Origin: Alphaproteobacteria bacterium RIFCSPHIGHO2_01_FULL_41_14
GTDB taxonomy: Bacteria; Pseudomonadota; Alphaproteobacteria; UBA7879; UBA5542
Direction of reading: 5' to 3'
Assembly (NCBI GenBank): GCA_001767855.1
Contig: MEMF01000002.1
Coordinates: 168,893 to 232,892 of the forward strand
Length of the DNA: 64,000 nucleotides
The notes beneath the pieces were generated by a model. It was not told where the DNA came from and did not search any database. It saw nothing but the letters and a program-made list of their open reading frames with translations. Both the position numbers and the translations under genes were made by a program. Position 1 is the first letter of the stretch. The number at the start of each line of letters is the position of its first letter. Positions 1 to 64,000 of the stretch are shown here, one piece after another.

Positions 1-860
1 CAGGTCTTGCTATTATGGCGATTCTGTCCATTTCTCTTATTCTATTGGCCCTTGTTTCTCCAGTGATAGGATCTGGGGTGGTCATGCTGGCGATGGCGGC
101 GGTGGCTGTTCTGCTGGGGTCGTTGATTACGGGGACGGCTGTTATTAGTTTGGACAACATGCAGGATCTGAAAGCCGGTCAGATTGTTGGGGCTACTCCT
201 TGGAAGCAACAAGCTATGTTGATCGTTGGGGTGTTCGTTTCCGCGTGTATCATGGCGCCTGTTTTGAACGTACTGTTTGAAGCCTACGGCATTGGGGATG
301 TGTTTCCGCGGGAAGGTATGGATGTGGCCCAGTCTTTGACAGCGCCTAAGGCGGCATTGATGGCGGGACTCGCACAGAGTGTCTTTGATCTTTCTTTGGA
401 TTGGAGCCTCATGTCTGTGGGGGTGGGGATTGGGATCTTGTTCATTGGTCTTGATGAGATTTTAAAGAGAACAAGCACATGGCGTATTCCCATATTGGCA
501 GTGGCTGTAGGTATTTACATGCCTCTTGAAATTACGGTGCCTATTCTTATCGGCGGATTGATCTCTTATTTTTCAGAGAGAAAAGTGAACCAATCTAAAA
601 AGGTGCTGGGGAAAGATTTTGAAACGAAAGCACTGCGGGCGGGACAACGGGGCCTGTTGATGGCATCGGGCATTGTCGCTGGAGAAGCGCTGACCGGTCT
701 TCTGATTGCGGTGCTTATTGTCTTTTTCCCTTCGGTTAAAGAAGCCATCTCAGGTCTTGTCGTTTCTGAGGGATTAAAGATGATGATGGGCATGGGGCTT
801 TTTGCCTTTTTATGTTTTTACCTCTTCAAAGTGTCGAGTTCGATGCAAGGTGAGAAGTAA
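1..860 (+). CDS. OPT-family oligopeptide transporter, C-terminal part (5' end lies outside the window)
   Basis: The ORF is open from the window edge and stops at TAA 858-860. It is polytopic and hydrophobic, with the OPT-like conserved stretch QDLKAGQIVGATPWKQ and C-terminal transmembrane helices. Confidence 0.55.
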   Translation, partial: GLAIMAILSISLILLALVSPVIGSGVVMLAMAAVAVLLGSLITGTAVISLDNMQDLKAGQIVGATPWKQQAMLIVGVFVSACIMAPVLNVLFEAYGIGDVFPREGMDVAQSLTAPKAALMAGLAQSVFDLSLDWSLMSVGVGIGILFIGLDEILKRTSTWRIPILAVAVGIYMPLEITVPILIGGLISYFSERKVNQSKKVLGKDFETKALRAGQRGLLMASGIVAGEALTGLLIAVLIVFFPSVKEAISGLVVSEGLKMMMGMGLFAFLCFYLFKVSSSMQGEK

Positions 861-862
861 TC

Positions 863-1264
863 ATGAGCTCAAAGAAGCATCAACCGCCTAGCCAGAGAGG
901 ACTTAAGGTTTCTGAAGAAATCAGGCGGGTTTTGTCCAGCGTTTTTCGTGAAAGTATCTTTTGGGAAGAGGGATTAGAGGCTGTCTCGTTGGCCATTACC
1001 GAAGTGAGAATTAGCCCCGATCTGCGCAATGCGCGGGTTTTTATTCTTCCCCTTAGTGGAAGTAAAGTGAAAGCTTCTCTGATTAAAGACTTAACAAAAG
1101 CAACACCTAAAATTCGCAAGGCCTTAGGGCAAAAATTACAGCTTCGATTGGTTCCTGATCTTACCTTTCAGATCGATAATGCGTTTGAAAATTTTAGCCA
1201 AATTGATTCTTTGCTCAATAATCCCAAGGTTTTAAAAGATATTGAAAAACCAGACACAGAATAA
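863..1264 (+). CDS. rbfA: ribosome-binding factor A
   Basis: 133 aa with RbfA-like sequence (EEIRRVLSSVF...VTEVRISPDLRNARVF). It is the first gene of the conserved rbfA-truB-rpsO-pnp order, with its ATG 2 nt after the upstream stop. Confidence 0.85.
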   Translation: MSSKKHQPPSQRGLKVSEEIRRVLSSVFRESIFWEEGLEAVSLAITEVRISPDLRNARVFILPLSGSKVKASLIKDLTKATPKIRKALGQKLQLRLVPDLTFQIDNAFENFSQIDSLLNNPKVLKDIEKPDTE

Positions 1265-2153
1265 ATACCACGGATGGCTTATTGTGAATAAGTCCTATGG
1301 AATTTCTTCTAACACCGCTTTGCAAAAGGTTAGGCATGTTTTTAATAAAACAAAAGCTGGGCACGTGGGGACATTGGATCCGTTGGCTACAGGTGTGCTG
1401 CCGATTGCTTTGGGAGAGGCGACAAAGCTTATTCCTTTTATGGAAAAAACCACTAAAGTATATGACTTTGAGGTCACTTGGGGAGAGCGACGAACCACAG
1501 ATGATTTAGAGGGAGATATCATTGCTGTTTCTGAAAAAAGGCCAATTCGATCAGATATAGAAGCCTCTCTTTCTCGCTTTTTAGGAGAAATCGATCAGAT
1601 TCCCCCTGTGTATTCAGCAGTGAAAGTTCGGGGAAAAGCAGCCTATGCTTATGCGCGACAACACCGAGATGTTTCTCTTAGATCGAGGAAGGTTTTCATC
1701 GAAGAGCTTGTGTTAACCGAGATTGTTTCCGTAGATAAAGCTAGATTTCGCTTGGTTTGTGGAAGTGGTGTGTATGTGAGAAGCTTGGGTCGAGATTTGG
1801 CCATTCTTTTGGGGACAGAGGGGTATATCTCTTCTTTGCATCGTGTGCAAGTCGGGTGTTTCAATGATGCGCAAGCTGTCCCTTTGCAAAAAATACTTGA
1901 AATGCAAGCACATTCTGAGCTACAACGAGTGGTGCATTCTATGGATGTTGTGCTGGACGACATCCTGGTAGTAGTTTTTGAGGAAGAGATTTGTGACCGT
2001 TTTTACAAAGGTCAATCCTTATCTTTTCACCTGTCAACTCTACCAACATCTATAGAAAGCGTCGTTTTGTGCAAAAGTGCTTCTGGCGATCTATGTGGGA
2101 TTCTTTCCTATAAAGATGGCTTGTTGGCGCCGAAGCGCATGTTTAACCTTTAA
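1242..2153 (+). CDS. truB: tRNA pseudouridine(55) synthase TruB
   Basis: Carries TruB motifs ([33 protein letters not shown]). The start is uncertain. The ORF track uses TTG at 1242, overlapping rbfA by 23 nt, and there is no in-frame ATG near the conserved N-terminus. Confidence 0.85.
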
Positions 2154-2169
2154 CGCTAAGGAGATAAAG

Positions 2170-2439
2170 ATGTCGATTATAGAAAAAACAAAGCAAAGCA
2201 TCATCAAAGAGTTTAAAACCTCTGAGAAAGATACAGGGTCACCAGAAGTGCAGGTAGCTCTTTTGACCAACCGAATCAGCTCGCTGAGCGATCATATGAA
2301 AAAGAATCCAAAGGATAAGCACTCCGAAAGAGGATTGCTTATCATGGTAGGACATCGTCGCCGATTATTGGACTACTTACGATCCAACTCAACGGAAAGA
2401 TACAAAACGCTTATTCAGACTCTTGGATTGCGTCGTTAA
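2170..2439 (+). CDS. rpsO: 30S ribosomal protein S15
   Basis: 89 aa with the S15 signature ([35 protein letters not shown]). ATG at 2170 is preceded by AAGGAG at 2158-2163. The longer 2077 ORF in the track is a non-functional upstream extension. Confidence 0.9.
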
Positions 2440-2461
2440 TTTATTTAGGAATTTTAATTAA

Positions 2462-4558
2462 ATGGGAACAGTTTTTACTAAAACGATGAACTGGGGGGGG
2501 CGTCCTCTTGTTTTGGAAACCGGACATATGGCGCGACATGCAAATGGTGCGGTTTTGGCAAAGTATGGGGATACAGTTGTTTTGTGCACAGTTGTTGCCC
2601 ACAAAGAGGCCTCTGCAGACGCAAGTTTCTTTCCACTGGGAGTTCACTATCAAGAAAAGTACTATGCTGCTGGCCGGATCCCTGGTGGATTTCTAAAGCG
2701 TGAAGGACGACCGTCGGAAAGAGAGACCTTGGTTTCCCGGCTTATTGATCGGCCTATCCGTCCTTTGTTCCCAGAAGGTTTTAAAAATGAAACCCAAGTT
2801 ATCTGTACAGTTCTAAGTCATGATTTAGAAAACAGTCCAGACATAGTCGCTTTGATTGGAGCTTCTGCTGCTTTAACCCTTTCTGGTATCCCCTTTTTGG
2901 GCCCTATTGGAGGGGCTCGTGTAGGATATATCAACGGTGAATATGTGCTTAACCCTTTATTGGATGATATGTCCACCTCTCGATTAGATTTGATAGTTGC
3001 AGGGACCCATGAGGGCGTTCTTATGGTGGAATCTGAAGCTCAAGAACTTCCCGAAGAGATTATGTTGGGAGCTGTAGAGTTTGGTCACAAGGCTTTTTTG
3101 CCCGTGATTGATCTTATTATCGAGCTGGCAGAAGAGGCCGCAAAAGAGCCGTGGGCATTGATTGAAATGTCTGATTCGGAAAAAGAGCTGCGAGAGAAAG
3201 TAAAAAAACTTTCAGAAAAATCTTTTGAGAAGGCTTACAAGATTAAAGAAAAGAATGTGAGAAAAGATGAAATTGACCGTATTCGGACAGACATTCTGAA
3301 CCAGCTTGAGGATGAAGAGCATTCTGCCATAACCATAGGTGATGCCTTAAAGGCGACGGAACACACAGTAATGCGTTCGATGGTGCTTGATACCAAGAAG
3401 CGTATTGATGGTCGTGATACTGTTACAGTACGCCCCATTTCTTGTGGAATTGGTGTATTGCCCAGGGCACATGGAAGCGCTCTTTTTACACGAGGAGAAA
3501 CACAGGTCTTGTCTGTGAGCACCTTGGGGACTGGTGAAGACGAACAACTGATCGACCTTATTGAAGGAGAGATCAAGGAACCGTTTATGCTCCATTATAA
3601 CTTTCCGCCTTTTTCAGTAGGAGAGACTGGTCGTATAGGTTCCCCGGGTCGTCGTGAAGTGGGACATGGTAAATTGGCGTGGCGTGCGATTCATCCGTTA
3701 TTGCCTTCCAAAGATGACTTTCCTTACACCCTAAGAGCAGTGGCTGAAGTTTTGGAATCCAATGGTTCGTCTTCTATGGCAACAGTTTGTGCCACCTCTC
3801 TGGCGTTGATGGATGCTGGGGTGCCTTTAAAGGGACACATTGCTGGTATCGCGATGGGGCTTATAAAAGAAGGCAAAAATTATGCTGTTCTCACCGATAT
3901 TTTGGGCGATGAAGATGCGCTTGGAGATATGGATTTTAAGGTTGCAGGAACACGCTCTGGGATTACTGCACTTCAAATGGACATCAAGATTACCAGTATT
4001 ACACATGAGATTATGAACATTGCGCTTCGACAAGCGTTAGAGGCGCGTCTTCATATTATTGCGATCATGGAACAAGCCATTAGTGGGTCGAGATCCACTG
4101 TTAATGACAATGCTCCCCAGATCAAAACCATCAAAATTCCTAAAGATAAGATTCGAGAAGTGATCGGTACAGGTGGAAAAGTAATTCGCGATATCTGCGA
4201 AACAACCGGGGTTAAGATCGATATCGAGGACGATGGAACGGTCCGTGTTGCGGCTCTTGATGGACAATCCATTGAGTTGGCTTTAAAGCGCATCTATGAT
4301 ATTACAGCTGAAGCTGAAGTAGGGAAAATCTACACAGGAAAAGTCGTAAAAATCGTAGAATTTGGGGCTTTCATTGATTTCTTGAATACTTCTGGACTTG
4401 TCCATATTAGTGAAATAGACTCGAAAAGAATTGAAAAAGTAGAAGATGTTTTGTCTCTTGGAGATGAAGTTCAGGTGAAGGTTATTGGTATTGATGATCG
4501 TGGAAAAGTAAGATTAAGTATAAAAGCCACTCAGCAAGGAAACAACGACCAAGAATAA
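2462..4558 (+). CDS. pnp: polynucleotide phosphorylase
   Basis: 698 aa containing two RNase PH domains, a KH domain ([20 protein letters not shown]) and an S1 domain at the C-terminus. It lies directly downstream of rpsO as in most bacteria. Confidence 0.95.
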
Positions 4559-4585
4559 TCCTTTAAGGGGAATTGAGGAGGATAT

Positions 4586-5983
4586 ATGAAATCTTTAAAC
4601 CCCATTATGTTGGGGGAGAAAGAAGTTCTTCCTCTGATTGAGGGGGGAAAGGGAATCTCTGTATCTAATGGGGAGAGTTCGGGTGCTTGGGCCGCCGCTG
4701 GCGGGGTGGGGACTTTTTCTGCTGTTAATGCGGATGCTTATGATGAAAATGGAAATCTAATCCCTATTATCTATCATGGACGTACCCGCAGGGAACGTCA
4801 CGAAGAGCTCATTGCCTATGCGATCAAAGGAGGAATTGCTCAAGCTCGCATTGCCCATGATCTTCGGAAAGGTCAAGGACTCCTTAATATGAATGTCTTG
4901 TGGGAAATGGGCGCAGTAGAACCTATTTTGCACGGTATTTTGGATAAGGTTGGCGGTCTTGTAAATGGGATTACGTGTGGGGCAGGTATGCCCTATAAAA
5001 TAGCGGAAATTTCTTCTCAATATAAAATTTATTATTACCCAATCGTTTCTTCGGCTCGAGCTTTCTGGGTGCTTTGGCGTCGGGCCTACCATAAATTTCA
5101 AGATTGGCTTGGGGCCGTTGTCTATGAAGATCCGTGGCTGGCGGGTGGACATAATGGACTAAGCCGTGCAGAAGATGCTGAAAAGCCCGAACCCCCCTTC
5201 GAACGTGTTTTGGCTTTGCGAAACACCATGCGAGAATTTGGATTAGGACATGTTCCCATTATTATGGCAGGAGGGGTATGGTTTTTAAGAGAATGGGTGG
5301 ATTGGATTAATAATCCAGATCTTGGACCTATCGGGTTTCAGTTTGGAACAAGGCCCTTGCTGACCAAGGAAAGTCCCATTTCCGATGCATGGAAGAAAAA
5401 GTTGGTGACTCTTAAAAAGGGAGACATTTTTTTAAATAAGTTTAGCCCCACTGGGTTTTATTCTTCAGCGGTTAATAATAAATTTTTACATAATTTAAAA
5501 GCACGATCTGATCGGCAAGTGGCCTATTCCACAGCACCTGTAAGTGATCATGATCAGCCATTTCCCATTGGTCCTAGGCAACGGTTGGTTTACCTTACAA
5601 AGCAATGCGTAGAGAAGGCCCGCACATGGATTGAGGCCGGATTTAAAGAGGCATTGCGGACACCAGATTCTACTCTTGTTTTTGTGACGTCAGAGGAAGC
5701 GCACCAAATTCATGAGGATCAAGTTAATTGTATGGGGTGTCTCAGTGCCTGTCTCTTTAGTAATTGGTCCCAGAGTCCTGAAGGAACAACGGGCCGCAAA
5801 GCAGATCCCCGGTCTTTTTGTATTCAGAAAACGCTTCAAACCATTTCTCATTCAAGCGATGTGGAAGATCAATTGATGTTTTCCGGGCACAATGGGTATA
5901 GATTTGCCTTAGATCCTTTTTATAAAAATGGGTTTATTCCTTCAGTAAAAGAGCTCTTGGAGCGAATTCAAACAGGAGATTAA
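4586..5983 (+). CDS. FMN-dependent nitronate monooxygenase (NMO / 2-nitropropane dioxygenase)-family TIM-barrel oxidoreductase with a C-terminal extension
   Basis: Strong RBS GAGGAGG precedes the ATG. The N-terminal two-thirds resembles the NMO family (glycine-rich FMN-binding stretches, GITCGAGMPYK, IIMAGGV). The protein is 465 aa versus the usual ~330-360, with a Cys-containing tail (CMGCLSAC). Confidence 0.5.
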   Translation: MKSLNPIMLGEKEVLPLIEGGKGISVSNGESSGAWAAAGGVGTFSAVNADAYDENGNLIPIIYHGRTRRERHEELIAYAIKGGIAQARIAHDLRKGQGLLNMNVLWEMGAVEPILHGILDKVGGLVNGITCGAGMPYKIAEISSQYKIYYYPIVSSARAFWVLWRRAYHKFQDWLGAVVYEDPWLAGGHNGLSRAEDAEKPEPPFERVLALRNTMREFGLGHVPIIMAGGVWFLREWVDWINNPDLGPIGFQFGTRPLLTKESPISDAWKKKLVTLKKGDIFLNKFSPTGFYSSAVNNKFLHNLKARSDRQVAYSTAPVSDHDQPFPIGPRQRLVYLTKQCVEKARTWIEAGFKEALRTPDSTLVFVTSEEAHQIHEDQVNCMGCLSACLFSNWSQSPEGTTGRKADPRSFCIQKTLQTISHSSDVEDQLMFSGHNGYRFALDPFYKNGFIPSVKELLERIQTGD

Positions 5984-5984
5984 A

Positions 5985-6455
5985 GTGAAATTCTGGAGTG
6001 GGGTCATTGTTTTATTTCTCATTTTCGTGGGATATGGGCGAGAGGCTCCTCCGGTTCTTTTTTATAATCTTAAACAGGAAGAAACAAATGTACGCTTTGG
6101 TCCTAGCAACCAATTCCCTGTCAAATTTTCCTTAAAGTGTCGACGATTACCTGTCGAAATCAAACAAGCTCATGAGGAATGGTATAAAATCCAAGATTCC
6201 GAGGGAGAAGAGGGTTGGGTTCATAAGAGGATGGTATTTCCAGGGGCGATCGTTTTGGTTACAAAGAAGATCCCTTTAACAAAAGAAAAAAAAACAAGCT
6301 CAGCAGTTCTAGCTCATCTTTCTAAAGGGGTGTTGGTTAAACTAAAAGAGTGTCATAACCAGCTTTGTCGAGTAGAACTTAAGATTGGCAAGAAATCCCT
6401 CACGGGGTGGGTGCCAGAAAAAAATCTTTGGGGAATTAGTGCTCCTCTCCCTTAA
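5985..6455 (+). CDS. secreted protein with two bacterial SH3-like domains
   Basis: GTG start 1 nt after the NMO stop. It has a signal-peptide-like N-terminus followed by two repeats with SH3b-like W...GWV and GWVP motifs. Confidence 0.45.
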   Translation: MKFWSGVIVLFLIFVGYGREAPPVLFYNLKQEETNVRFGPSNQFPVKFSLKCRRLPVEIKQAHEEWYKIQDSEGEEGWVHKRMVFPGAIVLVTKKIPLTKEKKTSSAVLAHLSKGVLVKLKECHNQLCRVELKIGKKSLTGWVPEKNLWGISAPLP

Positions 6456-6539
6456 AAATATGCCTATTTTTTGAGCAAAACGACAAAGGCTTAACAGGGT
6501 AGTTTCTATTTTTTCAAAAAAGAAGTCTTACTCTCAAAC

Positions 6540-6562
6540 TTATCCACAGAAAGTGTGGATGA
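6540..6562. promoter_or_regulatory. head-to-head pair of DnaA-box-like 9-mers (TTATCCACA and TCATCCACA on the opposite strand) forming a palindrome
   Basis: A perfect DnaA-box consensus TTATCCACA lies at 6540-6548. A one-mismatch box on the minus strand lies at 6554-6562. The core TCCACA-N5-TGTGGA is an inverted repeat, and the site sits inside a very AT-rich 330-bp intergenic region. Confidence 0.4.
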
Positions 6563-6785
6563 TTCTTTCATTTAAAAAAAACAAATAATTATTTAAAAAT
6601 CAGATAATTCAATAGAAAATGTTGCGATAAAAGTAAGTTTACACAAAAAACATGGGGATACGAATATCCCTTATTACTTCTATGTTTTCTATGGTTTCTT
6701 TCTTCTCATGGAAAGCATCTTGGTATGATATCTTAAGCAGAGTACAACATAAAAACTATTCAATCAAAAATAGGAGATATTTAAT

Positions 6786-6953
6786 ATGTCTGTTGGCGAT
6801 CGTATCCAAAGCTTAGAGAATCGTCATGAGCGATTGGATGCAAGGATAAGCAGAGAACAAAGACGTCCTCTGCCTGATGTAGACCTCTTAAGAGAGATGA
6901 AGATCCGCAAGCTTCGCCTCAAGGAAGAGTTGTTCAGTCTTTTATCTAGATAG
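6786..6953 (+). CDS. DUF465 (YdcH-like) small coiled-coil protein
   Basis: 55-aa ORF MSVGDRIQSLENRHERLDARISREQRRPLPDVDLLREMKIRKLRLKEELFSLLSR. It is below the 60-aa cutoff of the ORF track. An AGGAGAT RBS lies 7 nt upstream. The sequence is typical of the alphaproteobacterial DUF465 family. Confidence 0.6.
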   Translation: MSVGDRIQSLENRHERLDARISREQRRPLPDVDLLREMKIRKLRLKEELFSLLSR

Positions 6954-6985
6954 TTTTTGTACTCTCCCTAAATTATTCAACCTTG

Positions 6986-7014
6986 CCGTTTACTTTTAGT
7001 AAACGGTTTTTTTC
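6986..7014 (+). terminator. Rho-independent terminator downstream of the DUF465 gene
   Basis: The stem CCGTTTAC / GTAAACGG (6986-6993 and 6999-7006) has a 5-nt loop and is followed by a T7 run. Confidence 0.55.
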
Positions 7015-7034
7015 TTAATAATTCCATAAAAAAT

Positions 7035-7063
7035 TTGATCCCGTCAAGAGAAAAGTCTAAGAT
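7035..7063 (+). promoter_or_regulatory. sigma70-like promoter candidate for ymdB-yebC-ruvC...
   Basis: TTGATC, a 17-nt spacer, then TAAGAT, ending 25 nt upstream of the ymdB ATG. Confidence 0.35.
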
Positions 7064-7087
7064 GACTTTGAATTTATAAGGCATTTT

Positions 7088-7906
7088 ATGAAGATTTTGA
7101 TGTGCGGAGATATCGTTGGGCGAGCAGGACGGGATGCCATCCTTAAGTATATTCCCTCTCTGAGAAAGCAATGGTCTTTAGATATAGTTGTGGCTAACGG
7201 AGAAAATGCAGCCCATGGGTTTGGTATTACGGAAGCGATTTGTGAAAGCCTTTATAAGGCAGGTGTAGACGTTATTACCACAGGGAATCATATTTGGGAT
7301 CAAAAAGAAATTCTGCCCATTCTTGATAAGGACAAACGTCTTTTAAGACCTCTCAATTATCCCGAAAAATCGCCGGGTCATGGGATGGTGACTGTTGAAG
7401 TGCCAGGAGAAAAAAAAGTTGTCGTTATCAATGTGATGGGGCGCCTTTTCATGGATCCTTTGGATGACCCCTTTGCTGCGTTAGACAAGGCACTTTCTAC
7501 CCATACACTGGGAGGGAGCGTGTCTGCTATTTTGATTGATTTTCATGGAGAAGCATCCTCTGAAAAGATGGCAGCTGGTTATTATGTGGTAAATCGAGCG
7601 ACAGCTCTCGTGGGGACCCATACGCATGTGCCTACCTCTGACACTCGTATAATGCCAGGTGGATTGGCGTATCAAACAGACTTAGGGATGACAGGAGATT
7701 ATGATTCCGTGGTGGGGATGCAGAAAACTGTTCCTATTCAACGATTTACAAAAAAGTATTCCGTAGATCGGCTTGTTCCAGCAGAGGGGGAAGCGACTCT
7801 TTGTGGTCTTTATATAGAAACAGACGATAAGACGGGCAAAGCTATTCTAGCTCGTCCGGTAAGAGTGGGGGGTCTTTTATCCCAAACTGATGATATTGAG
7901 ATATAG
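7088..7906 (+). CDS. ymdB: YmdB-family metallophosphoesterase (2',3'-cyclic-nucleotide phosphodiesterase-like, TIGR00282)
   Basis: Begins MKILMCGDIVGRAGR...NGENAAHGFGIT and contains GNHIWD and DFHGE metal-ligand motifs. Confidence 0.8.
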   Translation: MKILMCGDIVGRAGRDAILKYIPSLRKQWSLDIVVANGENAAHGFGITEAICESLYKAGVDVITTGNHIWDQKEILPILDKDKRLLRPLNYPEKSPGHGMVTVEVPGEKKVVVINVMGRLFMDPLDDPFAALDKALSTHTLGGSVSAILIDFHGEASSEKMAAGYYVVNRATALVGTHTHVPTSDTRIMPGGLAYQTDLGMTGDYDSVVGMQKTVPIQRFTKKYSVDRLVPAEGEATLCGLYIETDDKTGKAILARPVRVGGLLSQTDDIEI

Positions 7907-7927
7907 CAAACGTAAAAGGAAGATTAA

Positions 7928-8674
7928 ATGGCTGGTCATTCCCAATTTAAAAACATTATGTACCGTAAGGGTGCACAGGATGCTAAAAAAGCAAAGACTT
8001 TTACCAAGCTCATTCGAGAGCTTACAGTCTCAGCCCGTCAAGGCCCTGATCCTGAATCAAATCCAAGATTGCGTGCAGCGATTATTGCGGCTCGTCAAGC
8101 GAATATGCCTAAAGATACAATGGATCGTGCCATTGCACGCGGTGCTGGCCCAGCAGACACAGATAATTATGAGGCCGTTCGATATGAGGGGTATGGCCCA
8201 GGCGGGGTTGCTCTTATTGTGGAGGCGCTAACGGACAACCGTAATCGAACAGCGCCAGAAGTTCGAACAGCTTTTTCTAAATTTGGGGGAAGTCTAGGAG
8301 AAACAAACAGCGTCAGTTTTCAGTTTCAACATGTGGGGCAAATCGAATATACGGATATCCCTCTTTCTGTTGAAGCCCTCTTTGATCTGGCCATCGAAGC
8401 AGGGGCTGACGATGTAGTTCAAGAAGAGGGGGGCCATCAAATTTTTTCCGCTGTAAATGACCTTCATAAAGTCAGAGATTTTTTGTCTACAAAACTGGGG
8501 GATCCATCCTCTTGCAAGCTGGTGTGGCGTCCTTTGAATCTGGTAAAGGTAGAAGGAGAGACAGCTCGTTCTCTTTTAAAGTTGATTGACTTATTGGAAG
8601 ATAACGATGATGTGCAGGCTGTGTTCTCGAATTTTGACATTGATCCATCTGCAGTGGAGGGGCTGTTTTCATAG
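7928..8674 (+). CDS. yebC: YebC/PmpR-family transcriptional regulator
   Basis: Begins [31 protein letters not shown], with [19 protein letters not shown]. It sits upstream of ruvC, the classic arrangement. Confidence 0.9.
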
Positions 8675-9192
8675 ATATACTCAGAGTTATTGGGATTGAT
8701 CCTGGCTTAAGAATAACAGGATGGGGTATTATTGATCTCAAAGGATCTCATCTAACCCATATTGCTCATGGCATCGTTTGCTCTAAAGAGACCTCCTCTC
8801 TAGGAGATCGATTAAATCAGATTTATGAGCAGTTGAGTAGAATCATTGATACCTATAAGCCTCAAGAGGCTGCGATTGAGGAGGTTTTTGTTAATAAAAA
8901 TCCTGAATCGACCTTAAAGTTGGGAATGGCACGAGGAGTATGCATGCTGGCCCCTTCTCATCAGGGGTTATCTGTGTCAGAATACAGTGCAAATAAAGTA
9001 AAAAAAGCTGTGGTGGGTGTAGGTCATGCCGACAAGAATCAAATGAAGGCGATGATCAATATCCTTCTCCCAGGCTGTTTAGCTGAAAAGGATGCAGCAG
9101 ATGCCCTGGGGGTTGCCATTTGTCATAGCCATTTAAGGAACATGAGAGAGTTAAGTGCCCACCATGATCGCAAAGTTAACTGGAAGCCTTGA
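8671..9192 (+). CDS. ruvC: Holliday junction resolvase RuvC (start codon non-canonical or unknown)
   Basis: Contains RuvC motifs ([39 protein letters not shown]). An in-frame stop lies at 8641-8643, and no ATG, GTG or TTG exists before the catalytic GIDPG. The 5' boundary is therefore a guess at ATA 8671. The track's ATG at 8833 would delete the active-site Asp. Confidence 0.75.
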
Positions 9193-9766
9193 TAGTCGAT
9201 ATGATACGTCCGTTGTGATTGATGTAAACGGTGTAGGATATGCTCTACTCTGTTCACAAAACACTTTACAGGATCTCCCAGGAGAGGGCGCCGCATGCGT
9301 TCTATTTGTAGAACCATTAATTAGATCCGAATCCATCACTTTATTTGGCTTTTCCAGCGAAACTGAACGTTCTGCTTTTAGACTTCTTCTCACCGTTCAG
9401 GGGGTAGGAGGAAAGGTTTGTCTGGCGATTCTGTCGGTCTTGACACCGCTACAGATACAAAACAATATTTTATCTCAAGATCATGTTCCTTTTACCCAAG
9501 CGGATGGTGTGGGTCCTAAGTTGGCCCAGAGAATTGTGCGAGAACTAAAAGATAAGGCGAATTTTTCTGGAGAAAAAAGCAGCTTAAATTCTGCCCTAAA
9601 CACTCCCTCTTCTTTACATCCGGAGGCAGTGTCAGCCCTTATTAATTTAGGGTATAAAAAACAAGATGTTTTGGAAGCGATTCATCGGGTTATGGAAGGG
9701 AAAGATCAATCTTTCTCTTTAGCTCAGATTATTCCTCTGGCTCTTAAACAGTTAGCGGGTACCTAA
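9164..9766 (+). CDS. ruvA: Holliday junction branch migration protein RuvA
   Basis: Begins MIAKLTGSL, with a helix-hairpin-helix pair (QGVGGKVCLAIL) and a C-terminal domain. It overlaps the ruvC 3' end by 29 nt. Confidence 0.9.
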   Translation: MIAKLTGSLDSRYDTSVVIDVNGVGYALLCSQNTLQDLPGEGAACVLFVEPLIRSESITLFGFSSETERSAFRLLLTVQGVGGKVCLAILSVLTPLQIQNNILSQDHVPFTQADGVGPKLAQRIVRELKDKANFSGEKSSLNSALNTPSSLHPEAVSALINLGYKKQDVLEAIHRVMEGKDQSFSLAQIIPLALKQLAGT

Positions 9767-10810
9767 ATGGATCGATTGATTTCCCCGGAAAGCCTTTTTG
9801 AAGAAGAAAAGATACCCTCCCCTTCTTTGCGCCCTTTAAGGCTGGTTGATTTTGTGGGACAACTTCAATTACGCCAAAATTTGGAAATTTTTATTAAAGC
9901 AGCACGGGGACGTTCGGAAGCTTTAGATCATATCTTGTTTTATGGACCGCCAGGGTTGGGCAAGACGACGCTGGCTCAAATTGTGGCGTGTGAATTGGGG
10001 GTTGGATTCCGGGCAACGTCAGGTGCTATCATTGCACGCGCGGGAGATCTGGCCGCTATTCTGACAAATCTGCAGCCTTATGATGTGTTGTTTATTGACG
10101 AAATTCATAGACTGAACCCTGCTGTGGAAGAAATTCTTTATCCTGCGATGGAGGATGGAAAATTAGACCTCATGATTGGAGAGGGACCTTCTGCAAGATC
10201 TATCCAGATTGATCTTCCCCCTTTTACTTTGGTTGGAGCAACAACCCGCTCAGGTCTTCTCACGCGCCCTCTGCGGGAACGGTTTGGTATCCCTCTTGCT
10301 CTGTCTTTTTATGAACCGGAGGAACTTGCACAGATTATCCTAAAAGCTTCCACGAAAATGGAGTTTCTCATTGGACAGGAGGAAGCTGAAGAAATTGGGT
10401 GTCGAGCGCGAGGGACTCCTCGAGTTGCCTTGCGGCTTTTAAAGAGGGTTCGCGATATCACCTCTGTTTGGGATATAGGCATTGATCGAGAAAAAATAGG
10501 AAAAGCTTTGTGTCAATTAGAGATTGATGAAGAAGGATTTGATGCCTCGGATCGACGGTACATGCAAGTGATCGCAGATCATTACCAGGGGGGGCCTGCA
10601 GGGGTAGAGACTTTGTGTGCGATTCTTTCCGAGCAGAGAGATGTCCTAGAAGAAGTTGTGGAGCCCTACTTGATTCAAAAGGGATTTATCCAACGTACTC
10701 CCCGGGGCAGATTATTAACCAAGACAGCTTTTTCTTTTTTGGGTATCACACCTCCTGCGTCTTTTCAGAACCGGTTAAGTCTGCTGGCAGAAGAAACCAT
10801 AGAAGAATGA
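9767..10810 (+). CDS. ruvB: Holliday junction ATPase RuvB
   Basis: Walker [10 protein letters not shown], Walker [10 protein letters not shown] and a sensor motif. Its ATG directly abuts the ruvA TAA. Confidence 0.95.
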
Positions 10811-11244
10811 TGTCTGATTCAGGCTGTATTCAAGAAAATATTCACTACTTTGAAGTCCGTGTGTATTATGAGAATACGGATGCAGGAGGTGTGGTCTACC
10901 ATCCCAATTATCTTAATTTTGCTGAACGTGCACGGACAGAATTATTAAGATACTGTGGAATCTCTCAAGAGGAATTAAAGCGTCTTTATGCTTGTGTGTT
11001 GGTGGTAGCGCAGTTAAATATTAAATATGAAAAAGCAGCTCGTCTAGATGACATTATTCAAGTTCGTACAGTGCTTGAGGGGGAGTCGAAGGCGTTGTTT
11101 GACCTCCATCAATCTCTTTGGGTGGGGGATAAACGGATCGCGGATATGAACGTAAGTGTGGTAGCTGTAGATTCAGAATTATGGCATGTTAAGAGGTTGC
11201 CGGAGGAAGTAATCAGAAAAATAAAGGAAAATTTAAATGGTTGA
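10807..11244 (+). CDS. ybgC: Tol-Pal-associated acyl-CoA thioesterase YbgC (4HBT fold)
   Basis: Begins MMSDSG...[30 protein letters not shown]. Its ATG overlaps the ruvB TGA in an ATGA junction. The 10615 ORF in the track is an upstream over-extension. Confidence 0.8.
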
Positions 11245-11281
11245 TACAAGTTCAGGAAAAGTTTTAGCATCCGGGATAGAG

Positions 11282-11935
11282 ATGACTCAGCATACACACG
11301 GCGTTTGGGATTTGTTTTGGCAAGCGGATCTCTTTGTAAAGTTGATCATGCTGGTTCTTTTGGTTAGCTCTTTTATGAGTTGGGCGATTATTATTTCTAA
11401 AACAAAACAGTTACTCCCTTTGTTGAAGTCCTCAAAATTTTTGGGTCAGTTGATTCATGAGGCCACCACTCTTGGCCATCTTTCAGAGGGAATTAAAAAG
11501 ATGAAAAATGAGCCCCTAAATCGTATTTTTGAAGCCGTTGTTAAAGAAATGAGGCAGGGAGGCTCAAAAGAAGACAAGCTTTCTCAAGCGGATCGATTGA
11601 TGCAATCTGGTATTAGAAATGAGATGGATTCTTTAGAAAGAAACGTCGGATTCTTGGCGACAATGGGATCGGTTACGCCTTTCATTGGGCTTTTGGGGAC
11701 GGTATGGGGGATTATGAATAGCTTTCAATCCATTGCTATGTCTAAGAACACAAGTTTGGACGTGGTGGCTCCTGGCATTGCTGAGGCTTTAGCCGCTACA
11801 GCGTTAGGGCTGTTAGCGGCGATTCCCGCGGTGATTGCCTATAATAAACTTTCCATTTCGTTGGGACACTATGCGGTTCAATTAGAAACTTTTTGTGACC
11901 GTCTTTACATTATCTGTGCGCGAGGAGGTAGGTAA
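11282..11935 (+). CDS. tolQ: Tol-Pal system protein TolQ
   Basis: A MotA/TolQ/ExbB proton-channel protein (WDLFWQADLFVKLIMLVLL...). The start at 11282 (MTQHTHG) is preferred over the track's 11237. Confidence 0.9.
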   Translation: MTQHTHGVWDLFWQADLFVKLIMLVLLVSSFMSWAIIISKTKQLLPLLKSSKFLGQLIHEATTLGHLSEGIKKMKNEPLNRIFEAVVKEMRQGGSKEDKLSQADRLMQSGIRNEMDSLERNVGFLATMGSVTPFIGLLGTVWGIMNSFQSIAMSKNTSLDVVAPGIAEALAATALGLLAAIPAVIAYNKLSISLGHYAVQLETFCDRLYIICARGGR

Positions 11936-12384
11936 TGCAAGGAGGGTTTCGTCCTAGAAGAGCCGGACGCTATCATGGAACCTATCGTCCGGTCAGTGAG
12001 ATTAATGTGACGCCCCTCGTGGACGTTATGTTGGTTTTGCTGATTGTTTTTATGATCTCTGCTCCTTTGTTGACGGTGGGGGTACAAGTGGACTTACCAA
12101 AGACTAAGGCCACCAGCCTTAAAGCCAAAGCGGATCCTCTCGTGTTAACGATTACGGGAAAAAAAGAAGTTTATCTCCAAGAGTCTCCCATTCGACTTGG
12201 CCAACTTATTGTAAGGCTCAATGCCATTACTCGGCGTAATTATGAAGCTCCTGTCTATATCCGGGCCGACCAAAAACTCTCTTATGGACATGTTATGGAA
12301 ATCATGGGCTTGCTTAATGAAGCGGGATATACAAAAGTGTCTCTTGTCTCAAATTCATGGCGCAAGGGCGGTTCCCTTCAATGA
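11935..12384 (+). CDS. tolR: Tol-Pal system protein TolR
   Basis: ExbD/TolR fold (EINVTPLVDVMLVLLIVFM). It joins tolQ through a TAATG overlap. Confidence 0.85.
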   Translation: MQGGFRPRRAGRYHGTYRPVSEINVTPLVDVMLVLLIVFMISAPLLTVGVQVDLPKTKATSLKAKADPLVLTITGKKEVYLQESPIRLGQLIVRLNAITRRNYEAPVYIRADQKLSYGHVMEIMGLLNEAGYTKVSLVSNSWRKGGSLQ

Positions 12385-13220
12385 TTGATCGTCAATCTTT
12401 TTTGATTTCAGGCGGGATCCACCTTTTTTTTATCATTTTGTTACTGATAGGGTTACCCAGCTTTAGGAAAGAGATCTCTCCCACACGTGTGATTGCTGTT
12501 TCCATGGTGCCCATTGATAGCATTACCCAGTCTCCTCAGAAAATGCAAAAAAAAGCCCCGATTCTTAGTGCCTATAAAAAGCCTACGTATAATATGGGAA
12601 AGCCTTTGGTTCAAAAAAAAATGCCTGTAGTGAAACCAGAGCCGGCCAAAAAAATCACGCAACTTACCCCCCTGCCCCCAAAGCCTATTCCATTGAAGAC
12701 ATCAAAGCCAGAATCTGAACCCAAGAAATCTCCTAAAGTCTTAGAAGAAAAACCGAAACCAGTAGAAAAAGAAGTAGCGCAAGCGCCTAAGAAGTCAAGT
12801 GACCCATTTGAATCGGTTTTGCAATCAGTTCAAGAATTTGACAAACAACCAAGTCCGCAAGAAAAAACAATGGATAACAGAGCCTTTGATGCGGATTTAA
12901 TTTCAAACAAAATCAGCTTGTCAGAATTGGATGCCCTGAGGCAACAGATTCAACAATGTTGGCTTGTTCCCCCGACAGTAATGGCGGAAAAAGATTTGAT
13001 GGTAGAGGCGGCCATTGATTTGGACGTACGAGGTACGGTAACAGAGATTAAAATTTTGAACCAGAAAGATGCCAAAAAATTTCGGTCTTTTCAAGAGGCG
13101 GTCCAGAGCGTGCGGCATGCTTTACGGGCGCCAGAGTGCTCCCCTTTAAAGCTGCCTCCAGATAAGTATCACCAATGGAAAAAATGTGTTTTACGATTTA
13201 GCCCAAGAGGAATTGTCTAA
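12381..13220 (+). CDS. tolA: TolA-like cell-envelope integrity protein
   Basis: An N-terminal transmembrane helix, then a Pro/Lys-rich spacer (PLPPKPIPLKTSKPESEPKK), then a TolA_III/TonB_C-like C-terminus. Its ATG overlaps the tolR TGA in an ATGA junction. Confidence 0.65.
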   Translation: MIDRQSFLISGGIHLFFIILLLIGLPSFRKEISPTRVIAVSMVPIDSITQSPQKMQKKAPILSAYKKPTYNMGKPLVQKKMPVVKPEPAKKITQLTPLPPKPIPLKTSKPESEPKKSPKVLEEKPKPVEKEVAQAPKKSSDPFESVLQSVQEFDKQPSPQEKTMDNRAFDADLISNKISLSELDALRQQIQQCWLVPPTVMAEKDLMVEAAIDLDVRGTVTEIKILNQKDAKKFRSFQEAVQSVRHALRAPECSPLKLPPDKYHQWKKCVLRFSPRGIV

Positions 13221-14537
13221 ATGAAAAAAATTCTATTTCTTTTATGGTGTGCCTGGATGCCTCTTCTGTTGTATAGCGAGGTGGTGGTTGATATTGATCA
13301 GGGGCAGGTAAAACCTTTTCCTCTCGCCGTTCTTCCCTTTCAAGGGAACACCAAGATATCAGAGCAAATTCGGTCTGTGGTGATAGAAGATTTAGAGCGA
13401 TCTGGTTTTGTTGAGGTATTGGATCCAAATTCTTACATACAGACCAATCTCGACTTGCAGACGACCCCTAGATTTGAAGATTGGAAACTGATCAACAGTC
13501 GTGGGTTGGTCGTAGGAGAAGTCTTGGAACGTGGAAAAATTCTAACCGTGCGGTTTAAGTTTTGGGATGTGTATGAACAGTCTCTTTCAGTTGAATTTGA
13601 ATTCAAGACAGACATGAAACATTGGAGACGTATTGCTCACCTAACGGCTAATAAAATTTACAAGGTGATTACGGGGGAAGAAGGGTACTTTGATACGCGT
13701 ATTATCTATGTATCAGAAAGGGGGCCACAGAAAAAACGCATCAAACGTCTTGCTATTATGGATCAGGATGGGGCGAATCATAAGTATTTAACCAATGGGG
13801 ACGCTTCTGTTATTACGCCCCGTTTTTCTCCCAATTCTCAGAAAATAGTCTATATGTCGTATGAGACTCACTTAAGACAAGCAAAAGTTCATCAGCTTGA
13901 TTTAGAAACGGGAAAAACGTCTTTGGTGGGAATTTTTGAGGGTATTACCTATGCGCCCCGTTTTTCTCCAGATGGGTCTAAAGTCATTATGAGCCAGGCC
14001 TATAAAGGATCGTCAAGTCTATATGAAGTGGACTTAGCAACACAGAAAGCTAAGCGTCTGACAACTGATGATGTGATTGATACGTCCCCTTGCTACTCTC
14101 CGGATGGGACTGAAATAATTTTCAACTCAGATCGAGGGGGAACAAAACAACTTTATGTGATGAGTTCGACGGGGCAAAATATCCGACGCATTAGCTTTGG
14201 CGGGGGGGTATATGCAACCCCTGTTTGGTCGCCAGATGGAGAATGGATTGCTTTTACAAAAGTAGAAAATGGGCAGTTTTTTATCGGCTTAATGAAGCCA
14301 GATGGTTCAGAGGAACGATTAATCTCCACAGGATTTTTAGTCGAAGGTCCGACGTGGGCTCCCAACAGCCGATTATTAGTCTTTTATAATCAAGAGCGCT
14401 GGGGAAAAAATGGGACAGGTGGAAAAGCCAGTCTTTATACAATTCACGTGAGTGGACGCAACAAAAAAATAATTCAGACACCTGAAGATGCTACAGATCC
14501 TGCTTGGTCTCCACCCCTTCCTTTCGACCAAATTTAA
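13221..14537 (+). CDS. tolB: Tol-Pal system beta-propeller protein TolB
   Basis: Signal peptide, TolB N-terminal domain, and repeated YSPDG/WSPDG beta-propeller blades. The ATG abuts the tolA TAA. Confidence 0.9.
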   Translation: MKKILFLLWCAWMPLLLYSEVVVDIDQGQVKPFPLAVLPFQGNTKISEQIRSVVIEDLERSGFVEVLDPNSYIQTNLDLQTTPRFEDWKLINSRGLVVGEVLERGKILTVRFKFWDVYEQSLSVEFEFKTDMKHWRRIAHLTANKIYKVITGEEGYFDTRIIYVSERGPQKKRIKRLAIMDQDGANHKYLTNGDASVITPRFSPNSQKIVYMSYETHLRQAKVHQLDLETGKTSLVGIFEGITYAPRFSPDGSKVIMSQAYKGSSSLYEVDLATQKAKRLTTDDVIDTSPCYSPDGTEIIFNSDRGGTKQLYVMSSTGQNIRRISFGGGVYATPVWSPDGEWIAFTKVENGQFFIGLMKPDGSEERLISTGFLVEGPTWAPNSRLLVFYNQERWGKNGTGGKASLYTIHVSGRNKKIIQTPEDATDPAWSPPLPFDQI

Positions 14538-14580
14538 ATTCCTGCTTGTCTAAGTTCCAAAATCGTATGATCATAAAATT

Positions 14581-15906
14581 ATGAATGAATTATTTTATAA
14601 ACTTCCTGAGTATTTTATTTACTTTAACGATGAAATATTGTGGGGATATGTTGGCATATCTTTAATATTCTTTTCAATTATTTATTTATCGTTCAAATCC
14701 AGATTTCTTCAAGTTGTTCAGTTTCCAAAAATATTGAGTTATTTTTTTCAGTCATCTAAAGAAACCATCACAGATGAACCAGGCACCTCTTCTTTAAAAG
14801 TTTTTTTCGCTTCTCTTGGGGGATGTATCGGTATTGGAAATTTGGCTACCGTTGCTGTTGCCATAAAAGTAGGCGGACCAGGCGCTCTGTTTTGGGTGTG
14901 TGTTGTATCTTTTTTAGGATCTATTATTAAATATAGTGAAATTTTCCTGGGCCTAAAATTTAGGGTTCGAAACGCCTACAAAGGGTATGATGGTGGTCCC
15001 ATGTACTATTTGCAAAAAGCCTTTCCCACTCAAAGATGGCTTCCGATTCTCTGTTGCATTTTTTTAGGTATCTACGGAGTAGACATTTATATGTTCACCG
15101 TCATCAAAACGTCTTTTGTTGCTAATTTCAATTTAGAAACGACACCCACCATGGTGGTGTTATTGTCTCTTATCATACTCAGTGTTGTGGGGGGTATTCG
15201 ACGTGTGGGGGCTATTGCTATGTTTTTTCTTCCCGCCTTTATGATCGTTTACGCTAGTATGAGTGTTTGGGTTTTTGTTGAAAATTCTGCCATCTTTCCT
15301 GCCATGTTAAAAACAATTTTTATTTCTGCTTTTACCGGTCATGCCGCCATGGGCGGGTTTATGGGCAGCACCGTTCTTCTGACCATGTCTAAGGGAATGT
15401 CCAGTGCGGCGTATGCAAGTGATTTGGGATCAGGTCTCGCCTCTGTTTTGCAAAGCGAAGTATCAAGCCAAGATATTCAAAAACAGGCGAGCCTTTCTGT
15501 TTTTGTGGTCTTTTTAAATACATTTGTTGTGTGTTTGTGTAGCATGTTGTTGGTATTGGTGACAGGAGCCTGGACATCCCCGATTATGGATGGAGGCCTC
15601 TTAATCCAAGAGGCCCTTAATCGTAGTTTTTCTAATATGAACTACTTTATGCCCTTTTTTTTATTTGCTGTAGGATATCCCAGTTTGATTTCGAGTTTAT
15701 TGGTTGGCGTAAAGGCGGCACGATTCATTCACCCTGTGTGGGGGGCCTGCGTATACTATATTTATGCGGTGTGTGTGTTCATTATCTTTTCTTATTTTAA
15801 TTCTTACTACGCTCTGATTTTTTTAATCTTGGCCGGGGGATTCCTAAATGCTATGAATATTTTAGGTATCTTGAAACTGCGAAAACATATCGACTTTACT
15901 TTGTAG
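14581..15906 (+). CDS. alanine/glycine:cation symporter (AGCS family)
   Basis: 441-aa polytopic protein with the AGCS N-terminal signature (GGCIGIGNLATVAVAIKVGGPGALFWV..SFLG). Confidence 0.75.
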   Translation: MNELFYKLPEYFIYFNDEILWGYVGISLIFFSIIYLSFKSRFLQVVQFPKILSYFFQSSKETITDEPGTSSLKVFFASLGGCIGIGNLATVAVAIKVGGPGALFWVCVVSFLGSIIKYSEIFLGLKFRVRNAYKGYDGGPMYYLQKAFPTQRWLPILCCIFLGIYGVDIYMFTVIKTSFVANFNLETTPTMVVLLSLIILSVVGGIRRVGAIAMFFLPAFMIVYASMSVWVFVENSAIFPAMLKTIFISAFTGHAAMGGFMGSTVLLTMSKGMSSAAYASDLGSGLASVLQSEVSSQDIQKQASLSVFVVFLNTFVVCLCSMLLVLVTGAWTSPIMDGGLLIQEALNRSFSNMNYFMPFFLFAVGYPSLISSLLVGVKAARFIHPVWGACVYYIYAVCVFIIFSYFNSYYALIFLILAGGFLNAMNILGILKLRKHIDFTL

Positions 15907-15912
15907 GCCCTC

Positions 15913-17226
15913 ATGAAAAAAAAACTTGGATTTTGGTCTGTTCTCTCTTTAGTGGTGGGAAACATGGTAGGTGTGGGCATCTTTATCATGCCGTCTATAT
16001 TGGCTCCCTATGGGAGCCTTAGCCTGTTAGGCTGGGTGTTAACCTTAGGTGGGGCCTTGTTTATCGCCCTTGTTTTTTCTAAGCTTTCTTCCGTCTTGCC
16101 CTCCGTTGGGGGCCCCTATGCGTATGCACGTGCTGGGTTTGGAGATTTTATTGGGTTTCAAACGGCGTGGACTTATTGGATTTCTCTATGGGTGGGTAGC
16201 ACAGCTACCATCGTGAGTACGTTAGGATATATATCTATTTTGTGGCCTAAAATTGCCACTGATCCCATCTTTAGTTTTGGGACTGGATTAGGCATTATTT
16301 GGGTCTTAACGCTCATTAACTTAATCAGTATTTCCTTTGCGGGACGGTTCCAACTTATTATAACGATCGTTAAATTATTGCCGTTGGCTTTAGTGTTTTT
16401 CTTTGCGATTCCCCATGTCAACCTTGAGAATTTTGCACTGATTAATCCCAGTGGAAAACCACCACTGATGGGGCTCATTGAGGTTGGGGCTCTGACCATG
16501 TGGGGGTTTATCGGATTAGAATCTGCAACCATTCCAGCTGACTATGTGGAAAACCCTAAAAAAACAATTTCTCGGGCCACTATTTTGGGTGTCCTGATTG
16601 TTGGATTTCTGTATATTTCCATCTCTTCCTTGATCATTGGATTGGTGCCCAATGATGTGTTACAGAAATCGCCCGCCTCTTTTGCCTTAGCGGCAGGCAC
16701 TATTTTTGGAAAGGGGGGAGCTCTCTTTGTGGCTTGTGCTGCGGTATTGGGGGGAGTGGGTTCACTAAACGGATGGTTTTTGATCCAGGCTCAAATCCCC
16801 TTGGCGGCAGCACGAGACAGATTATTTCCTAAAAGATTTCAAAAAATAACATCAAATGGAACGCCCATTTTTAGTTTACTATCGACAGCGATCTTGATGT
16901 CCGCTTTGCTTTTTATGAATTATAATAAAAACCTAATTCAGACCTTTCACTTTATGGTGACTCTGGCAACTCTTTCTATTTTGATCACCTATCTCTTTTC
17001 TGTCTTGTCTGAGCTTATGTTGTTCTTAGAGAAACCTCAGAAATTTCGGAAAAGGGATTTGGCAAAAGCGTTGGCTCTTACTGTTCCCGCAACGGCCTAT
17101 ATTTTGGTTGCCTTGATTGGAGCGGGACAAGAGATTATGATGTGGGGCAGCTTCATGTTCTTTGCCAGCGCGCCTATTTATATTCTGGTGAAATGGCAGA
17201 ATAGATCTTATCCTTTAACGCCTTGA
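15913..17226 (+). CDS. APC-family amino acid permease or antiporter
   Basis: 12 transmembrane helices and the GVGIF..PS APC signature near the N-terminus. Confidence 0.75.
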   Translation: MKKKLGFWSVLSLVVGNMVGVGIFIMPSILAPYGSLSLLGWVLTLGGALFIALVFSKLSSVLPSVGGPYAYARAGFGDFIGFQTAWTYWISLWVGSTATIVSTLGYISILWPKIATDPIFSFGTGLGIIWVLTLINLISISFAGRFQLIITIVKLLPLALVFFFAIPHVNLENFALINPSGKPPLMGLIEVGALTMWGFIGLESATIPADYVENPKKTISRATILGVLIVGFLYISISSLIIGLVPNDVLQKSPASFALAAGTIFGKGGALFVACAAVLGGVGSLNGWFLIQAQIPLAAARDRLFPKRFQKITSNGTPIFSLLSTAILMSALLFMNYNKNLIQTFHFMVTLATLSILITYLFSVLSELMLFLEKPQKFRKRDLAKALALTVPATAYILVALIGAGQEIMMWGSFMFFASAPIYILVKWQNRSYPLTP

Positions 17227-18509
17227 ACAAGAACATGGTTCTTCTTTCCAGCTGATAGACGGAGCGTATGATGACTCTGAAGATGAGTTTCATTGATTAT
17301 GAAATCTTCTTGGGTAATCTTCTGTCCATTAATAGCGCAGCCATTCCCGCGAATCAAGCGGCGGGCCTCTCCGTTGCTTTGGGCAAGGTGTGCTTGAACA
17401 AGCAACGTAACAATGGGGATACCCTCTTCCAAATCCGTTTCTTTTATCTGGATGATAGGCAGTGAGGATTTGAGAACACTGTTCCCTTGAGCATCGACGC
17501 CGTCTATTTCTATTTCGAACTGATCCGCTTCAAATAGTGTTTGAATGGTGGCATGGATGGCAGGCAGGGCGTCTCTCCCATGGGCCAAGATTGTGGCTTC
17601 ATCAGCGAGGCGTATTTTGAGTTTATTCAATTCTGTGCCGGAGAGGTTGGTATGGGCATCGATTTCGGCAACAGAAATATCTGTATAAATCTTAAGAAAT
17701 TTGAGAACATTCTCATCTTCCACATTCCGCCAAAACTGCCAGTAATCGTAAGGGGATAAATTTTCGGCATTGAGCCAAACAGCGCCCTTTTCTGTTTTCC
17801 CCATCTTTTGTCCGCTAGCTGTAGTCAGTAGAGGGCAGGTGAGACCAAAGGCTTCTTTTTGGGCCATGCGACGAACTAAATCTACGCCGCTCACGATATT
17901 ACCCCATTGATCTGATCCTCCGCATTCCAACATACAATCGTACTGTTTATTGAGGTAAAAAAAGTCATAGGCTTGTAGTACCATGTAGTTAAATTCGAGG
18001 AAGGTGAGGGCCTGTTCACGCTCGAGTCGCAGGCGAACACTATCGAAGGTCAACATACGGTTGACAGAAATAAAACGACCCACATCCCGGAGGAGATCAA
18101 GATATTTGATTTGTCCAAGCCAGGTATCGTTGTTTAATAGAATGGCCTTATGGGGACCCGAATCAAAATCCAGATACTTTGTGAAGACGCCTTTGATAGT
18201 GGAGATATTCTGTGTGATCGTTTCTTCTGTCAAAAGGGGACGTGCTGTGTCTTTCCATGTGGGGTCCCCGAGGCGTGTGGTGGCTCCCCCCATAATAACA
18301 ATAGGACGATGACCATGACGTTGCGCAATGCGCATGATCATGATTAGCATTAGGTTGCCCACGTGCAAGCTAGGAGCTGATGCATCATAGCCAATATAAA
18401 AAGTAATGGATTTTTCAGCAGTTAGAGCATCAAGCCCTTCCAGGTTGGTACCCTGGTGAATCAGTCCGCGGCTTTCAAGCTCTTGTAGAAAAGGAGATGT
18501 AAATCTCAT
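17208..18509 (-). CDS. tyrS: tyrosyl-tRNA synthetase
   Basis: HIGH-like motif HVGN, KMSKS-like KMGKT, and a C-terminal S4 domain. It is convergent with the APC gene and overlaps it by 19 nt. Confidence 0.9.
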   Translation of the reverse strand: MRFTSPFLQELESRGLIHQGTNLEGLDALTAEKSITFYIGYDASAPSLHVGNLMLIMIMRIAQRHGHRPIVIMGGATTRLGDPTWKDTARPLLTEETITQNISTIKGVFTKYLDFDSGPHKAILLNNDTWLGQIKYLDLLRDVGRFISVNRMLTFDSVRLRLEREQALTFLEFNYMVLQAYDFFYLNKQYDCMLECGGSDQWGNIVSGVDLVRRMAQKEAFGLTCPLLTTASGQKMGKTEKGAVWLNAENLSPYDYWQFWRNVEDENVLKFLKIYTDISVAEIDAHTNLSGTELNKLKIRLADEATILAHGRDALPAIHATIQTLFEADQFEIEIDGVDAQGNSVLKSSLPIIQIKETDLEEGIPIVTLLVQAHLAQSNGEARRLIRGNGCAINGQKITQEDFIINETHLQSHHTLRLSAGKKNHVLVQGVKG

Positions 18510-18567
18510 AGAGTTCCTTTCAAAGAATCATTTTATATGTATCTAAAATGAGGCGGAGAATCAAGGA

Positions 18568-21189
18568 TTAAGGGTTCAAGTACCAAGAAAGACCCAGCTT
18601 GAATTCATTATTAATGAGATTAATTTTTTCGGTTACATTGCCATTGCTTTGATCTTTTATTTTCAAGCCAGGTATGTAATCTAAGATGTAATCACTGCGG
18701 AGCGCCAAGTGTCTGGTAATAAAGGTTTCAAGTCCTGCGCCCACCCGTATACCGATTCCGTAAACTTTTTCAGATCCCCCTGCTGTAAAGGAGTGTTGAG
18801 TACCGCTGTGTTGGGAAGAATGAGAAAAACTCCCTCCTATCATGCCTATACGACCATAACCGATAGTCCCGTGGTTGAAAATATACCCAGGGCGCGCTGT
18901 TAGGGCCCATAACCATTGAAGTTTATTCGAGTATGATTCTGTGGTAGTTCCCCCATTGAGAATGGACTCTGAAATGATAGGCTTCGTCAAATCAAGTTGC
19001 AATTCTCCCGCCATAAAAAATTTATCTTGATGGTCGCTATACCCAACAAAGAGACCCCACGCCGGGTCCACTGTTGATCCTTCCCCATCATAGGTAGTGG
19101 TGGCACTAGACCCATTAACCCCCGTTACATTGCGATGATTTACGAAGGTAGAAAGACCACTATCAGCTCCAAAATAGAATCCGGTTCCAACACTTTCTTC
19201 ATAAATGTCTCCCATGGCAGGCCCTGACATGGGATTTAATTTGTATCCTATGCCTAAATTAATTTCATTTAAGAGGGGGCGGTCTTTCTTATAATCTGTA
19301 CCAGATTTATAATAGAAGGGCTGATAAGTCACCTGAGCTCCTTCCACTCGAACGGACAAGCGATCATTTAAAGCAGACTCAAGACCTAAACCATAAAGGA
19401 ATCCTGTTCGATTAGTGCGTTGATAAGAGGTGGGGAAAATAATTTCCCCGGTACCTCCTGAACTACTATAAGAAAAATTAGAGCTGTTAGCGCCAAGGCG
19501 TGCGTATAATAAACTGGATGGGGAGACGTAATATCCAAGACGTCCTATGATTCCCCAAGTGGTTCTTATTTCAGCAGATGAATCTGTGCTTGCTCCAGAA
19601 ACAGTGTAGCTTGTTTTACTGTCAGCCCCATAGATTCCAACATTAAATTCAGCTCCTGCGTAAATTTTGTTAATGTCTATTCCATACCCTGCCAACAAGT
19701 GAATCCCTCCACCAAAGTTGGAAGTGGAAAGATCGTTTGTGAACGTTGAGTAGGTTGAATGAGAAGCTGTTTGCCCTGCTAGCGAGGCAGCTTTAAGACC
19801 AACATAGAATCCGTCCCCAACATTCGTATAAGGAGCAATACCTCCTCGGTAGACAAGGCGGGATACTTCTCCCTCTTCTTTCTCTAAATCATCATAAGAA
19901 AGCTCTGACGCAGAAGCATCAATGAGCCAGGTAGGAGTTTTCTTTTCTTTTTGATTCAGATAAACAACAAACCGACCATTCCCTTTGGTTCCAAAAGATT
20001 TCTTACCAATAACAGAGGTTCCTTTATCAACTTTAAAAATAAGACTCGTATGTTCCGGATCTGTTTGGTCTAGTTTAAATCCTTCTACAAGACCTGCTTT
20101 TTGTTCTGTAACGTTTACGTTATCCCATATCATCTTGGGAAGATGGATGCTGACTTCATTCGTTGTTTTGTTTTCTTGAACATCGAAATTTTTTACCTCA
20201 GTCGTCATGAGGCGAATAATCGTATCGTTATTTTGAACTAAAATATTCATGCTTTTAACAAGGTCATTTTCTGGAAACACAGAAAACGAATCTCCCCGAT
20301 TTAAGAGGGCATTGTTTTGGGTCTTCATAGAGGTATATGTTTCGTTAACTTTGTTCGAATTTGAGATAGTATTGACCGTGGGAACAAAAGATTGATGAGC
20401 CAGATCAATTACTAATTTGGGATCAGGCGTTTTTTCACCGATAATGGATGCTTGAACAATGCGTGTCCCTTTCTGTACAGACACTTCTATGCCCACATCT
20501 TTGTTCATTGTTATCAGTTTATAGCCTTTAAAAAAACCGAAAGATTCAGAAGAAGAGGGGGCCGGCACCCACTGCGTGATTTCTGTGGGAAGAATATAAA
20601 TGGTAGAAAAGTCATCATTTTCTTTGATAATGAATTTTGTTTGGCGACTAAGATCCAGAACAAGTCGTGTGTTTTGATTTTTGAATCCTGCTCGGATCCC
20701 TTTTATGGTCAGAGGTCCATTGACAGGAGCAGGAGATGGATTCATGGGCGCTTCTGCTACAGGATTTTGAGGAATTGGGGCTTCAGGTGGAAGGGGGGGA
20801 TTTTGGGAATCTGGCTGTGCATAAAAAGAAAGACTATATTGATTATGTTGATTTTGCACCAATTTACCTGTCACAAGACGTTTGTCCTTTTTAATGACTA
20901 AATCTCCTGCTCCATCTTGATAGGGTACGTAAGTATAGCTCAACCCAAGGTTTGATTCCTTTGAAAGAGGAGGAGTCCACTGAGTGTCTTCGGGGAATTC
21001 GATGAGAAGAGTTTCATCATCTTCTTGGTCGGGCTCTAGGGAAAAAGCTTCATCAAAGGTAAAAGAAAGGGTGGGGGTCCCTTGGTGGTCAATGATCTTC
21101 ATATCCTGCACAACAAGGGCACATGCTTCTTCTAAATTGGTAAGGAATACCAATAAAAAAGAAAAATATAAAATAGATTTTATTCTCAT
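18568..21189 (-). CDS. large secreted outer-membrane protein: AMIN-like repeat region plus two tandem Omp25/OmpA-like beta-barrel modules
   Basis: Signal peptide (..NLEEACA then LVV) and a Pro-rich linker. There are several repeats of the TRLVLDLS / KLVIDLAH type resembling AMIN domains. The C-terminal half holds two ~215-aa modules, each ending ...LGIGYKLNP and ...LGLSWYLNP, with alternating aromatic beta-strand patterns. Confidence 0.55.
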   Translation of the reverse strand: MRIKSILYFSFLLVFLTNLEEACALVVQDMKIIDHQGTPTLSFTFDEAFSLEPDQEDDETLLIEFPEDTQWTPPLSKESNLGLSYTYVPYQDGAGDLVIKKDKRLVTGKLVQNQHNQYSLSFYAQPDSQNPPLPPEAPIPQNPVAEAPMNPSPAPVNGPLTIKGIRAGFKNQNTRLVLDLSRQTKFIIKENDDFSTIYILPTEITQWVPAPSSSESFGFFKGYKLITMNKDVGIEVSVQKGTRIVQASIIGEKTPDPKLVIDLAHQSFVPTVNTISNSNKVNETYTSMKTQNNALLNRGDSFSVFPENDLVKSMNILVQNNDTIIRLMTTEVKNFDVQENKTTNEVSIHLPKMIWDNVNVTEQKAGLVEGFKLDQTDPEHTSLIFKVDKGTSVIGKKSFGTKGNGRFVVYLNQKEKKTPTWLIDASASELSYDDLEKEEGEVSRLVYRGGIAPYTNVGDGFYVGLKAASLAGQTASHSTYSTFTNDLSTSNFGGGIHLLAGYGIDINKIYAGAEFNVGIYGADSKTSYTVSGASTDSSAEIRTTWGIIGRLGYYVSPSSLLYARLGANSSNFSYSSSGGTGEIIFPTSYQRTNRTGFLYGLGLESALNDRLSVRVEGAQVTYQPFYYKSGTDYKKDRPLLNEINLGIGYKLNPMSGPAMGDIYEESVGTGFYFGADSGLSTFVNHRNVTGVNGSSATTTYDGEGSTVDPAWGLFVGYSDHQDKFFMAGELQLDLTKPIISESILNGGTTTESYSNKLQWLWALTARPGYIFNHGTIGYGRIGMIGGSFSHSSQHSGTQHSFTAGGSEKVYGIGIRVGAGLETFITRHLALRSDYILDYIPGLKIKDQSNGNVTEKINLINNEFKLGLSWYLNP

Positions 21190-21426
21190 TCCCCGCCTGT
21201 CTTAATTACATTTTATAGAAAAAAGTCAGTCTGAGCTACAGAAACTTCTGTATACTTCAGAGGAAGAGATATTTGAATTTAGAAAGAGAGAATTTTATGA
21301 AAATAAGGAGGCCTATAAAGGCCATCACTCTGTTTCTTTTCGGCCTACTTTTCTGATAATACATGGTTTTTTATTTGGTGATGTAATCTTCTAGAGAGCC
21401 GCTGTGTTTTATGATATCAGTAGAGT

Positions 21427-24147
21427 GTGTCACCATTGCGTCATTCAAATAAAGAAACTTTGTTTCTCATTGATGGATCTGGGTTTATTTTCCGGGCCTA
21501 TCATGCATTGCCTCCTTTGACACGCCCAGATGGAATGCCTGTGGGAGCTGTTCTAGGATTTACCAACATGTTGGTAAAGATTCTAACAGAAATGAACGCG
21601 CCTTATGTGGCGGTTATTTTTGACGCAGGAAGGCGCACATTTCGCAATGAAATCTGCCCAAACTATAAGGCAAACCGTCGCGAAACCCCGGAAGATCTTA
21701 TTCCTCAATTCCCTCTTATTCGTCAGGCATGCACAGCTTTTGGAGTGCCCTTGGTTGAAAAAGAAGGGTTTGAGGCTGATGATATTATAGCGACTTATGC
21801 TGTGGGGGAAAAAGATCGTGACATTATGATCGTATCATCTGATAAAGATTTGATGCAGCTGGTATCAGAGAGGGTAAAGCTCTATGACCCCCTTAAAAAT
21901 AAAATCATTGATCAAGAGGGGGTGCACGAGAAATTTGACGTAGGACCCAAGCAGGTCATAGATGTTCAAGCCCTCGCAGGAGACAGCTCAGATAACATTC
22001 CTGGTGTGCCTGGGATCGGCATTAAGACAGCGTCTTCTTTGATTCAAGAATTTGGCACCCTCGAAAACTTACTTGATAAAGCGCGCACTATTAAACAAGA
22101 AAAGCGCCGAGAAGCCCTGATAAACTTTGCAGATCAGGCGCGTTTGTCAAAACAATTGGTGACGCTACATACAACTGTGCCCGATCTTTTACCTGTCGAC
22201 CGTCTAAAAATAACAGAAATTCATCCAGAAACTGTTCTTCCTTTCCTAGAAGAGCAAGGGTTTCGGAGTTTGAAAAAAAGATTGTTTAACGAAGAGAAAA
22301 TAGAGAAAAAACCACAGGCGCTACAAAAAGCAACACACTCTTACGACCTTATTTTAACCGCTTCTCAACTTGAGGGATGGATCGGCAAGATCAAAGAAGC
22401 AGGGGTTGTTGCCGTTGATACAGAGACTAATTCTTTGGATGCAAAATCTGCTCGTTTAGTGGGTGTTTCATTTGCCATTAGAGCTGGTGTCGCCTGCTAT
22501 ATCCCTGTTTCTTTTAACCCCCCTGTGTCTCTCTTAGATCCACAAATGCTGCACTTAGAGATGGGTCTCAATTTGGTTTTAGAAAAAATATCCCCTCTCC
22601 TAGCTGACCCCAAAATCATTAAAATAGGGCACAACCTGAAATACGATAAATTAGTTTTAAGGCAATACGGTGTAGAGATCATCAATTATGAAGACACCAT
22701 GCTTCTGTCGTACTTACAGCAAGGGGGTAGGCATGGATTGGATTACCTTACAGAGCTTCATTTTGGGCATCGTATGGCTTCCTTCAGTGAGGTCGTGGGT
22801 GTGGGGAGAAAAGCAGTTACCTTTGATCAAGTGCCTTTGGATAAAGCCTTAGATTATGCTGCATCTGACGCAGATTATACCTATCGACTCTATGACCTTC
22901 TGAAACCGCAATTGCGTTCAGAGCATCTAAAAAAACTCTATGAACAGATTGATCTGCCGCTTGTGGATGTCCTGGTGGATATGGAAGATAGGGGAGTGAA
23001 AATCGATCCTTCTGTCTTAAACATTTTGACTCGAGAATTAGATAGACGTCTCAGAGATCTGGAAAGAGAAATTCATCATCTTGCGGGTAAGCAATTTAAT
23101 ATAGCCTCTCCGAAGCAATTAGGGGATATCTTATTTGAAACGCTGCATTTGCCCGGGGGGAAAAAAGGTAAAATGGGGGCTTATATGACAGGCTCCGATA
23201 TTCTAGAGGGTTTAGCAGAACATCATCCTTTACCAGGAAAATTATTAGAATGGCGACAACTTTCAAAACTGAAAAGCACCTATACTGCCACGTTGATAGC
23301 ACAAATTAACCCTAAAACTAAAAGAGTTCATACGTCTTACGCCATGGCTATCACTTCTACGAGTCGTCTTGCGTCTTCGGATCCTAATTTGCAAAATATC
23401 CCCATTCGTACAGAAGAAGGTCGTGAAATTCGAAAGGCGTTTATTGCGAGTGAGGGATGTCGTCTGGTTTCATTTGATTACTCTCAAATCGAGCTTCGAT
23501 TGTTAGCACACATGGCGGATATCACAACGTTGCAACAAGCTTTTATTCAGAACAAGGATATTCATGCCTTAACGGCAAGTCAGGTCTTTGGTGTTCCCTT
23601 GGGACAAGTCTCTTCCGAACTGAGAGGGAGGGCAAAAGCCATCAATTTTGGCATTATCTATGGTATCAGTGCCTTTGGTCTAGCGAAACAATTAAAGATA
23701 GATCGGTCGGAAGCTGCGGCTTATATCCAAGCCTACCACAAACAATATCCGGGCATTAAAGCCTACATGGAACGCACCATTGAATTTGCGCGGGTTCATG
23801 GGTATGTGGAAACTTTGTGGGGACGTCGATGTTTCGTGCCAGATATTAATTCAAAAAACGGAACTTTTCGATCGTTTGCAGAACGTCAAGCTGTTAATGC
23901 CCCGTTACAAGGAAGCAATGCAGACCTTATTAAGAAAGCCATGATAGAGGCTCATATTTTCTTGAAAGGAAAGTATGATACTCGGTTGCTTCTTCAGGTA
24001 CATGATGAGTTGATTTTTGAAGTTCCTCTCTCTGAAATGGAAATAGTAGAAAAAGCCGTAAAAAAAATCATGGAATCTGTTGAGATACTAAAAGTGCCAC
24101 TTACTGTAGGCGTAGGACAGGGAACAACATGGGAAGATGCTCATTAG
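21427..24147 (+). CDS. polA: DNA polymerase I
   Basis: 906 aa with 5'-3' exonuclease, 3'-5' exonuclease and family-A polymerase motifs (DYSQIELR, KAINFGIIYG, QVHDELIFE). GTG start at 21427. Confidence 0.95.
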   Translation: MSPLRHSNKETLFLIDGSGFIFRAYHALPPLTRPDGMPVGAVLGFTNMLVKILTEMNAPYVAVIFDAGRRTFRNEICPNYKANRRETPEDLIPQFPLIRQACTAFGVPLVEKEGFEADDIIATYAVGEKDRDIMIVSSDKDLMQLVSERVKLYDPLKNKIIDQEGVHEKFDVGPKQVIDVQALAGDSSDNIPGVPGIGIKTASSLIQEFGTLENLLDKARTIKQEKRREALINFADQARLSKQLVTLHTTVPDLLPVDRLKITEIHPETVLPFLEEQGFRSLKKRLFNEEKIEKKPQALQKATHSYDLILTASQLEGWIGKIKEAGVVAVDTETNSLDAKSARLVGVSFAIRAGVACYIPVSFNPPVSLLDPQMLHLEMGLNLVLEKISPLLADPKIIKIGHNLKYDKLVLRQYGVEIINYEDTMLLSYLQQGGRHGLDYLTELHFGHRMASFSEVVGVGRKAVTFDQVPLDKALDYAASDADYTYRLYDLLKPQLRSEHLKKLYEQIDLPLVDVLVDMEDRGVKIDPSVLNILTRELDRRLRDLEREIHHLAGKQFNIASPKQLGDILFETLHLPGGKKGKMGAYMTGSDILEGLAEHHPLPGKLLEWRQLSKLKSTYTATLIAQINPKTKRVHTSYAMAITSTSRLASSDPNLQNIPIRTEEGREIRKAFIASEGCRLVSFDYSQIELRLLAHMADITTLQQAFIQNKDIHALTASQVFGVPLGQVSSELRGRAKAINFGIIYGISAFGLAKQLKIDRSEAAAYIQAYHKQYPGIKAYMERTIEFARVHGYVETLWGRRCFVPDINSKNGTFRSFAERQAVNAPLQGSNADLIKKAMIEAHIFLKGKYDTRLLLQVHDELIFEVPLSEMEIVEKAVKKIMESVEILKVPLTVGVGQGTTWEDAH

Positions 24148-24236
24148 ATTTTTCTTGTTTATTTCTACTTGGAGGAGGCTATTCAACGTTCCTGTAATTT
24201 TGTAGGGTGACCCCCAAAGTATAACTTGGGGTGAAC

Positions 24237-26030
24237 ATGAATAAGTGGGCTATTTGGGCGTGTATTGGTCTTAGTGCATGTAATTTGGATCAAAAAAAGT
24301 TTCAAGATCCGATCATCGATCGAGCCCACGAAAGTATAAAAACAGCCTTACTCGAACCGACCAATGAAAGACCCCCACAATTAGCTACTGCTCCTTCTTC
24401 TTCAGCAGCGGCTCTGTTGCCAAAAATCCTACAACAAAAAGTTACCATTGAATTGAATGAGTCTAAGGATATTAAAGAAGTTTTTATGGATCTTTGTCGT
24501 GCTGCTAAAATTAATGTAGTGGTAGAAAAGGAAATAGAGGGATCCATTTTTTATCATGCAAAATCTCGTCCTCTGATCGAAGTAGTACAGTCTATTTGCG
24601 AAATCCTTAATTTACGCTTTCGGTATGAGAAAAATTTACTATATATAGAACGAGATGTTCCCTACTTAAAAACATATGATGTTCAGTTTTTGAACATGAG
24701 TCGGGAAACAAAAAACAATGTTTCTATTACCAATAATATTTTGTCTAAATCTTCCACCACGGGGGTGGGGGCAAATGGATCCACCACAGAAATTTCTAGT
24801 CGGGCGGAGAATGATTTTTGGGAAGAGTTAAAACATATTTTGAGGAATCTTTTACAGGTTCCAAAAACCCAATTACTAGACGAAGATTCTGAAAAAATAG
24901 AAGAAAAAAAGATTCTGCCTTTGCAGGGGCAACTTAAGGATTCCCAGACACAAAATGTCCGTGTTCACGAGAAGAAAAAGATCAAACAAAAAGGCCGACC
25001 TTCCTTTGCGATTCATCGTCAAACGGGCCTCATTACTATTTACGGAACTCAAAAAAATCATCATGTCGTAGAACAATTTTTGACCAAGCTAAAAAAGCAA
25101 ATGGGAAGGCAGATTTTGATTGAGGCAAAGATATTAGAGGTGACTTTAAAGGAGGAGTATAAAAGCGGAATTGATTGGCAACGGATTGGGGAATATGGGC
25201 TAGGTAACTATGCGGAAGCCAGTAAAACAAGATTTCAAGGAGACCTCAGTGCCTCTGCTTTGTTTGGTGCCATTGCGCAGAAAACGCCTACAGTGATCAC
25301 AACTCCCGAAACGTCTCAGGTGATTAGTCTGGGGGGTAGGGGGCATTCTTTGTCCGCCATTCTAAATTTTATGGAAACGTTTGGGGTCGTACGTACTCTG
25401 TCTAGCCCGAGACTTACGGTGTTGAATAATCAAACAGCCCTTTTAAAAGTGGCTGAAAATTTCGTGTTTTTTAATGTAACGGGAGAGCGTCAATTTCTAA
25501 ACTCAGACTCTACCAATTATGGTTCTTTGGTGTCCGCCAACAGTTCTCCCCAAACCATTCCCATCGGATTTGTGATGAGTGTCCAACCAGCCATTGATGT
25601 AGAGACACAAGATATTATTATTAATTTAAGGCCAACAATTACACGGTTAATCGATACAAAACAAGATCCAGCCGTTGTGTTGTTAAACCAGTCCCTACAA
25701 AATCCCTCTCATCACGTTAAATCTGAATTCCCCGTCATCGCCGTGCGTGAGATGGATTCTATTTTGAGGATCAAATCAGGCACCGTTGCTATTTTAGGGG
25801 GCTTAATGATCGAGGGGGCAGAGACTGGTCGTGCAGGAATTCCTGGCACGAGTGAAGGGCCTTTTAGTTTTTTTACCTCTGCCAAGCGCCAAGCAAAAGC
25901 AGTCACAGAGCTCGTCATCTTTTTGCGGGCAACAATTTTGGAAGGCGCTCATCCTGATTCCAAAGATCAGCAACTCTATAGGGAGTTTTCTCTAGATTCT
26001 CGTCATTTAAATTGGAAAGAAGCCGCATGA
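24237..26030 (+). CDS. lipoprotein secretin (GspD/PilQ/MshL/BfpB-type outer-membrane channel)
   Basis: Lipobox LSAC. A secretin-domain start (ILIEAKILEVTLKEEYKSGIDW) and secretin C-terminal motifs (GTVAILGGLM...GIPGT...FSFF...ELVIFLRATIL). The RBS GGGGTG precedes ATG 24237, and an alternative GTG lies at 24231. Confidence 0.8.
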   Translation: MNKWAIWACIGLSACNLDQKKFQDPIIDRAHESIKTALLEPTNERPPQLATAPSSSAAALLPKILQQKVTIELNESKDIKEVFMDLCRAAKINVVVEKEIEGSIFYHAKSRPLIEVVQSICEILNLRFRYEKNLLYIERDVPYLKTYDVQFLNMSRETKNNVSITNNILSKSSTTGVGANGSTTEISSRAENDFWEELKHILRNLLQVPKTQLLDEDSEKIEEKKILPLQGQLKDSQTQNVRVHEKKKIKQKGRPSFAIHRQTGLITIYGTQKNHHVVEQFLTKLKKQMGRQILIEAKILEVTLKEEYKSGIDWQRIGEYGLGNYAEASKTRFQGDLSASALFGAIAQKTPTVITTPETSQVISLGGRGHSLSAILNFMETFGVVRTLSSPRLTVLNNQTALLKVAENFVFFNVTGERQFLNSDSTNYGSLVSANSSPQTIPIGFVMSVQPAIDVETQDIIINLRPTITRLIDTKQDPAVVLLNQSLQNPSHHVKSEFPVIAVREMDSILRIKSGTVAILGGLMIEGAETGRAGIPGTSEGPFSFFTSAKRQAKAVTELVIFLRATILEGAHPDSKDQQLYREFSLDSRHLNWKEAA

Positions 26031-26719
26031 AAAAATTAAAAGCTTTTCTGAAAAAGGAGGAGGGGTTCAGTCTTATTGAGATTGCCATTGCTCTTATTGT
26101 GCTGGGGCTCGTTATCGGGGGCGTTTTGAAAGGAAAAGAGCTCATCGAAAATGCAAAATTAAATGTGGTGGCTCGTAATATTGATATGTATCGAATGGCG
26201 ATCCATCTGTTTGTCGATACATATGGTTCTTTACCTGGAGATTTTCATTTAGCATCCGCTCATATTCATCCCAAACTTCGGGATGGACAAAACGATGGTG
26301 TTATTAGTGGTCATGGGTTGAATCCTTTGGATGAAGCGGCGAATGTCTGGACCCATCTAGCCCAAGCTGGGCTGATTGGAGATGTGGGTCAGTTTCCAAG
26401 TTATGAATACGCGAAGGGGGGACAGGGTGTGCCTCAAGAAAAAATTGGGGGAGTGATCACGCTTCAGCATGACCCCCATCCCGACATGTCGGGACACTGG
26501 CTTCTTTTGGGACGCGAGAATGGGTCGAAGGGAGATGGAGCTTTATTGACACCCCAGCAAGCCAGAACATTAGCACAAAAAATGGATAGCGCCGATCCGA
26601 ATTCCGGTCGAGTACGGGGGTATCATGGCGTGAATGTGTCACCAGAAGATTGTATTAAAGAAGGGAAATTTAATAGTGCCAATACCCAGCCAGCCTGTAT
26701 TTTATACTTTCAACTTTAA
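26027..26719 (+). CDS. prepilin-type N-terminal cleavage/methylation domain protein (large pilin/pseudopilin, 230 aa)
   Basis: Class III signal MKKLKAFLKKEEG|FSLIEIAIALIVLGLV, with G at -1, F at +1 and E at +5. Its ATG overlaps the secretin TGA in an ATGA junction. Confidence 0.7.
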   Translation: MKKLKAFLKKEEGFSLIEIAIALIVLGLVIGGVLKGKELIENAKLNVVARNIDMYRMAIHLFVDTYGSLPGDFHLASAHIHPKLRDGQNDGVISGHGLNPLDEAANVWTHLAQAGLIGDVGQFPSYEYAKGGQGVPQEKIGGVITLQHDPHPDMSGHWLLLGRENGSKGDGALLTPQQARTLAQKMDSADPNSGRVRGYHGVNVSPEDCIKEGKFNSANTQPACILYFQL

Positions 26720-26724
26720 GTCTT

Positions 26725-27525
26725 ATGAAACAATTTTTTCGTGACGTTAAAAACGAAGAAGGATTTGCCCTGGTAGAAGTGGCCATTGCCTTAATCGTGA
26801 TGGGAGTTTTATTAGGAATAGGGCTTCCTTCTTTTTTGCAGTATCTTCAATGGCAGAAGATTAGAGACACAAAAGAAAAGCAAGAAAAAATTTTCTATAG
26901 TGTGGCCAGTTTCGTTCTCCAAAATGGGTTTGTGCCTTTACCGGCAGACCCTTATGAAAAAGGAGAAAATTTTGGGATGTCGAGACCCTCTGCCCAAAAG
27001 TCTGAAGATTTGAGAGGTCTTATTCCCTTTAAAACTTTGGGACTCCCTGAAGAGTGTGCTCGTGATGGGTTTAAACACTACTTTACGTACATTGGGGGGG
27101 CGCCCCAAAAAGAACAGATAGATGTGTCAAATCAAGCTTCTTTTTGCCAAGTCTTCCCCATCCATTCTTTGGAGGTGGACGAGCGACGCCCCAATGGGGG
27201 ATTTTCGAAGAGACCACAAAATCTGGCATCTCAAAATCCCATAGTTCTGATCATCATCAGTCATGGGGAAAGTGGGCACGGGGCCTATTACGGTGTTGCG
27301 GGAAGTATGAAACAAATCTCAAGATTAGATCAAGCGGGCGCAGACAAACGGCATAACGCATCATCAAGCTTAAGAATTATTAGTCGCGCTTTGTCTCGAA
27401 AGCCTCAAGACTTTTTTGATGACATGGTTGTGTGGGTAACCCGCGACAACTTAATGGCCTTTTATGGGAAGTCCCCTTGTCAGGTCTATGAGAAACCAAC
27501 AGAGTATGGACATGTCTTTATTTGA
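26725..27525 (+). CDS. prepilin-type N-terminal cleavage/methylation domain protein (large pilin/pseudopilin, 266 aa)
   Basis: Class III signal MKQFFRDVKNEEG|FALVEVAIALIVMGVLLG. It starts 5 nt after the first pilin. Confidence 0.7.
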   Translation: MKQFFRDVKNEEGFALVEVAIALIVMGVLLGIGLPSFLQYLQWQKIRDTKEKQEKIFYSVASFVLQNGFVPLPADPYEKGENFGMSRPSAQKSEDLRGLIPFKTLGLPEECARDGFKHYFTYIGGAPQKEQIDVSNQASFCQVFPIHSLEVDERRPNGGFSKRPQNLASQNPIVLIIISHGESGHGAYYGVAGSMKQISRLDQAGADKRHNASSSLRIISRALSRKPQDFFDDMVVWVTRDNLMAFYGKSPCQVYEKPTEYGHVFI

Positions 27526-27721
27526 AGGGGGAAATCGTTTACCTTTTTGGATCTATGTTCTAGCAGCGGGCGTACTTTGGGTTTTGGTGTGGGGCTTAGG
27601 CATGGAAAAGATGCCTGTTTTAGAGTCTGATTTTATAGTTGAGGATATGCCACCCTTATCTCTGTCCGATCTTCATTCGCCTCCTCGAGAGACATACTTT
27701 ACGATTGAGCGCGCAAGCTAG
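27512..27721 (+). CDS. possible small single-TM protein overlapping the pilin2 stop (weak)
   Basis: ATG 27512, read out of frame with pilin2, gives a 69-aa product with one hydrophobic helix (FWIYVLAAGVLWVLVWGLG). It overlaps the 3' end of the convergent rpe by 22 nt. There is no RBS and no homology signal. Confidence 0.2.
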   Translation: MSLFEGGNRLPFWIYVLAAGVLWVLVWGLGMEKMPVLESDFIVEDMPPLSLSDLHSPPRETYFTIERAS

Positions 27722-28358
27722 AAATAGCTCGTGTATAGTCCTTAGCTTTGAAGATACTGGTGCCGGCGACTAAAATAGTCGCTCCTTTTTGTACCAGCAT
27801 TGCTGCGTTTTCCTTCGACACGCCCCCATCCACCGAAATCTGGAACGAAAAACCGTGTTTCTGTTTTTGGCCGTATAACCATTCTATTTTTTCCATCTGA
27901 TCTGCGATGAATGTTTGACCTCCAAACCCGGGGTATACCGTCATGACCAGAACGAGATCTATGGAAGCCAAATAAGGCTGAAGGGTAGTGATGGGCGTAT
28001 GGGGATTTAAAGAAAGCCCCGCTTTTTTCCCAAGATTTTTAATTTCTTTTAAGGCTTCCTGTGCGGCGGGTGTTTCTATATGGACAGTTAAATAATCAGC
28101 TCCTGCATCGGCAAAGGAGCGCACAAATTTTTCTGGGTTCGTGACCATTAAATGAACATCGAAAGGGAGAGGGGTATGGGGACGGATCGATCGAACTAAA
28201 TCCGGGCCAAATGTCAAATTGGGCACAAAATGACCATCCATAACATCAAGATGCACAAGATCTGCGCCAGCCGCTGTAATAGCCTTTAGTTCTTGGGCAA
28301 GACAACTAAAATCTGCAGATAAAAGAGAAGGAGCAATTTGGGGGTTACACGGCATCAT
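27699..28358 (-). CDS. rpe: ribulose-phosphate 3-epimerase
   Basis: Carries rpe motifs (SLLSADF, HLDVMDGHFVPNLTFG, DGG). Confidence 0.9.
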   Translation of the reverse strand: MMPCNPQIAPSLLSADFSCLAQELKAITAAGADLVHLDVMDGHFVPNLTFGPDLVRSIRPHTPLPFDVHLMVTNPEKFVRSFADAGADYLTVHIETPAAQEALKEIKNLGKKAGLSLNPHTPITTLQPYLASIDLVLVMTVYPGFGGQTFIADQMEKIEWLYGQKQKHGFSFQISVDGGVSKENAAMLVQKGATILVAGTSIFKAKDYTRAISSLRAQS

Positions 28359-28382
28359 TTGAAGGTCTTTATTCTAACATAG

Positions 28383-28411
28383 TTGACTTTTCTGAAGGCT
28401 CTGCCTATAGA
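28383..28411 (+). promoter_or_regulatory. sigma70-like promoter for the tRNA gene
   Basis: TTGACT (28383-28388), a 17-nt spacer, then TATAGA (28406-28411), about 18 nt upstream of the mature tRNA 5' end. Confidence 0.4.
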
Positions 28412-28429
28412 GTTAAAGATCGTTCTGAT

Positions 28430-28506
28430 GGCGGAGTAGCTCAGTCGGTTAGAGCAGTGGAATCATAATCCATTTGTCGGGGGTTCGAATCCCTCCTCCG
28501 CTACCA
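28430..28506 (+). tRNA. tRNA-Met: tRNA with anticodon CAU (elongator Met, or Ile2 if lysidinylated), encoded CCA
   Basis: Cloverleaf: acceptor GGCGGAG/CTCCGCT, D-arm TAGCTCAGTCGGTTAGAGC, anticodon loop ATCATAA, T-arm GGTTCGAATCC, 3' ACCA. It lacks the initiator features (no GGG/CCC anticodon stem, and position 1 pairs with 72). Confidence 0.85.
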
Positions 28507-28601
28507 TCTTTCGTATTATACTGATCTTCTCAATAAAACCTACGGAAAAAATGTTGCCCTCTCTTAGGAATGCGTATTTAATTAGAGGGGAGAGGTTATC
28601 A

Positions 28602-29558
28602 ATGGAAACGTGGATTATCACAGACGGGAAAGTCGGTACGGAAAAACAATGTCTCGCGCTCGCAGAACTTTTGGGAGTCAAAGCAAAGGTTAAAAGAATA
28701 TCGGCGCGATTCCCCTGGTCTGTTCTTCCTCCTGTTTTATGGCTCAATTCCTTAGAAGCGTTGGATGTACAATCAAAAGAACAACTTGTTGAACCCTGGC
28801 CAGATCTTGTGATCGGAGCCAGTCGACTGGCGGCCGCCCCCGTTGCCTTTTTGAAGAAAAAACTGGGCAAAAAAATGACGACCATTTTTCTGCAAAATCC
28901 TCATCTTAATTTAAATGCGTTTGATGTGGTGATTGCGCCTCAGCATGATGGACTGTCTGGAAAAAACTTAATTACTATCCAGGGAGCTTTACACAATGTA
29001 ACGCCATCTCTTTTAAAAAAAGAAGGTATCAAATGGGCTCGTATTCTTCCAAAAGATTTCCCCAGACCTTGGGTGACAATATTGCTGGGAGGAAATAGTC
29101 GGCATCACACAATGGATCTGGATACCATGGAGTACTACGGGTCAGAATTGCGGCATCTGGTCCAGAGAAACCCCATGAGTTTTCTTATTACGGCATCGAG
29201 ACGTACCCCGCCGGAAGCGGTGCAGGCCTTTAAAACCGCTCTCGGCGATTCACATGTGTTTTTATGGAATGGATTAGGTGACAATCCTTATTATGGGTTT
29301 CTTGCCTTGGGGGATTTTATTTTGGTAACGAATGATTCCGTTTCCATGTTGTCAGAGGCAGCATCTGTAGGTAAGCCCCTGTATACCCTAAACTTAGAGG
29401 GAGGCAGCCGTCGATTGGACAAGTTTCAGGAAGACTTGATGGCTCAGGGGATCTGTCGTCCCTTTGAAGGAGAGCTGGAAACCTGGGACACAAAACCAGT
29501 GGATGCGCAAGCAACTCTTCTTCAACAACTGAAAAAAAAGATAAAAGTCTTGACTTAA
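28602..29558 (+). CDS. ELM1/DUF1022-family protein (predicted nucleotide-sugar-dependent glycosyltransferase-like)
   Basis: METWIITDGKVGTEKQCLALAELLG... is typical of the alphaproteobacterial mitochondrial-fission-ELM1-like family. A GGAG RBS lies upstream. The track's 28551 start is an over-extension. Confidence 0.6.
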   Translation: METWIITDGKVGTEKQCLALAELLGVKAKVKRISARFPWSVLPPVLWLNSLEALDVQSKEQLVEPWPDLVIGASRLAAAPVAFLKKKLGKKMTTIFLQNPHLNLNAFDVVIAPQHDGLSGKNLITIQGALHNVTPSLLKKEGIKWARILPKDFPRPWVTILLGGNSRHHTMDLDTMEYYGSELRHLVQRNPMSFLITASRRTPPEAVQAFKTALGDSHVFLWNGLGDNPYYGFLALGDFILVTNDSVSMLSEAASVGKPLYTLNLEGGSRRLDKFQEDLMAQGICRPFEGELETWDTKPVDAQATLLQQLKKKIKVLT

Positions 29559-29613
29559 GTGAAAAATTTTTATAAAAGGAAGTTCCTTTCTGAAAATTTT
29601 TCTTTTATAACAG

Positions 29614-30708
29614 ATGTGTATGCCCTTGAATGTTGAGCAATTCTCTGTTTTGCGTCTTATCCGTACTCACCACATTGGTCCTCAGACTCTTTGGAAGCTG
29701 ATGGCACAGTTCCACTCAGCTGCCTCGATTGTGGAAAATTGGCCAGAGATTCAGGCCAATATGAAACGCAAAATAGACTTAGTTTCAGAAAAAATCGTTA
29801 TCACTGAAATAGAAAAAACTTTCAAAAGTGAGGCTCGGTTTTTATTTCATTCTGACCCTTCTTACCCTGCGTCTTTACACAGCGTGGCTGACCGACCCCC
29901 TGTTTTAAGTTTCAAAGGGACCCTCGCTTTATTGGCTCAAAAAAAAGTAGCCATCGTGGGGGCACGAAATGCGTCGTCCCACGGATGTCGGTTGGCCTAT
30001 CTGATGGCAAAAGAGTTGGGCAGGTTTGGGTGGCGTACGGTCTCTGGGTTGGCCCGGGGGATTGATGCGGCGGCTCATCAAGGAAGTTTGGAAAGCGGAA
30101 CGATTGCTGTTCTTGGGAATGGGATACAAACTATTTATCCCGAGGAAAACAAAAAATTATATGAAGAGATTACAGAAAAAGGGCTTTTATTAAGCGAATT
30201 TTCTTTTGATACACAGCCCCACATGGGGAATTTTCCCAAAAGGAATAGATTGATATCTGCTCTTGTTCAGGGCATCGTTGTGGTGGAAGCAGCCCATCAA
30301 TCGGGATCTTTGTTAACAGCACAATATGGGTTAGAAATGGGAAAGGATATTTTCGCCGTGCCTGGTTCACCCATGGATCCTCGGTGTTGCGGATCCAACC
30401 GTCTGATTAAACAGGGGGCCGTTTTGACCGAGTCGGCGCAGGATGTTTTAGAGATTCTTGATCAAGGGCAATGGGTTCCCCATTATAAAGAAAATAGAGA
30501 GAAGAAAAAAAAGATTTTGGCGTCAGAGAAGAAAAATGAGTCTTCCATTTTAGATTTTTTAAGCACAGTTCCCCTCTCTGTGGATGAGTTAGCCGATTTA
30601 ACGCAGTTGCGCATGGATCAACTTTCTTCTCTCTTAACGGACTTAGAGCTTGAGGGGCAAATTATGAAACATCCTGGCAATAAAGTATCTCGTGTCTTGC
30701 AGGGTTAG
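29614..30708 (+). CDS. dprA: DNA processing protein DprA (Smf)
   Basis: Rossmann core (VAIVGARNASSHG...SGLARGIDAAAHQG...GTIAVLGNGI) and a C-terminal winged-helix region. It is upstream of topA, a common arrangement. Confidence 0.85.
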   Translation: MCMPLNVEQFSVLRLIRTHHIGPQTLWKLMAQFHSAASIVENWPEIQANMKRKIDLVSEKIVITEIEKTFKSEARFLFHSDPSYPASLHSVADRPPVLSFKGTLALLAQKKVAIVGARNASSHGCRLAYLMAKELGRFGWRTVSGLARGIDAAAHQGSLESGTIAVLGNGIQTIYPEENKKLYEEITEKGLLLSEFSFDTQPHMGNFPKRNRLISALVQGIVVVEAAHQSGSLLTAQYGLEMGKDIFAVPGSPMDPRCCGSNRLIKQGAVLTESAQDVLEILDQGQWVPHYKENREKKKKILASEKKNESSILDFLSTVPLSVDELADLTQLRMDQLSSLLTDLELEGQIMKHPGNKVSRVLQG

Positions 30709-30751
30709 AGTTTATAGATTATAACCTCGATAAATTTAGAAAGCATGATTT

Positions 30752-33103
30752 ATGAATGTTGTTGTCGTTGAGTCTCCTGCCAAAGCGAAGGCTATTAATA
30801 AGTATTTGGGAAACGAGTATACCGTTTTGGCCAGCTATGGCCATATTCGAGATCTGCCTTCAAAGCAAGGGTCTGTGGATCCTGAACACAAATTTCGGAT
30901 GAAATGGGAGCTCAGTAAGGGAGCCGAGAAACATATTCAAAAAATTGCCAATGCCGTGAAAGAAGCAGATACCCTTTATCTGGCAACAGACCCCGATCGT
31001 GAAGGGGAGGCCATCGCGTGGCATATTTGTGAAGTTCTTAAAGAAAAAAAGCTTTTGGATAAGATTAAGATTTATCGCAGCGTTTTTCACGAAATTACCA
31101 AAAAAGCTATTCTCGAGGCGATTGAACACCCGCGCACCTTAAACCAAGAATTGATTCACGCCTATTTAACCCGGCGAGCACTGGATTATCTGGTTGGATT
31201 TACCCTGTCTCCTGTGTTGTGGCATAAATTACCCGGCAGCAAATCCGCCGGACGTGTTCAATCGGTGGCGCTAAGGCTTATTACAGATCGGGAGCGAGAA
31301 ATTGAGGCGTTTAAGTCCCAAGAATATTGGACTATAGATGTAGCGTGTCTTTCCAAAGATAACAAATCTTTTCTCTCGCGCCTTTCGGAATTTAACGGAG
31401 AGAAGGTTCAAAAGTTCTCTTACCCCTCAGAGGCTTCTATAAAGGAAGTGATCCAAGCCATTGAAGCTCAGAATTTTTCTATTGATAGGCTGGAAAAAAA
31501 ACGGGTTCAACGAAACCCATATCCGCCTTTTACCACGTCTACTTTGCAGCAAGAGGCCTCTCGCAAGCTAGGGCTAAGCGCTGCACGGACCATGCAACTT
31601 GCTCAAAATCTTTATGAAGGGGTGTCAATCGACGGGGAGACGGTGGGATTGATCACTTATATGCGTACGGATAGTGTGAACTTGGGGGCTGATGCTGTGG
31701 GTCGGATGCGAGATTTTTTGGTAAAGTCTTACGGAGAAGAGTATATTCCAGAAAGTCCTCGCTTCTACAAAAGCAAAGCTAAAAATGCACAAGAAGCCCA
31801 TGAAGCGATTCGTCCTACAGATATTTTCCATTCTCCAGAGAAGGTAGCCGCGTTTTTGGGTAAGGATCATTTGAGGCTTTACGAGCTGATTTGGAAGAGG
31901 GCGCTCGCTAGTCAAATGAATAATGCTCAGCTTGACCAGACAACAGCGCATCTGGCGTCAGACGATCGACAAATTCATCTAAAATCCACCGGATCGATCC
32001 TCGTTTTTGACGGATTCTTAAAGCTCTATCGGGCAGGTCGGGATGAAGGAGAAGAAGATGAGAATAAAGAAAGCCACCTGCCTCAATTGACAGAAGGAGA
32101 TCCCATAACAAAAGAAAAAATTCTGCCAGAACAGCATTTCACCCAGCCTCCCCCTCGTTTTTCAGAAGCCAGTTTAGTGAAAAAGTTAGAAGAGCTGGGC
32201 ATTGGACGTCCATCAACATACGCCAGCATTCTGCAGGTTTTGCAAGTACGACAATATGTAAAACTTGAAAAGAAACAATTTATTCCAGAAACACGGGGCC
32301 GTCTCGTTTCTTTATTTTTAGCCCACTATTTCGCGCGATATGTGGAATATGATTTTACCGCACGCATGGAGGATACCTTAGATGAAATTTCGCGCGGAGA
32401 AGGGAGCTGGGAAAAGACTTTAGAAAAGTTTTGGGTGGACTTTACTCAGACCGTCAGTCAAACAAAAGATCTTAAAATTTCCCAAGTGCTTGATATGCTG
32501 GATGAAGAGTTATCAGAGGTCATTTTCCCGAAAGGGGAAGACGGGAAACCTTCCAAACTTTGCCCCTCGTGTCGCACGGGACATCTTCATTTGAAATTAG
32601 GGAAATATGGTGCCTTCTTAGGGTGTGATGCGTATCCTACATGTAAGTACGTACAAAAATTGATTGATAATAAAAGCGAAGAGTCTGAAGAGGAGATCTC
32701 AACGGAAGGGCTGGAATATCCAAAGGCATTGGGTAAGAATGAGAACACGGGTTTAGAAGTTTCCTTGAGGAAAGGACCTTATGGATTCTATATTCAAGAG
32801 GAGTCAAAAACAGCTAAAGAAAAACCAAAACGAGTATCTCTTCCAAAAGGACTGCTGCCTTTACAGGTGACCTTAGAAAAGGCAGTAAATCTTTTAACGT
32901 TGCCACGGGAAATTGGGGTACATCCTGAGACGGGCGAAAAGATTCTAGCGAATATTGGTCGGTATGGGCCCTATATAAAGTATCAAGATGCGTTTGTTTC
33001 CGTAAAGAACGAAGATATTTTGGTTTTATCCTTAAAAAGGGCTCTTGAGCTTATTGATGAGGCTGCCAAAAAGCCCAAAATAAAAAAGTTTTCTCAAAAA
33101 TAA
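30752..33103 (+). CDS. topA: DNA topoisomerase I
   Basis: TOPRIM domain (VVVESPAKAK), active-site region (YMRTDS) and a C-terminal Zn-ribbon (CPSC...C..C). Confidence 0.95.
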   Translation: MNVVVVESPAKAKAINKYLGNEYTVLASYGHIRDLPSKQGSVDPEHKFRMKWELSKGAEKHIQKIANAVKEADTLYLATDPDREGEAIAWHICEVLKEKKLLDKIKIYRSVFHEITKKAILEAIEHPRTLNQELIHAYLTRRALDYLVGFTLSPVLWHKLPGSKSAGRVQSVALRLITDREREIEAFKSQEYWTIDVACLSKDNKSFLSRLSEFNGEKVQKFSYPSEASIKEVIQAIEAQNFSIDRLEKKRVQRNPYPPFTTSTLQQEASRKLGLSAARTMQLAQNLYEGVSIDGETVGLITYMRTDSVNLGADAVGRMRDFLVKSYGEEYIPESPRFYKSKAKNAQEAHEAIRPTDIFHSPEKVAAFLGKDHLRLYELIWKRALASQMNNAQLDQTTAHLASDDRQIHLKSTGSILVFDGFLKLYRAGRDEGEEDENKESHLPQLTEGDPITKEKILPEQHFTQPPPRFSEASLVKKLEELGIGRPSTYASILQVLQVRQYVKLEKKQFIPETRGRLVSLFLAHYFARYVEYDFTARMEDTLDEISRGEGSWEKTLEKFWVDFTQTVSQTKDLKISQVLDMLDEELSEVIFPKGEDGKPSKLCPSCRTGHLHLKLGKYGAFLGCDAYPTCKYVQKLIDNKSEESEEEISTEGLEYPKALGKNENTGLEVSLRKGPYGFYIQEESKTAKEKPKRVSLPKGLLPLQVTLEKAVNLLTLPREIGVHPETGEKILANIGRYGPYIKYQDAFVSVKNEDILVLSLKRALELIDEAAKKPKIKKFSQK

Positions 33104-33160
33104 AGCAAGGTCATTTCTGGTTTTTCCTTTTTAAATCCTTTAAGATGAAGAAAGGAACCC

Positions 33161-35173
33161 ATGTCCATATATAAAGCCAAAAAAAAATCTAAAATTCCCT
33201 CTAAAGAACAGGTTGTTTCTTATCTAAAGGCTTTAGATCATCTCCCTGATAAGCGTGAAATTTGTCGACATTTTCATATTAAGGGAGGACCGGGAAAAAT
33301 AGCTTTGAAGAGTTTACTCAAAGAATTAAAAGAGGAAGGGCTCTATTCCGAGTCTCCTTCCCTTCCCTCTTCCGAAGAGTGTGTTTTGAATCCCGCCAAG
33401 CCGTTAACCGACTCTTTTAAACAGGAAGGGGAGGGAAAAGAAGGGGATATTTGCATAGGACAAATTTCTAAGACAGCAAATGGCGTGCGACTGATGCCAA
33501 CTTTTAAAAAAAATAAGCAAGTTTTTGAAATTAAAGGAGCAGGGACTTTAAAAGCAGAAATGATAGGCAAAGTTTTTAGAACAAAAATTCTGCAGATTCA
33601 TCCCCCCGTTGTGGAACTCATTGAAGAAATCGGGACAACTGACAAAATTAGTTTGATTTCTGCCCATATGGCTCGGCTGCCCATGGTCTTTCCGGACCTA
33701 GTTTTAAAGGAGTGTCAAAGTTTTAAAGTACCGAGTTTGGAAAACAGGCAAGACGTACGTTCAACTCCTTTAGTTACAATTGATGGAGCAGATTCTCGCG
33801 ATTTTGATGATGCTGTCTGGGCTGAACCAGATCTAGACCCCAAGAATCCAGGGGGGTGGCACTTAATCGTCGCCATTGCAGATGTGGCACATTATGTTGT
33901 GCCGGATTCGCCAGTGGATAGAGAGGCGTTGAATCGAGGGACATCAACTTATTTCCCAGATTATGTTATCCCCATGTTGCCGGAAGCCCTCTCTAATGAG
34001 TTATGTTCTTTAAAACCAGAGGAAGATCGAGCGTGTGTGGGGGTCCACTTGTGGATTACAGCAGACGGAGAGAAAATTCGTCATCAATTTTTTAGAGGTT
34101 TGATGAGATCTGCCGCTCGATTAACGTATGAACAAGCGCAGAGAATCCATGAAGGCCAAACAACCACCGTCATTGATAAAAAAGTAATCAATAGTTTATA
34201 TAACGCTTACTATGCTTTAGAGAAAGCACGTCGGAAACGGGGTACTTTAGAAGTGGATAGTATTGATCCGCAGGTTATCTTAAGCTGCAATGGGGCTATT
34301 CAAGATTTCATTATTAAGACTCGGTTAGATAGCCATCGTCTGATTGAAGAATTTATGATCCTTGCAAATGTCGCGGCAGCAGAATTTTTAGAATTGAATA
34401 AAATGCCCACTTTATATCGGGTACATGATAAGCCGGACTCTGAAAAAATAGAAGAGTTGCGTCGGACATTGGCTGTTTTGAAAACAAACTACACCGGCCC
34501 TTTAAAAAATCCTGGAGATTTTACGGTGTTGTTAGAAATGGTAAGGGACACCCCTTATAAAAATATTATTAATGAGCTTGTTCTGCGTTGCCAAAGTCAG
34601 GCTGTCTATTCTTCAGAGAACATTGGCCATTTTGGGTTAAACCTAACTCATTACAGTCATTTTACGTCCCCTATCCGTCGCTATCCCGATTTACTCGTTC
34701 ATCGTGGTATTCTCTCTCTTTTGGGTTATGAAAAAGACGGCCTCTCAAAGAGCAATGCTCAAGACATGGCTTTTTTGGGACGAGAGACATCTCATAAAGA
34801 GAGACGCGCAGAAGGGGCAGAACGAGATGCTATGGATCGTTACATGACCCAATATTTAGCGCCTCGGGTGGGAGAATATTTTAAAGTTTATGTGTCAGGG
34901 ATTAGCAAGGCCGGCCTTTTTGTCACTCTCCCTGATATTGGGGCAAGTGGGCTTGTGCCCATGAATCGCCTGGGGGACGATTACTATATGTATCTTGAAC
35001 GTCCTACCCGGCTTGAAGGACGTCGTTCTCGAAAGAAGTTTTCCTTCGGAGATCTTCTGAAAGTAAAGCTTTTGGATGCGGATCTTGTAAAAGGACGTCT
35101 TACCTTTGAATTGGAACCAGAACGAAAAGAAATCAACCGTTTCGTAAAAAGAAAAAACAAATACCCCAAATAG
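33161..35173 (+). CDS. rnr: ribonuclease R
   Basis: Cold-shock-like N-terminal domains, an RNB catalytic domain (DGADSRDFDDAVW) and a C-terminal S1 and basic tail. Confidence 0.9.
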   Translation: MSIYKAKKKSKIPSKEQVVSYLKALDHLPDKREICRHFHIKGGPGKIALKSLLKELKEEGLYSESPSLPSSEECVLNPAKPLTDSFKQEGEGKEGDICIGQISKTANGVRLMPTFKKNKQVFEIKGAGTLKAEMIGKVFRTKILQIHPPVVELIEEIGTTDKISLISAHMARLPMVFPDLVLKECQSFKVPSLENRQDVRSTPLVTIDGADSRDFDDAVWAEPDLDPKNPGGWHLIVAIADVAHYVVPDSPVDREALNRGTSTYFPDYVIPMLPEALSNELCSLKPEEDRACVGVHLWITADGEKIRHQFFRGLMRSAARLTYEQAQRIHEGQTTTVIDKKVINSLYNAYYALEKARRKRGTLEVDSIDPQVILSCNGAIQDFIIKTRLDSHRLIEEFMILANVAAAEFLELNKMPTLYRVHDKPDSEKIEELRRTLAVLKTNYTGPLKNPGDFTVLLEMVRDTPYKNIINELVLRCQSQAVYSSENIGHFGLNLTHYSHFTSPIRRYPDLLVHRGILSLLGYEKDGLSKSNAQDMAFLGRETSHKERRAEGAERDAMDRYMTQYLAPRVGEYFKVYVSGISKAGLFVTLPDIGASGLVPMNRLGDDYYMYLERPTRLEGRRSRKKFSFGDLLKVKLLDADLVKGRLTFELEPERKEINRFVKRKNKYPK

Positions 35174-35199
35174 TACCGCCTCCTCTTCCGACGTGGGGT

Positions 35200-36309
35200 T
35201 CAAGAGCGAGTTTTAAAGCAAGAGTCTATGGCCTCAACAATGCCCGCACAAATGGCTTCTTGGTGAGAAGGACTTGTTAGCAAAAGGGCCTCTTTTGGAT
35301 TGGATAGATAACCCAGTTCAATCAGAATAGAGGGAAGATCTGCCGATTTCAGAATAAAAAAGTCTGCAAATCGATGGGGTTTGCGTAATAAGAAAACGCG
35401 ATCTCTTAATTTACTCATCAAGCATTGGGCAAATTTTATGGAGAGGTTCATTGTTTCCCGCTTAGTCAAATCAATAAGAATATTGGCAACCTCAGGAAGT
35501 TCAGACTGTAAGTCGATCCCCATAATTAAATCAGCTTTATTTTCTTTTTTTGCAAGATGCTCTGCTTGTTTGTCAGACGCCACAGTGGAGAGGGTGTAAA
35601 CAGACAGACCGCGCGTGTCGCTTCCATCACAACTGTCTGCATGCAAAGAAATAAACAAGTCTCCTTTGGCAGCACGGGCATTTCTGAGTCGTTGGGCCAA
35701 TGTCATAGACGTGTCGGCTGTGCGTAGGAGAACAGTTGTATACCGTCCTGTTTCGTTCAGTTTCTGACTTAATCGTTTGGCAACGGCTAAAGTCACGTCT
35801 TTTTCATGGATTTTTCTGATACCAGTAGTGCCTGGATCTTTTCCTCCATGGCCCGCATCAATAATAATTTTCTTTTTTTGAATGGGTTGTTGTTTTGTGG
35901 TAGGGGAGGCTTGTGGCTGTGATATGGCCGTTATTTCTTTTAAGTCGATCACGTAACGATAAGAAAGGTGGCTGTTGTTGGGAGGAATCCAAAAAGTGTT
36001 ATGAACTATAAAATCTTTCCTAAAATGGAAGAAAAAAACCGTTTTTAGATTTTGTGGCTCCTTTTTTATAAATCGGATGTAATTCGATTGGTTTTTGATC
36101 GTGAAAGGGGCAGATGGCGCAGAATTAAGGGTTACAGAGAGCGTGCGGAGATCGAGTTTATAGGAAACATCTTCCTGTTCCGAGACGTCAAAGACAATCC
36201 GAATAGCTTTTTCAGTGTGGTCTGCTGTGCGAACACTCAATAGAGAAGAATAGCTGCCAAGCGTCGGTAAAAAAATAAAAATCAAGAATATGAGTCGAAA
36301 AAGGGTCAT
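35200..36309 (-). CDS. amiC: N-acetylmuramoyl-L-alanine amidase (Amidase_3, AmiC-like, with N-terminal AMIN domain)
   Basis: Signal peptide, an AMIN-like N-terminal region, and a catalytic region (IIIDAGHGGKDPG...SLHADS). Confidence 0.85.
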   Translation of the reverse strand: MTLFRLIFLIFIFLPTLGSYSSLLSVRTADHTEKAIRIVFDVSEQEDVSYKLDLRTLSVTLNSAPSAPFTIKNQSNYIRFIKKEPQNLKTVFFFHFRKDFIVHNTFWIPPNNSHLSYRYVIDLKEITAISQPQASPTTKQQPIQKKKIIIDAGHGGKDPGTTGIRKIHEKDVTLAVAKRLSQKLNETGRYTTVLLRTADTSMTLAQRLRNARAAKGDLFISLHADSCDGSDTRGLSVYTLSTVASDKQAEHLAKKENKADLIMGIDLQSELPEVANILIDLTKRETMNLSIKFAQCLMSKLRDRVFLLRKPHRFADFFILKSADLPSILIELGYLSNPKEALLLTSPSHQEAICAGIVEAIDSCFKTRS

Positions 36310-36584
36310 CCGGTGTTTTATGACTTTAAAAATTTTGCCTCTATGCTTATATTGATATATATAGAGAATTGTAGGATCTTATTGATCACATGGTACACAC
36401 TGATGACTTTTTGGTCAATGTGAGTATTGGCAGTGTAAGATCTTTATAATGAAAAGATTAGAAATTTTATGAAATTAAATCAATGGAGCTTAATTAGCTC
36501 TATACTGTATTCAACCAATTTTATTAAGCAGCATAAGATGCGTCTTTTGGTATCTGCTTGCTTAAGAACGGAGTTTATAAATTT

Positions 36585-38741
36585 ATGGCTACACAACGTA
36601 TGCTTATTGATGCGACGCAAACAGATGAAGTTCGCGTGGCACTGGTTAAGGATGAGTCCGAGTTATTGGATTTTGACTTTGAGTCCCAATCAAAAAAATC
36701 TATTAAAGGCAACATCTATCTTGGAAAAATAGTTCGCATAGAACCATCTTTACAGGCAGCCTTTGTAGAATATGGTCGGAACCGTCATGGGTTCTTGGCT
36801 TTCACAGAAATCCATCCAGATTATTTTCGTATTCCTGTGGCGGATCGAGAAGACACGGTTCAAACGCCAAGTACTGACGAGGCCGTGCCGGAAGGAGGGG
36901 GAGAGCCTTCTCCCTTCAATGAGGAATCTGGTTCAGAACATCCTTTGGAGGAACAAACCAAAGAGGTTTCTGCTGAAGAGTCAGCAGAAGAAAGTCGACG
37001 CAAGTACACGCTATATCGTAATTATAAAATACAAGAAGTTATTAAAAGTCGACAAATTGTCTTAATTCAGGTTGTGAAAGAAGAGCGGGGGAATAAAGGG
37101 GCTGCTTTGACAACTTTCATTTCTCTTGCTGGTCGATATAGCGTTTTAATGCCTAATGCTTTGCATTCAGGGGGGATTTCTAGAAAAATTACGGAGAACG
37201 ATGATAGGAAGCGGTTAAAACAGCTTATGGTTGATCTTGCTGTCCCTGAGGGGATGTCTTTGATTGTTCGAACAGCGGGGCTGAATCGCACAAAAAATGA
37301 GATTAAAAGAGATTATGCTTATTTGATTAACCTCTGGTCTAAAATTCGCGAAAAGACACTCAGCGCAACGGCGCCGGAACTTGTTTACGAGGAACCTAGT
37401 TTAATTCGTCGTGTTTTAAGAGATGTCTACACACCCGACATCCATGAGATTTTGGTTGAGGGGGACGAGGGATATAAAGAAGCGAAAGCTTTTATGAAGA
37501 TCTTAATTCCAAGTCATGTAAAGCGGGTTAAACAATATAAAGAAAAAAACCAGACGCTTTTTAAAAAGTACAATGTAGAAACCCAAATTGAGCAAATTTT
37601 TTCTCCTCAGGTGAAATTAAGATCGGGGGGATACCTCGTTATTAATTCCACAGAGGCTTTGGTGGCAATCGATGTGAATTCTGGGCGCGCGACCCGCGAA
37701 CGTCATATTGATACAACAGCCTTGAAGACAAATTTAGAGGCTGCTGAGGAAGTTGCACGTCAAGTTCGTATCCGTGATTTGTCTGGTCTCATTGTTATCG
37801 ACTTCATAGACATGAGTGATATTCGCCACAATATCTCTGTAGAGAAACGTCTCAAAGAATCTCTAAGTATGGATAGAGCGCGTATTCAGGTAGGCCGTAT
37901 TAGTCAGTTCGGACTTCTTGAAATGTCACGACAACGCCTCAGAAGCAGTATTTTAGAGGCAAACTCATCACGGTGCCCCTATTGTGCTGGCTCTGGTTTG
38001 ATGAGATCAAAAGAATCACTTTCGGTACAACTTCTAAGAATTTTGGAAGAATTAATCAGTGCAGGCTCAGAGAGTGACGGACATCTTACAGTGAGATTAG
38101 AATCTTCTCTTGCTTTCTTTCTTTTAGGTCATAAACGCCGAGAACTGGAAGCTTTAGAACAAAAAAGAGCTCATTTCTTTGATTTAAAGCAAGATGACAC
38201 CCTAGGGTTTGGTGGGTTTAAAATAGAAAATAAAGACGGAGAATTCATTGCAGATTCTGCCGGTATCCCTCCCGGGGAGCCTGCCTCTCATCCTCATAGA
38301 AAAAATAGCAATAGTGGCGGCCATAAGAGTGGTGTGCAGTCCCATCAGAAAAGAAAACCTTCTGGAGAGGCAACGTCTGGGGACATTTCTCCCAAAGAAG
38401 ATCTTGCTCCAAAAGAAGGTACAACAGAGGGGGCTGTTCCGACTGAAGAGACCTCAGGAGATCATCATCAGCAGCAGGAAGAAAAAAGACAGGGACGTAA
38501 TCGACATCGACGCAATAGACGTCGCAATCAACGTTCTCCACGTACTTTTGAAAGAGCAGAAGGGGACAACAGTCCTATAGACGTACATTCAGAGGTAGTT
38601 CCTTATCAAGAGGCTTTGCCTTCCGTCGTTGAAAAGTCTTTTAATGTGGCAGAAAAAATAGAATTTAAGGAAAAAAATGGTAATAAAGTAGAAGATTCTC
38701 ATAACCCTAAATCGGGATGGTGGAAAAAACTATTAGACTAA
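36585..38741 (+). CDS. rne: ribonuclease E
   Basis: Begins MATQRMLIDATQTDEVRVALV, with S1 and DNase-I-like catalytic core, a Zn-link CPYC, and an Arg-rich C-terminal scaffold (RNRHRRNRRRNQRSPR). The long 275-nt 5' leader is typical for rne. The track's 36558 start is an over-extension. Confidence 0.9.
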   Translation: MATQRMLIDATQTDEVRVALVKDESELLDFDFESQSKKSIKGNIYLGKIVRIEPSLQAAFVEYGRNRHGFLAFTEIHPDYFRIPVADREDTVQTPSTDEAVPEGGGEPSPFNEESGSEHPLEEQTKEVSAEESAEESRRKYTLYRNYKIQEVIKSRQIVLIQVVKEERGNKGAALTTFISLAGRYSVLMPNALHSGGISRKITENDDRKRLKQLMVDLAVPEGMSLIVRTAGLNRTKNEIKRDYAYLINLWSKIREKTLSATAPELVYEEPSLIRRVLRDVYTPDIHEILVEGDEGYKEAKAFMKILIPSHVKRVKQYKEKNQTLFKKYNVETQIEQIFSPQVKLRSGGYLVINSTEALVAIDVNSGRATRERHIDTTALKTNLEAAEEVARQVRIRDLSGLIVIDFIDMSDIRHNISVEKRLKESLSMDRARIQVGRISQFGLLEMSRQRLRSSILEANSSRCPYCAGSGLMRSKESLSVQLLRILEELISAGSESDGHLTVRLESSLAFFLLGHKRRELEALEQKRAHFFDLKQDDTLGFGGFKIENKDGEFIADSAGIPPGEPASHPHRKNSNSGGHKSGVQSHQKRKPSGEATSGDISPKEDLAPKEGTTEGAVPTEETSGDHHQQQEEKRQGRNRHRRNRRRNQRSPRTFERAEGDNSPIDVHSEVVPYQEALPSVVEKSFNVAEKIEFKEKNGNKVEDSHNPKSGWWKKLLD

Positions 38742-39731
38742 AACTAAAGGTTTTAAAAAGAAAAATTCAAAAATTTCTTTGGCAACCTTACTGTTGAGTT
38801 TGATTGAAATTTCAATTTTTGTTATTTCTTTGAGGATACTTTCCATTTCTTCTTGAGACCAAAGAAATAATTGTTTTTTAAAGGTGCCTTGTTCATGAAA
38901 CAACAAGGGAGGGGTTAGAATTTTTATGCTTCGTTCAAGAGGATTCCCTGAATTTAATTCAGATTTGACATGATGAAGGCGACTCAAAGAGAGGGTCAAC
39001 ATGCGCAAAACAGAAATATAAGAAGTGGATTCATCCAGTCGGTTCATACAGGTGATCAACTTTTTTTTATCCCTCTCTAAAAAAGAATCTACTAAGTCAG
39101 AAGCCTCTGTTTGACCTGAAAAAGAAATAAGATTCTTTAGGTCGGCCATTTCAAGTATTTCTTTAGAACCCATATAAGTGAAAATCTTTTCCAGTTCACT
39201 CTTTAGGGTTTCGGGGGATGAATGGAAAAAATTTCCTATTTGACGGATAAGCTCAGAAGATGTTTTTTTACGGCGCTGTGTAAAAATATTTCTTATTTCT
39301 TTTTCTAATTCTGCGGAGGAGAGATCATAACAGGGGATACTAAAAAATTGAGGATGACCTTCGTACAATTTCCTTAATTTTGAAACTGGTTTCAAGTAGT
39401 CACGTGCATGAAGAAGGAAAAAAGGGGCTGACTGAGAGTCAAGATCTTCTACGAGAGGAACTATTTTATCAGTTGCCTGAGTAATAATAATGATTTCTGG
39501 GCCAGAAAAAAAATCTTTGGTAAAAAAGAGACTCAAGTCTTTCTTATTCTCAAGAACAAGATCTTGGGGGATGGTTCGCGGTTGAAAGCCAATGATGGTG
39601 GGATTGTTCTTAAGGAAGCAATCCATTTTTGATTGGACCCAAAACTCTGAGTTCCCATAAAACAAAAGAGATCTGGTTTCCCCCAAAGGATCTTTACATA
39701 GTTTAAAAAAAGAATCAGGGGATAATTTCAT
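38733..39731 (-). CDS. holA: DNA polymerase III delta subunit
   Basis: 332 aa in the conserved leuS-lptE-holA position, with a delta-like AAA+-lid fold pattern (LLFYG...). It overlaps the convergent rne 3' end by 9 nt. Confidence 0.65.
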   Translation of the reverse strand: MKLSPDSFFKLCKDPLGETRSLLFYGNSEFWVQSKMDCFLKNNPTIIGFQPRTIPQDLVLENKKDLSLFFTKDFFSGPEIIIITQATDKIVPLVEDLDSQSAPFFLLHARDYLKPVSKLRKLYEGHPQFFSIPCYDLSSAELEKEIRNIFTQRRKKTSSELIRQIGNFFHSSPETLKSELEKIFTYMGSKEILEMADLKNLISFSGQTEASDLVDSFLERDKKKLITCMNRLDESTSYISVLRMLTLSLSRLHHVKSELNSGNPLERSIKILTPPLLFHEQGTFKKQLFLWSQEEMESILKEITKIEISIKLNSKVAKEIFEFFFLKPLVLV

Positions 39732-39775
39732 TCTAAGAGTTTCTATTTTTTCTAATTTTTGTCCAGTGTGCCCAA

Positions 39776-40273
39776 TTATTTTTTTGCAAAAAAAGAAGCC
39801 AAATGAAGGCGAATATTTTGAGCGGCTTCTTCTACCAGACGTCTTTTAGCGCTCTTTTCTTCTATGAAATTTGAATAGGGGACGGTAAAAGAAAGCACAT
39901 AATCCACCGATATAGTTTCGTTTGTGGAGAAGAGAGTCTTCCCAGTTCTCAAATCAGATAAGGTTATACTATACGTTAAATCAATGGCTTCTTGACTTGC
40001 TGTGGCATCTTTTTGAATAGCGACCCCTCTTGCCGCAAAGGTAAGATCAGTTGAAAGGGTGTAAAGAGGATGGCGGGCGGGGCCATATGGTGTTAATAGG
40101 GTGGATAATTGATTATGCAACAATTGCCCTTCTCGATTGGGGATGGTTTGAATCTTAATATGGTTTAGGTGATACTTCACTTCCCTTGAGCTTTCTTTAT
40201 AGAGAGGATGGAAGCCACACCCATTCAATAAAAAAATGGCACAAATGCCTAGGATAAATTTATGAGCAAACAA
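39776..40273 (-). CDS. lptE: LPS-assembly lipoprotein LptE
   Basis: Lipobox LNGC followed by GCGFHPLY (compare E. coli GCGWHLR). It lies immediately downstream of leuS. Confidence 0.7.
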
Positions 40274-42821
40274 TGTTTATAATCCTATTCGGGACAATAA
40301 TAACTTTTTTGACTTGTTTCCCCTCAACCAGTCTTTGAACGGTGGGGAGCTCAAGAGCAAGGGTTTCAAGGGTTTCTTTTTTTTGTTTAGAAGATACATG
40401 GACCGTCCCCCTTAACTTGCCATTAACTTGCACAGCGAGGGTTATTATATCATCTTTCAGAAAGGTGTCATCCGCCTTCGGCCAAGGAGTTTTAATCAAA
40501 AAAGAATTCTCTTTCAGGAGTGTTTGCCAGGCCTCTTCACAAAGGTGGGGAATAAAAGGCGAGAAAAGTTGAATGAGGATCCGAATGCTCCAGTGAGCAA
40601 TCCATCGATCAGATTCTTCTTGTAAATTCAGGCTTTCCATTTGGTTTGAGAGCTCGCGTAAACGTGCAATGGTTTTGTTGAAGTGGAATTGGTCATAGTC
40701 ACGTGAGACCGCCTCAACGGTTTTATGAGTTTCTTTCTCCACTTCTTGGGCGCATTTGGAGAAATCGTTTGGTTTTACTGCGGGACATTCATGTCGACTA
40801 ATTTTCTCAACAAGGGCCCATAATTTATTCAAATAACGCCACGTGCCCTGTAATCCCGTTTCAGTCCATTCAAATCCCCGATCAGGAGGAGAATCAGACA
40901 GAATAAAAAGACGGGCTGCATCTGCGCCAAATTCTTCAAGAATGTCAGAAGGATCTATCGTGTTGTTTTTGGATTTGCTCATTTTTTCAGAGGGACCCTC
41001 CGTGACGAGGAGCCCTTGTGGTGAGTAGAGTTTTCCCTCTTTGTGAACCACTTCATGAGGATAAATCCACTCCCCATTTTCTGCATGATAAGTTTTATGG
41101 GCAACCATTCCTTGGGTCAGCAATCCCTCAAAGGGTTCTTTCAAATTTAAATATCCACATTTTTTAAGAGCGCGCATAAAGAAGCGAGAATATAAAAGAT
41201 GAAGGATCGCGTGTTCTATCCCTCCAATATATTGGTTTACGGGCATCCACGACTCAACAACATTTTTATCAAAAGGCATAGAATTGGTTGGATGCGGAGA
41301 GCAAAGTTTTAGGAAATACCATGAAGATTCAAAAAAAGTATCGAATGTATCCGTTTCACGCGTCGCGCTTTGGGCACACGTTGGACATTTAACGTATTTC
41401 CATGTGGGATGGTGGTCAAGAGGGTTGCCTGGAATATCAAAACTCACATCTTGGGGCAATGTTACTGGCAAATCTTTCTCAGGTACGGGGACAATGCCAC
41501 ATTGATGACAATAAATAATGGGAATAGGGCATCCCCAGTAACGTTGACGAGAAATTCCCCAATCTTTTAACCGATACAGAACAGTTCCATATCCTATTTT
41601 TTGTTCTTCTAACTTTTCAATCACTCGTTGAATAGCTTCGGGAACGGTCAAACCATTCAGAAAAGAGGAATTCACCATAATTCCTTCTTCCAAAGAAGCT
41701 GCTTTTTCCCTAAGGGAGGGTAGATCTCCGTTAGGTAGGGCGATTACAGGTAAGAGGTCTAGGTTATATTTCTTCGAAAATTCATAATCGCGCTGATCAT
41801 GGGCTGGAACCCCTATGACTGCACCGGTGCCATAATCCATCAAAACATAATTGGCTACATAAATAGGAATAGAGCGGGTGTCATCAAAAGGACAAAGAGC
41901 TTCTAATTTTGTTCTTACTCCCTTTTTTTCAGCTGTATCAATCGCCTTTTGGCTTGTTCCTAAAGCATCGCATTCTTTTACAAAGGCAGCTAATGTCTCA
42001 TCTGTTTTGGCCAGCTCAAGGGCTAAAGGATGGTGACAGGAAAGCGCAATAAAGCTCACCCCAAATAAGGTGTCAGGACGTGTAGTATATACCCGAAGGG
42101 CCTGCGATTGATTTTTGATGGCATAATTGATATAGGCTCCATGAGATTTACCAATCCAGTTTTTCTGCATGGTGATGACTTTTTCTGGCCATTTTTTTAA
42201 ATCATCCAATGATTGTAAAAGGTTTTCAGAGAAATCACTAATGCGTAGGAACCATTGGGACAAAAGTTTGCGCGTTACAGGAACACCAGATCTCCACCCT
42301 TTCCCATCAATGACTTGCTCGTTCGCCAAAACCGTTTGTTCTTCTGGATCCCAGTTGACCCACGATTCCTTTCGATAGGCTAATCCAGCTTTGTAAAATT
42401 CTAGAAAGAATAATTGTTCATGTTCGTAATAAGAGGGATCACAAGTAGAAACTTCTCGAGACCAATCAATGCTCAGTCCCAGACTGTTGAGTTGCTCTTT
42501 CATTGTCTGAATATTGAGATTGGTCCATTCGAGGGGGTGTGTTTTATTCTTGATGGCAGCATTCTCAGCGGGGAGACCAAAAGAATCCCACGCAAAAGGG
42601 TGTAAGACATTAAATCCTTTTGCCCATTTATAGCGGGCAATCACATCTCCAATGGAATAATTGCGAACATGCCCCATATGAAGACGACCCGAAGGATAAG
42701 GCATCATTTCCAGAACGTAGTACTTTGAAGGATCGGTGTCTTTGGCCTCAAAAAGATTTTTCTGGGCCCAAACAGACTGCCACTTAGATTCTACAATGCG
42801 AAAATTATAGGCTTGAGACAT
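40260..42821 (-). CDS. leuS: leucyl-tRNA synthetase
   Basis: 853 aa with HIGH (HMGH), KMSKS, CP1 editing domain and anticodon-binding C-terminus. Confidence 0.95.
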
Positions 42822-42827
42822 GAGGTA

Positions 42828-43331
42828 TTATTCGATTTCTGTCGCTACTTTTAATTCTCGAGCCCGAGAGAGGATCGTCTCTTCAAATTTAAGAAGGGTA
42901 TCGCGATCCAGGGGGATGCTAATCCACTCACCTCGTGTGTTTTTCTTTTCTCGGAATATAGCAACTTGTACGCCTTCAGAAGTTAACGCTCGACCCGTGA
43001 TCATAATTTCTATTTTTAATCTTTCATTTGGTGTTTCAGGGGAAGAGTACCAGTCAGTGATAATAGTACCTCCAAAGGGATCTGTGGATTTTTTAGGGAG
43101 AAAGGAAACTGTTTCCAAAGAGGCCTTCCACAGATAGGTGTTAACCCCGATGCCGTAAGTTTCATTTTTTTTCTTAGCTGTGGTAAAAAGAGGTTCTGCT
43201 AATAAGTGACCCTTTGTTTTGTCTTCCCGTCGCTCACGTTTGTTTTTAGGCTCCTTCCCGAGCGTTTTATCCGCCAGGCTGGGGAGAGATAGTATAAGAA
43301 TACTAATCACCGAAAGAGTTTTTATAATCAT
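42828..43331 (-). CDS. DUF3576-family secreted protein or lipoprotein
   Basis: 167 aa with a signal peptide. Family and position (adjacent to leuS) are typical of alphaproteobacteria. Confidence 0.5.
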   Translation of the reverse strand: MIIKTLSVISILILSLPSLADKTLGKEPKNKRERREDKTKGHLLAEPLFTTAKKKNETYGIGVNTYLWKASLETVSFLPKKSTDPFGGTIITDWYSSPETPNERLKIEIMITGRALTSEGVQVAIFREKKNTRGEWISIPLDRDTLLKFEETILSRARELKVATEIE

Positions 43332-43405
43332 TTTCTATTCCTGTCTTGAGTTTGAAGAAAATATATACGTATTAAAAAATAGCTTCAAGGGAAACATCAG
43401 AATTG

Positions 43406-44212
43406 TCAGCAGGAAGATATGGCATTTTTCAACTCATCATAGATATGAGGATTTGAAGCAAGGATGGAATCCCCTGTTTCAGGCTTTTCCCCCCCATCTA
43501 TTTCAGATACCATGCCGCCAGCTTCCCGGACAAGGAGAATACCTGCTGCCACATCCCAAGGTTTTAATCCAGGCATAAAATAAGCTTCGGATTTTCCGGC
43601 TGCCGTATAAGCTAAAGATAAAGCAGCAGATCCCAAACATCGAATAACGGAGGTGTTTTCTGTGAGAATAGACCAAGTGTTTTGGAAAAAAGAACCGTGT
43701 TTTTGATAGGGATCATGATGATCCGTTATAATCAAAGCATCCATTAAAGCAGAACGACTAGAAACACGAAGGTAGTCTCCGTTGAGAAACGCCCCCTTTC
43801 CTTTCTCGGCCCAGAATAAATCACCTCGCAAAGGATCGTAGGTTACCGCATGTTTTATCTGTCCCTTTTCAGAGTGGGCAATAGTGACACAAAACCCTGG
43901 CAATCCATGTAAAAAATTGGTGGTTCCATCTAAGGGGTCAATAATCCATTGATTGTCTTTGTCCTTATTTTCTTCTGCGCCACTCTCTTCCATCAAAAAA
44001 CAATAGTCAGGACGGGCATTTTTTAAAACTTCATAGATCAATTTTTCAGATCTTTGGTCAGCAATGGAAACAAAGTCCGCAGGGCCTTTTTTGGCAATTT
44101 GTAGTTTCTCGACTTCGTTGAAGTCGCGAATAAGACTGCGGCCTGCTTTTTCAGCAGCGTCGATCATGACATTTAAAGTGGCGGATGTGGTGAGAGTGCG
44201 ATTACGATACAT
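43406..44212 (-). CDS. suhB: inositol monophosphatase family protein (SuhB-like)
   Basis: Carries the motifs WIIDPLDGTTNF and DVAAG. Confidence 0.8.
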   Translation of the reverse strand: MYRNRTLTTSATLNVMIDAAEKAGRSLIRDFNEVEKLQIAKKGPADFVSIADQRSEKLIYEVLKNARPDYCFLMEESGAEENKDKDNQWIIDPLDGTTNFLHGLPGFCVTIAHSEKGQIKHAVTYDPLRGDLFWAEKGKGAFLNGDYLRVSSRSALMDALIITDHHDPYQKHGSFFQNTWSILTENTSVIRCLGSAALSLAYTAAGKSEAYFMPGLKPWDVAAGILLVREAGGMVSEIDGGEKPETGDSILASNPHIYDELKNAISSC

Positions 44213-44776
44213 TTATTTGGCTTTTTCCACATAGGTTCCATCTGCCGTGTTAACGACAATTTTTGTTCCTGTTTCAATATGAGGGGGCACCATAATCCGG
44301 CGACCGTTTTCCACAATGGCGGGCTTATAGGATGAAGAAGCTGTCTGACCTTTAATAACGGGGTCTGCTTCTGTCACTTCCATGACAAGGGTTTCGGGAA
44401 GTTGAACGGTAACAGGTTGGTTATCGTGAATGGAAAGTTTCACAATCATACCGTCTTTTAGAAAATCATGTCCTTCTCCGATAAAATCTTGTTCTAAAGA
44501 GACTTGGTCATAAGTTTCCAGATCCATAAAGGTGAATTGATTCCCTTCAGAAAACAAGAATTGATATTCTCTTTCTTCTAACGTCACGCGTTCAACCGTC
44601 TCGCTTGAGCGGAAGCGCTCGTTCAGCTTGGTTCCAGTGCGCACTTCTTTGAGCTCTACTTGTAAATAAGCTCCCCCTTTTCCGGGTTTGGTATGCATGG
44701 TTTTGACAGCGACCCACAAACGTCCTTGGTGTTCAATAACATTCCCTAATTTAATTTCGTTGCCTGAAATTTTCAT
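44213..44776 (-). CDS. efp: elongation factor P
   Basis: 187 aa in three OB-like domains (KPGKGGAY...). The conserved loop has K/R at the modification site. Confidence 0.9.
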   Translation of the reverse strand: MKISGNEIKLGNVIEHQGRLWVAVKTMHTKPGKGGAYLQVELKEVRTGTKLNERFRSSETVERVTLEEREYQFLFSEGNQFTFMDLETYDQVSLEQDFIGEGHDFLKDGMIVKLSIHDNQPVTVQLPETLVMEVTEADPVIKGQTASSSYKPAIVENGRRIMVPPHIETGTKIVVNTADGTYVEKAK

Positions 44777-44779
44777 TGT

Positions 44780-45724
44780 TTATCCTTGACTTTTATACAC
44801 ATCGACTATCTTTTCTATCAAAGTCAGAGATTCCTGTCGAGGGCGTTGGAACAAATTGCGTCCCATGATAGAGCCAAATCCTCCTCCGTCATGAATCGCT
44901 TTTACCTCCGTTAAGAGATTTTTTTCCGATTTTTGGTCTCCTCCAGAGAAAATCACAAGGCGGCGCCCATTAAAACAACTACGGACCACATAGTGAATCC
45001 GGTCTTTCAAAGTTTCAAAGGGGATATGGTATGATTCAAAGGCTTCTTTATCTGGTTTTTTCTCAAGATAAGCAGTGGGAACTTTTACTTTCACAATATG
45101 AGCTCCCAAAAGACAGGCCATGTGGGCTCCATAACTGACCACATCAAGAGCTGTTTCTCCCTCTTTCGATAGGCTTCCTCGAGGATAGGACCAAATGACC
45201 ACGAACAAACCAGCTTTGCGGGCCTGTAGGGACAGGTGTTGAATTTTTTCAATCATGGCATAAGAATAACGAGAGCCTGGATAAAAAGTGAGCCCCACCC
45301 CATGGCACCCGAGGCGAATGGCGTCTTCCACAGAGGCGGTCACGGCTTGATCGGGCTGATCTAAGTGAATGAGGCTGTTCCCACTGTTCAGTTTTAAAAT
45401 GGTTGGAATCTTTCCTTTGAACGTTCTGGCCCCGGATTCTAACAATCCTAAGGGGGCGGCGAAGGCAGACAAACCAGCTTCAATCGCTAATTCATAATGG
45501 TAGTGGGGATCGTACGCCCCAAGGTTCATGGCAAAGCTTCGGGTAGGGCCGTGCTCAAACCCTTGGTCAACAGCAGAGATGATCAGTTTCCCCGTGCCTC
45601 CTAGGGCTCCATGATAAAGAACATCTTTGAGACGTCCTAGGGTTTCGGGTGTGTCTGCTTCATAGAATTTCAAAATTTCACTTGGGCCCATATGACTCAT
45701 GTGCTTTTCCTTAAATTGATACAA
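44780..45724 (-). CDS. fbaB: class I fructose-bisphosphate aldolase (FbaB/DhnA type)
   Basis: Motif-by-motif match to E. coli FbaB: AVDQGFEHGP, LKLNSGN, VGLTFYPGS, IVKVK, GSIMGRNLFQR. Confidence 0.75.
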   Translation of the reverse strand: MYQFKEKHMSHMGPSEILKFYEADTPETLGRLKDVLYHGALGGTGKLIISAVDQGFEHGPTRSFAMNLGAYDPHYHYELAIEAGLSAFAAPLGLLESGARTFKGKIPTILKLNSGNSLIHLDQPDQAVTASVEDAIRLGCHGVGLTFYPGSRYSYAMIEKIQHLSLQARKAGLFVVIWSYPRGSLSKEGETALDVVSYGAHMACLLGAHIVKVKVPTAYLEKKPDKEAFESYHIPFETLKDRIHYVVRSCFNGRRLVIFSGGDQKSEKNLLTEVKAIHDGGGFGSIMGRNLFQRPRQESLTLIEKIVDVYKSQG

Positions 45725-45826
45725 AACAATTGGGTCACATCTTACTTTGTCTTGGCTAGAATAGCAATCTTAGGAAGTAATAAAGAGCACGGAAGAAGGC
45801 AGACACGCTTCAGTTGACAGCCCGAT

Positions 45827-46519
45827 TCATTTCAGAGCTTCTTTTATTTTTAACAAATCCATCCATACATCTTTTTTCTTACCCGGGCTACGCAGCAAGT
45901 AGGCAGGGTGGTAAATGGCCATGGTGGGGATGGGGTGGGCAAGGCCATCGGATTTATATTCCAGCCACTTGCCGCGCAATTTCGAGATCCCTTCGTTTGT
46001 TTTGAGAAGGGTCTTCACAGCCGTTCCTCCCACCAAAATGAGAACTTTTGGGTTGATAAGTTCAATATGGCGCTCTATAAAAGGAAAACATGCCTCTAAT
46101 TCCTGTTGGGTGGGTTGGCGATTACCGGCAGGGCGCCAAAAAACAGTATTCGAGATATATAAATCTTTTTCTCTGTCGAACCCGGCGCATTTAAAAGCTT
46201 GGGTTAAAAGCTGGCCACTCATGCCCACAAAGGGTTTGCCCTGTCGATCTTCGTCAGCACCTGGCGCTTCTCCCACGAGCATAAGGGGGGCTTTTGGGTT
46301 GCCATCTGAAAAGACGAGATTTAGGGCTGTCTTTTTTAAAGAACATCCCTCAAAGGAATCGAGCATTTTTTGTAAGTCTTCAAGAGAGTGCACGTGGGAT
46401 AAAGATCCTCTTTTTTTTGATGTAGCCATCTTCTCGACCGTAGATTTTGTACGATCTAGGGGGGTGTTGGATAAAATCTCAGTAATCTCGAGAGTTGTTA
46501 GAAGAGAGTCATTTGTCAT
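45827..46519 (-). CDS. uracil-DNA glycosylase, family 4, with an N-terminal extension
   Basis: Family 4 UDG motifs (GEAPGADEDRQGKPFVGMSGQLL, LVGGTA). Confidence 0.8.
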   Translation of the reverse strand: MTNDSLLTTLEITEILSNTPLDRTKSTVEKMATSKKRGSLSHVHSLEDLQKMLDSFEGCSLKKTALNLVFSDGNPKAPLMLVGEAPGADEDRQGKPFVGMSGQLLTQAFKCAGFDREKDLYISNTVFWRPAGNRQPTQQELEACFPFIERHIELINPKVLILVGGTAVKTLLKTNEGISKLRGKWLEYKSDGLAHPIPTMAIYHPAYLLRSPGKKKDVWMDLLKIKEALK

Positions 46520-46531
46520 CTTAGAAACTTA

Positions 46532-47875
46532 TCATAATTTAGCTGTTTGAGTATTCGTATTTCTCTCGCGTTTTGTTTGTAATTGCAAGTCTTGAGCATG
46601 AAGATAGAGAGGGTCTTTCTTATCAAGATGATGAAGGGCTCGGCTTACTTGTTCATCTGCCTCGGCCCACTTTGATAATAGAACAGCTTTTTCTGCTAAG
46701 GCAAGAGCCATGGCACCCATTTTATTGAGTCGGCCATAGACGATGGAAAGGAGGTGCCAAATCGTAATATTGTTGGGCTCTTTTTCGCGGGCCTCTTCTA
46801 AAAGTTTTCTGGCTTCTTGAAGGGTCGTGGGTGTATTCGAGGCAATGAGACACTGGGCAAGCCCCATTTGAAATAAAGCTTCTTTAGGTTTCAAAGCAAG
46901 CGCCTGTCTATAATTCTCAATAGCTGGATTTATTTTCCCATTTTCATAGTAAATTTGGCCCTTTAATTCGTGGTAATAAGGATTTTGGGGGGCTTGTTTC
47001 ACAAGGGAATCTAAAGTTTTGATGGCCTGATCGATCTTGCCTTGACGATAGTACGCAATGGATTGAGCATATTTTTCCAAAGGGGTCGTGCCCGCATTCT
47101 TCTGTAAAATACTTTCTGGCGGAAACAAGAAAGCTTCGAGTTTTGTTTTTAAGATATGGTAGTTTTTTACCATGATTTCAGGCAGAGGTTTGTGGCAGGA
47201 AAGTTTAAGCTGTGCCCTTACTGTTTCTAACCGATCTTTTGTCAGGGGGTGCGATCGAATATACGGGTCTTGTAAAGAGCTGCTCAGAAATTCTTGGCCC
47301 AACAACTTGTCAAAAAAAGTCGCCATTCCCTCAGCGGGCCAACACAAAGCATTTAAATATTTAAGGGCGGCCTGATCGGCGGAAGCTTCTTCTGCGCGGT
47401 TGTAACTTAAAAGAGAATAAACGTTAGAGATGTTTGACCCGGTTGCAACAGCGGCTCCCAAATCTGGCCTATTTGTTAAAATACCGAGGGCAATGCCTGC
47501 GGCAACAGATAAAATATTCGCTTTCTGTGTTTGATCTAAATTTTCAATCATCCGAATAATATGCCGCCCCTCAAGATGTCCTATTTCATGGGCCAAGACG
47601 CCCAGAACTTCCTCAAGACTGGTTGTGTGTAATAAAAATCCGGAGTTAAGAATAAGAGTCGTATTAATCGTCGCTGCAGCATTGATGTCCCTATTAATCA
47701 GAATGATGAGATTGAGGTCTTTTTTATTGAGGTGTGCTTTCTCAAGAATCGGGTCGATATAGCTTCGCAGGATGTCTTCTATTTCCGCATCTCGAATGAC
47801 TGTTCCCTCCTCGAAAGCAGCCGTTGCTTGGGTGAAAGTCAAAAGAAGGGTCAGGAAAAGAAAAGCCTTAATCAT
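46532..47875 (-). CDS. bepA: M48 metalloprotease with C-terminal TPR repeats (BepA/YfgC-like periplasmic chaperone-protease)
   Basis: Signal peptide, Zn motif HEIGHLEGRH, and C-terminal TPR repeats. Confidence 0.7.
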   Translation of the reverse strand: MIKAFLFLTLLLTFTQATAAFEEGTVIRDAEIEDILRSYIDPILEKAHLNKKDLNLIILINRDINAAATINTTLILNSGFLLHTTSLEEVLGVLAHEIGHLEGRHIIRMIENLDQTQKANILSVAAGIALGILTNRPDLGAAVATGSNISNVYSLLSYNRAEEASADQAALKYLNALCWPAEGMATFFDKLLGQEFLSSSLQDPYIRSHPLTKDRLETVRAQLKLSCHKPLPEIMVKNYHILKTKLEAFLFPPESILQKNAGTTPLEKYAQSIAYYRQGKIDQAIKTLDSLVKQAPQNPYYHELKGQIYYENGKINPAIENYRQALALKPKEALFQMGLAQCLIASNTPTTLQEARKLLEEAREKEPNNITIWHLLSIVYGRLNKMGAMALALAEKAVLLSKWAEADEQVSRALHHLDKKDPLYLHAQDLQLQTKRERNTNTQTAKL

Positions 47876-47915
47876 TTTCTCATTCTAATTTTTCAGAGTG
47901 AGGAATACTACCCTT

Positions 47916-48590
47916 TTATTTCCGGGAGGAAAGTTTAGGTGGTGTATATCGATAGATATCGTAAAGACGATTGCCCCAGCGAGGAAATCTATGAGACATG
48001 GGGTTTCCGTGAGCGTCTAAACGAGGAGAAAATCCCAATTTTGTCATGAGTATTTTGGAAGGTGTATTATCAGGGACAATAATGGCTTCTAAGATTTGAT
48101 TCCCAAAGATAGATTTGTGAAACTTCATTAAAAACTGACCCAACTGTTTGCCCAATCCTTTATTCCGATAAGGGGGTAAGAAAGCAAAGTACAACTCTTT
48201 GTAAGGCTCCTCTCGTGTGGAATTTTGAATACCTCCAAACCCCATGATTTTTCCCTCTGGGGACACAATAATGAAACCAAAAGTCAATTGAGGATCTTTA
48301 ATACCAAGACTTTCCAGATCGTTAAAAGTTTGCCAATTAGCAAGGTAATATGCATAGGTATTATCAATGGATTTATCTGGCCATAGGGTACCATCCCGCA
48401 TGGTACGGCAAGTATCTGCATCTTTGAAAATAGTATACATTGCTTTTTTATCTTGGGGATTTCCTGTCACAGGTCGGATAATAGCTTTTGTGCCATCTTT
48501 TAGGTTGACGGTGAGGGTTGTATCAATACTCCACCCCAGTAAGGGGAGGAAAAACAGCGATACAGCAACTATTAACGATTTAAAATTCAT
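47916..48590 (-). CDS. GNAT-family N-acetyltransferase with an N-terminal signal peptide
   Basis: Signal-peptide-like N-terminus (MNFKSLIVAVSLFFLPLLGWS). GNAT acetyl-CoA motif (YRNKGLGKQLGQFLM) and motif B (ILEAIIVPDNTPSKILMTKLGF). Confidence 0.6.
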   Translation of the reverse strand: MNFKSLIVAVSLFFLPLLGWSIDTTLTVNLKDGTKAIIRPVTGNPQDKKAMYTIFKDADTCRTMRDGTLWPDKSIDNTYAYYLANWQTFNDLESLGIKDPQLTFGFIIVSPEGKIMGFGGIQNSTREEPYKELYFAFLPPYRNKGLGKQLGQFLMKFHKSIFGNQILEAIIVPDNTPSKILMTKLGFSPRLDAHGNPMSHRFPRWGNRLYDIYRYTPPKLSSRK

Positions 48591-48599
48591 ATCCTAATT

Positions 48600-49535
48600 C
48601 TATAACCTGAAGTTCAAAGAAGATAAATATAAATAATGTAGCCGTTTCATTTCTCTTCTTGAATACTTGATGCTCTCTAAGATGACCCCACATGTTAAAC
48701 TTAGAAAAGAAAGAATCATTAAGCTGGAACATAAGAGGGCTGTCGGAAGGCGCGGCACGAGACCTGTCTCGATGTAAGTGAAGACAAGAGGTAAACTTAA
48801 GAAGAAGGCAACACTTGTTAAGAAAAAGGAAATAATTCCAAAAAACAAAAAAGGCCTCAATTCTTTAAACAAGAAAATCATTCGTCTTAAAATTAGAAAA
48901 CCATCAGACCATGTTTTTAGTTTGCTAACGGATCCCTCGGGGCGTGTTTGATAGGATGTATTGATTTCTTTTACAGGGAGATTAAGATCAAGGGCATGGA
49001 CACTTAATTCTGTTTCAATATCGAAGCCTGAGGTCATAGCAGGAAAGGATTTGACAAACCTGTGGGAAAAAACTCTATACCCCGAAAAAATATCTTTAAA
49101 TTGGCTATTGAAAAAAAATCTCAAGATCCAATTAAATAAATGGTTTCCCCAATTATGGTTTACGGGATAAGCACTTTTGGGGGCTTGACGCACCCCTATC
49201 ACCATATCCAGTTGCTCTGTTTGTAGGGCAGAGATCATGGCTTGCACCTCTTTCGGGTTATAGGTGTCATCCCCATCTACCATAATATAGATGGTTGCTT
49301 GTACCTCTCGGAACAGTCTACGAACAGCGCTGCCTTTACCTTTCGTGGGCTCATGCAGGACCAATGCACCTGCTTTCCGAGCAACCTCTGTTGTGCGATC
49401 TGTTGAGTTGTTGTCGCAAATAACAACCAATAAATTAGGAACGGCTTTTTTAAAGTCTTCAATAACCTTCTTAATGGTCAGTTCTTCGTTATAACAAGGA
49501 ACAATGAGGGCAATGGTTTGTTGTTTGGCGGTCAT
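48600..49535 (-). CDS. GT2 polyprenyl-phosphate sugar synthase (ArnC/DPM1/Ppm1-like)
   Basis: Begins IALIVPCYNEE, with a DxD motif (VDGDDTY) and two C-terminal transmembrane helices as in ArnC/GtrB. Confidence 0.8.
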   Translation of the reverse strand: MTAKQQTIALIVPCYNEELTIKKVIEDFKKAVPNLLVVICDNNSTDRTTEVARKAGALVLHEPTKGKGSAVRRLFREVQATIYIMVDGDDTYNPKEVQAMISALQTEQLDMVIGVRQAPKSAYPVNHNWGNHLFNWILRFFFNSQFKDIFSGYRVFSHRFVKSFPAMTSGFDIETELSVHALDLNLPVKEINTSYQTRPEGSVSKLKTWSDGFLILRRMIFLFKELRPFLFFGIISFFLTSVAFFLSLPLVFTYIETGLVPRLPTALLCSSLMILSFLSLTCGVILESIKYSRREMKRLHYLYLSSLNFRL

Positions 49536-50995
49536 TTATGTTTATGATCCATGAATAAAGTTAGGGTGGAAAGAAAAAGTATACAAAGACAGGGCCAAAA
49601 ACTCAACGCGTACCGTCCGAGGCCGGCTTGGGTGCAGGCGATGGCAATGAACCCGGCTTGGAGTGTTAGGGCGGAAAGGGTTCCAAGAACCAGGGGGTTA
49701 GAAATAGGTTTTTTTCTAAATTTATAGATTAAGGATAAGAGAGGTATCAAGAGGGACAAAATAAAACCAAGGCCTAACATCATTCGAATTCCGTACACAA
49801 TGAACGGATTTCCCAGTTTTTGATTAAATTTGTGGCGCATCTCAGGTTCTTGATAGGTTCCCATGATGGGAAGGGGGGTGTGGGTTTCAAGGTAGGACTT
49901 AAAATCACCATCTTCCTGATAGGTGCAAAGGTCCCCTAATTGCCATAAGGCCCAGTAATTCATCCAAATATCCCCGAGATAAGCTTTGGGAGAGCCTTTA
50001 ATCAAAGATATGGCAGCTTTTTTCCAAAAATCATCTTGTTCACTGGGGGGAAGGCTTGGTGTTTCGGAGCTGACACGCTGACGAATCGTATCATAGTAAG
50101 GACTCGTGAGCAGATATTTTAGGTGTAGAGAGGGTGCTTTATTTAGAACAAGCTGTACGGCAACAGATTCTTTTCTTGTGTTTGGAAAAGGGCTGTTAAG
50201 GACGTCCTCCGTTGGGATGGCGATTAATGCTTTTCCTATAAGGTTATGCCCCAAAAAAGCCTCGGTTTTAAAGAACCCATGTCGGAAAAATTGTGCTGTG
50301 CTGCCCAAGAGCAGAAAAGAAGCAATAACAAAAAATCCTATGATCACTTGTTTAGAGAGTTTTTCTTTTAAGGAAGAGCCTTGAAAGAAGGAAAGGCCAA
50401 GAGGCAAAAGGCATAGAATAATGGACAAAGGGCGTATGAGCGCAGCCATTCCGACGACAAGGCACAGACCATAATAATATTTAGTTTCCTTTGACTGAGA
50501 CGCTTTTATGGTGAGGGCAAGTCCCATCATGAGAAAGGATTGTGCGGGGGAATCTGTCAAAAGGGAGAACGAAAGTTTTGCGAAAGGAATGTTAAACAGC
50601 AGAGCGAAGAGTAGGATGATTGATAAGAGGGAGGATCGCGTCATTTGCAAAAATGAAGCACTCAGAAAGTAGGCAGAAAAACAGAAAAAGAAAATTTGCA
50701 GAGAAGGAATGGGCTCATATGAATGAAAGAGAAAATGGATTCCCTTTAAAAACAGCGGGTATCCGAGAGAGCGTTGCGAAGAAAAATTGATATAACCTAG
50801 GGAATCTGGTTTCAACAGGGATTCGTCACAAAAGAGCCATAGATAAACAAGGCCCAATAAAAAGGAACATATTCCTAAAACAAAACGAAAATCGTTTTTC
50901 TTTTGTAAAGACCAAAAAGCGTGCATCTGTTGATAAAATAGTCTAGTTTTTATTCTTAATAAAAGAACCATGAAAGATTTTCCGAGAAAAAGCAA
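49532..50995 (-). CDS. GT-C fold polyprenyl-phosphate-sugar-dependent glycosyltransferase (ArnT/PMT-like, GT83/GT39)
   Basis: Polytopic (>10 TM), with a DE motif in the first periplasmic loop (LFCDESLL). It overlaps the downstream GT2 gene by 4 nt. Confidence 0.55.
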   Translation of the reverse strand: MLFLGKSFMVLLLRIKTRLFYQQMHAFWSLQKKNDFRFVLGICSFLLGLVYLWLFCDESLLKPDSLGYINFSSQRSLGYPLFLKGIHFLFHSYEPIPSLQIFFFCFSAYFLSASFLQMTRSSLLSIILLFALLFNIPFAKLSFSLLTDSPAQSFLMMGLALTIKASQSKETKYYYGLCLVVGMAALIRPLSIILCLLPLGLSFFQGSSLKEKLSKQVIIGFFVIASFLLLGSTAQFFRHGFFKTEAFLGHNLIGKALIAIPTEDVLNSPFPNTRKESVAVQLVLNKAPSLHLKYLLTSPYYDTIRQRVSSETPSLPPSEQDDFWKKAAISLIKGSPKAYLGDIWMNYWALWQLGDLCTYQEDGDFKSYLETHTPLPIMGTYQEPEMRHKFNQKLGNPFIVYGIRMMLGLGFILSLLIPLLSLIYKFRKKPISNPLVLGTLSALTLQAGFIAIACTQAGLGRYALSFWPCLCILFLSTLTLFMDHKHK

Positions 50996-50996
50996 G

Positions 50997-52010
50997 ATGT
51001 CTTTAATTGTACTGGGTATTGAAACGAGTTGTGATGAAACGGCTGCGGCGGTCGTAACGAAAGAAGGGGCTATTCTTTCTAATATTGTTTTTTCCCAAAT
51101 TAAGGACCATGTTCCTTTCGGGGGTGTTATTCCTGAAGTATCGGCTCGAAATCATCTCTCTGCCCTGCGGCACATTGTTTTAGAAGCCATGAGCCAATCA
51201 GGTATTTCTTTTGATCAGCTGGATGGTGTGGCGGCGACTTGTGGGCCCGGATTGATAGGAGGCGTATTGGTCGGAGCGATGATGGGAAAGTCCATCGCGG
51301 CTTTTCATCAAAAGCCTTTTCTGGCCGTGAATCACCTAGAGGGACATGCATTGACAGCCAGACTAACAGATAAAGTCAAATTTCCTTACCTCTTATTATT
51401 GGTCTCAGGGGGGCACACCCAACTTATCCATGTCCTTGATGTGGGCAACTATAAAGTATTGGGGACGACCTTAGATGATGCGGTGGGAGAGTGTTTTGAT
51501 AAGGTAGCAAAAATGTTAGACTTGCCTTATCCAGGAGGTCCCGCTCTTGAGAAGATCGCTGAAACGGGAAATTCAAAACGGTTTCTTTTTCCGAAACCCT
51601 TGTTCCATACATCTGCCTGTGACTTTTCGTTTTCCGGTTTAAAAACAGCTGTGAGATACGAGATTGAAAAACTCAAACCGATGGATGATGTAACAAAGGC
51701 AGATGTGGCTGCGTCTTTCCAGGCAGCAATTGTTGGGGTATTAGAGAAAAAAGTGACGTTAGCTCTGGAAAAAAACAGTGATTTAAAAACTTTTGTCGTT
51801 GCAGGAGGAGTGGGCGCCAATACATCCATTCGTCTTGCGTTGCAAGGGGTATGTCGTTCACAGGGGATTTCTTTTGTGGCCCCTCCCATTTCTCTCTGTA
51901 CAGATAATGGAGCCATGATTGCTTGGGCAGGGCTCGAGCATCTTCGTAAAGGGGATATCTCTCAACTTGATTTTATGCCCAGGCCCCGGTGGCCCTTGGC
52001 GCCCTCTTGA
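50997..52010 (+). CDS. tsaD: tRNA N6-adenosine threonylcarbamoyltransferase TsaD
   Basis: Begins MSLIVLGIETSCDETAAAVV, with HxxGH (NHLEGHA) and GGVGAN motifs. The start at 50997 avoids overlap with the divergent GT-C gene. Confidence 0.9.
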   Translation: MSLIVLGIETSCDETAAAVVTKEGAILSNIVFSQIKDHVPFGGVIPEVSARNHLSALRHIVLEAMSQSGISFDQLDGVAATCGPGLIGGVLVGAMMGKSIAAFHQKPFLAVNHLEGHALTARLTDKVKFPYLLLLVSGGHTQLIHVLDVGNYKVLGTTLDDAVGECFDKVAKMLDLPYPGGPALEKIAETGNSKRFLFPKPLFHTSACDFSFSGLKTAVRYEIEKLKPMDDVTKADVAASFQAAIVGVLEKKVTLALEKNSDLKTFVVAGGVGANTSIRLALQGVCRSQGISFVAPPISLCTDNGAMIAWAGLEHLRKGDISQLDFMPRPRWPLAPS

Positions 52011-52076
52011 CCTTAGTCGTTGCTCCCCCCTTTTTTTTTGAGTACACTCTTTTAAGAGGAGTTGGCAACAGGGGGT
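51988..52076. repeat. leader repeat copy A (about 90 bp, shared with 53848-53931)
   Basis: Runs ggtggccc..ttgacctta..gctcccccc-T9-GAGTACACTCTTttAAGAGGAGTTGGCAACAGGGGGT-ATG. It contains the palindrome CTCTT..AAGAG and a C6T9 homopolymer junction, and overlaps the last 23 nt of tsaD. Confidence 0.7.
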
Positions 52077-52925
52077 ATGACAAAAGTTTTTCGATTTTTT
52101 CCCAGGTTTTTTGTCCCAATTTTTTTTCTTTCCGTGGTTTTTTCAAACACTAGTTTTCCCACCACGTATCATATCCAAAAGATTAAAGAGAGAGGCTATC
52201 TGATTGTGGCCATGATTGATCAGGATGATTCCCCTTATGCTATGAAAGATCTTAAAGGTCAAGCTGTTGGCATTGATATTGGTTTGGCCAAAGATATTGC
52301 CAAGGATCTCGGGGTAGAATTGCAAATTCTAAGGTCTGCAGCAACCCATGATGAGGTTGTCGAGCAGGTTTTTCAGGGAAAAGCGGACATAGGGATTTCA
52401 GAGTTAAGTATCACCTTAGCGCGGGCAGAAAAGATTAATTACTCTAATCCTTACGTTTTGGTAAAAAAAGCGGTTCTTCTCAATCGTGGGCATTTTTTTC
52501 ATTTAAGGAAAAACGCAGAGGAAAGCCTTCTCTCATTTTTGACAGGTGACCATAAGCTTGGCGTCAGAAAGGGCAGTTCATATGTTGGGTTTGCTAAATT
52601 TCAATTTCCTCAAGCAAAAATCGCGGAATATCCAACCAAAAGAGATTTGATGGATGCATTGGACAAAGGGCTTATTGCTGGGGTTCTTTGGGATGAGTTT
52701 GAGTTAGAAAGTGCGCTGCTGTCACTCAGGGAGGGGCCTCTACGGTATATCGCTGTTGTGATGGATATTCCTCCAGATCAAGTGGCAATGATCTTACCAA
52801 AAGATGATCTGAATTTTTTGCGATGGATAAATGCCTTTTTAGAATTAAATAGAGAAACCCTCTACATAAATGATTTGTTGAAAATGTATTTTACTCACTT
52901 AAAACAAATAAAAGTGGATGTCTAG
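52077..52925 (+). CDS. periplasmic solute-binding protein, SBP_bac_3 family (paralogue 1)
   Basis: Signal peptide followed by RGYLIVAMI..GIDIGLAKDIAKDLGVELQI...VEQVFQGKADIGIS, the type II SBP fold. Preferred start is MTKVF at 52077. Confidence 0.7.
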   Translation: MTKVFRFFPRFFVPIFFLSVVFSNTSFPTTYHIQKIKERGYLIVAMIDQDDSPYAMKDLKGQAVGIDIGLAKDIAKDLGVELQILRSAATHDEVVEQVFQGKADIGISELSITLARAEKINYSNPYVLVKKAVLLNRGHFFHLRKNAEESLLSFLTGDHKLGVRKGSSYVGFAKFQFPQAKIAEYPTKRDLMDALDKGLIAGVLWDEFELESALLSLREGPLRYIAVVMDIPPDQVAMILPKDDLNFLRWINAFLELNRETLYINDLLKMYFTHLKQIKVDV

Positions 52926-53786
52926 ATGACAAAAAATTTTAGATTCTTTTCTCAATTTTTCGTCCTGGTTCTCTTTCTGTTGGGGGGGGTTCCACTTTTC
53001 AGTTTTTCAAAGACACACTCTGTCCAACCCGTTCCGGATTCTATCCAAAAGATTAAAGACAGAGGGTATCTGATCGTCTCCATGATCAGAGAAGACGATC
53101 CCCCTTATGTGATGAAGAACCCTCAAGGACAGATGATCGGTATTGATATCAGTCTAGCGCAGGATATCGCGAAAAACATGGGGGTAGACTTGAAAATCTT
53201 AAGAACGGCGACAACCTATGATGACGTTGTTGAGCAGGTTTTTCAAGGAAAAGCAGACATAGGCATTTCAAATCTCAGCATTACCCTGGGGCGCGCAGAA
53301 AAGGTTAATTATTCAAGTCCTTATGTGTCATTAAAAAAAACAATTCTTCTCAATCGTGGGCATTTTTTTCGCACAAGGCAAAGAGAAAATGATAGCCTCG
53401 AGTCATTTTTTCAAAAAGGTCATAAGCTTGGGGTGATGAAGGGGAGCTCCTATGTGGAATTTTCCAAGATGTATTTCCCAAAGGCGGAAATCGCAGAATA
53501 CCCAACGAAAGAGGATTTGCTCCACGCTCTGGATACCCAACAAATTGCAGGGGTTTTTTGGGATGAATTCGAGATGGAAAAGGTGATTTTCTTAAGCCCA
53601 GGAGGTCCTATACGATATTTTGTCGTTAAGATGAATGTTCCCTCAGATAAATCGGCAATGGTTTTGCCAAAACAAGATCTAGATTTTTTGCAGTGGGTTG
53701 ATACTTTTTTAGAATTGAGCAGAAGAACTTTTAAAATACAGGATGTATTAAACATGTATATGGCCCACTTAAGAGAAAAAAAGTAA
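52926..53786 (+). CDS. periplasmic solute-binding protein, SBP_bac_3 family (paralogue 2)
   Basis: About 65-70% identical to paralogues 1 and 3. Its ATG directly abuts the TAG of paralogue 1. Confidence 0.7.
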   Translation: MTKNFRFFSQFFVLVLFLLGGVPLFSFSKTHSVQPVPDSIQKIKDRGYLIVSMIREDDPPYVMKNPQGQMIGIDISLAQDIAKNMGVDLKILRTATTYDDVVEQVFQGKADIGISNLSITLGRAEKVNYSSPYVSLKKTILLNRGHFFRTRQRENDSLESFFQKGHKLGVMKGSSYVEFSKMYFPKAEIAEYPTKEDLLHALDTQQIAGVFWDEFEMEKVIFLSPGGPIRYFVVKMNVPSDKSAMVLPKQDLDFLQWVDTFLELSRRTFKIQDVLNMYMAHLREKK

Positions 53787-53847
53787 AATCCCAAAGGTCA
53801 GGTTGGTTTTGAGTGGGAACTCGGCCATTATTTGAGAAAGTTGTTCT

Positions 53848-53931
53848 GGCGGCCCTGGTCCTGCTGACCTTAATCATTGCTCCTCCCTTTTTTTTTGAGT
53901 ACACTCTTAAGAGGGATTGGCAACAGGGGAT
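53848..53931. repeat. leader repeat copy B
   Basis: Runs ggcggccc..ctgacctta..gctcctccc-T10-GAGTACACTCTTAAGAGGGATTGGCAACAGGGGAT-ATG. The palindrome CTCTTAAGAG is perfect here. Confidence 0.7.
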
Positions 53932-54768
53932 ATGACAAAAAGTTTTCATTTTTTTTCTAGGTTGTTTATCTTTACGCTTTTTCTTTCCGTGGTTTTTTCA
54001 AACACTAGTTTTCCCACCACGAATTATATTCAAAAGATTAAAGACAGAGGGTATCTCATTGTGGCTATGATTGGGCATGATGCTCCTCCCTATGAGATGA
54101 AGAATTCCCAAGGTCAAGCTATTGGCATTGATGTGAGCTTAGCCAAAGATATCGCCAAGGACCTTGGGGTAGAATTACAAATTCTAAGAACGGCAACAAC
54201 TTATGATGAAGTTGTTGAGCAAGTTTTCCAGGGAAAAGCAGACTTAGGAATATCGAATCTCAGCATTACCTTGGGGCGTGCAGAAAAGGTTAATTATTCA
54301 AGTCCTTATGTGTCGTTAAAAAAAACGGTCCTTCTGAATCGTGCCAATTTTTTTCGCACAAGGCAAAGACAAGATGATAGCCTCGAGTCTTTTTTTCGAA
54401 ATGGTCATAAGCTTGGGGTGATGAAGGGGACTTCCTATGTTGAGTTTGCGAGACTTCAATTTCCCCAGGCAGAAATCGTGGAATATTCAAACGAGGATGA
54501 GTTGATTAAAGCGTTGGCTGTTCGCCAGATTGCGGGGATTTTTTGGGATGAATTTGAGTTGGAGCGAATACTTATTTTGTATAAAGAGGGGCCCATACGA
54601 TATATCGCTGTTGTGATGGATGTTTCTTCAGATAAAGCGGGCATCGCTGTACCAAAAGGAGATCTGAATTTTTTGAGATGGATTAATACTTTTTTACAGC
54701 TAAACAGAAAACCTCTTGAAATATCTGATTTGTTAAAAATACATCTGTCCAATTTGAATAAAAAATAG
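53932..54768 (+). CDS. periplasmic solute-binding protein, SBP_bac_3 family (paralogue 3)
   Basis: The N-terminus (FLSVVFSNTSFPTT) matches paralogue 1. The central part (GRAEKVNYSSPYVSLKKT, FFRTRQR..DSLESFF..GHKLGVMKG) matches paralogue 2, so the gene is mosaic. Confidence 0.7.
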   Translation: MTKSFHFFSRLFIFTLFLSVVFSNTSFPTTNYIQKIKDRGYLIVAMIGHDAPPYEMKNSQGQAIGIDVSLAKDIAKDLGVELQILRTATTYDEVVEQVFQGKADLGISNLSITLGRAEKVNYSSPYVSLKKTVLLNRANFFRTRQRQDDSLESFFRNGHKLGVMKGTSYVEFARLQFPQAEIVEYSNEDELIKALAVRQIAGIFWDEFELERILILYKEGPIRYIAVVMDVSSDKAGIAVPKGDLNFLRWINTFLQLNRKPLEISDLLKIHLSNLNKK

Positions 54769-54777
54769 GAGCTTGAA

Positions 54778-56034
54778 ATGAAATTAACGCAAAATAAGTT
54801 TGTTAATCCTTTAAACATGTTTTTAGCAGTTGTCTTAGGCATCTGTGTGGGTGTGTTTTTCCCTTTTTTGACGCGCAGCGTCGAGGGAGTTAATGGCGTT
54901 CTTTCTAATCTGCTCACCATGTGTGTGATTCCCATTGTAGTTAGTTCGTTGATTGTAGAAATCGGATCCTTTTTGAGATCTACGCAGCGCTCGAGTATGA
55001 AAAAATTTGCTCTCATTAGCGTTGCAGCCGGTTTAGGTCTTTCCCTTTTTTCGGCAGGAATGGGTGTTCTTTTTCAACCAGGAAAGCATATTAGTTTTGA
55101 CAAAAAATCAGATCTTTCCTCAAAAGTTCTTGAAGAGGCCATCATTGAGCGTGCGCCTAACCAGCCTATCGAGACGCTGCGCCAAGAAAACTTTTTCGAT
55201 TTTTTTGAAAAAGCGGTTCCCAAAAATATTTTTGGAGCCTTTACCGATAACAAAACTTTTCAGATTATCTTATTTACCATTATTTTTGCGATTTCTTTGT
55301 CTCACTGCCCTAAAGCACCAGTTTTAGAAAACTTTTTTGAGGCGACGAGGGATGCCTTTCTAAAGATATTCTCCTATGGCCTCTTCTTTCTTCCCGTTCT
55401 AGTGTTTACATCCACCTCTTTATCTATTTCTAAAATAGGATTGTATGTTTTTCTAGATATGCTGCCCTTCTTACAGATTATATTTTTACAATTTGTACTT
55501 GTTTTTTTAGGCAATTTGCTCATCCTCCGGTACAGATTGAAAATCCCTATCCTGTCTATTCTTAAAGATTTACAAAACCCGGCCTTGATTGCCTTTAGTG
55601 GATCAACGCTGGCGGCGACAATTCCGACCCTTTCTTTTTTTAAGAATACCGGGGAAAAGGGTCAGCAATTCATGACCATTGTCACACCGATCGCGATGTT
55701 TTTGAACCAGTATGGAAGCATCATTTATTTTTCTTTTTCTTGTTTTTTCATTGCGCAGGTATATGGACATCCATTCTCTTTTGAGGAGGCCCTTTTTATT
55801 ATTGTTATTTCTGTTGTTGGAGGGATGGCAGTAGGTGCCAATGATGGCATTAGAGGCGTTTTGCTCATTTCTATCTTGGATCCTGTGCACGTATCGGCAG
55901 GACAGCTTGTTTTAATTTTGGCGGGCCTTGATTTCTTGGTGTCGCCGTTTATTTCCATGATAACGGTTCAAACCAATATCACGATTCTTTCCTTTCTTTC
56001 AGAACAGAGGAAAAGAGCTATCTTGACGACTTAA
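54778..56034 (+). CDS. dicarboxylate/amino acid:cation symporter (DAACS / GltP family)
   Basis: 418-aa polytopic protein with a GltP-like N-terminus (MFLAVVLGICVGVFFP) and reentrant-loop-like Ser/Gly-rich segments. Confidence 0.7.
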   Translation: MKLTQNKFVNPLNMFLAVVLGICVGVFFPFLTRSVEGVNGVLSNLLTMCVIPIVVSSLIVEIGSFLRSTQRSSMKKFALISVAAGLGLSLFSAGMGVLFQPGKHISFDKKSDLSSKVLEEAIIERAPNQPIETLRQENFFDFFEKAVPKNIFGAFTDNKTFQIILFTIIFAISLSHCPKAPVLENFFEATRDAFLKIFSYGLFFLPVLVFTSTSLSISKIGLYVFLDMLPFLQIIFLQFVLVFLGNLLILRYRLKIPILSILKDLQNPALIAFSGSTLAATIPTLSFFKNTGEKGQQFMTIVTPIAMFLNQYGSIIYFSFSCFFIAQVYGHPFSFEEALFIIVISVVGGMAVGANDGIRGVLLISILDPVHVSAGQLVLILAGLDFLVSPFISMITVQTNITILSFLSEQRKRAILTT

Positions 56035-57238
56035 AGAGAGTAAACCTATTCTTTCTCGGGATGAAAAAGAATAAACACACGATGCTAAAAATGGCAACAC
56101 AAGCACTGTATTTAAAGGCATAGATGGATCCATAATGCTCCCAGATAACACCTGCTATTTTGCTGGCGATCATGATATCTAAACCCATAACAATGTAGAA
56201 AATACCAAAAGCAGTGCCTCGAATATGTTTTGGAGCATGGTCTGAGACCATGGAGACAAAGATGCTTTGAGTTGTTCCCATCTGAGCGCCCCAGAAAAAA
56301 ACACCTAAATAAATCAATAAAGGAGAAGTCCCATAAATCATGCAGATATTTGCAAGCAACATGAAAGAGAATCCTATTAACAGAATGTTTTGCCTCTGAA
56401 AACGATCAGAGAGGGTACCAATGGGAAAGGCGCTGAGAAATTGACCCATATTAAACATGAGCATGACAAGAGAAATGTACGTAATATTAACACCAGCTTC
56501 GGCCGCTCGGAAAGTTAAGTAAGATTCTCCAAAATGGGACAGCTCATAAACAAAAAGAAGAGCAATAATGCTCCAGTATTCTTTTTTGAGTTCCAAGAGA
56601 GATCGCCAGTGGAATTTCCTTTTATGGTTTGGTTTGTTGAGTTCAATCAACGGGGTTGCTGTGGGCTCTTTAACGCCAAAGATGAAAAGAATTAAGGCAA
56701 TCAAAGCGGGCACAAAGGCACATAAAAACACAAAGCGGATATCATTATTTGTCACCGTCATGATCCAAACAACCAAGGCCGCTCCTATGACGGATCCAGC
56801 TGTCTTTAATGACTTAGATAACCCATAAGAACTGCCTCTTTTGTCTTTGGGAACAAGGTCTCCAATCAAAGCATCTCGAGGGGTTGCTTGCAGTCCGTTC
56901 GTTATGCGATCCAAGGATCTAATGAAAATAACAAGTCCTACAGAAGAGGAGAGTGCAAAAAGAGGTTTCACGAGGGCCGACAATCCATAGCCAAACCCGA
57001 GCACCACTTTTCTATTTTGTAGGATGTCACTAATAGAGCCAGCGACGATGCGCATGGCATAAGAGACAAATTCCACAAAACCATCAATAACACCGACGGT
57101 ATGTTCTGAGACGCCCAGCTCTGTCTTCATAAAGAGGGGCATTTGGCTGAAAACCATAATGGTAGACAAGTTAATGAGAAACCCGGTAAGGCCTAAAATC
57201 CAAATACTGGTAGGAAGTTTAGAAAAAAATTTCTTCAC
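56018..57238 (-). CDS. MFS transporter
   Basis: 12 transmembrane helices in the MFS pattern (G..R..DR..RK after TM2). It overlaps the convergent symporter by 17 nt. Confidence 0.75.
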   Translation of the reverse strand: MKKFFSKLPTSIWILGLTGFLINLSTIMVFSQMPLFMKTELGVSEHTVGVIDGFVEFVSYAMRIVAGSISDILQNRKVVLGFGYGLSALVKPLFALSSSVGLVIFIRSLDRITNGLQATPRDALIGDLVPKDKRGSSYGLSKSLKTAGSVIGAALVVWIMTVTNNDIRFVFLCAFVPALIALILFIFGVKEPTATPLIELNKPNHKRKFHWRSLLELKKEYWSIIALLFVYELSHFGESYLTFRAAEAGVNITYISLVMLMFNMGQFLSAFPIGTLSDRFQRQNILLIGFSFMLLANICMIYGTSPLLIYLGVFFWGAQMGTTQSIFVSMVSDHAPKHIRGTAFGIFYIVMGLDIMIASKIAGVIWEHYGSIYAFKYSACVAIFSIVCLFFFIPRKNRFTLFKSSR

Positions 57239-57276
57239 TGAATGTATGCCTAGTCTAAATTTGAGATTTTTTGAGC

Positions 57277-57843
57277 TTAGTCTTCAATCACAACAATGGT
57301 ACGTCCGCGTCCCCTTTTACTGGAGGCAGGCTTCTTTGACTTAGAACTCTGACTCCCTTCGGGAGAAAGATCAGGCACAATACGAGAACGTCCCTTCGAA
57401 CCCATCATCACAAGAACTCTTTGTCCGACGGAAAGCTGAGAATCCTTTCCTTGCACGATGGTCAGGATGCGACCATCTCTGAGCTCTACGGAATATTCAA
57501 TACCATCTTGGGATTTTAATCCCTTTTCTAGTAACGAACCCCCAACTGCACCGGCAGCAGCACCCAGAACGGCCCCAACAACGTGTCCACTTCCATGGCC
57601 TACTTGAGACCCTAGAAGTCCACCCGCGAGTCCTCCGCCCAACAACCCTACTTTGTTGTCTTCCAGGCTATCCCCCCCTTGCACTTTAACGGCGCGGGAA
57701 GAGATAATGACACCCTTGTATGTATGTTTAACAGAACCAACATCATCCTCAGAATATTCATTGGAAGAGATGTTTTTGGCACAGTTGCTTAATAAGAGAA
57801 GAGCAGAGAGACTGAATACAATTAGTTTTTTCATTTTTTCCAT
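57277..57843 (-). CDS. glycine-zipper outer-membrane lipoprotein (SlyB / Rickettsia 17-kDa-antigen-like)
   Basis: Signal peptide with a lipobox-like LLSNC. Gly-zipper segment GLLGGGLAGGLLGSQVGHGSGHVVGAVLGAAAGAVGGSLL. Lys/Arg/Ser-rich C-terminus. Confidence 0.55.
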   Translation of the reverse strand: MEKMKKLIVFSLSALLLLSNCAKNISSNEYSEDDVGSVKHTYKGVIISSRAVKVQGGDSLEDNKVGLLGGGLAGGLLGSQVGHGSGHVVGAVLGAAAGAVGGSLLEKGLKSQDGIEYSVELRDGRILTIVQGKDSQLSVGQRVLVMMGSKGRSRIVPDLSPEGSQSSKSKKPASSKRGRGRTIVVIED

Positions 57844-57949
57844 CGTATATTAAAAAATAATAATCGCATATTTCCATAAATAGTCAATAGTTTCTCGTTG
57901 TAAAAAAAGAAGAAAATATCTTATGATAAAGAAAGCAGGGAAGGTCATA

Positions 57950-59443
57950 ATGATGAAAAAAATATTATTGTGTTTGGTTTGTTGGGGATTTTCTCTAATT
58001 GCAATGGCAAGATATACAGCTTTTGAGTGCAAAAATCTTAACACCTATGTAGGCTACTTGAAAAAAAGCAAGAAAGACATCTTATTAAGTCATCCTAAAT
58101 GTAATGCAGCAGCGTTGAGAACGGCTCTCAAAAATGAGCACACCAAAAAAAAATGGATCAACGAAATTGAGCAGCCCTACCAAGAGTATTTCGGACACCC
58201 TTCTGGGATTTTCCGGGATTGTGAGAATTGTATCTCTAAAGCTCCTTTTTACAGGTTGCCCTCCAAAGAAGAACGGCAGTCCGAGGGCTATGTCCTTGTT
58301 CTTTCTGTTGATGGAGGGGGCGTAAGGGGACTCATTCCCGCAAAAATACTGGAACATATCGAAAAACAGACTGGGGTGAAAGTGTCTGACATTTTTGATG
58401 TATTTGCGGGCACCTCCACGGGAGGATTAATCGCGCTTTATCTAAACATGCCCACAGAAGAGGGTAATGCCAAATATAATGCAACAGAATTGGTAGAAAT
58501 GTACCAGAAGATGTCTTCTAAAATTTTTTCCCATTCTAGTTATGTGCGAAAAATAAGAGGGACTGGAGGATTTTTTACCTCTCGATATTCGGCAAAGCCT
58601 TTTGAGCAACTCCTTAAAAAATATTTCCGGAATGTCACCATGGGCCAAACCGTGAATCCTGTTTTGGTGACATCCGCGAATATAAAATACAGAAAATCTC
58701 TTGAGTTTAGCACCCTCAATCTCCGGCAGCGAAAGGTCTTTTTGTGGGAGGCGGCGCGTGCAACAAGTGCAGCACCCACTTATTTTAAGCCCTATAGTAA
58801 TCTAAATACACAATATTTTTATCCTGATCGATCCAGAGAACGAGAAGTAGATCCTGAAACTGGAGAATTGAAACCTCTCCTGCCGGAAAGAGTCAAACTG
58901 ATTGATGGAGGGGTTGGCGTGAATAGTCCGTCCCAATCAGCCATTGACCTGGCCCGCACAATATATCCCAACAAGAAAATACTCCTTGTATCCCTTGGAA
59001 ATGGCATTTATCGCGGTAAAACCAAGTTCAAAGGATCTGGTGTTTTCGGAGGAGGCGCTTTTACCCTGACAGACCAAGGGCCTAATTTGGCGGGTCTCTC
59101 AGAAGGGATGTTGGATATTCCTTCCGATTATCAGGAAGAGAAAGCAAAAAGGGACCTATTTCATCATGGGGGGACTTATATCCGCATCGAGCCAACGCCA
59201 GAAAAAGACCCAAAATATGACATCCCTTTAGATGACGGATCTCCAAAAGCCATGGAAAAATTAAGCAGAATTTCTGAAAAAATGATTAAGGATAATAAGG
59301 AGTTGAAACGGCTTTTGGTTTTATTACCCTCATATCTTCAGTTGAAAAGAAAAGGAAAAGAGGCCCAGCAGGATCTCTCAGAGAGCCAAAAAACCTTCCG
59401 AGCAAAACAAGCGTTTTTCGAAAAGAGAGCAACGAGGTCATAA
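57950..59443 (+). CDS. secreted patatin-like phospholipase
   Basis: Signal peptide (MMKKILLCLVCWGFSLIAMA). Oxyanion GGGVRG, nucleophile GTSTG and catalytic DGG (LIDGGVG) are all present. Basic C-terminal tail. Confidence 0.8.
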   Translation: MMKKILLCLVCWGFSLIAMARYTAFECKNLNTYVGYLKKSKKDILLSHPKCNAAALRTALKNEHTKKKWINEIEQPYQEYFGHPSGIFRDCENCISKAPFYRLPSKEERQSEGYVLVLSVDGGGVRGLIPAKILEHIEKQTGVKVSDIFDVFAGTSTGGLIALYLNMPTEEGNAKYNATELVEMYQKMSSKIFSHSSYVRKIRGTGGFFTSRYSAKPFEQLLKKYFRNVTMGQTVNPVLVTSANIKYRKSLEFSTLNLRQRKVFLWEAARATSAAPTYFKPYSNLNTQYFYPDRSREREVDPETGELKPLLPERVKLIDGGVGVNSPSQSAIDLARTIYPNKKILLVSLGNGIYRGKTKFKGSGVFGGGAFTLTDQGPNLAGLSEGMLDIPSDYQEEKAKRDLFHHGGTYIRIEPTPEKDPKYDIPLDDGSPKAMEKLSRISEKMIKDNKELKRLLVLLPSYLQLKRKGKEAQQDLSESQKTFRAKQAFFEKRATRS

Positions 59444-59497
59444 AAACGTCCTATTTTTAAGCTTTTGATCTCTACTATGAGAATTGAATATTAGGTC

Positions 59498-61642
59498 TTA
59501 AGATCCCCCTGTACGTTGCTGAAGCTCTTCAAATCTTGAGAAGAGCTGTCCTGACATACTCTTCAGGTGCTCATACTGCTGTTCTAGTTCTTGATTTTGT
59601 TGTTCTAATGCCGTTGCCTTTTGCTTTAGATCTTGAAGCTCGGATTCTTTTAATTTTAATGTTTGTTCTTGGTTGCCAAGCTCTCTTTTGAAGGAAGCAA
59701 TCTGGTTTTCTTTGGTAGTTAGTTCTTCTATTGAAAATTCTTCCTGTCCCTGTCTCGTAGTAACTTCGTCTCTTAACTTCTGAAGGTCGTTTGATTGTTG
59801 TCTGACGAATTGCTTTTCCTTTTCTAATTGAGTTCTTAAGTCTTCTATTTCTTTTTCAGCCGCCGATTGCTGTTCTTTAGATTGTGCATCCAACGTTGCT
59901 CTTGATTGGCGAACGACTTCTAACTGGCGTTGGAGATTCGTCAGTTTCGTATCGAAGTCGATATTTTGACTCGTCATTGCTGTAAGCTCTGCATTGGCTG
60001 AAAGTAAAGCGCGTCTTAATTCTTCTACTTTTGGTCCGTCATTTTGAGGGATATTAAGTTGCTGTTGCAAGTTCGAAATAATCTGCTGCTGTTCTTCTAC
60101 TTTCTTCTTCAACGTTTTTCGGCCTTGCAGGTAACCATTTAATCTATGATTCAATTTTATTTGTTGTTGAAGAAGGGTTTCTTGTTTAGAGAGGCGATCT
60201 TTCAGTTCTTTAATTTCCAGGGATAGAGTGGACTCTCTAGCCTTAACAGTCGTTAAAATAGACTTAAATTGGCTTCGTAAAGCCTTCGAGTAATCCTTTT
60301 TACTCTCAGAACGTCCTTTCACATAGCCTCTCACAGCACCCCAGGCAAGCTGTGCACGTCTTTTTTTCATCTCTGCAACACGACGAGATAAGTTTCTGTT
60401 TTCTTCTAAAGTCTGTTGCTCTGCGGCCGTTCTTTTTCGAAGTTCTTCCTCGGCTTCTCCTTTTGCAGTTTCAGCCGCTGATAAAGAAGATTTGAGTGTG
60501 GCCAACTCAGATTGGAGAGCCTCGATTGTTGCCTTATTCCCAGCTTCAAGTTGCTGTAAGGAGTTTTGTAGTTGTATATTAGCCTGCTGCGCTGCTTGAA
60601 GTTCACGAAGTCGGCTTGAAGACCTGCTCATACTGAGATGAGATAACTTTTCCATTCTTTCTAAAAGCTTCGTATTTTTACTTTCTAAGGAACGAATCTT
60701 TGCTTGGTTTTCTCCCAGTGCCTTTTCGAAAATCAACCTGCTCTTGCGTTCTGATTGTGCATCTGTTTGATGGGCAGTAGAGTGACGCTTAAAGATTTCC
60801 ATTTGGGTTTGGAGATAATGCTCCCTTCCTTTTACTTTTCGAAGTTGATTGATTAAGAAGGATTGGGCTGCGGTAAGCTGTTGAATCTGATAATCAACCG
60901 CTTTTAGGGACATCCCCCTTTCCTCTATTTGAGGGGAGTCTGTCAATGGATCTAAGCGAGAGGTGGGGCTTCGTTTAGATTCCCTTTTTGGTAAAATAGA
61001 AGAAGAGGGGGGTAGGGTTTGTTGAGGAGAAGGAATTTCTTCTGGTGGTAAAAAGCTTGCCTTAACAGCAGATCTTCTGAATGGTATTGGGTTTCTCGAT
61101 GAAGGCACCGAGACAGAAGGTTGTTCACGACGCGGGGCATCAGAGAACACACGTCGCCAATTCCCTTCGCCCCACCTTTGTCCTTTATCTTGAGGGTGTC
61201 GCTCATAGGGTATTTGCTCCCATCTTCCTCTTGCAGAACAATACTTTTTAACTTTAGGAAAATTATATCTCTTGTCTATTTTCCTGTTGTCCCAAAGAGT
61301 CTGGCAAGATAGACTCCCGTTTTTTAATTGCAACAGAATTTGATCTTCTGGGGTTTTAGGGTCTATAGAAGAGGAAGGAACAGAAGCGAGAGTAGAAGTA
61401 AGAGGTTGAGAAGAAGTACAATACCGTTGAACATCGGGTAAATCATAGTCGAAAACACCCTCTATAACGCTTGCTCTTCCTCGTTTTTTATCTTCGAAAA
61501 GACCCTGACAAGAAATATCTCCCCGTTTCAAATAAGTAACAAGAAGAGATCCCCGATTTTTCTGAGTGTCCTTAACATCTCCTTGGCAGAGAGAACCAAC
61601 TATTAATATAGAAGACCATATAAATAAGATTTTTTTTGTCAT
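59498..61642 (-). CDS. secreted protein with a duplicated two-cysteine module followed by a >450-aa coiled coil
   Basis: Signal peptide (..VGSLCQG|DVKD). Two modules share L.LK.G..SCQ.L....K...YC.S. Then a Pro/Ser-rich linker, then a heptad-rich Q/E/K/L region running to the C-terminus. Confidence 0.5.
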   Translation of the reverse strand: MTKKILFIWSSILIVGSLCQGDVKDTQKNRGSLLVTYLKRGDISCQGLFEDKKRGRASVIEGVFDYDLPDVQRYCTSSQPLTSTLASVPSSSIDPKTPEDQILLQLKNGSLSCQTLWDNRKIDKRYNFPKVKKYCSARGRWEQIPYERHPQDKGQRWGEGNWRRVFSDAPRREQPSVSVPSSRNPIPFRRSAVKASFLPPEEIPSPQQTLPPSSSILPKRESKRSPTSRLDPLTDSPQIEERGMSLKAVDYQIQQLTAAQSFLINQLRKVKGREHYLQTQMEIFKRHSTAHQTDAQSERKSRLIFEKALGENQAKIRSLESKNTKLLERMEKLSHLSMSRSSSRLRELQAAQQANIQLQNSLQQLEAGNKATIEALQSELATLKSSLSAAETAKGEAEEELRKRTAAEQQTLEENRNLSRRVAEMKKRRAQLAWGAVRGYVKGRSESKKDYSKALRSQFKSILTTVKARESTLSLEIKELKDRLSKQETLLQQQIKLNHRLNGYLQGRKTLKKKVEEQQQIISNLQQQLNIPQNDGPKVEELRRALLSANAELTAMTSQNIDFDTKLTNLQRQLEVVRQSRATLDAQSKEQQSAAEKEIEDLRTQLEKEKQFVRQQSNDLQKLRDEVTTRQGQEEFSIEELTTKENQIASFKRELGNQEQTLKLKESELQDLKQKATALEQQNQELEQQYEHLKSMSGQLFSRFEELQQRTGGS

Positions 61643-61706
61643 ACCATCCCCTGTTTACTAATACGAGAATAAGTCACTTTGAATAATAATTCAATGACTG
61701 TTAATT

Positions 61707-62015
61707 TTAATTTATGCGTGCGTTCAGTTTGGTGGCGATCGAGCAAAGAGATGTCTCTGGCTGATGTGCAGTCGCATATAAAATCCGTTTTACACCCTGA
61801 TAGAGACAACGGAGACCTTGTCCTGGGGTTGCACATTCAACCGTCAAAGAGGTGTGGGGATAGAAGGCCAACTGGTCTTGATAGGCTTTGACAATGCCTG
61901 CACCCAATACAGATAGGGTAGAACTCGAGATAAAAAACTGAATGGGGTCTGAAGTTGTGAGGTAGGGCACCATTTCTTCCCAACAGGTGACAATAACCTT
62001 CTTATCCGCAGACAT
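61707..62015 (-). CDS. hypothetical 102-aa protein translationally coupled to dnaA
   Basis: Its ATG shares one nucleotide with the dnaA TGA (TGATG). It has no recognisable motif, and a competing + strand ORF (61679-61891) overlaps it. Confidence 0.3.
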   Translation of the reverse strand: MSADKKVIVTCWEEMVPYLTTSDPIQFFISSSTLSVLGAGIVKAYQDQLAFYPHTSLTVECATPGQGLRCLYQGVKRILYATAHQPETSLCSIATKLNARIN

Positions 62016-63379
62016 CAATGCCCCAGCATCTTTTCAAGAAGTGCCACATCATCCCGTAAGGTGGGATCATTTTCTTGGAGAGATTTGATGGCCTTCACTG
62101 CGTGCATCACGGTGGTATGGTCTCGTCCCCCAAACTTGCGTCCAATCTCGGGTAAAGATCGAGACGTCAATTGTTTTGATAGATACATAGCGACCTGACG
62201 AGGACGGGCGACGATCCGGGAGCGCTTGCTAGAATGCATATCGCTGACTCGGATATTATAGTGTTCAGCCACATGACGTTGGATTTCCTCTACCGTCACA
62301 TATTTTTCATTGGCTCGCAAAAGGTCTTTTAAAAGTTCTTGCGTTTTGTCTAAGGAAATATCGCTGCCTACAAGGGTGGCATGGGCCGTAATGCGATTTA
62401 AAGCACCTTCCAGCTCACGGATATTTGAAGTGATTTTATGAGCTAGAAACTCTAAAATTTCTGCGGGCATAGGAAGAGGCAAATTTTCAGCCTTGGATTG
62501 AAGGATGCCCAATCGAAGTTCGTAGGTGCTCGGGTGAATGTCTGCTACGAGCCCCCATCCTAACCGAGACCGCATCCGCTCTTCAATCCCCTGCATTTCG
62601 GAAGGAGATTTATCAGCAGAGAGGATAATTTGTCGTTTCTGATCCACAAGAGAGTTAAAAGTGTGGAAAAATTCTTCTTGGGTAGAGTCCTTACCGCTAA
62701 TAAACTGAACGTCATCAATCATTAAAATATCAACAGATCGAAGTTGTTCTCTAAAATTGATCATGGTTTTGTGTCTTAGGGCTCGAATGAACTGGTACAT
62801 AAACTTTTCAGCCGACATGTAAATGACGCGTCGGTTGGGCTGTGTTTTATGGAGCTTCCAGGCAACGGCATGCATTAAATGGGTTTTTCCAAGTCCGACA
62901 CCCCCATACAAAAAAAGAGGGTTGAAATAGACTTTGTCTGATTCCGCAACACGCTGAGCGGCGGCGTACGCAAGCTCATTGGGTTTGCCAACGACGAAAT
63001 TTTCAAATGTAAAGCGGGGGTCCAAGCCAGCGGTTGAGTTCTTTAAGAGATAGTTATCAAGCGCTTCCGGAGCAGATTCTTCTTCAGGGGCGACAAAGGC
63101 ATTGTTTTTAGGGGTGGATGCAGGCTTCTCTGATTCTTTTGCGATCACCTCGATGGTTTGGATACTGCCATCTTCTTTTTGCCACAGGGCTAAGATTTGA
63201 TTTAAATAACGGTTCGTAATCCAGTCTCGAATGAAAGGGGAAGGGACAGAAAGCAAGATACGGCTTCCCATATCTTCCTCAAATTCCAGAAACTTAAGCC
63301 AGCCTTTGTAAGTGGTCTGCCCAAAGACATCAGGCAACAATGATTGAACCCGATTCCAAATTTGTATTTTTTCAGTCAC
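62015..63379 (-). CDS. dnaA: chromosomal replication initiator protein DnaA
   Basis: GTG start. AAA+ Walker A GGVGLGKTHL, Walker B, sensor, and a C-terminal DnaA-box-binding HTH (the LTS.SLPEIG..FGGRDHTTV signature). Confidence 0.95.
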   Translation of the reverse strand: MTEKIQIWNRVQSLLPDVFGQTTYKGWLKFLEFEEDMGSRILLSVPSPFIRDWITNRYLNQILALWQKEDGSIQTIEVIAKESEKPASTPKNNAFVAPEEESAPEALDNYLLKNSTAGLDPRFTFENFVVGKPNELAYAAAQRVAESDKVYFNPLFLYGGVGLGKTHLMHAVAWKLHKTQPNRRVIYMSAEKFMYQFIRALRHKTMINFREQLRSVDILMIDDVQFISGKDSTQEEFFHTFNSLVDQKRQIILSADKSPSEMQGIEERMRSRLGWGLVADIHPSTYELRLGILQSKAENLPLPMPAEILEFLAHKITSNIRELEGALNRITAHATLVGSDISLDKTQELLKDLLRANEKYVTVEEIQRHVAEHYNIRVSDMHSSKRSRIVARPRQVAMYLSKQLTSRSLPEIGRKFGGRDHTTVMHAVKAIKSLQENDPTLRDDVALLEKMLGH

Positions 63380-63449
63380 AAGACTACCCCAGTTTAACTC
63401 CTAAAAAACCCTGTTACTTCTTTTGAGGAGGCTAAGAGAATATAAGAAT

Positions 63450-63710
63450 CTATAAAGATTTAATTTTTGTAGATAACCGAGCAATTTTACGAGAGGCTGC
63501 ATTTGCATGCATAAGCCCTTTTTTTGCTCCTTTTACGAGGAAAGGCTGGGCTGCTTTGAAAGCTGCTTGGGCAACTTCTTTTTGACCAGAGATAATAGCT
63601 TGCTCTACTCTTTTCACAGACGTCCGCAATGCGCTCATATGCGATTTGTTTATTTCCGTGCGATTCACTGTCTGCCGAATTCTCTTTTTTGCTGATTTAT
63701 GATTAGCCAT
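63450..63710 (-). CDS. rpsT: 30S ribosomal protein S20
   Basis: Begins MANHKSAKKRIRQTVNRTEINKSHMSALRT. It lies upstream of dnaA, an alphaproteobacterial arrangement. Confidence 0.9.
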   Translation of the reverse strand: MANHKSAKKRIRQTVNRTEINKSHMSALRTSVKRVEQAIISGQKEVAQAAFKAAQPFLVKGAKKGLMHANAASRKIARLSTKIKSL

Positions 63711-63744
63711 CTTCTTTAAACCTTTTTACTTAAAACTCCACAAA

Positions 63745-63773
63745 AATCTATACATTGTGGGGCGATATGTCAA
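63745..63773 (-). promoter_or_regulatory. sigma70-like promoter candidate for rpsT(-dnaA)
   Basis: On the minus strand: TTGACA (63773-63768), a 17-nt spacer, TAGATT (63750-63745), about 35 nt upstream of the rpsT ATG. Confidence 0.35.
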
Positions 63774-63778
63774 GCGCT

Positions 63779-64000
63779 TTAAGTAAAGAATCTAAGCTTC
63801 AAGAATTCATAGAGGGTAAAAAGCCCATACCCTGTAATTAAAGATCCTGAAATATAATTGATGTACCTAAAAAAGCGAGCGCTGGAACGTTTTTTGATAA
63901 AACTTACAAAAAAAGCTAACAGAATCCACCAACTCAGAGCTCCAAAAAACACGCCGATCACAAGAGAATATAACCCTACCGGGGGGAGAGGAGTTTCAAA
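63779..64000 (-). CDS. C-terminal part of an integral membrane protein (runs off the window edge)
   Basis: The minus-strand reading frame stays open to position 64000 (..FETPLPPVGLYSLVIGVFFGALSWWILLAFFVSF..). Hydrophobic helices. Family not assignable. Confidence 0.3.
   Translation of the reverse strand, partial: FETPLPPVGLYSLVIGVFFGALSWWILLAFFVSFIKKRSSARFFRYINYISGSLITGYGLFTLYEFLKLRFFT

Follow-up and report, generated by a model that had tools for sequence, protein, structure and literature searches.

A probable outer-membrane protein of Holospora-like bacteria with two predicted tandem barrels and three AMIN-like domains

In OmpA of E. coli and in the OmpM/SLH-porins (Veillonella OmpM1, 8bys), the outer-membrane barrel anchor and a periplasmic wall-binding domain are part of one chain. 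In Rhizobiales, barrels of the Omp25/Omp31 family are reportedly linked covalently to peptidoglycan, as described by Godessart et al. in 2021. L,D-transpeptidases attach these tethers via their mature N-terminus, and Braun's lipoprotein is missing from the group. AMIN domains, known from AmiC and PilQ, bind peptidoglycan and direct proteins to the septum and the poles (PMC10653833; bioRxiv 10.64898/2026.07.30.741596).

Chains with more than one barrel have been surveyed by Solan, Pereira, Lupas, Kolodny and Ben-Tal (PNAS 2021), who arrived at 12,643 predicted multibarrel proteins of 34 architectures, the 8-8 arrangement being the commonest (PMC8346858). The set contains 186 families, the median linker is 22+/-13 residues, and the assembly of multibarrel chains by BAM was flagged as an open question (PMC8346858).

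The 873-aa protein described here is encoded in a window of 64 kb, the whole stretch of DNA that was analysed. It is uncharacterised and comes from Holospora-like bacteria, where it is probably anchored in the outer membrane by two small barrels and reaches the cell wall with three AMIN-type domains. Its features are as follows.

18568..21189, minus strand: whole ORF from the ORF list, ATG start, 873 aa plus stop codon (18568-18570)
21118..21189, minus strand: signal peptide, residues 1-24, SPase I cleavage predicted after ACA, non-lipoprotein type (read by eye)
20818..21117, minus strand: D1, first AMIN-like beta-sandwich repeat, residues 25-124, 8 strands, pLDDT 84-91
20713..20817, minus strand: Pro-rich flexible spacer, residues 125-159, pLDDT <50, length differing between homologues
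20395..20712, minus strand: D2, second AMIN-like repeat, residues 160-265, with the motifs TRLVLDL and PKLVIDL, 8 strands, pLDDT 79-88
20260..20394, minus strand: linker 2, residues 266-310, helix predicted at 278-296 in the model, conservation 0.45
19954..20259, minus strand: D3, third AMIN-like repeat, residues 311-412, pLDDT 82-91, aligned to D2 by hhalign
19813..19953, minus strand: juxta-barrel segment, residues 413-459 (TPTWLIDASASELSYDDLEKEEGEVS...YRGGIxPY), 0.77 identity
19231..19812, minus strand: barrel 1, residues 460-653, 8 predicted transmembrane strands, ending in LGIGYKLNP (Pfam, model)
19183..19230, minus strand: inter-barrel linker, residues 654-669 (MSGPAMGDIYEESVGT), conserved, pLDDT <50 at 656-665
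18571..19182, minus strand: barrel 2, residues 670-873, 8 predicted transmembrane strands, ending in LGLSWYLNP (homology, model)

The ORF is real, it starts with ATG, and its extent and length agree with the preliminary description. NCBI lists an identical copy as a 'hypothetical protein', both for Alphaproteobacteria bacterium GWB1_45_5 and for sister MAGs. The cleavable signal peptide described earlier can be read by eye as an n-h-c type (MRIK / SILYFSFLLVFLTNL / EEACA), and residues 2-18 within it form a helix in the structural model. A lipoprotein reading was rejected, as LEEAC-A misfits [LVI][ASTVI][GAS]C and the Cys is missing, by eye, in most homologues. All of the motifs quoted in the preliminary description are present in the protein: TRLVLDLS at residues 174-181, KLVIDLAH at 258-265, SLIFKVDKG at 382-390, the Pro-rich linker PPLPPEAPIPQNPVAEAPMNPSPAP at 131-155, and the module ends LGIGYKLNP at 645-653 and LGLSWYLNP at 865-873. 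Promoter and terminator scanning gave motif counts at chance level, with a weak -35/-10 pair ~100 nt upstream, and the terminator scan found no terminator before tyrS.

The N-terminal half is composed of three domains. The short repeats noted earlier belong to three complete homologous domains of ~100 aa, D1-D3, of which they form the conserved strands. In the 13-sequence family, hhalign aligns D2 and D3 over 101 columns (E=1.3e-5; 99.9% with enriched profiles). Enriched profiles also align D1 with D2 (98.4%, E=1e-14) and with D3 (97.8%, E=7e-13). The spacer at 125-159 is the least conserved region of the protein, with 0.29 identity.

The gathering score of Pfam AMIN (PF11741) is 20.5 bits. 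In the window protein, the match covers only 25 residues of D2 and stays below this cutoff (14.6 bits, E=0.037); D1 alone has no Pfam match, and D1 and D3 are tied to AMIN only through their homology to D2. Across the family, the profile matches 9 of the 13 members at E<0.1, the best at 1.5e-5, and two relatives with the same repeats lie above the cutoff (P0021, 21.4 bits; P0104, 23.1 bits). The AMIN fold is a sandwich of ~100 residues with two four-stranded sheets, and the repeats have this form. Solved AMIN domains are the only Foldseek matches with a probability of at least 0.99. PilQ is the best structural match, with the N-terminal tri-AMIN part of Myxococcus PilQ (3jc8_Qa) aligned over 407 columns (0.99) and Neisseria PilQ B2 (4aqz/4av2) at 1.00, and AmiC (4bin) is also among them. 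Because the window protein's own score is below the gathering score, AMIN membership rests on this family-level and structural evidence, which agrees with the AMIN-like nature first suggested for the repeats.

Other searches returned little. The N-terminal profile had no match among PDB sequences, the whole protein matched PDB sequences only through a spurious Pro-rich hit to LRRC8C, and a word-indexed search using a profile of the N-terminal alignment retrieved a single fragment of the same family and nothing else. The preliminary description had also placed an AMIN domain in the AmiC at 35.2 kb. The gene at 35200-36309 does encode an Amidase_3 protein, but its N-terminus has no Pfam AMIN match at E<0.05, so that the absence of significant similarity between it and D1-D3 carries no information. 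The N-terminal half was considered as an autotransporter passenger and this was rejected, there being no autotransporter profile and the 8-stranded barrels lacking a translocation pore.

Segment 413-459, which precedes barrel 1, is the best-conserved part of the N-terminal half (0.77) and is not an AMIN domain. Its pLDDT is below 50 except in a short helix at 432-442. The high conservation hints at an interaction additional to, or different from, the binding of AMIN domains to the wall.

The C-terminal half is composed of two modules of one barrel family. Pfam OMP_b-brl (PF13505; gathering score 28.7 bits) matches the whole protein at 52.5 bits in two stretches, with profile positions 21-174 and 23-173 of 175 on residues 460-650 and 690-869. 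Barrel 1 alone scores 46.4 bits with this profile and 22.3 bits with OmpA_membrane, barrel 2 alone is sub-threshold at 23.6 bits, and 12 of the 13 family members match OMP_b-brl. The two barrels are homologous to each other (BLASTP E=6e-11; hhalign 98.8%, E=1.3e-16), and the linker region at 651-669 has a conservation of 0.75. At the sequence level, the two-module architecture is confirmed far above chance. Two full-length, non-overlapping barrel-family matches with a linker between them are also what Solan et al. (2021) took to define a multibarrel protein. The preliminary description held a double barrel in one chain to be rare, which does not agree with the number of such chains predicted and with 8-8 as their commonest theme (PMC8346858).

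The AF2 model (one model, built from 13 sequences, pTM 0.45) has 8+8 strands, joined by periplasmic turns of 2-4 residues and long outer loops. The first and last strands lie at 460-473 and 639-650 in barrel 1 and at 670-691 and 852-870 in barrel 2. The transmembrane domain of OmpA (9fzc_A) fits on one or the other of the two barrels, with a TMt of 0.76, and Ail reaches 0.50. FadL, porins and NanC give 0.24-0.31 against the model, and a set of EspP, EstA, FadL, BtuB and porins gives 0.15-0.30 with an rmsd of 15-20 A. In the barrel strands, lipid-facing positions are hydrophobic in a dyad pattern, while lumen-facing positions are 29% Gly and hold conserved charged residues. Conservation is 0.88 for lumen-facing versus 0.73 for lipid-facing positions (p=1e-7), and the Gly-rich lumen is also found in barrel 2. 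No profile of a 12-22-stranded barrel (autotransporter, TonB receptor, large porin) matched in Pfam or NCBIfam at E<=1, and an OmpA_C-like (PF00691) peptidoglycan-binding domain had no match in the 873-aa protein. The two tandem Omp25/OmpA-type barrels of the preliminary description are supported by these results, and neither an autotransporter, a TonB receptor nor a soluble fold emerged from the profiles and superpositions.

It could be argued that all 16 strands close as one barrel, forming a porin-like channel or else resembling Omp85/FhaC, with the AMIN arm as a wall anchor of the OmpM type and segment 413-459 as the plug. This is very unlikely, since the AF2 model fits the 8-stranded OmpA and not barrels of 12-18 strands (TMt 0.20-0.31), each module spans the whole 8-stranded Pfam model (~20-175 of 175), and single-barrel relatives exist. 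Moreover, the conserved, disordered connection of 16-19 residues is too long for a periplasmic turn when all other turns have 2-4 residues, and the lumen, rich in Gly and strongly conserved, resembles that of small barrels with a filled interior. The single barrel would nevertheless account for the conserved helix-containing segment upstream, and engineered tandem 8-stranded barrels are able to fuse into one of double size (Arnold et al., as cited in PMC8346858). Covariation by mean-field DCA, with strand-ladder scores from 76 tandem relatives, gave no closure signal for either topology: there was none for strands 1-8 or 9-16, and strands 8-9 were at the 95th percentile. This result has little weight because Neff is 68 and only ~5 of 14 hairpin controls were recovered. 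From the model, two separate closed 8-stranded barrels are predicted rather than one of 16 strands.

The protein family is found in Holosporaceae and alphaproteobacterial MAGs. Its 13 homologues are conserved over the full length, and the full architecture is kept in ~17 clusters, all of them from these organisms, down to ~41% identity. Diverged relatives have fewer AMIN domains or one barrel. The single-barrel homologues that the preliminary description proposed to look for are among P0084, P0098 and P0104, which comprise stand-alone single-barrel proteins and AMIN-plus-single-barrel relatives. Carriers of the gene include GWB1_45_5, UBA5542 and CP060261. In the one complete chromosome, CP060261, the copy within 408351-416821 has two frameshifts, from which the gene may be dispensable in that host, with sequencing error as the alternative. 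A barrel-less D2-D3 protein, P0111, was considered as one half of a split gene ('Rosetta stone') and rejected, as the ORF of 477 aa that follows it does not encode a barrel.

Loop conservation bears on a possible role at the cell surface. The outer loops, as predicted, vary only to a moderate degree (0.36-0.66 identity), unlike those of diversifying surface antigens, and high conservation is seen in several of the long hairpins (B2 b4, 0.86). It is therefore unlikely that the surface role is primary, with the long extracellular hairpins of Opa/Ail/OmpX-like barrels acting as an adhesin, invasin or immunodominant antigen toward a eukaryotic host and the AMIN arm only positioning or stabilising them. 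Holosporaceae are typically host-associated, Ail is a structural match, and strands of 22-25 residues reach well past a bilayer, all of which would suit such a role. Solan et al. also suggested a benefit in avidity for poly-8 adhesins (PMC8346858). Homologues are named 'outer membrane immunogenic protein' and 'opacity protein-like surface antigen' in the sources, but these names are generic COG/Pfam labels, and the three conserved periplasmic domains argue for a periplasmic arm that is central to function.

A conserved operon was sought and rejected, as neighbours are syntenic only among close relatives and differ between contexts. Judged from its sequence context, this appears to be a stand-alone gene without a conserved operon partner. 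A separate secretin gene is present at 24231-26030, and the 873-aa protein itself lacks a pilus-machine context. The distance from the gene to tolB is 4 kb, both here and in a syntenic genome of 52% identity, but this linkage is lost in the contexts of P0011 and P0021. At 11237-14537, the order is tolQ-tolR-(tolA-position ORF)-tolB. No pal gene follows tolB, and a search of the 64-kb window with approximate Pal and OmpA query sequences found no OmpA_C-like domain. The septal and polar wall is targeted by the AMIN domains of AmiC and PilQ, and the protein could be a division-specific tether in place of Pal, whose AMIN domains capture septal peptidoglycan while the barrels draw the outer membrane inward during constriction. 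Such a substitution seems quite improbable, since pal is possibly elsewhere in the genome, the search having covered 64 kb, and the linkage to tolB is not kept in all contexts.

The reading we lean towards is an outer-membrane protein with two 8-stranded barrels in one chain and a wall-binding periplasmic arm of three AMIN domains, that is, a staple between the outer membrane and peptidoglycan. Upon Sec export, the protein would become an integral outer-membrane protein. The C-terminal half would form two separate, tightly packed OmpA/Omp25-type barrels side by side in the outer membrane. In the predicted topology the barrel ends are all periplasmic, and the conserved 16-residue linker connecting the pair would be periplasmic too. 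With both ends of each barrel placed there, the N-terminal half would therefore be periplasmic, as a flexible arm of three AMIN-type domains with linkers of 35-47 residues. By analogy with AmiC and PilQ, the arm would hold the cell wall non-covalently, so the protein would act as a staple from the outer membrane to the wall. Most likely it functions as a tether of this non-covalent kind between outer membrane and peptidoglycan. Since AMIN domains favour the wall of septa and poles, the tether may concentrate at division sites or poles and is possibly septum- or pole-directed. From the same analogy we infer the peptidoglycan binding, tethering role and localisation of the 873-aa protein.

A more far-reaching proposal is doubtful. 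The protein might be the main outer membrane-wall tether of a Holosporaceae clade without Lpp and perhaps without a canonical Pal near tolB. Barrel 1 might be inserted through its internal beta-signal-like motif (...GYKLNP), the three AMIN domains might place the protein at septa and poles, and the unusually conserved segment 413-459 might dock a partner such as TolB or BAM. If true, the cell envelope would here be stapled in a new way, and the protein would offer a natural substrate with which to study the assembly of multibarrel chains by BAM.

There is no solved structure for any chain with two outer-membrane barrels, and no two-barrel outer-membrane chain matching the model was found among PDB entries up to April 2026. 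The family described here is compact and strongly conserved, with clean domain boundaries. Its practical value is modest, as it occurs in uncultured Holosporaceae that live in groundwater or in association with hosts, and each of its parts is well known.

The protein resembles the 8-8 multibarrels (PMC8346858) in its two OMP_b-brl/OmpA-type modules, its short linker (16-19 residues here, inside the reported range), its restriction to a lineage and the lack of a solved structure. It differs from them in the periplasmic tri-AMIN arm of ~435 residues upstream, and AMIN is absent from the main text of PMC8346858. The '18-8-8' multibarrels (BBP2_2 + 8 + 8; P0041 and P0051; ~850 aa) have C-terminal ~400 residues that are collinear with both barrels in one stretch (profile positions 456-854), whereas a third, large barrel (PF10082) takes up their N-terminus, where this protein has soluble AMIN domains. 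Tandem relatives number roughly 1,500. Across 89 tandems, the first barrel is B1-like and the second B2-like as a weak tendency (55 vs 34, p=0.03).

Myxococcus xanthus PilQ likewise has three AMIN domains with flexible linkers N-terminal to its outer-membrane-embedded part. The membrane part of PilQ, however, is a multimeric secretin and not monomeric 8-stranded barrels, and sequence identity is 8-14%. The cyanobacterial AMIN-TonB-dependent transporters (CctA; bioRxiv 10.64898/2026.07.30.741596) also place AMIN between the signal peptide and a C-terminal barrel. These transporters have one AMIN domain and a plugged 22-stranded barrel, and reports of them are confined to cyanobacteria; the protein described here, from Holosporaceae, has three AMIN domains and two 8-stranded barrels.

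OmpA and OmpM share the logic of a barrel with a wall-binding domain, and the OmpA transmembrane domain is the best fold match to a barrel (TMt 0.76). The wall-binding domain is N-terminal in OmpM, as here, and OmpA has the opposite order. Each of the two has one barrel, with OmpA_C in OmpA and SLH in OmpM, where this protein has AMIN and two barrels. The Omp25/Omp31 proteins are, like the modules described here, alphaproteobacterial 8-stranded OMP_b-brl barrels; theirs are single and covalently attached, while the attachment proposed here is non-covalent, through AMIN. With its putative wall-binding arm, the family would thus link multibarrel proteins with outer membrane-wall attachment in alphaproteobacteria without Braun's lipoprotein. 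It would also extend the partners of AMIN, so far amidases, secretins and cyanobacterial TonB transporters, to small OmpA/Omp25-type barrels. Tandems of 8-stranded barrels had already been predicted computationally, and fusions of barrels with AMIN or other wall-binding domains are known (AMIN-TBDT, OmpA, OmpM). What is unusual in the protein is how familiar parts are put together, and it does not amount to a system of a new kind.

The gene is a minus-strand reading frame of 873 codons that begins with ATG, as the preliminary description had claimed, and its product is a predicted outer-membrane protein. The sequence motifs quoted earlier are present in the translation: TRLVLDLS (174-181), KLVIDLAH (258-265), SLIFKVDKG (382-390), a Pro-rich stretch (131-155), and the module ends LGIGYKLNP (645-653) and LGLSWYLNP (865-873). 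Read from the sequence, the N-terminus is laid out n-h-c like a Sec signal peptide, in agreement with the proposed cleavable signal, and contains no lipobox. Its Cys is not conserved among homologues. An identical protein, named only "hypothetical protein," is present in NCBI from the groundwater MAGs of Alphaproteobacteria bacterium GWB1_45_5 and relatives. The parts of the protein are as follows.

18568-21189, minus strand: the gene, 873 codons
Residues 25-124, 160-265 and 311-412: D1, D2 and D3, AMIN-like domains
Residues 413-459 (19813-19953): segment from D3 to the first barrel
Residues 460-653 and 670-873: B1 and B2, predicted barrel modules

D1-D3 are diverged AMIN domains. The resemblance to AMIN noted previously holds, but the motifs belong to three complete domains and are not mere short repeats. 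D2 and D3 align end to end (E=1.3e-5) in the family alignment. Once the profiles are enriched in more distant relatives, D1 is linked to D2 (98.4%, E=1e-14, 97 columns) and to D3 (97.8%). When residues 25-445 are modeled by themselves, each domain has eight strands (pLDDT 80-91), with disordered linkers in between, one of which has a helix. Pfam AMIN reaches 14.6 bits on the window protein against a cutoff of 20.5, over only 25 residues of D2. The signal is found in 9 of 13 family members (best E 1.5e-5), and two more distant proteins with the same repeats, P0021 (21.4 bits) and P0104 (23.1 bits), pass the cutoff. In a structural search of the PDB, all matches with probability >=0.99 were AMIN structures: the tri-AMIN N-terminus of Myxococcus PilQ (3jc8_Qa, 407 of 421 columns), the B2 domain of Neisseria PilQ (4aqz; 4av2, rmsd 3.0, 103 columns), and E. 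coli AmiC (4bin). The family-level Pfam matches and the AMIN-only PDB matches therefore place D1-D3 among diverged AMIN domains, in an array that resembles that of PilQ. The AmiC-like Amidase_3 protein of the window (35200-36309, minus strand), for which an AMIN domain had been assumed, has an N-terminal domain of ~130 residues with no Pfam AMIN match at E<0.05 and no significant similarity to D1-D3.

The C-terminal half consists of two Omp25/OmpA-like modules in tandem, as first proposed. Pfam OMP_b-brl (PF13505) matches the whole protein in two stretches with 52.5 bits (cutoff 28.7). On its own, module 1 (440-655) reaches 46.4 bits; module 2 (656-873) reaches 23.6 bits against the same cutoff, each covering approximately positions 20-175 of the 175 in the model. 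The modules are homologous to each other by BLASTP (25% identity, E=6e-11) and by profile-profile comparison (98.8%, E=1.3e-16). OmpA_membrane scores at its cutoff, and the sole NCBIfam result is a generic barrel domain below threshold. The Pfam and NCBIfam scans gave no match to autotransporter, TonB-receptor, or porin families, so none of the assignments that would speak against paired small barrels was recovered.

Sixteen strands could instead form a single 16-stranded channel. In a full-length AlphaFold2 model built from the 13-sequence family alignment (mean pLDDT 68; domains 75-90, linkers <50), eight strands lie within 460-650 and eight within 670-870. Its periplasmic turns span 2-4 residues, its outer hairpins are long, and the connection at 654-669 is disordered. 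The two topologies were judged from superposition of this model on PDB structures. The OmpA transmembrane domain gives TMt 0.76 over 203 columns and Ail gives 0.50; FadL, porins, NanC, EspP, and AlgE give just 0.20-0.31, with an rmsd of 14-20 A over 420-500 columns. For the predicted model, these statistics are those expected of two closed 8-stranded barrels and not of one wide barrel. The inter-barrel connection (16-19 residues, 0.75 identity) far exceeds every modeled turn in length. Of the lumen-facing positions, 29% are Gly, and conserved Glu/Arg/Lys/Asp also occur there; conservation is higher on this face than at the hydrophobic positions facing lipid (0.88 vs 0.73, p=1e-7), as expected of filled small barrels. 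Stand-alone single-barrel homologues exist, as do relatives with an AMIN-like domain and one barrel. An independent covariation test on the tandem relatives (76 sequences, Neff 68), which recovered only ~5 of 14 hairpin controls, showed closure for neither topology and does not discriminate between them. Overall, closure as two barrels is very probable. The architecture is otherwise secure.

Regional identity among the 11 full-length members

AMIN repeats: 0.62-0.69
Barrel strands: 0.59-0.86
Predicted outer loops: 0.36-0.66
Pro-rich spacer (125-159): 0.29
Segment 413-459: 0.77

The 413-459 segment is more conserved than every folded N-terminal domain, with P419, W421, L422, D434, G449, G450, and Y454 invariant. 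It is modeled as disordered save for a short acidic helix. Judged from its conservation, this segment resembles a docking or assembly element more than a spacer, and may contain an unrecognized interaction or assembly motif.

Thirteen proteins with 41-99% identity, 11 of them full length, came from a word-indexed search; all belong to Holosporaceae or unclassified alphaproteobacterial MAGs. An exhaustive profile search returned 1,494 proteins at E<=1e-3, of which 20 reach E<=1e-30. Five domain profiles were mapped onto the best 150 of the 1,494.

Architectures among the best 150 profile matches

D1-D2-D3-B1-B2, core family: P0001-P0017
Same order, diverged, 783-981 aa: P0021-P0025
D3-B1-B2: P0027, P0028
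Repeat and single barrel: P0084, P0098, P0104
Barrel-less secreted, two or three repeats, long disordered tails: e.g., P0111, P0092, P0029
Plain 8-8 tandems (two 8-stranded barrels): many
BBP2_2 + 8 + 8: ~850 aa, the "18-8-8" family of Solan et al. 2021 (PMC8346858)

Among 89 unrelated tandems, resemblance to B1 is somewhat stronger in the first barrel and resemblance to B2 in the second (55 vs 34, p=0.03), a weak indication that the tandem predates the tri-AMIN family. The barrel-less proteins (P0111, P0092, P0029 and similar; locus L010, 5001-6335) are 370-470 aa, with Pro-rich linkers and acidic or Pro-rich tails; the ORF downstream of P0111 has no barrel. The complete 1.02-Mb chromosome of Holosporaceae bacterium HK-STAS-PROT-86 (CP060261.1) carries an orthologue (locus L007, 3001-5471) spread over three reading frames (residues 29-57, 67-727, and 730-873), hence the truncated 606-aa call P0012. 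The splits are either assembly indel errors or a recent pseudogene.

The gene and polA are transcribed divergently, and tyrS starts 58 bp after the gene. Promoter-like and terminator-like sites occur around it at chance frequency. The order secretin-polA-gene-tyrS-permeases-tolB is also found in a genome with a 52%-identity homologue. It is lost at a 42%-identity homologue (LysR, LRR protein, ileS, and lspA as neighbors) and around P0021 (smpB, SLT). Since neighbors differ, there is no conserved operon partner across these contexts, as expected of a structural outer-membrane protein. The lytic transglycosylase (SLT) gene lies ~600 bp downstream of P0021, past smpB (locus L008, 9362-11266), which may be coincidence. 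The 52%-identity genome has a 303-aa ORF without a Pfam match between polA and the homologue (L003 4983-5894, L004 862-1773); in the window, this interval is a 237-bp intergenic gap. At 24231-27525, the window has a secretin gene (24231-26030; PF00263 and Secretin_N_2) that encodes a possible lipoprotein starting MNMNKWAIWACIGLSAC, with no Pfam AMIN match at E<=0.001, and, after it, two ORFs with N-terminal methylation (pilin/pseudopilin) motifs.

Barrels with an even number of strands have both termini in the periplasm, and thus the tri-AMIN arm must be periplasmic. In AmiC and PilQ, AMIN domains bind peptidoglycan and steer proteins to the septal and polar wall (PMC10653833; bioRxiv 10.64898/2026.07.30.741596). 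The most economical reading, which we infer, is that the 873-aa protein would function as a non-covalent outer membrane-peptidoglycan tether. The two small barrels would provide a broad anchor in the outer membrane, and the three wall-binding modules with flexible linkers would confer reach and avidity, perhaps with a bias to division sites.

Two less likely readings are a chiefly surface-exposed adhesin or antigen and a division tether acting in place of Pal. The tol region (11237-15906) is arranged as follows.

11237-11935: tolQ
11935-12384: tolR
12357-13220: 287-aa ORF in the tolA position, no Pfam match
13221-14537: tolB

A Na/Ala symporter, not pal, follows tolB. No OmpA_C-like domain was found in the 64-kb window by tblastn, using approximate Pal and OmpA_C queries. 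The missing pal is a weak hint, as the search covered no more than these 64 kb.

Barrels fused to a wall-binding domain are already known in OmpA and the OmpM/SLH porins. Others are the YjbH-GfcD multibarrels, with a peptidoglycan-binding domain in the middle (PMC8346858), and, described recently, the cyanobacterial AMIN-TonB transporters (bioRxiv 10.64898/2026.07.30.741596). The 873-aa protein would likewise join wall-binding domains to barrels. The preliminary description was supported on architecture but overstated novelty, as multibarrels have been predicted at scale: 12,643 proteins in 34 architectures, poly-8 being the commonest theme and none solved at that time (Solan et al. 2021, PMC8346858). 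The PDB copy searched held no entry matching both barrels of the model, and the searchable literature yielded no description of an 8-8 multibarrel that carries three AMIN domains. The protein is not a new category, since multibarrels and wall-binding/barrel fusions are already known; what is new is this combination, restricted to a Holosporaceae clade.

Follow-up and report, generated by a model that had tools for sequence, protein, structure and literature searches.

Directly downstream of polA, the 64-kb window (the whole stretch of DNA analysed) holds four consecutive forward-strand ORFs that read as a secretin, two prepilins and a small membrane protein. The features of the region are as follows:

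polA: 21427-24147, + strand; ORF call, directly upstream of the secretin
secretin: 24237 (ATG)-26030, + strand; 597 aa (an alternative GTG start at 24231 would give 599 aa)
pilin 1: 26027-26719, + strand; 230-aa prepilin, probable major pilin
pilin 2: 26725-27525, + strand; 266-aa prepilin, probable minor or initiator pilin
small ORF: 27512-27721, + strand; 69 aa, single-pass membrane protein
rpe: 27699-28358, - strand; convergent with the module
tRNA-Met: 28430-28506
dprA: 29614-30708; about 2 kb downstream of the module

Public gene calls start the secretin at the ATG, with a product of 597 aa. Direct reading of the sequence placed an ATGA overlap at 26027-26030 between the secretin and pilin 1 genes and a 5-nt spacer (26720-26724) between the two pilin genes. 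The small ORF, with its ATG at 27512, shares 14 nt with pilin 2 and, at its 3' end, 23 nt with rpe. All module ORFs are intact. A first-pass annotation of this DNA had described the three-gene block after polA with these junctions and leaders, and the description was confirmed on the sequence. Its statement that the 64 kb hold no motor genes was likewise borne out by domain searches, since profiles for T2SSE, T2SSF, Peptidase_A24 and PilMNOP found no match on any ORF of the window.

The earlier call of a secretin with a lipobox was upheld by Pfam profile scores and by the motif LSAC at residues 12-15 of the 597-aa form. Pfam Secretin (PF00263) matched residues 381-570 with E=2.4e-16 (60.2 bits against a cut-off of 27.5), and Secretin_N_2 matched with E=3.4e-5. 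The best NCBIfam match was the MshL model TIGR02519 at 190 bits, below its equivalog cut-off of 250.2, followed by the models for GspD (83 bits, cut-off 351), PilQ (61 bits, cut-off 284) and PilN-type T4b secretins (52.6 bits, cut-off 288). A secretin-family profile matched solved GspD, PilQ and BfpB chains, and the lipobox was present in 31 of 43 family members. With MshL as its closest curated model, the protein is a predicted self-piloting lipoprotein of the MshL type, a class that also includes BfpB, TcpC and HxcQ and is recognised by an N-terminal signal peptide with a lipobox cysteine at its end.

The features sought in a type IV pilin were a leader that is short and basic with Gly as its last residue, then a hydrophobic residue at +1, Glu at +5 and a hydrophobic helix of about 20 residues. 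Sequence reading revealed such a class III signal peptide in both prepilins. Each has a 13-aa leader ending in EEG (MKKLKAFLKKEEG in pilin 1 and MKQFFRDVKNEEG in pilin 2) followed by F+1 and E+5, the shared pattern being EEG, then F(S/A)L(I/V)E and a hydrophobic stretch. The processing residues Gly-1, Phe+1 and Glu+5 are conserved in both, and cleavage at this position is a prediction. The N_methyl profile scored 23.5 bits on pilin 1, above its cut-off of 21.2, and 19.8 bits on pilin 2, just below it. Together with the family profiles, these scores bear out the earlier view of two large prepilins.

Mature pilin 1 has 217 aa and a Cys pair at its C-terminus. It matches the GspG model (TIGR01710) over the N-terminal helix only, at 15.9 bits against a cut-off of 88.85, and its family profile matches solved pilins with E=3e-4. 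Its fold was predicted with confidence, the best structural neighbours being the type IVb pilins CofA, TcpA and PilS, and the modelled fold appears type IVb-like. Compared with a close relative, pilin 1 is 87% identical with a pN of 0.064, and it has residues that are invariant family-wide. Pilin 1 is the probable major pilin; its conservation would be unusual for a surface-exposed one and would also fit a periplasmic secretion pseudopilus.

Pilin 2 resembles known proteins over its N-terminal helix only, both against GspG (20.9 bits, cut-off 88.85) and in the match of its family profile to solved type IV pilins (E=2e-8). Its head of about 190 aa carries the conserved signature SHG..G.G...N...FDD..W.TR.NL, and a search with the family profile found no match for the head among solved structures or curated families. 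Profile comparison with TcpB and CofB likewise revealed no similarity beyond the N-terminal helix. The family itself is large, with 1,988 cluster representatives at E<=1e-10, mostly full-length matches. Among the matches listed, 26 of 80 related loci, Micavibrio included, have pilin 2 after pilin 1. Because no reliable AlphaFold structure was obtained (pLDDT 41), its role is assigned by analogy: it is most likely a minor or initiator pilin that would prime or cap the filament.

All public contigs carry a gene call for the small ORF, which matched nothing in Pfam or NCBIfam. The first-pass annotation allowed that it may belong to the module, and it probably does, as relatives have a bitopic membrane gene at the same position. 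The protein encoded there has 158 aa in L019 and 115 aa in L011, both with a TM segment; in L014 it has 311 aa with TPR, and in L021 190 aa and a TPR-like character. In the 81%-identical relative the counterpart is 76 aa long with a TM segment (32% identical, pN 0.41). The ORF is probably a shortened form of the module's bitopic TM(+TPR) fourth gene.

Evolutionary rates were compared with those of the neighbouring housekeeping genes. The secretin has a pN of 0.113 against the 81%-identical relative, where polA has a higher value of 0.146, and pilin 2 has a pN of 0.138. Overall, pN in the secretin and pilin genes ranges over 0.06-0.14 and does not exceed that of polA, rpe and dprA, with synonymous sites saturated. 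The substitution pattern indicates strong purifying selection on the secretin and both pilins, which evolve as slowly as their housekeeping neighbours.

Scanning metagenome data with an ATPase segment specific to the family gave as its best match contig Ga0209542_10000362, from the same sample as the window contig Ga0209542_10000038. This second locus encodes the following:

peptidase: Peptidase_A24, E=8e-10; 155 aa, A24 domain only, no methyltransferase domain
ATPase: T2SSE, 2e-112, plus an MshEN domain
platform: T2SSF, 4e-37; best model GspF, 190 bits (cut-off 424)
accessory proteins: two small membrane proteins

The catalytic Asp motifs of the peptidase are readable (YQDIRYGRIPN and GAGDLK). 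The ATPase scores 402 bits on PilB (cut-off 676) and 396 bits on GspE (cut-off 630), and the c-di-GMP-binding motif that is detectable in the Micavibrio ATPase is not detectable in that of the window's organism. PilMNOP and PilT were found in neither the window nor the second locus. The first-pass annotation would have been overturned by an ordinary complete T4aP or T2SS elsewhere in the genome; the second locus is not one, as a domain search of its contig found no secretin or pilin.

The window genes and the second locus occur in the same assemblies and belong to the same genome. Exact-sequence look-up returned the second-locus ATPase and an accessory protein as A2621_04700 and A2621_04690, and the window secretin and pilin 1 as A2621_00950 and A2621_00955. 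Assembly prefixes are also shared between A2065_00085 (second-locus set) and A2065_01200 (window set) and between the platform A2977_03030 and pilin 2 A2977_03305, and HCI48278/48279 (second-locus set) lie with HCI48617/48616 (window set) in one assembly. The two sets are on separate contigs in most assemblies and on a single contig of 985,649 bp in one case. The description of the module as orphan, or with its motor replaced, was therefore wrong, because a peptidase, ATPase and platform of the same system family lie in the same genome; the alternative description as a dispersed type IV filament system proved apt, with the complementary motor locus found elsewhere in that genome.

Comparison across relatives accounts for this layout. 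In L039, L049 (Micavibrio), L052, L060 and L077 the genes form a single operon that combines secretin, pilin 1 and pilin 2 with a T2SSE+MshEN ATPase, a T2SSF platform, a protein of about 500 aa and one of about 200 aa. In the closer relatives L021 and L022 (secretin identity 42-44%), some 5 kb separate these genes from the motor block, which is encoded on the other strand, an arrangement that we read as an intermediate stage of splitting. The operon is undivided in Micavibrio and Rhodospirillaceae relatives and fragmented in Holosporales-type genomes. Among the matches listed, the secretin stands alone in 43 of 80 related loci, and its family occurs in Holospora, Ca. Finniella, Ca. Paracaedibacter and Ca. 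Odyssella. The split layout thus reflects fragmentation of the operon in the Holosporales-type lineage, not loss of the motor, and the apparent oddity of a secretin and pilins without a motor is an ordinary outcome of such fragmentation.

Most probably, the module and the second locus are two halves of one type IV filament machine, the window encoding its outer-membrane and filament parts, with the fourth ORF probably included. The first locus would supply the lipoprotein secretin, the type IVb-like major pilin, the larger second pilin and the small bitopic membrane protein; the second would supply the A24 peptidase, a single ATPase of the MshE/PilB/GspE type, a platform of the PilC/GspF type and the two small accessory proteins. 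As is established for type IV filaments in general, the peptidase would remove the 13-residue leaders of both prepilins after Gly-1, the ATPase and platform would lift pilin 1 from the inner membrane onto a primer containing pilin 2, and the fibre would leave the cell through the secretin. By analogy, the type IVb pattern (one major and one bulky minor pilin, a secretin that is a lipoprotein, and one ATPase) suggests a pilus over a classical T2SS. Its most likely use, as we tentatively infer, would be in contacting host or prey cells or adhering to them.

Of the known systems, the MSHA pilus of Vibrio (MshL, MshE, MshG, MshA) shares several components with this machine. MshL is the best secretin model, ahead of GspD and PilQ, the secretin has Secretin_N_2 and a lipobox, the ATPase has MshEN, and the MshE-type c-di-GMP motif is kept in the Micavibrio ATPase. 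Measured against the MacSyFinder MSH model of Denise et al. 2019 (PMC6668835), L-, E-, G- and A-like genes are present across both loci, and no MshM-like AAA protein was seen in the window, the second locus or the single-operon relatives. There are also differences: the secretin falls below the 250-bit MshL cut-off, MshM, MshN and MshI-K were not detected in either locus, and there are two pilins instead of five or more. Here the peptidase adjoins the ATPase, whereas MSH loci have no prepilin peptidase (PMC6668835); the genes form two loci, whereas MSH systems are almost always single-locus; and the host lineage is Alphaproteobacteria, whereas MSH has been described in Gammaproteobacteria and a few other groups.

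The type IVb pili (TCP, CFA/III, BFP and the R64 thin pilus) share the fold neighbours and 217-aa mature size of pilin 1, a lipoprotein secretin (as in BfpB, TcpC and PilN), one major and one larger second pilin, and a single ATPase with no PilT in the loci seen. The type IVb pilin criteria are 15-30 leader residues, a +1 position that varies but is not Phe, about 190 aa in the mature protein and the T4b alpha-beta-roll fold. Here, however, the leader has 13 aa, and +1 is occupied by the Phe of T4a pilins and T2SS pseudopilins, not Met, Leu or Ser. The PilN-type secretin model also scores far below its cut-off, pilin 2 departs from TcpB and CofB past the N-terminal helix, and no TcpF- or CofJ-like secreted partner was identified. 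The T4aP, for which the test was a PilQ-type secretin with AMIN domains, PilMNOP, PilT and a bifunctional PilD, was rejected as a candidate (PilQ 61/284 and PilB 402/676 bits, no PilMNOP or PilT in either locus, and a 155-aa A24-only peptidase). A classical T2SS was rejected as well (GspD 83/351, GspE 396/630 and GspF 190/424 bits; GspC, L, M and H-K not found in the loci examined).

The main rival is a T2SS-like machine. In it the two pilins would build a short pseudopilus in the periplasm, by which folded proteins, such as effectors or hydrolases acting on host or prey, would be pushed through the secretin. This reading is rather unlikely but has several points in its favour. Secretion pseudopilins are typically conserved and surface pilins usually variable, and pilin 1 is strongly conserved. 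The ATPase is nearly tied between GspE and PilB, the platform is closest to GspF, the N-terminus gives a weak GspG match in 53 of 78 members of the pilin 2 family, and there is one ATPase and no PilT in the loci seen. The carriers among the matches listed live as predators and intracellular symbionts, lifestyles that call for secreted effectors. The machine has the four-part core of secretin, pilin, ATPase and platform, with ATPase and platform scoring nearly as well on GspE/GspF as on PilB/PilC, and would resemble the reduced chlamydial T2SS, which is without minor pseudopilins and GspL/M. Its minimal make-up, with no recognisable GspC/L/M, is also what has been reported for the chlamydial and mitochondrial T2SS (PMC6668835, PMC8134430). 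Against this reading, the Gsp equivalog cut-offs are missed widely (GspG and GspD as above, and GspH also far below), and GspC, GspL, GspM and GspH-K were not detected in the window, the second locus or the single-operon relatives. The pilins are larger than GspG by a factor of 1.5 to 2, their fold is nearer to T4b pilins, and the lipoprotein secretin is closest to MshL, a pilus secretin.

Secretin-bearing type IV filaments mediate DNA uptake in many diderm bacteria, and the nearby dprA had suggested in the first-pass annotation a competence pilus functionally tied to that gene. This is very unlikely: the idea is unsupported because the block has other neighbours in relatives, with no DprA within 10 kb in L011 (51% secretin identity) or L014 (39%). 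Moreover, dprA is near-universal, non-competent bacteria included; the convergent rpe, a tRNA and an Elm1-like gene separate it from the block; and neither comEA nor comEC was seen in the window or the second locus. Least probable of all is a decaying, non-functional remnant of the ancestral operon in a reduced genome, for which the incomplete Holosporales systems of TXSScan surveys (PMC9992710), the many solitary secretins, the 69-aa fourth gene and the c-di-GMP motif seen in Micavibrio and not here could be cited, but no ORF is broken, pN is at the low level of the housekeeping genes with synonymous sites saturated, Gly-1, Phe+1, Glu+5 and the lipobox are conserved, and an intact peptidase with readable Asp motifs, an ATPase and a platform lie in the same genome.

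The two-locus filament machine also bears on that TXSScan/MacSyFinder survey, which found incomplete type IV pili in most Holosporales (PMC9992710). Taxon and phenomenon agree, NCBI naming one assembly of the window's organism "Holosporales bacterium"; the survey, a presence/absence summary, describes no secretin-pilin-pilin block, second locus or ancestral operon. Taken together, the two loci supply every member of the core set (secretin, two pilins, peptidase, ATPase, platform). "Incomplete" Holosporales pili can thus be complete when unlinked loci are included, which changes the reading of these symbionts' host-interaction repertoire. The split machine is widespread in Alphaproteobacteria and still uncharacterised; the secretin, both pilins, the ATPase and the platform, with two or three proteins of unknown function, form a conserved gene set that spans protist symbionts, epibiotic predators and free-living Rhodospirillaceae.

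A further reading, which we hold to be doubtful, is that these genes represent a distinct Alphaproteobacteria-wide type IV filament subtype that current schemes would label "generic". Its marks would be a lipoprotein secretin resembling MshL, a major pilin of T4b fold, the pilin 2 head with a nearly invariant signature (S-H-G..G.G ... N ... FDD), one MshE-like ATPase and a methyltransferase-less peptidase. The head would then act at the tip as a module for specific binding or for an enzymatic activity, and Holosporales symbionts and Micavibrio-type predators would use the machine as their main organelle for contact with host or prey. More speculatively, minimal alphaproteobacterial systems of this kind may be relevant to the bacterial source of the mitochondrial T2SS-like apparatus. 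Since the carriers Rhodospirillum and Micavibrio are culturable, both the function of the system and the pilin 2 head are directly testable.

The ORF map of the window places four genes directly after polA on the same strand, of which the secretin is the first; the order beyond the tRNA is an Elm1-family gene, dprA and topA:

21427-24147, + strand, polA, 5' of the secretin
24231/24237-26030, + strand, secretin
26027-26719, + strand, pilin 1, 230 aa
26725-27525, + strand, pilin 2, 266 aa
27512-27721, + strand, small ORF, 69 aa
27699-28358, - strand, rpe, convergent, 3' of the block
28430-28506, tRNA-Met, 3' of rpe

Reading of the sequence showed an ATGA overlap between secretin and pilin 1 at 26027, a 5-nt spacer between the two pilins 5' of 26725, and a 14-nt overlap between pilin 2 and the small ORF. 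In public annotations the secretin begins with the ATG at 24237 (597 aa), and an exact look-up of the GTG-start version therefore returned no match. The secretin carries the Pfam domains Secretin (E=2.4e-16) and Secretin_N_2 (E=3.4e-5) and a lipobox, LSAC, a feature found in 31 of 43 relatives. Among NCBIfam models it ranked MshL (190 bits) above GspD (83), PilQ (61), T4b PilN (53) and T3SS SctC (45), all under the equivalog cut-offs. Both prepilin leaders have 13 residues and end in EEG, with Phe+1 and Glu+5; in the Pfam search pilin 1 scored over the N_methyl threshold and pilin 2 slightly under it. No match to PDB sequences was obtained by phmmer for the secretin or pilin 1, and the PDB matches for these two came from family profiles only. 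Domain searches found no T2SSE, T2SSF, A24 or PilMNOP domain across the whole 64-kb window. ORFs, profiles and sequence thus bear out every checkable detail of the first-pass annotation, which had described a secretin and two prepilins with these junctions and leaders in 64 kb free of motor genes. A promoter and terminator scan gave no signal over the shuffled background.

Two neighbouring genes were also recorded. Directly 5' of polA lies an 873-aa protein (18568-21189, - strand) with OMP_b-brl domains and a Pro-rich linker, possibly a large antigen of the surface or outer membrane; it keeps its position in a close relative with 81% secretin identity (864 aa there). Between tRNA-Met and dprA is a gene of the Mito_fiss_Elm1 family (28551-29558, + strand, E=2.4e-86), likewise kept in this syntenic relative.

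The motor genes were located through relatives. Five loci (L039, L049 from Micavibrio, L052, L060 and L077) have them directly 3' of pilin 2, in the order ATPase (~580-600 aa; T2SSE and MshEN by Pfam), membrane protein (~405 aa; T2SSF), ~500-aa protein and ~200-aa protein. At two further loci, L021 and L022, from closer relatives whose secretins are 42-44% identical, the motor block is on the other strand, 5 kb downstream, and where identity is 50% or more (a clade of L011, L019 and the window) none is present within 10 kb. A 108-residue ATPase segment containing family-specific forms of the Walker B and His boxes was aligned and run against the JGI metagenome collection. The best match among those listed was a 111-kb contig, Ga0209542_10000362 (L099), which shares its sample of origin with Ga0209542_10000038, the contig of the window. 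It encodes the following cluster:

8411-8878, Peptidase_A24, 155 aa, E=8e-10
8921-10654, T2SSE (2e-112) with MshEN, 577 aa
10651-11823, T2SSF (4e-37), 390 aa
11807-12640, membrane-anchored protein, 277 aa, without family match
12499-12885, single-TM ORF, 128 aa, without family match

The cluster's neighbours are ftsH, glmM, trcR and greA, and neither a secretin nor a pilin is encoded in it. The peptidase sequence shows both catalytic Asp motifs, and the 277-aa protein has weak homology to the ~476-aa protein of L021.

Exact-sequence look-ups place both protein sets in the same assemblies: A2621 (motor A2621_04700 and A2621_04690; window A2621_00950 and A2621_00955), A2065 (A2065_00085; A2065_01200), A2977 (A2977_03030; A2977_03305) and the TPA MAG HCI (HCI48278 and HCI48279; HCI48617 and HCI48616). 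Cluster look-ups of the same kind show both sets on record for a 985,649-bp contig. A modest difference in GC content (42% vs 46%) had suggested that the loci belong to different organisms, a view overruled by this shared membership; given the common assemblies and contig, the GC gap is variation within one genome. The type IV filament system is split over two loci and not orphaned. Of the earlier description as an orphan module with a dispersed or replaced motor, "dispersed" holds, since the motor genes lie elsewhere in the same genome assemblies, and "orphan" does not, since peptidase, ATPase and platform are all present at the second locus.

The motor proteins fit no curated family closely. 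The ATPase scored 402 bits for PilB and 396 for GspE, and the platform 190 for GspF, all far under the equivalog cut-offs. The Micavibrio ATPase (L049 13294-15048) passed the model for the MshE-type c-di-GMP motif with 56.8 bits (cut-off 38). In this organism (L099 8921-10654) and in L021 the N-terminal motif of the ATPase is degenerate, and for this organism's ATPase no match to that model is listed. This pattern suggests that the symbiont-type lineage lost c-di-GMP control. The peptidase, at only 155 aa, resembles Tad-type peptidases in consisting of the A24 domain alone. Because it has no methyltransferase domain, N-methylation of the Phe+1 pilins is improbable.

Exact-sequence look-ups found identical sequences in groundwater metagenomes, in several MAG assemblies named "Alphaproteobacteria bacterium" (RIFCSPHIGHO2_01_FULL_41_14, RIFCSPLOWO2_01_FULL_45_8, GWB1_45_5 and GWA1_45_9) and in a TPA assembly named "Holosporales bacterium"; a literature search on the MAG name had no result. 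Secretin homologues number in the hundreds. A scan of the family using one genome per GTDB species gave at least 80 loci; carriers among the matches listed include Holospora undulata, H. curviuscula, Ca. Finniella, Ca. Paracaedibacter symbiosus, Ca. Odyssella, Micavibrio, Rhodospirillum and many alphaproteobacterial MAGs. The window's source genome was not among these matches. When the 80 loci listed were searched with HMMs made from the window's pilin families, the arrangement secretin, pilin 1, pilin 2 was found in 26, secretin and pilin 1 in 10, and the secretin alone in 43. Relatives with 51% and 39% secretin identity have the same three-gene block in very different neighbourhoods, which marks it as a self-standing unit whose place beside polA, rpe and dprA is incidental. 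The relative with 81% secretin identity has full synteny with the window, and synonymous sites between the two are saturated (pS 0.70-0.79). In this comparison pN was 0.064 for pilin 1, 0.113 for the secretin and 0.138 for pilin 2, alongside 0.146 for polA, 0.152 for rpe and 0.164 for dprA. The genes of the block are strongly constrained and not in decay.

The two loci thus give one genome a complete type IV filament core set: from the window the secretin and two prepilins whose processing sites are canonical, and from the second locus the A24 peptidase, the platform and a single assembly ATPase. The core genes are under purifying selection. By analogy with established type IV filament biology, the peptidase would cut the prepilins after Gly13, the ATPase and platform would assemble pilin 1 on a primer containing pilin 2, and the filament would exit via the lipoprotein secretin. 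Type IVb pili have a similar architecture, which combines a single ATPase and a lipoprotein secretin with one major pilin and a second, larger one; in these pili a single minor pilin starts assembly and also triggers retraction. We infer, tentatively, that a host- or prey-contact pilus is the most likely function, a reading that fits the spread of the system over intracellular protist symbionts, an epibiotic predator and free-living relatives. A secretion pseudopilus of the T2SS type is a serious rival, if on balance an unlikely one, and draws on how unusually well pilin 1 is conserved and on the Gsp-like motor scores. A DNA-uptake filament is improbable: it lacks specific support, and the linkage to dprA, on which the idea of a competence pilus had leaned, is ruled out as meaningful by the different neighbours of the block in the 51% and 39% relatives. 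That the genes are a non-functional remnant is highly improbable, being contradicted by the selection data.

Some members of the secretin family may have retraction motors. In one sub-group (L081, L083, L087, L093 and L095) two tandem ATPases of PilT/PilU size (~380-400 aa) lie ~2.3-2.5 kb upstream of the secretin, and pilin 1 is not adjacent, being ~1.7-2.9 kb downstream.

A filament machine built from this set would work much like a minimal type IVb or MSH-type pilus. By score the system nevertheless falls outside the curated classes, lying under the MshL, PilQ, GspD, PilB, GspE, GspF and GspG cut-offs, and no MshM, GspC/L/M, PilMNOP or PilT was found at the loci seen. The leader and +1 residue of the pilins are unlike those of T4b pilins. 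Under the classification of Denise et al. 2019 the system would probably be a "generic" TFF; that study places MSH and T4bP almost entirely outside Alphaproteobacteria and presents MSH as a single-locus system without a peptidase (PMC6668835). A TXSScan survey reported "incomplete Type IV pili" in most Holosporales (PMC9992710), the only relevant literature found on pili of Paracaedibacter or Holosporales; these are very likely the system found here, whose divergence and fragmentation made it score as incomplete. The orphan puzzle dissolves, and two things are left: an alphaproteobacterial filament system that is conserved and unclassified, and a large family of pilins whose head domain is uncharacterised.

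That family is the one of pilin 2. Beyond this clade, a full HMMER scan recovered 1,988 representatives of 50%-identity clusters (E<=1e-10), with matches that mostly span the entire length. Near-invariant residues include S179, H180, G181, G184, G186 and N211, and a motif FDD..W.TR.NL is conserved. Matches of the family profiles to solved structures and curated families were confined to the pilin N-terminal helix, which leaves the head domain uncharacterised, and an AlphaFold model from a 20-sequence alignment (pLDDT 41) gave no usable fold. Relatives have, 3' of pilin 2, a gene for a bitopic membrane protein of 311 aa in L014 and 158 aa in L019, in which TPR repeats are common. In the window this place is taken by the 69-aa ORF, which is short and evolves fast (32% identity and pN 0.41 against the 81% relative).

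Two loci outside this arrangement were noted. In an alphaproteobacterial MAG (L018 7476-11563) a lone MshL-like secretin lies opposite a Tad-type secretin (T2SS-T3SS_pil_N and Secretin) and a TPR protein, a layout that places two secretin systems side by side. At L017 (10001-13246) a distant pilin 1 homologue, P0154 (210 aa), has no secretin linkage and adjoins a two-component pair of sigma-54 activator and histidine kinase, similar to pilA with pilS/pilR. Having no secretin neighbour, it was dismissed as evidence on the secretin-pilin system.

Elsewhere in the window, three tandem paralogues of periplasmic solute-binding proteins (SBP_bac_3; 52062-54768, + strand) precede genes for a sodium:dicarboxylate symporter and an MFS transporter, and a lipoprotein resembling the Rickettsia 17-kDa antigen is encoded at 57277-57843. 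A patatin-like phospholipase (57923-59443, + strand, E=2.6e-21) adjoins a 714-aa coiled-coil protein without real family match (59498-61642, - strand); both are candidate host-interaction effectors of a Holosporales-type genome. Near the end of the window lies dnaA (62015-63379, - strand). Across most of the window the cumulative GC skew climbs, flattening around 42-46 kb, and the replication origin may be nearby.

Follow-up and report, generated by a model that had tools for sequence, protein, structure and literature searches.

Solute-binding proteins (SBPs) of family 3 usually have ABC importers as partners, and HisJ and LAO offer a precedent for several SBPs acting on one membrane unit. 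To our knowledge, all characterised SBP-dependent transporters are importers, as established for ABC importers, TRAP and TTT. TAXI-GltS of Bordetella pertussis was proposed in 2025 from linkage, translational coupling and fusions, with ligand binding measured (Jaques et al. 2025; PMC12344293), whereas the system described here is predicted from sequence. That proposal (PMC12344293) makes outdated the statement of an earlier note on this DNA, according to which SBP-dependent secondary transport occurs only in TRAP and TTT systems.

In this work, we analysed a locus within a window of 64,000 nucleotides (i.e. the whole stretch of DNA under study) that carries three SBP genes and one SDF/DAACS carrier gene. 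We consider it, with a probability of about 65 %, to be an SBP-triplicated version of a conserved two-gene module, i.e. an SBP_bac_3 gene and a downstream gene for a GltPh-fold DAACS/SDF carrier. The recurrence of this pair across phyla and its occasional fusion into one protein make it a probable new class, so far undescribed, of secondary transporter that depends on an SBP and uses no ABC pump, transport being a prediction.

Locus layout and history of the SBP genes

The genes tsaD, SBP1, SBP2, SBP3 and SDF/DAACS follow each other on the forward strand and are followed by a convergent MFS gene on the reverse strand. The features were delimited as follows:

50970-52010, + strand: tsaD, the upstream neighbour (PF00814, E 5.7e-92)
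51988-52076, + strand: leader copy A, with tsaD tail, C6T9, GAGTACACTCTTTTAAGAGG, GGCAACAGGGGG and ATG (local alignment with copy B)
52077-52925, + strand: SBP1, 282 aa, secreted family-3 SBP of the SDF-partnered clade (PF00497, E 1e-20; clade signature residues and alpha-amino-acid-binding motif)
52926-53786, + strand: SBP2, 286-aa paralogue (PF00497 SBP_bac_3, E 6.6e-21), with a TAG ATG junction to SBP1
53204-53444, + strand: partner stretch in SBP2, common to SBP3
53848-53931, + strand: leader copy B, including a degenerate copy of the tsaD 3' tail
53932-54768, + strand: SBP3, 278-aa mosaic paralogue (PF00497, E 4.4e-22; sliding-window identity and max-chi-square)
54189-54429, + strand: gene-conversion tract in SBP3, covering the S-x-x-S-I-T-x-x-R ligand-binding motif and the hinge
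54778-56034, + strand: SDF/DAACS carrier, divergent, GltPh-fold, 418 aa, the conserved SBP partner (PF00375, E 6.4e-42)
56018-57238, - strand: convergent MFS transporter (PF07690), not part of the conserved module

The start of SBP1 was set at the ATG at 52077, the paralogues aligning from ATG/MTK; the mechanical ORF call was the TTG at 52062. The layout agrees with the earlier note, which had described three consecutive secreted SBPs of about 285 aa (all three match SBP_bac_3), the second abutting the first without spacer (the TAG of SBP1 is directly followed by the ATG of SBP2) and a symporter gene close behind the third (the spacer is 9 nt). Its remark that no ABC permease or ATPase is present was likewise borne out: none of the ORFs of at least 100 aa in the 64-kb window had both a Walker A and an LSGGQ signature, Pfam calls gave no ABC component within 10 kb on either side of the locus, and no polar-amino-acid ABC pair flanks it. 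The tsaD-SBP-SDF-MFS synteny is kept in relatives, the MFS gene being present in L091 and GCA_041443065.1. Close relatives have tsaD, a single SBP and SDF, commonly with start/stop overlap; the MFS gene is syntenic only in close relatives and absent at distant SBP-SDF loci.

Pairwise identity among the three SBPs is 59-65 % for the proteins and 68.6-74.8 % for the nucleotides, so that the 65-75 % given earlier is right as nucleotide identity and too high as protein identity. The mosaic structure proposed for the third paralogue was confirmed on the three-gene alignment by sliding-window identity and max-chi-square: the 5' part of SBP3 is SBP1-like and alignment nt 279-519 are SBP2-like. Within this tract, 49 informative sites favour SBP2 and 8 favour SBP1, against 57 and 112, respectively, outside it; the observed max-chi-square was reached in 0 of 300 permutations, and SBP2 and SBP3 are 89.6 % identical inside the shared tract vs 66 % in its flanks.

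As noticed before, the same leader precedes SBP1 and SBP3, copy A starting within the final 7 codons of tsaD. The two copies are identical at 74 of 84 aligned bases (local alignment), and their similarity runs unbroken into the coding region (105/124 identical). Both copies belong to one segmental duplication, which took in the tsaD tail, the leader and the 5' part of the SBP gene; a later conversion turned the centre of SBP3 SBP2-like. The triplication is best read as species-specific. Since the copies are parts of one duplicated segment, the suggestion that the leader is an operator or a slippage-prone promoter is unsupported; moreover, the orthologous spacer of the relative L091 lacks the leader, which matched no family in Rfam, folded no better than about z = -2 and scored below the threshold of the promoter scan. 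The GAGTACACTC..AAGAGG motif has two sites in the window, both in leaders, and two matches were obtained in 0 of 100 shuffles. T9 is present in both copies, and the leader, T9 included, is base-for-base identical in four other covering assemblies (L001, L002, L003 and L005), so that the variation in T-tract length envisaged across isolates did not appear; the L006 assembly has one unplaced mismatch over the locus.

One sequencing run contained an SBP2/SBP3 chimera and an SBP3 variant with an SBP2-like patch, both single observations for which assembly chimeras are possible.

Pairing of SBP and SDF genes across genomes

In a forward test, one genome per species was searched with an SBP profile, which yielded 79 loci ranked by similarity. 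Among the top 54, an SDF gene adjoins the SBP gene in 52 of the 53 testable loci (L034, where the contig ends, is outside the 53), i.e. downstream on the same strand in 51 and upstream in one (L051). L059, whose SDF is only a contig-end fragment, was counted among the 51, and the SBP gene of L023 is an additional copy without a partner. An SDF neighbour is missing from all 25 weaker SBP matches, and a 240-266-aa ABC ATPase adjoins 11 of them. In the reverse test, an SDF profile search in metagenomes restricted to loci whose upstream sequence was 700 bp or longer (n = 64), the SBP lies immediately upstream of SDF in 62 loci. Adjacency in relatives, on which the earlier note had made its reading depend, is conserved. 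Neither an ABC permease (BPD_transp_1) nor an ABC ATPase adjoins any of the about 115 paired loci.

The pair recurs in more than 10 bacterial phyla, with representatives in Cyanobacteria, Thermodesulfobacteriota, Syntrophales, Comamonadaceae, Rhodocyclaceae, Methylococcaceae, several Alphaproteobacteria including Caedibacter, Spirochaetia, Acidobacteriota, Entotheonellaceae, Victivallales, Lachnospiraceae and Planctomycetota. The wider neighbourhoods of the paired loci are mutually unrelated; no conserved small membrane subunit accompanies the pair as an accessory, and the pair alone forms the invariant core across loci. SBP and SDF genes overlap by 1-7 nt in at least 8 genome loci, and the pairwise distances of the two proteins correlate with r = 0.92 (47 pairs; Mantel 0/999). 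Two independent natural fusions from different subclades, P0185 (728 aa) and P0230 (812 aa), consist of a signal peptide, SBP_bac_3, a single additional hydrophobic helix and SDF; an SBP-SDF fusion needs precisely this helix for its topology. Adjacency, co-divergence, overlaps and fusions strongly support the SBP-assisted DAACS uptake system that had been put forward from the window.

Binding and carrier residues and the possible roles of the pair

Aligned to solved amino-acid SBPs, the SBPs keep S-x-x-S-I-T-x-x-R, G-T/S-S and D-E at the alpha-amino-acid-binding positions; the clade also has specific residues that ABC-type neighbour SBPs lack. In 22 loci the pair is found together with a racemase of the Asp/Glu type, and two of the four racemases scored (L025 and L038, both alphaproteobacterial) passed the NCBIfam cut-off for the cysteate racemase CuyB. 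In the published cuy cluster, CuyB stands alongside an SDF transporter for which cysteate import was proposed (PMC11193023). The ligand of the SBPs is probably acidic or sulfonated, of the aspartate, glutamate or cysteate type. Racemase and dCache-HAMP sensor genes are both absent from the window locus, which makes this pointer to the substrate an indirect one.

The AF2 model of the carrier, of moderate confidence (pLDDT 68), superposes full-length on GltPh with a TM-score of 0.77. The canonical sodium-site motif is missing: the counterpart of NMDGT, with its aspartate, is LNQYGS in the window SDF, while most members of the clade have L-C-R-F-G-S/T; N stands at the position of D405, and in the window SDF GltPh D394 and R397 are replaced by S and I. 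Because the NMDGT aspartate is missing and D394/R397 are S/I, the carrier may, judging from these residues, differ from a conventional symporter, or may be unable to bind amino acids by itself; with the canonical Na+-site residues lost, its coupling is probably H+-linked, non-canonical or imposed by the SBP.

Family-3 SBPs normally serve ABC importers and the homologues are annotated accordingly, so the three SBPs might serve, as orphan receptors, a polar-amino-acid ABC importer whose genes lie elsewhere, with SDF as an unrelated neighbour. This is already strongly disfavoured by the adjacency (52/53 and 62/64) in many phyla and unrelated contexts, by the fusions and the co-divergence, and by the small ABC ATPase, which stands beside no paired locus yet beside the next-most-similar SBPs. 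We give hardly any credence to the SBPs being variable surface or periplasmic antigens, switched by slippage at C6T9 and varied in copy number by recombination. The T9 run of each leader, the mosaic SBP3 and the chimera and variant of the one run would fit such a role; however, the locus with its T9 tracts is 100 % identical in the assemblies covering it without mismatch, the leader is a mere part of the duplicated segment, the variants were each seen once and possibly arose in assembly, and free-living bacteria have kept the clade as the partner of a transporter. Nothing positive was found for the antigens of varying copy number suggested in the earlier note.

More deserving of attention, although still unlikely, is that the pair is mainly a ligand-sensing device (co-sensor or transceptor) feeding a membrane signalling protein, transport being secondary or absent; in Bacillus subtilis, DctA and DctB are co-sensors of the DctS kinase. 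A dCache_1-HAMP gene, whose output domain, where there is one, is either a SpoIIE phosphatase or an adenylate/guanylate cyclase, adjoins the pair in 20 of 56 loci, often starting a few bases from the SDF stop (L064, L054, L037 of Caedibacter, L033, L024 and L036), and the lost ion- and substrate-site residues of SDF agree with sensing. Against this, most loci, including the window and its close relatives, have no sensor gene, the pair is the only invariant core, SDF retains the full elevator fold, and the metabolic racemase is about as frequent beside the pair as the sensor. This racemase is cytoplasmic, which would suit a carrier working outwards and exporting e.g. a D-amino acid or a sulfonate, the SBP receiving or regulating the exported product instead of delivering a substrate for import; the N-terminal peptidoglycan-binding domain of the cyanobacterial SBPs and the missing inward-driving Na+ sites point in the same direction. 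Export nevertheless seems quite improbable to us, given the complete amino-acid-capturing site of the SBPs and the importers that are the only characterised SBP-dependent transporters we know of. The published CuyB-SDF cluster, too, is catabolic, with import proposed (PMC11193023).

In the SBP-dependent uptake that we favour, each periplasmic SBP would capture an alpha-amino acid and would dock on the SDF carrier, which would move the ligand over the inner membrane without ATP, as in TRAP, TTT and the proposed TAXI-GltS. If so, three SBPs serving one carrier would widen or tune its ligand range.

Comparison with known systems

The cuy cluster of Bilophila wadsworthia (SDF, CuyB, CuyA; PMC11193023) resembles L025 and L038 in linking an SDF carrier to a CuyB-type racemase, but no SBP is mentioned there, and genes for a racemase or a lyase are absent from the window locus. 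Polar-amino-acid ABC importers (HisJ/LAO-HisQMP, GlnH-GlnPQ, ArtJ) share with our pair the SBP fold, PF00497 and the alpha-amino-acid-binding residues, whereas the about 115 SBP-SDF loci lack an adjoining permease or ATPase and their SBPs bear clade-specific residues. Canonical DAACS carriers (GltPh, GltP, DctA, SstT, TcyP) agree with our carrier in Pfam family, in their fold over the full length and in HP1/HP2 architecture, but they need no SBP, and NMDGT, D405, D394 and R397 are altered in the present SDF. TRAP systems (DctP or TAXI SBP with DctQM) are similar in SBP-dependent, ATP-independent uptake, in an elevator-type membrane part and in a single operon; they differ in that our locus has no DctP/TAXI SBP and no DctQ/DctM, and its membrane fold is GltPh-like, not DASS-like. 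Finally, TAXI-GltS combines a TAXI (TRAP-family) SBP with GltS of the ESS family, and the pair described here a family-3 SBP with a DAACS/SDF carrier of the SLC1/GltPh family; in both, an SBP gene is linked and translationally coupled to an elevator-type secondary carrier for amino acids of a kind that usually has no partner, SBP and carrier are in rare cases naturally fused, and the evidence is of the same kinds.

Organisation of the locus and origin of its three binding-protein genes

In this groundwater alphaproteobacterial MAG lineage, three tandem genes encoding SBP_bac_3 solute-binding proteins (SBP1, SBP2 and SBP3) stand between tsaD and a convergent MFS gene, and a gene encoding a DAACS carrier (SDF) directly follows SBP3.

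Features of the locus (tsaD to MFS from ORF listing, sequence reading and Pfam)
50970-52010, +, tsaD
52077-52925, +, SBP1, SBP_bac_3, 282 aa
52926-53786, +, SBP2, SBP_bac_3, 286 aa, its start codon adjoining the SBP1 stop codon
53932-54768, +, SBP3, SBP_bac_3, 278 aa
54778-56034, +, SDF/DAACS carrier, 418 aa, after a 9-nt spacer from SBP3
56018-57238, -, MFS gene, convergent
57277-57843, -, Rick_17kDa_Anti-like glycine-zipper lipoprotein
57923-59443, +, patatin-like phospholipase
59498-61642, -, 714-aa coiled-coil protein
62015-63379, -, dnaA, about 6 kb downstream of the SBP-SDF locus and followed by the gene for ribosomal protein S20

The layout of three SBPs and one carrier described in the earlier note was borne out, with its identity figures corrected: the 65-75% given for the paralogues holds for the DNA (69-75% pairwise) but not for the proteins (59-65%). 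Read from the sequence, the N-termini of SBP1-3 are basic then hydrophobic, i.e. signal-peptide-like, and carry no lipobox cysteine. The triplication is species-specific. In two relatives where the entire tsaD-to-dnaA block is syntenic, a single SBP gene precedes SDF and overlaps it, by 4 nt in GCA_041443065.1 (SBP 56% identical) and by 23 nt at locus L091.

Glycine-zipper lipoproteins, patatin-like phospholipases and coiled-coil features, such as those encoded beyond the MFS gene, are frequent in host-associated alphaproteobacteria. Just past the right end of the window lies a bufferin-type cluster (BufA1, MbnB/TglH/ChrH, HvfC_N; 17238-21257 in L001, an assembly of the same locus). Another assembly, L005, has about 200 extra bases within the MFS gene (~5760-5961, window ~56600), which they break into two ORFs; a duplication made during assembly is the probable cause.

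SBP3 is a mosaic. In a codon alignment, its first ~270 nt follow SBP1 (up to 93% identity where SBP2 reaches 40-70%), nt 279-519 follow SBP2 (89.6% vs 72.6%) and the 3' third favours neither. A max-chi-square scan of informative sites placed the SBP2-like block, which spans the lobe-1 ligand-binding motif, at 54189-54429: inside it 49 sites agree with SBP2 and 8 with SBP1, against 57 and 112 outside, a value reached in 0 of 300 permutations. Three protein entries, P0001, P0002 and P0003, give a weak hint of continuing recombination, each being a single observation and all coming from one run (SRR3989344). P0002 is an exact chimera of an SBP2 N-terminus and an SBP3 C-terminus (a variant of window 52926-54768), and P0001 an SBP3 variant in which a patch of four residues is that of SBP2; both may stem from unequal crossover and conversion within the population or else from chimeric assembly.

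The repeated leader upstream of SBP1 and SBP3, reported in the earlier note, is real, with 74 of 84 bases identical between 51988-52076 (copy A) and 53848-53931 (copy B), and its motif is absent elsewhere in the window. The repeat begins within the last seven tsaD codons and runs unbroken into the coding region (105/124 identical). As the similarity extends from the tsaD tail into the 5' coding part, copy B belongs to one duplicated segment, composed of the tsaD tail, the spacer and the 5' part of an SBP gene, and is not conserved independently.

Several candidate functions of the leader were rejected. A stable RNA structure was not supported (the 86-nt leaders scored z of roughly -2, the palindrome by itself roughly 0), nor was there a credible Rfam family match. 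A promoter scan listed no sigma-70 promoter there, and a reading by eye, TTGCTC-N17-TACACT, agrees with only 7 of 12 consensus positions. The leader as a conserved operator was rejected too, as it is missing from the tsaD-SBP spacer of L091 (SDF 58% identical). Five assemblies (L001, L002, L003 and L005, with full cover, and L007) agree with the locus at 100% identity, T9 tracts of both copies included, and L006 differs at one unplaced position within the 6.3 kb compared; homopolymer length did not differ among the assemblies compared, a narrow sample in that several come from the same aquifer project. The operator or slippage-prone element envisaged for the leader, and the suggestion that the SBPs act as antigens, found no support.

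Conservation of the SBP-SDF pair across distant taxa

SBP homologues only 35-40% identical to those of the window were found in unrelated contexts (among them a Thermodesulfobacteriota MAG, a Desulfohalobiaceae MAG and another contig), again with an SDF gene downstream of them, and these SDFs are just 24-33% identical to the window SDF. A single-protein SDF query against genome contigs confirmed no relative. For a forward test, a profile of 20 SBPs was searched against one genome per species, yielding 79 loci ranked by similarity, whose ORFs were screened against the set of SDFs and for the Walker A and signature motifs. Among the top 54, SDF adjoins SBP in 52 of the 53 testable loci, 51 times downstream on the same strand; L034, whose contig stops 157 bp past the SBP, was left out of this count. 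SDF lies upstream of SBP at L051 and is seen only as a fragment at a contig end at L059, while the SBP of L023 is a surplus copy with no SDF partner, its contig carrying a paired SBP as well. The shift along the ranking is sharp: none of the 25 weaker SBP matches (L066-L090, 23-39% identical in their best-aligned segment) has an SDF neighbour, and in 11 of them an ABC ATPase of 240-266 aa adjoins the SBP.

For the reverse test, metagenome contigs were searched with a profile built from ten partner SDFs, which gave 78 loci. Where 700 bp or more of upstream sequence was available (64 loci), SBP stands directly upstream of SDF in 62, and an incomplete SBP was visible at the contig edge in 6 of the 14 with less. 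The distance matrices of SBP and SDF correlate at r = 0.92 over 47 pairs (Mantel test, 0/999), as joint inheritance of the two genes would predict, with a contribution from shared phylogeny. Extra SBP copies or tandem pairs arose independently at L113, L123, L140, L149, L151/L152 and L160. At some loci one SBP is flanked by two SDF genes, or two complete pairs follow each other in tandem (L012 6738-9496; L056 3793-7837; L058 2215-6224; L123; L140), so that duplication hits either partner, depending on the lineage.

Natural fusions came to light among the best 150 matches of an exhaustive SBP-profile search over 1.84 billion cluster representatives. Two proteins from different SBP subclades, P0185 (728 aa) and P0230 (812 aa), combine an N-terminal SBP_bac_3 domain with a C-terminal SDF domain. 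Both have a signal peptide and, before the first SDF helix, one added hydrophobic helix followed by basic residues. Such a helix is needed to join a periplasmic domain to a carrier with a cytoplasmic N-terminus, which disfavours a gene-calling artefact and gives the fusions a coherent topology. At E <= 1e-30 the profile matches 890 cluster representatives, not all of which belong to this clade.

Giant proteins with 5-8 tandem SBP_bac_3 domains were also seen (P0104, 2009 aa; P0110, P0115, P0192, P0208, P0223, P0236). The two that were checked, P0104 and P0192, join several binding domains to an ABC permease domain (BPD_transp_1) and are ordinary GlnP-like architectures; the giant proteins represent an extreme of the GlnP type.

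ABC components were sought at three scales. No ORF of at least 100 aa in the 64 kb of the window has both a Walker A motif and an ABC signature, on identical contigs Pfam called no ABC component within 10 kb to the left or right of the locus, and no small polar-amino-acid-type ABC ATPase adjoins the pair at any paired genome locus. At L022, a 296-aa ATPase-like ORF lies about 4 kb from the pair on the opposite strand. The BPD_transp_1 permease and ATPase genes of a polar-amino-acid ABC importer are accordingly missing from the operon and neighbourhood. The earlier note had proposed SBP-assisted uptake through the DAACS carrier, to be given up if a conserved ABC permease/ATPase pair lay just outside the window or if no relative kept the SBP-carrier adjacency; neither is the case, and comparative genomics strongly supports the proposal.

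Retained binding site and altered carrier

All three paralogues pass the PF00497 SBP_bac_3 gathering score (74-79 bits vs a cut-off of 26.4), and the best structural matches of the SBP profile are AncCDT-1 (5t0w), 4i62, LAO, HisJ and GlnH. Residues S108, S111, T113, R116, G166, S168 and D206 are invariant or nearly so and align with AncCDT-1 and LAO-type SBPs; they include the Ser/Thr-x-x-x-x-Arg of lobe 1, the G-T/S-S hinge and the Asp of lobe 2, which we take, by homology with LAO and HisJ numbering, to hold the alpha-carboxylate and alpha-amino groups. Nine positions (R86, S108, N136, R137, G162, F177, E207, E209 and D234, S108 being common to both sets) set the clade apart: each is conserved in 85% or more of the SBPs that pair with SDF and is rare among ABC-type neighbours, and all three window paralogues carry them.

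Anchoring differs between lineages. In some the SBP is tethered to the cell wall, as indicated by an N-terminal peptidoglycan-binding domain (PG_binding_1) in cyanobacterial SBPs (L045 5644-6741, L035 5269-6753, L016 3484-4896, L015 1470-2681, L027 5626-6735, L052 5542-6792 and L053 103-1353), replaced by an OmpA domain in the SBP representative P0131. One Lachnospiraceae SBP has a lipobox-like N-terminus. NCBIfam holds no dedicated model for either SBP or SDF, all matches being far under the cut-offs.

DAACS/GltPh is the archetypal and best-understood elevator family, the bacterial counterpart of the human SLC1 glutamate transporters. The window SDF matches PF00375 at 144 bits (cut-off 27.9) and its AF2 model (pLDDT 68, pTM 0.68) superposes on inward-facing GltPh with a Foldseek TM-score of 0.77 over ~415 columns, i.e. 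the full-length fold is present. NMDGT reads LNQYGS in the window SDF and L-C-R-F-G-S/T in most of the clade, and no member retains an equivalent of D312. TM8 still has its counterpart of D390, while that of D394 is S in the window SDF (D in most other members) and that of R397 is I (L or R elsewhere); at the Na+ sites, the equivalents of N401 and D405 are T and N. With the NMDGT motif, both Na+-site residues and the substrate residues D394 and R397 all replaced in the window SDF, canonical three-Na+ coupling has presumably been lost, and coupling is probably H+-linked, non-canonical or imposed by the SBP.

Role of the pair and comparison with known systems

Clustering of the neighbours of 56 paired loci yielded only two further recurrent families, neither of which is encoded in the window: Asp_Glu_race racemases and dCache_1-HAMP proteins.

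Examples of neighbours and flanks of the pair at other loci
Asp/Glu-type racemase: L025 8248-9039 (-); L038 8151-8906 (-); L045 4844-5647; L021 5026-5841
dCache_1-HAMP protein: L064 8021-10060; L054 8198-10318; L037 8110-10017; L033 8358-10682; L025 8970-11198 (-); L045 8111-9637 (-)
Exporter and RiPP-like flanks: L010 1-5991 and 8237-11406; L011 1-5994 and 8264-10797
VgrG-like gene: L012 2221-4236; L021 2314-4323; L027 1917-3926; L041 2088-4097; L045 2349-4358

Two other contexts were observed. At L010, L011 and L017 (Thermodesulfobacteriota, Desulfohalobiaceae and Desulfovermiculus MAGs) the pair sits behind two C39-peptidase/ABC exporter genes; L010 and L011 add a Peripla_BP_6 gene before the pair and genes for an ECF sigma factor and Nif11-type peptides after it, a RiPP-like setting, while L017 has only the ABC exporter ORFs upstream of SBP. 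Eight loci, mostly cyanobacterial, have a VgrG-like gene (Phage_GPD and Gp5 domains) a few kb upstream of racemase-SBP-SDF, beside which a small ORF family recurs (e.g. L012 5007-5396).

We consider SBP-dependent uptake through SDF the most probable role of the pair (probability around 0.65). The analysis demonstrates that the pairing is conserved, that fusions occur and that the binding site and the elevator fold are retained; docking of the SBP on the carrier, the inward direction, the substrate and the energy coupling are inferred. On the substrate, the racemases are informative: they occur in 22 loci, in cyanobacteria just upstream of SBP, in several alphaproteobacteria downstream and in convergent orientation. 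Two alphaproteobacterial ones pass the NCBIfam equivalog cut-off for the cysteate racemase CuyB (267 and 261 vs 190 bits), two cyanobacterial ones falling slightly under it. In the cuy cluster of Bilophila wadsworthia, CuyB is accompanied by an SDF transporter proposed as an L-cysteate importer (PMC11193023). Together these point to acidic or sulfonated alpha-amino acids as ligands, at least in part of the clade.

The main rival, that the pair is primarily sensory, draws on the dCache_1-HAMP genes. These adjoin the pair in 20 of 56 loci, their outputs being an adenylate/guanylate cyclase, a SpoIIE phosphatase or nothing, and frequently start a few bases from the SDF stop codon, which makes a signalling or transceptor role conceivable; as the primary function we hold it to be quite unlikely. 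A bolder extension of SBP-dependent uptake, which we find doubtful as a whole, would see an obligately SBP-dependent SBP_bac_3-DAACS elevator as a new class beside TRAP, TTT and the proposed TAXI-GltS. The carrier would have lost Na+ coupling and a high-affinity site of its own, leaving specificity and directionality to the SBP, and in about one third of lineages the pair would also be the ligand input (transceptor) of dCache-HAMP cyclases and phosphatases.

A full-text literature search, with most subscription journals outside its coverage, returned no description of an SBP_bac_3-DAACS system. Were SBP-dependent uptake through SDF confirmed, hundreds of proteins annotated "ABC transporter substrate-binding protein" would need renaming, and a tractable system would be at hand for studying how a soluble receptor couples to an elevator. 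The window locus shows the receptor half of such a system diversifying via tandem duplication and gene conversion.

According to Jaques et al. (2025; PMC12344293), no carriers other than those of TRAP and TTT had until then been known to work with a soluble SBP; TAXI-GltS was proposed in 2025 as a third class of SBP-dependent secondary transport. The same authors suggest that an elevator mechanism may be a prerequisite for a carrier to recruit an SBP, and ask for further classes to test this idea (PMC12344293); a widespread family-3 SBP partner for DAACS would be a direct test. In its proposed working mode the SBP-SDF pair resembles TRAP, TTT and TAXI-GltS. In composition it differs: TRAP needs a DctP or TAXI SBP with DctQ and DctM, and TTT a TctC/Bug SBP with TctA and TctB, whereas the Pfam matches of the binding proteins and their carrier are SBP_bac_3 and SDF only, and no third membrane gene is conserved among the neighbours of the paired loci. 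Its SBP belongs to another family, and so does its carrier, which places the SBP-SDF pair outside TRAP, TTT and TAXI-GltS.
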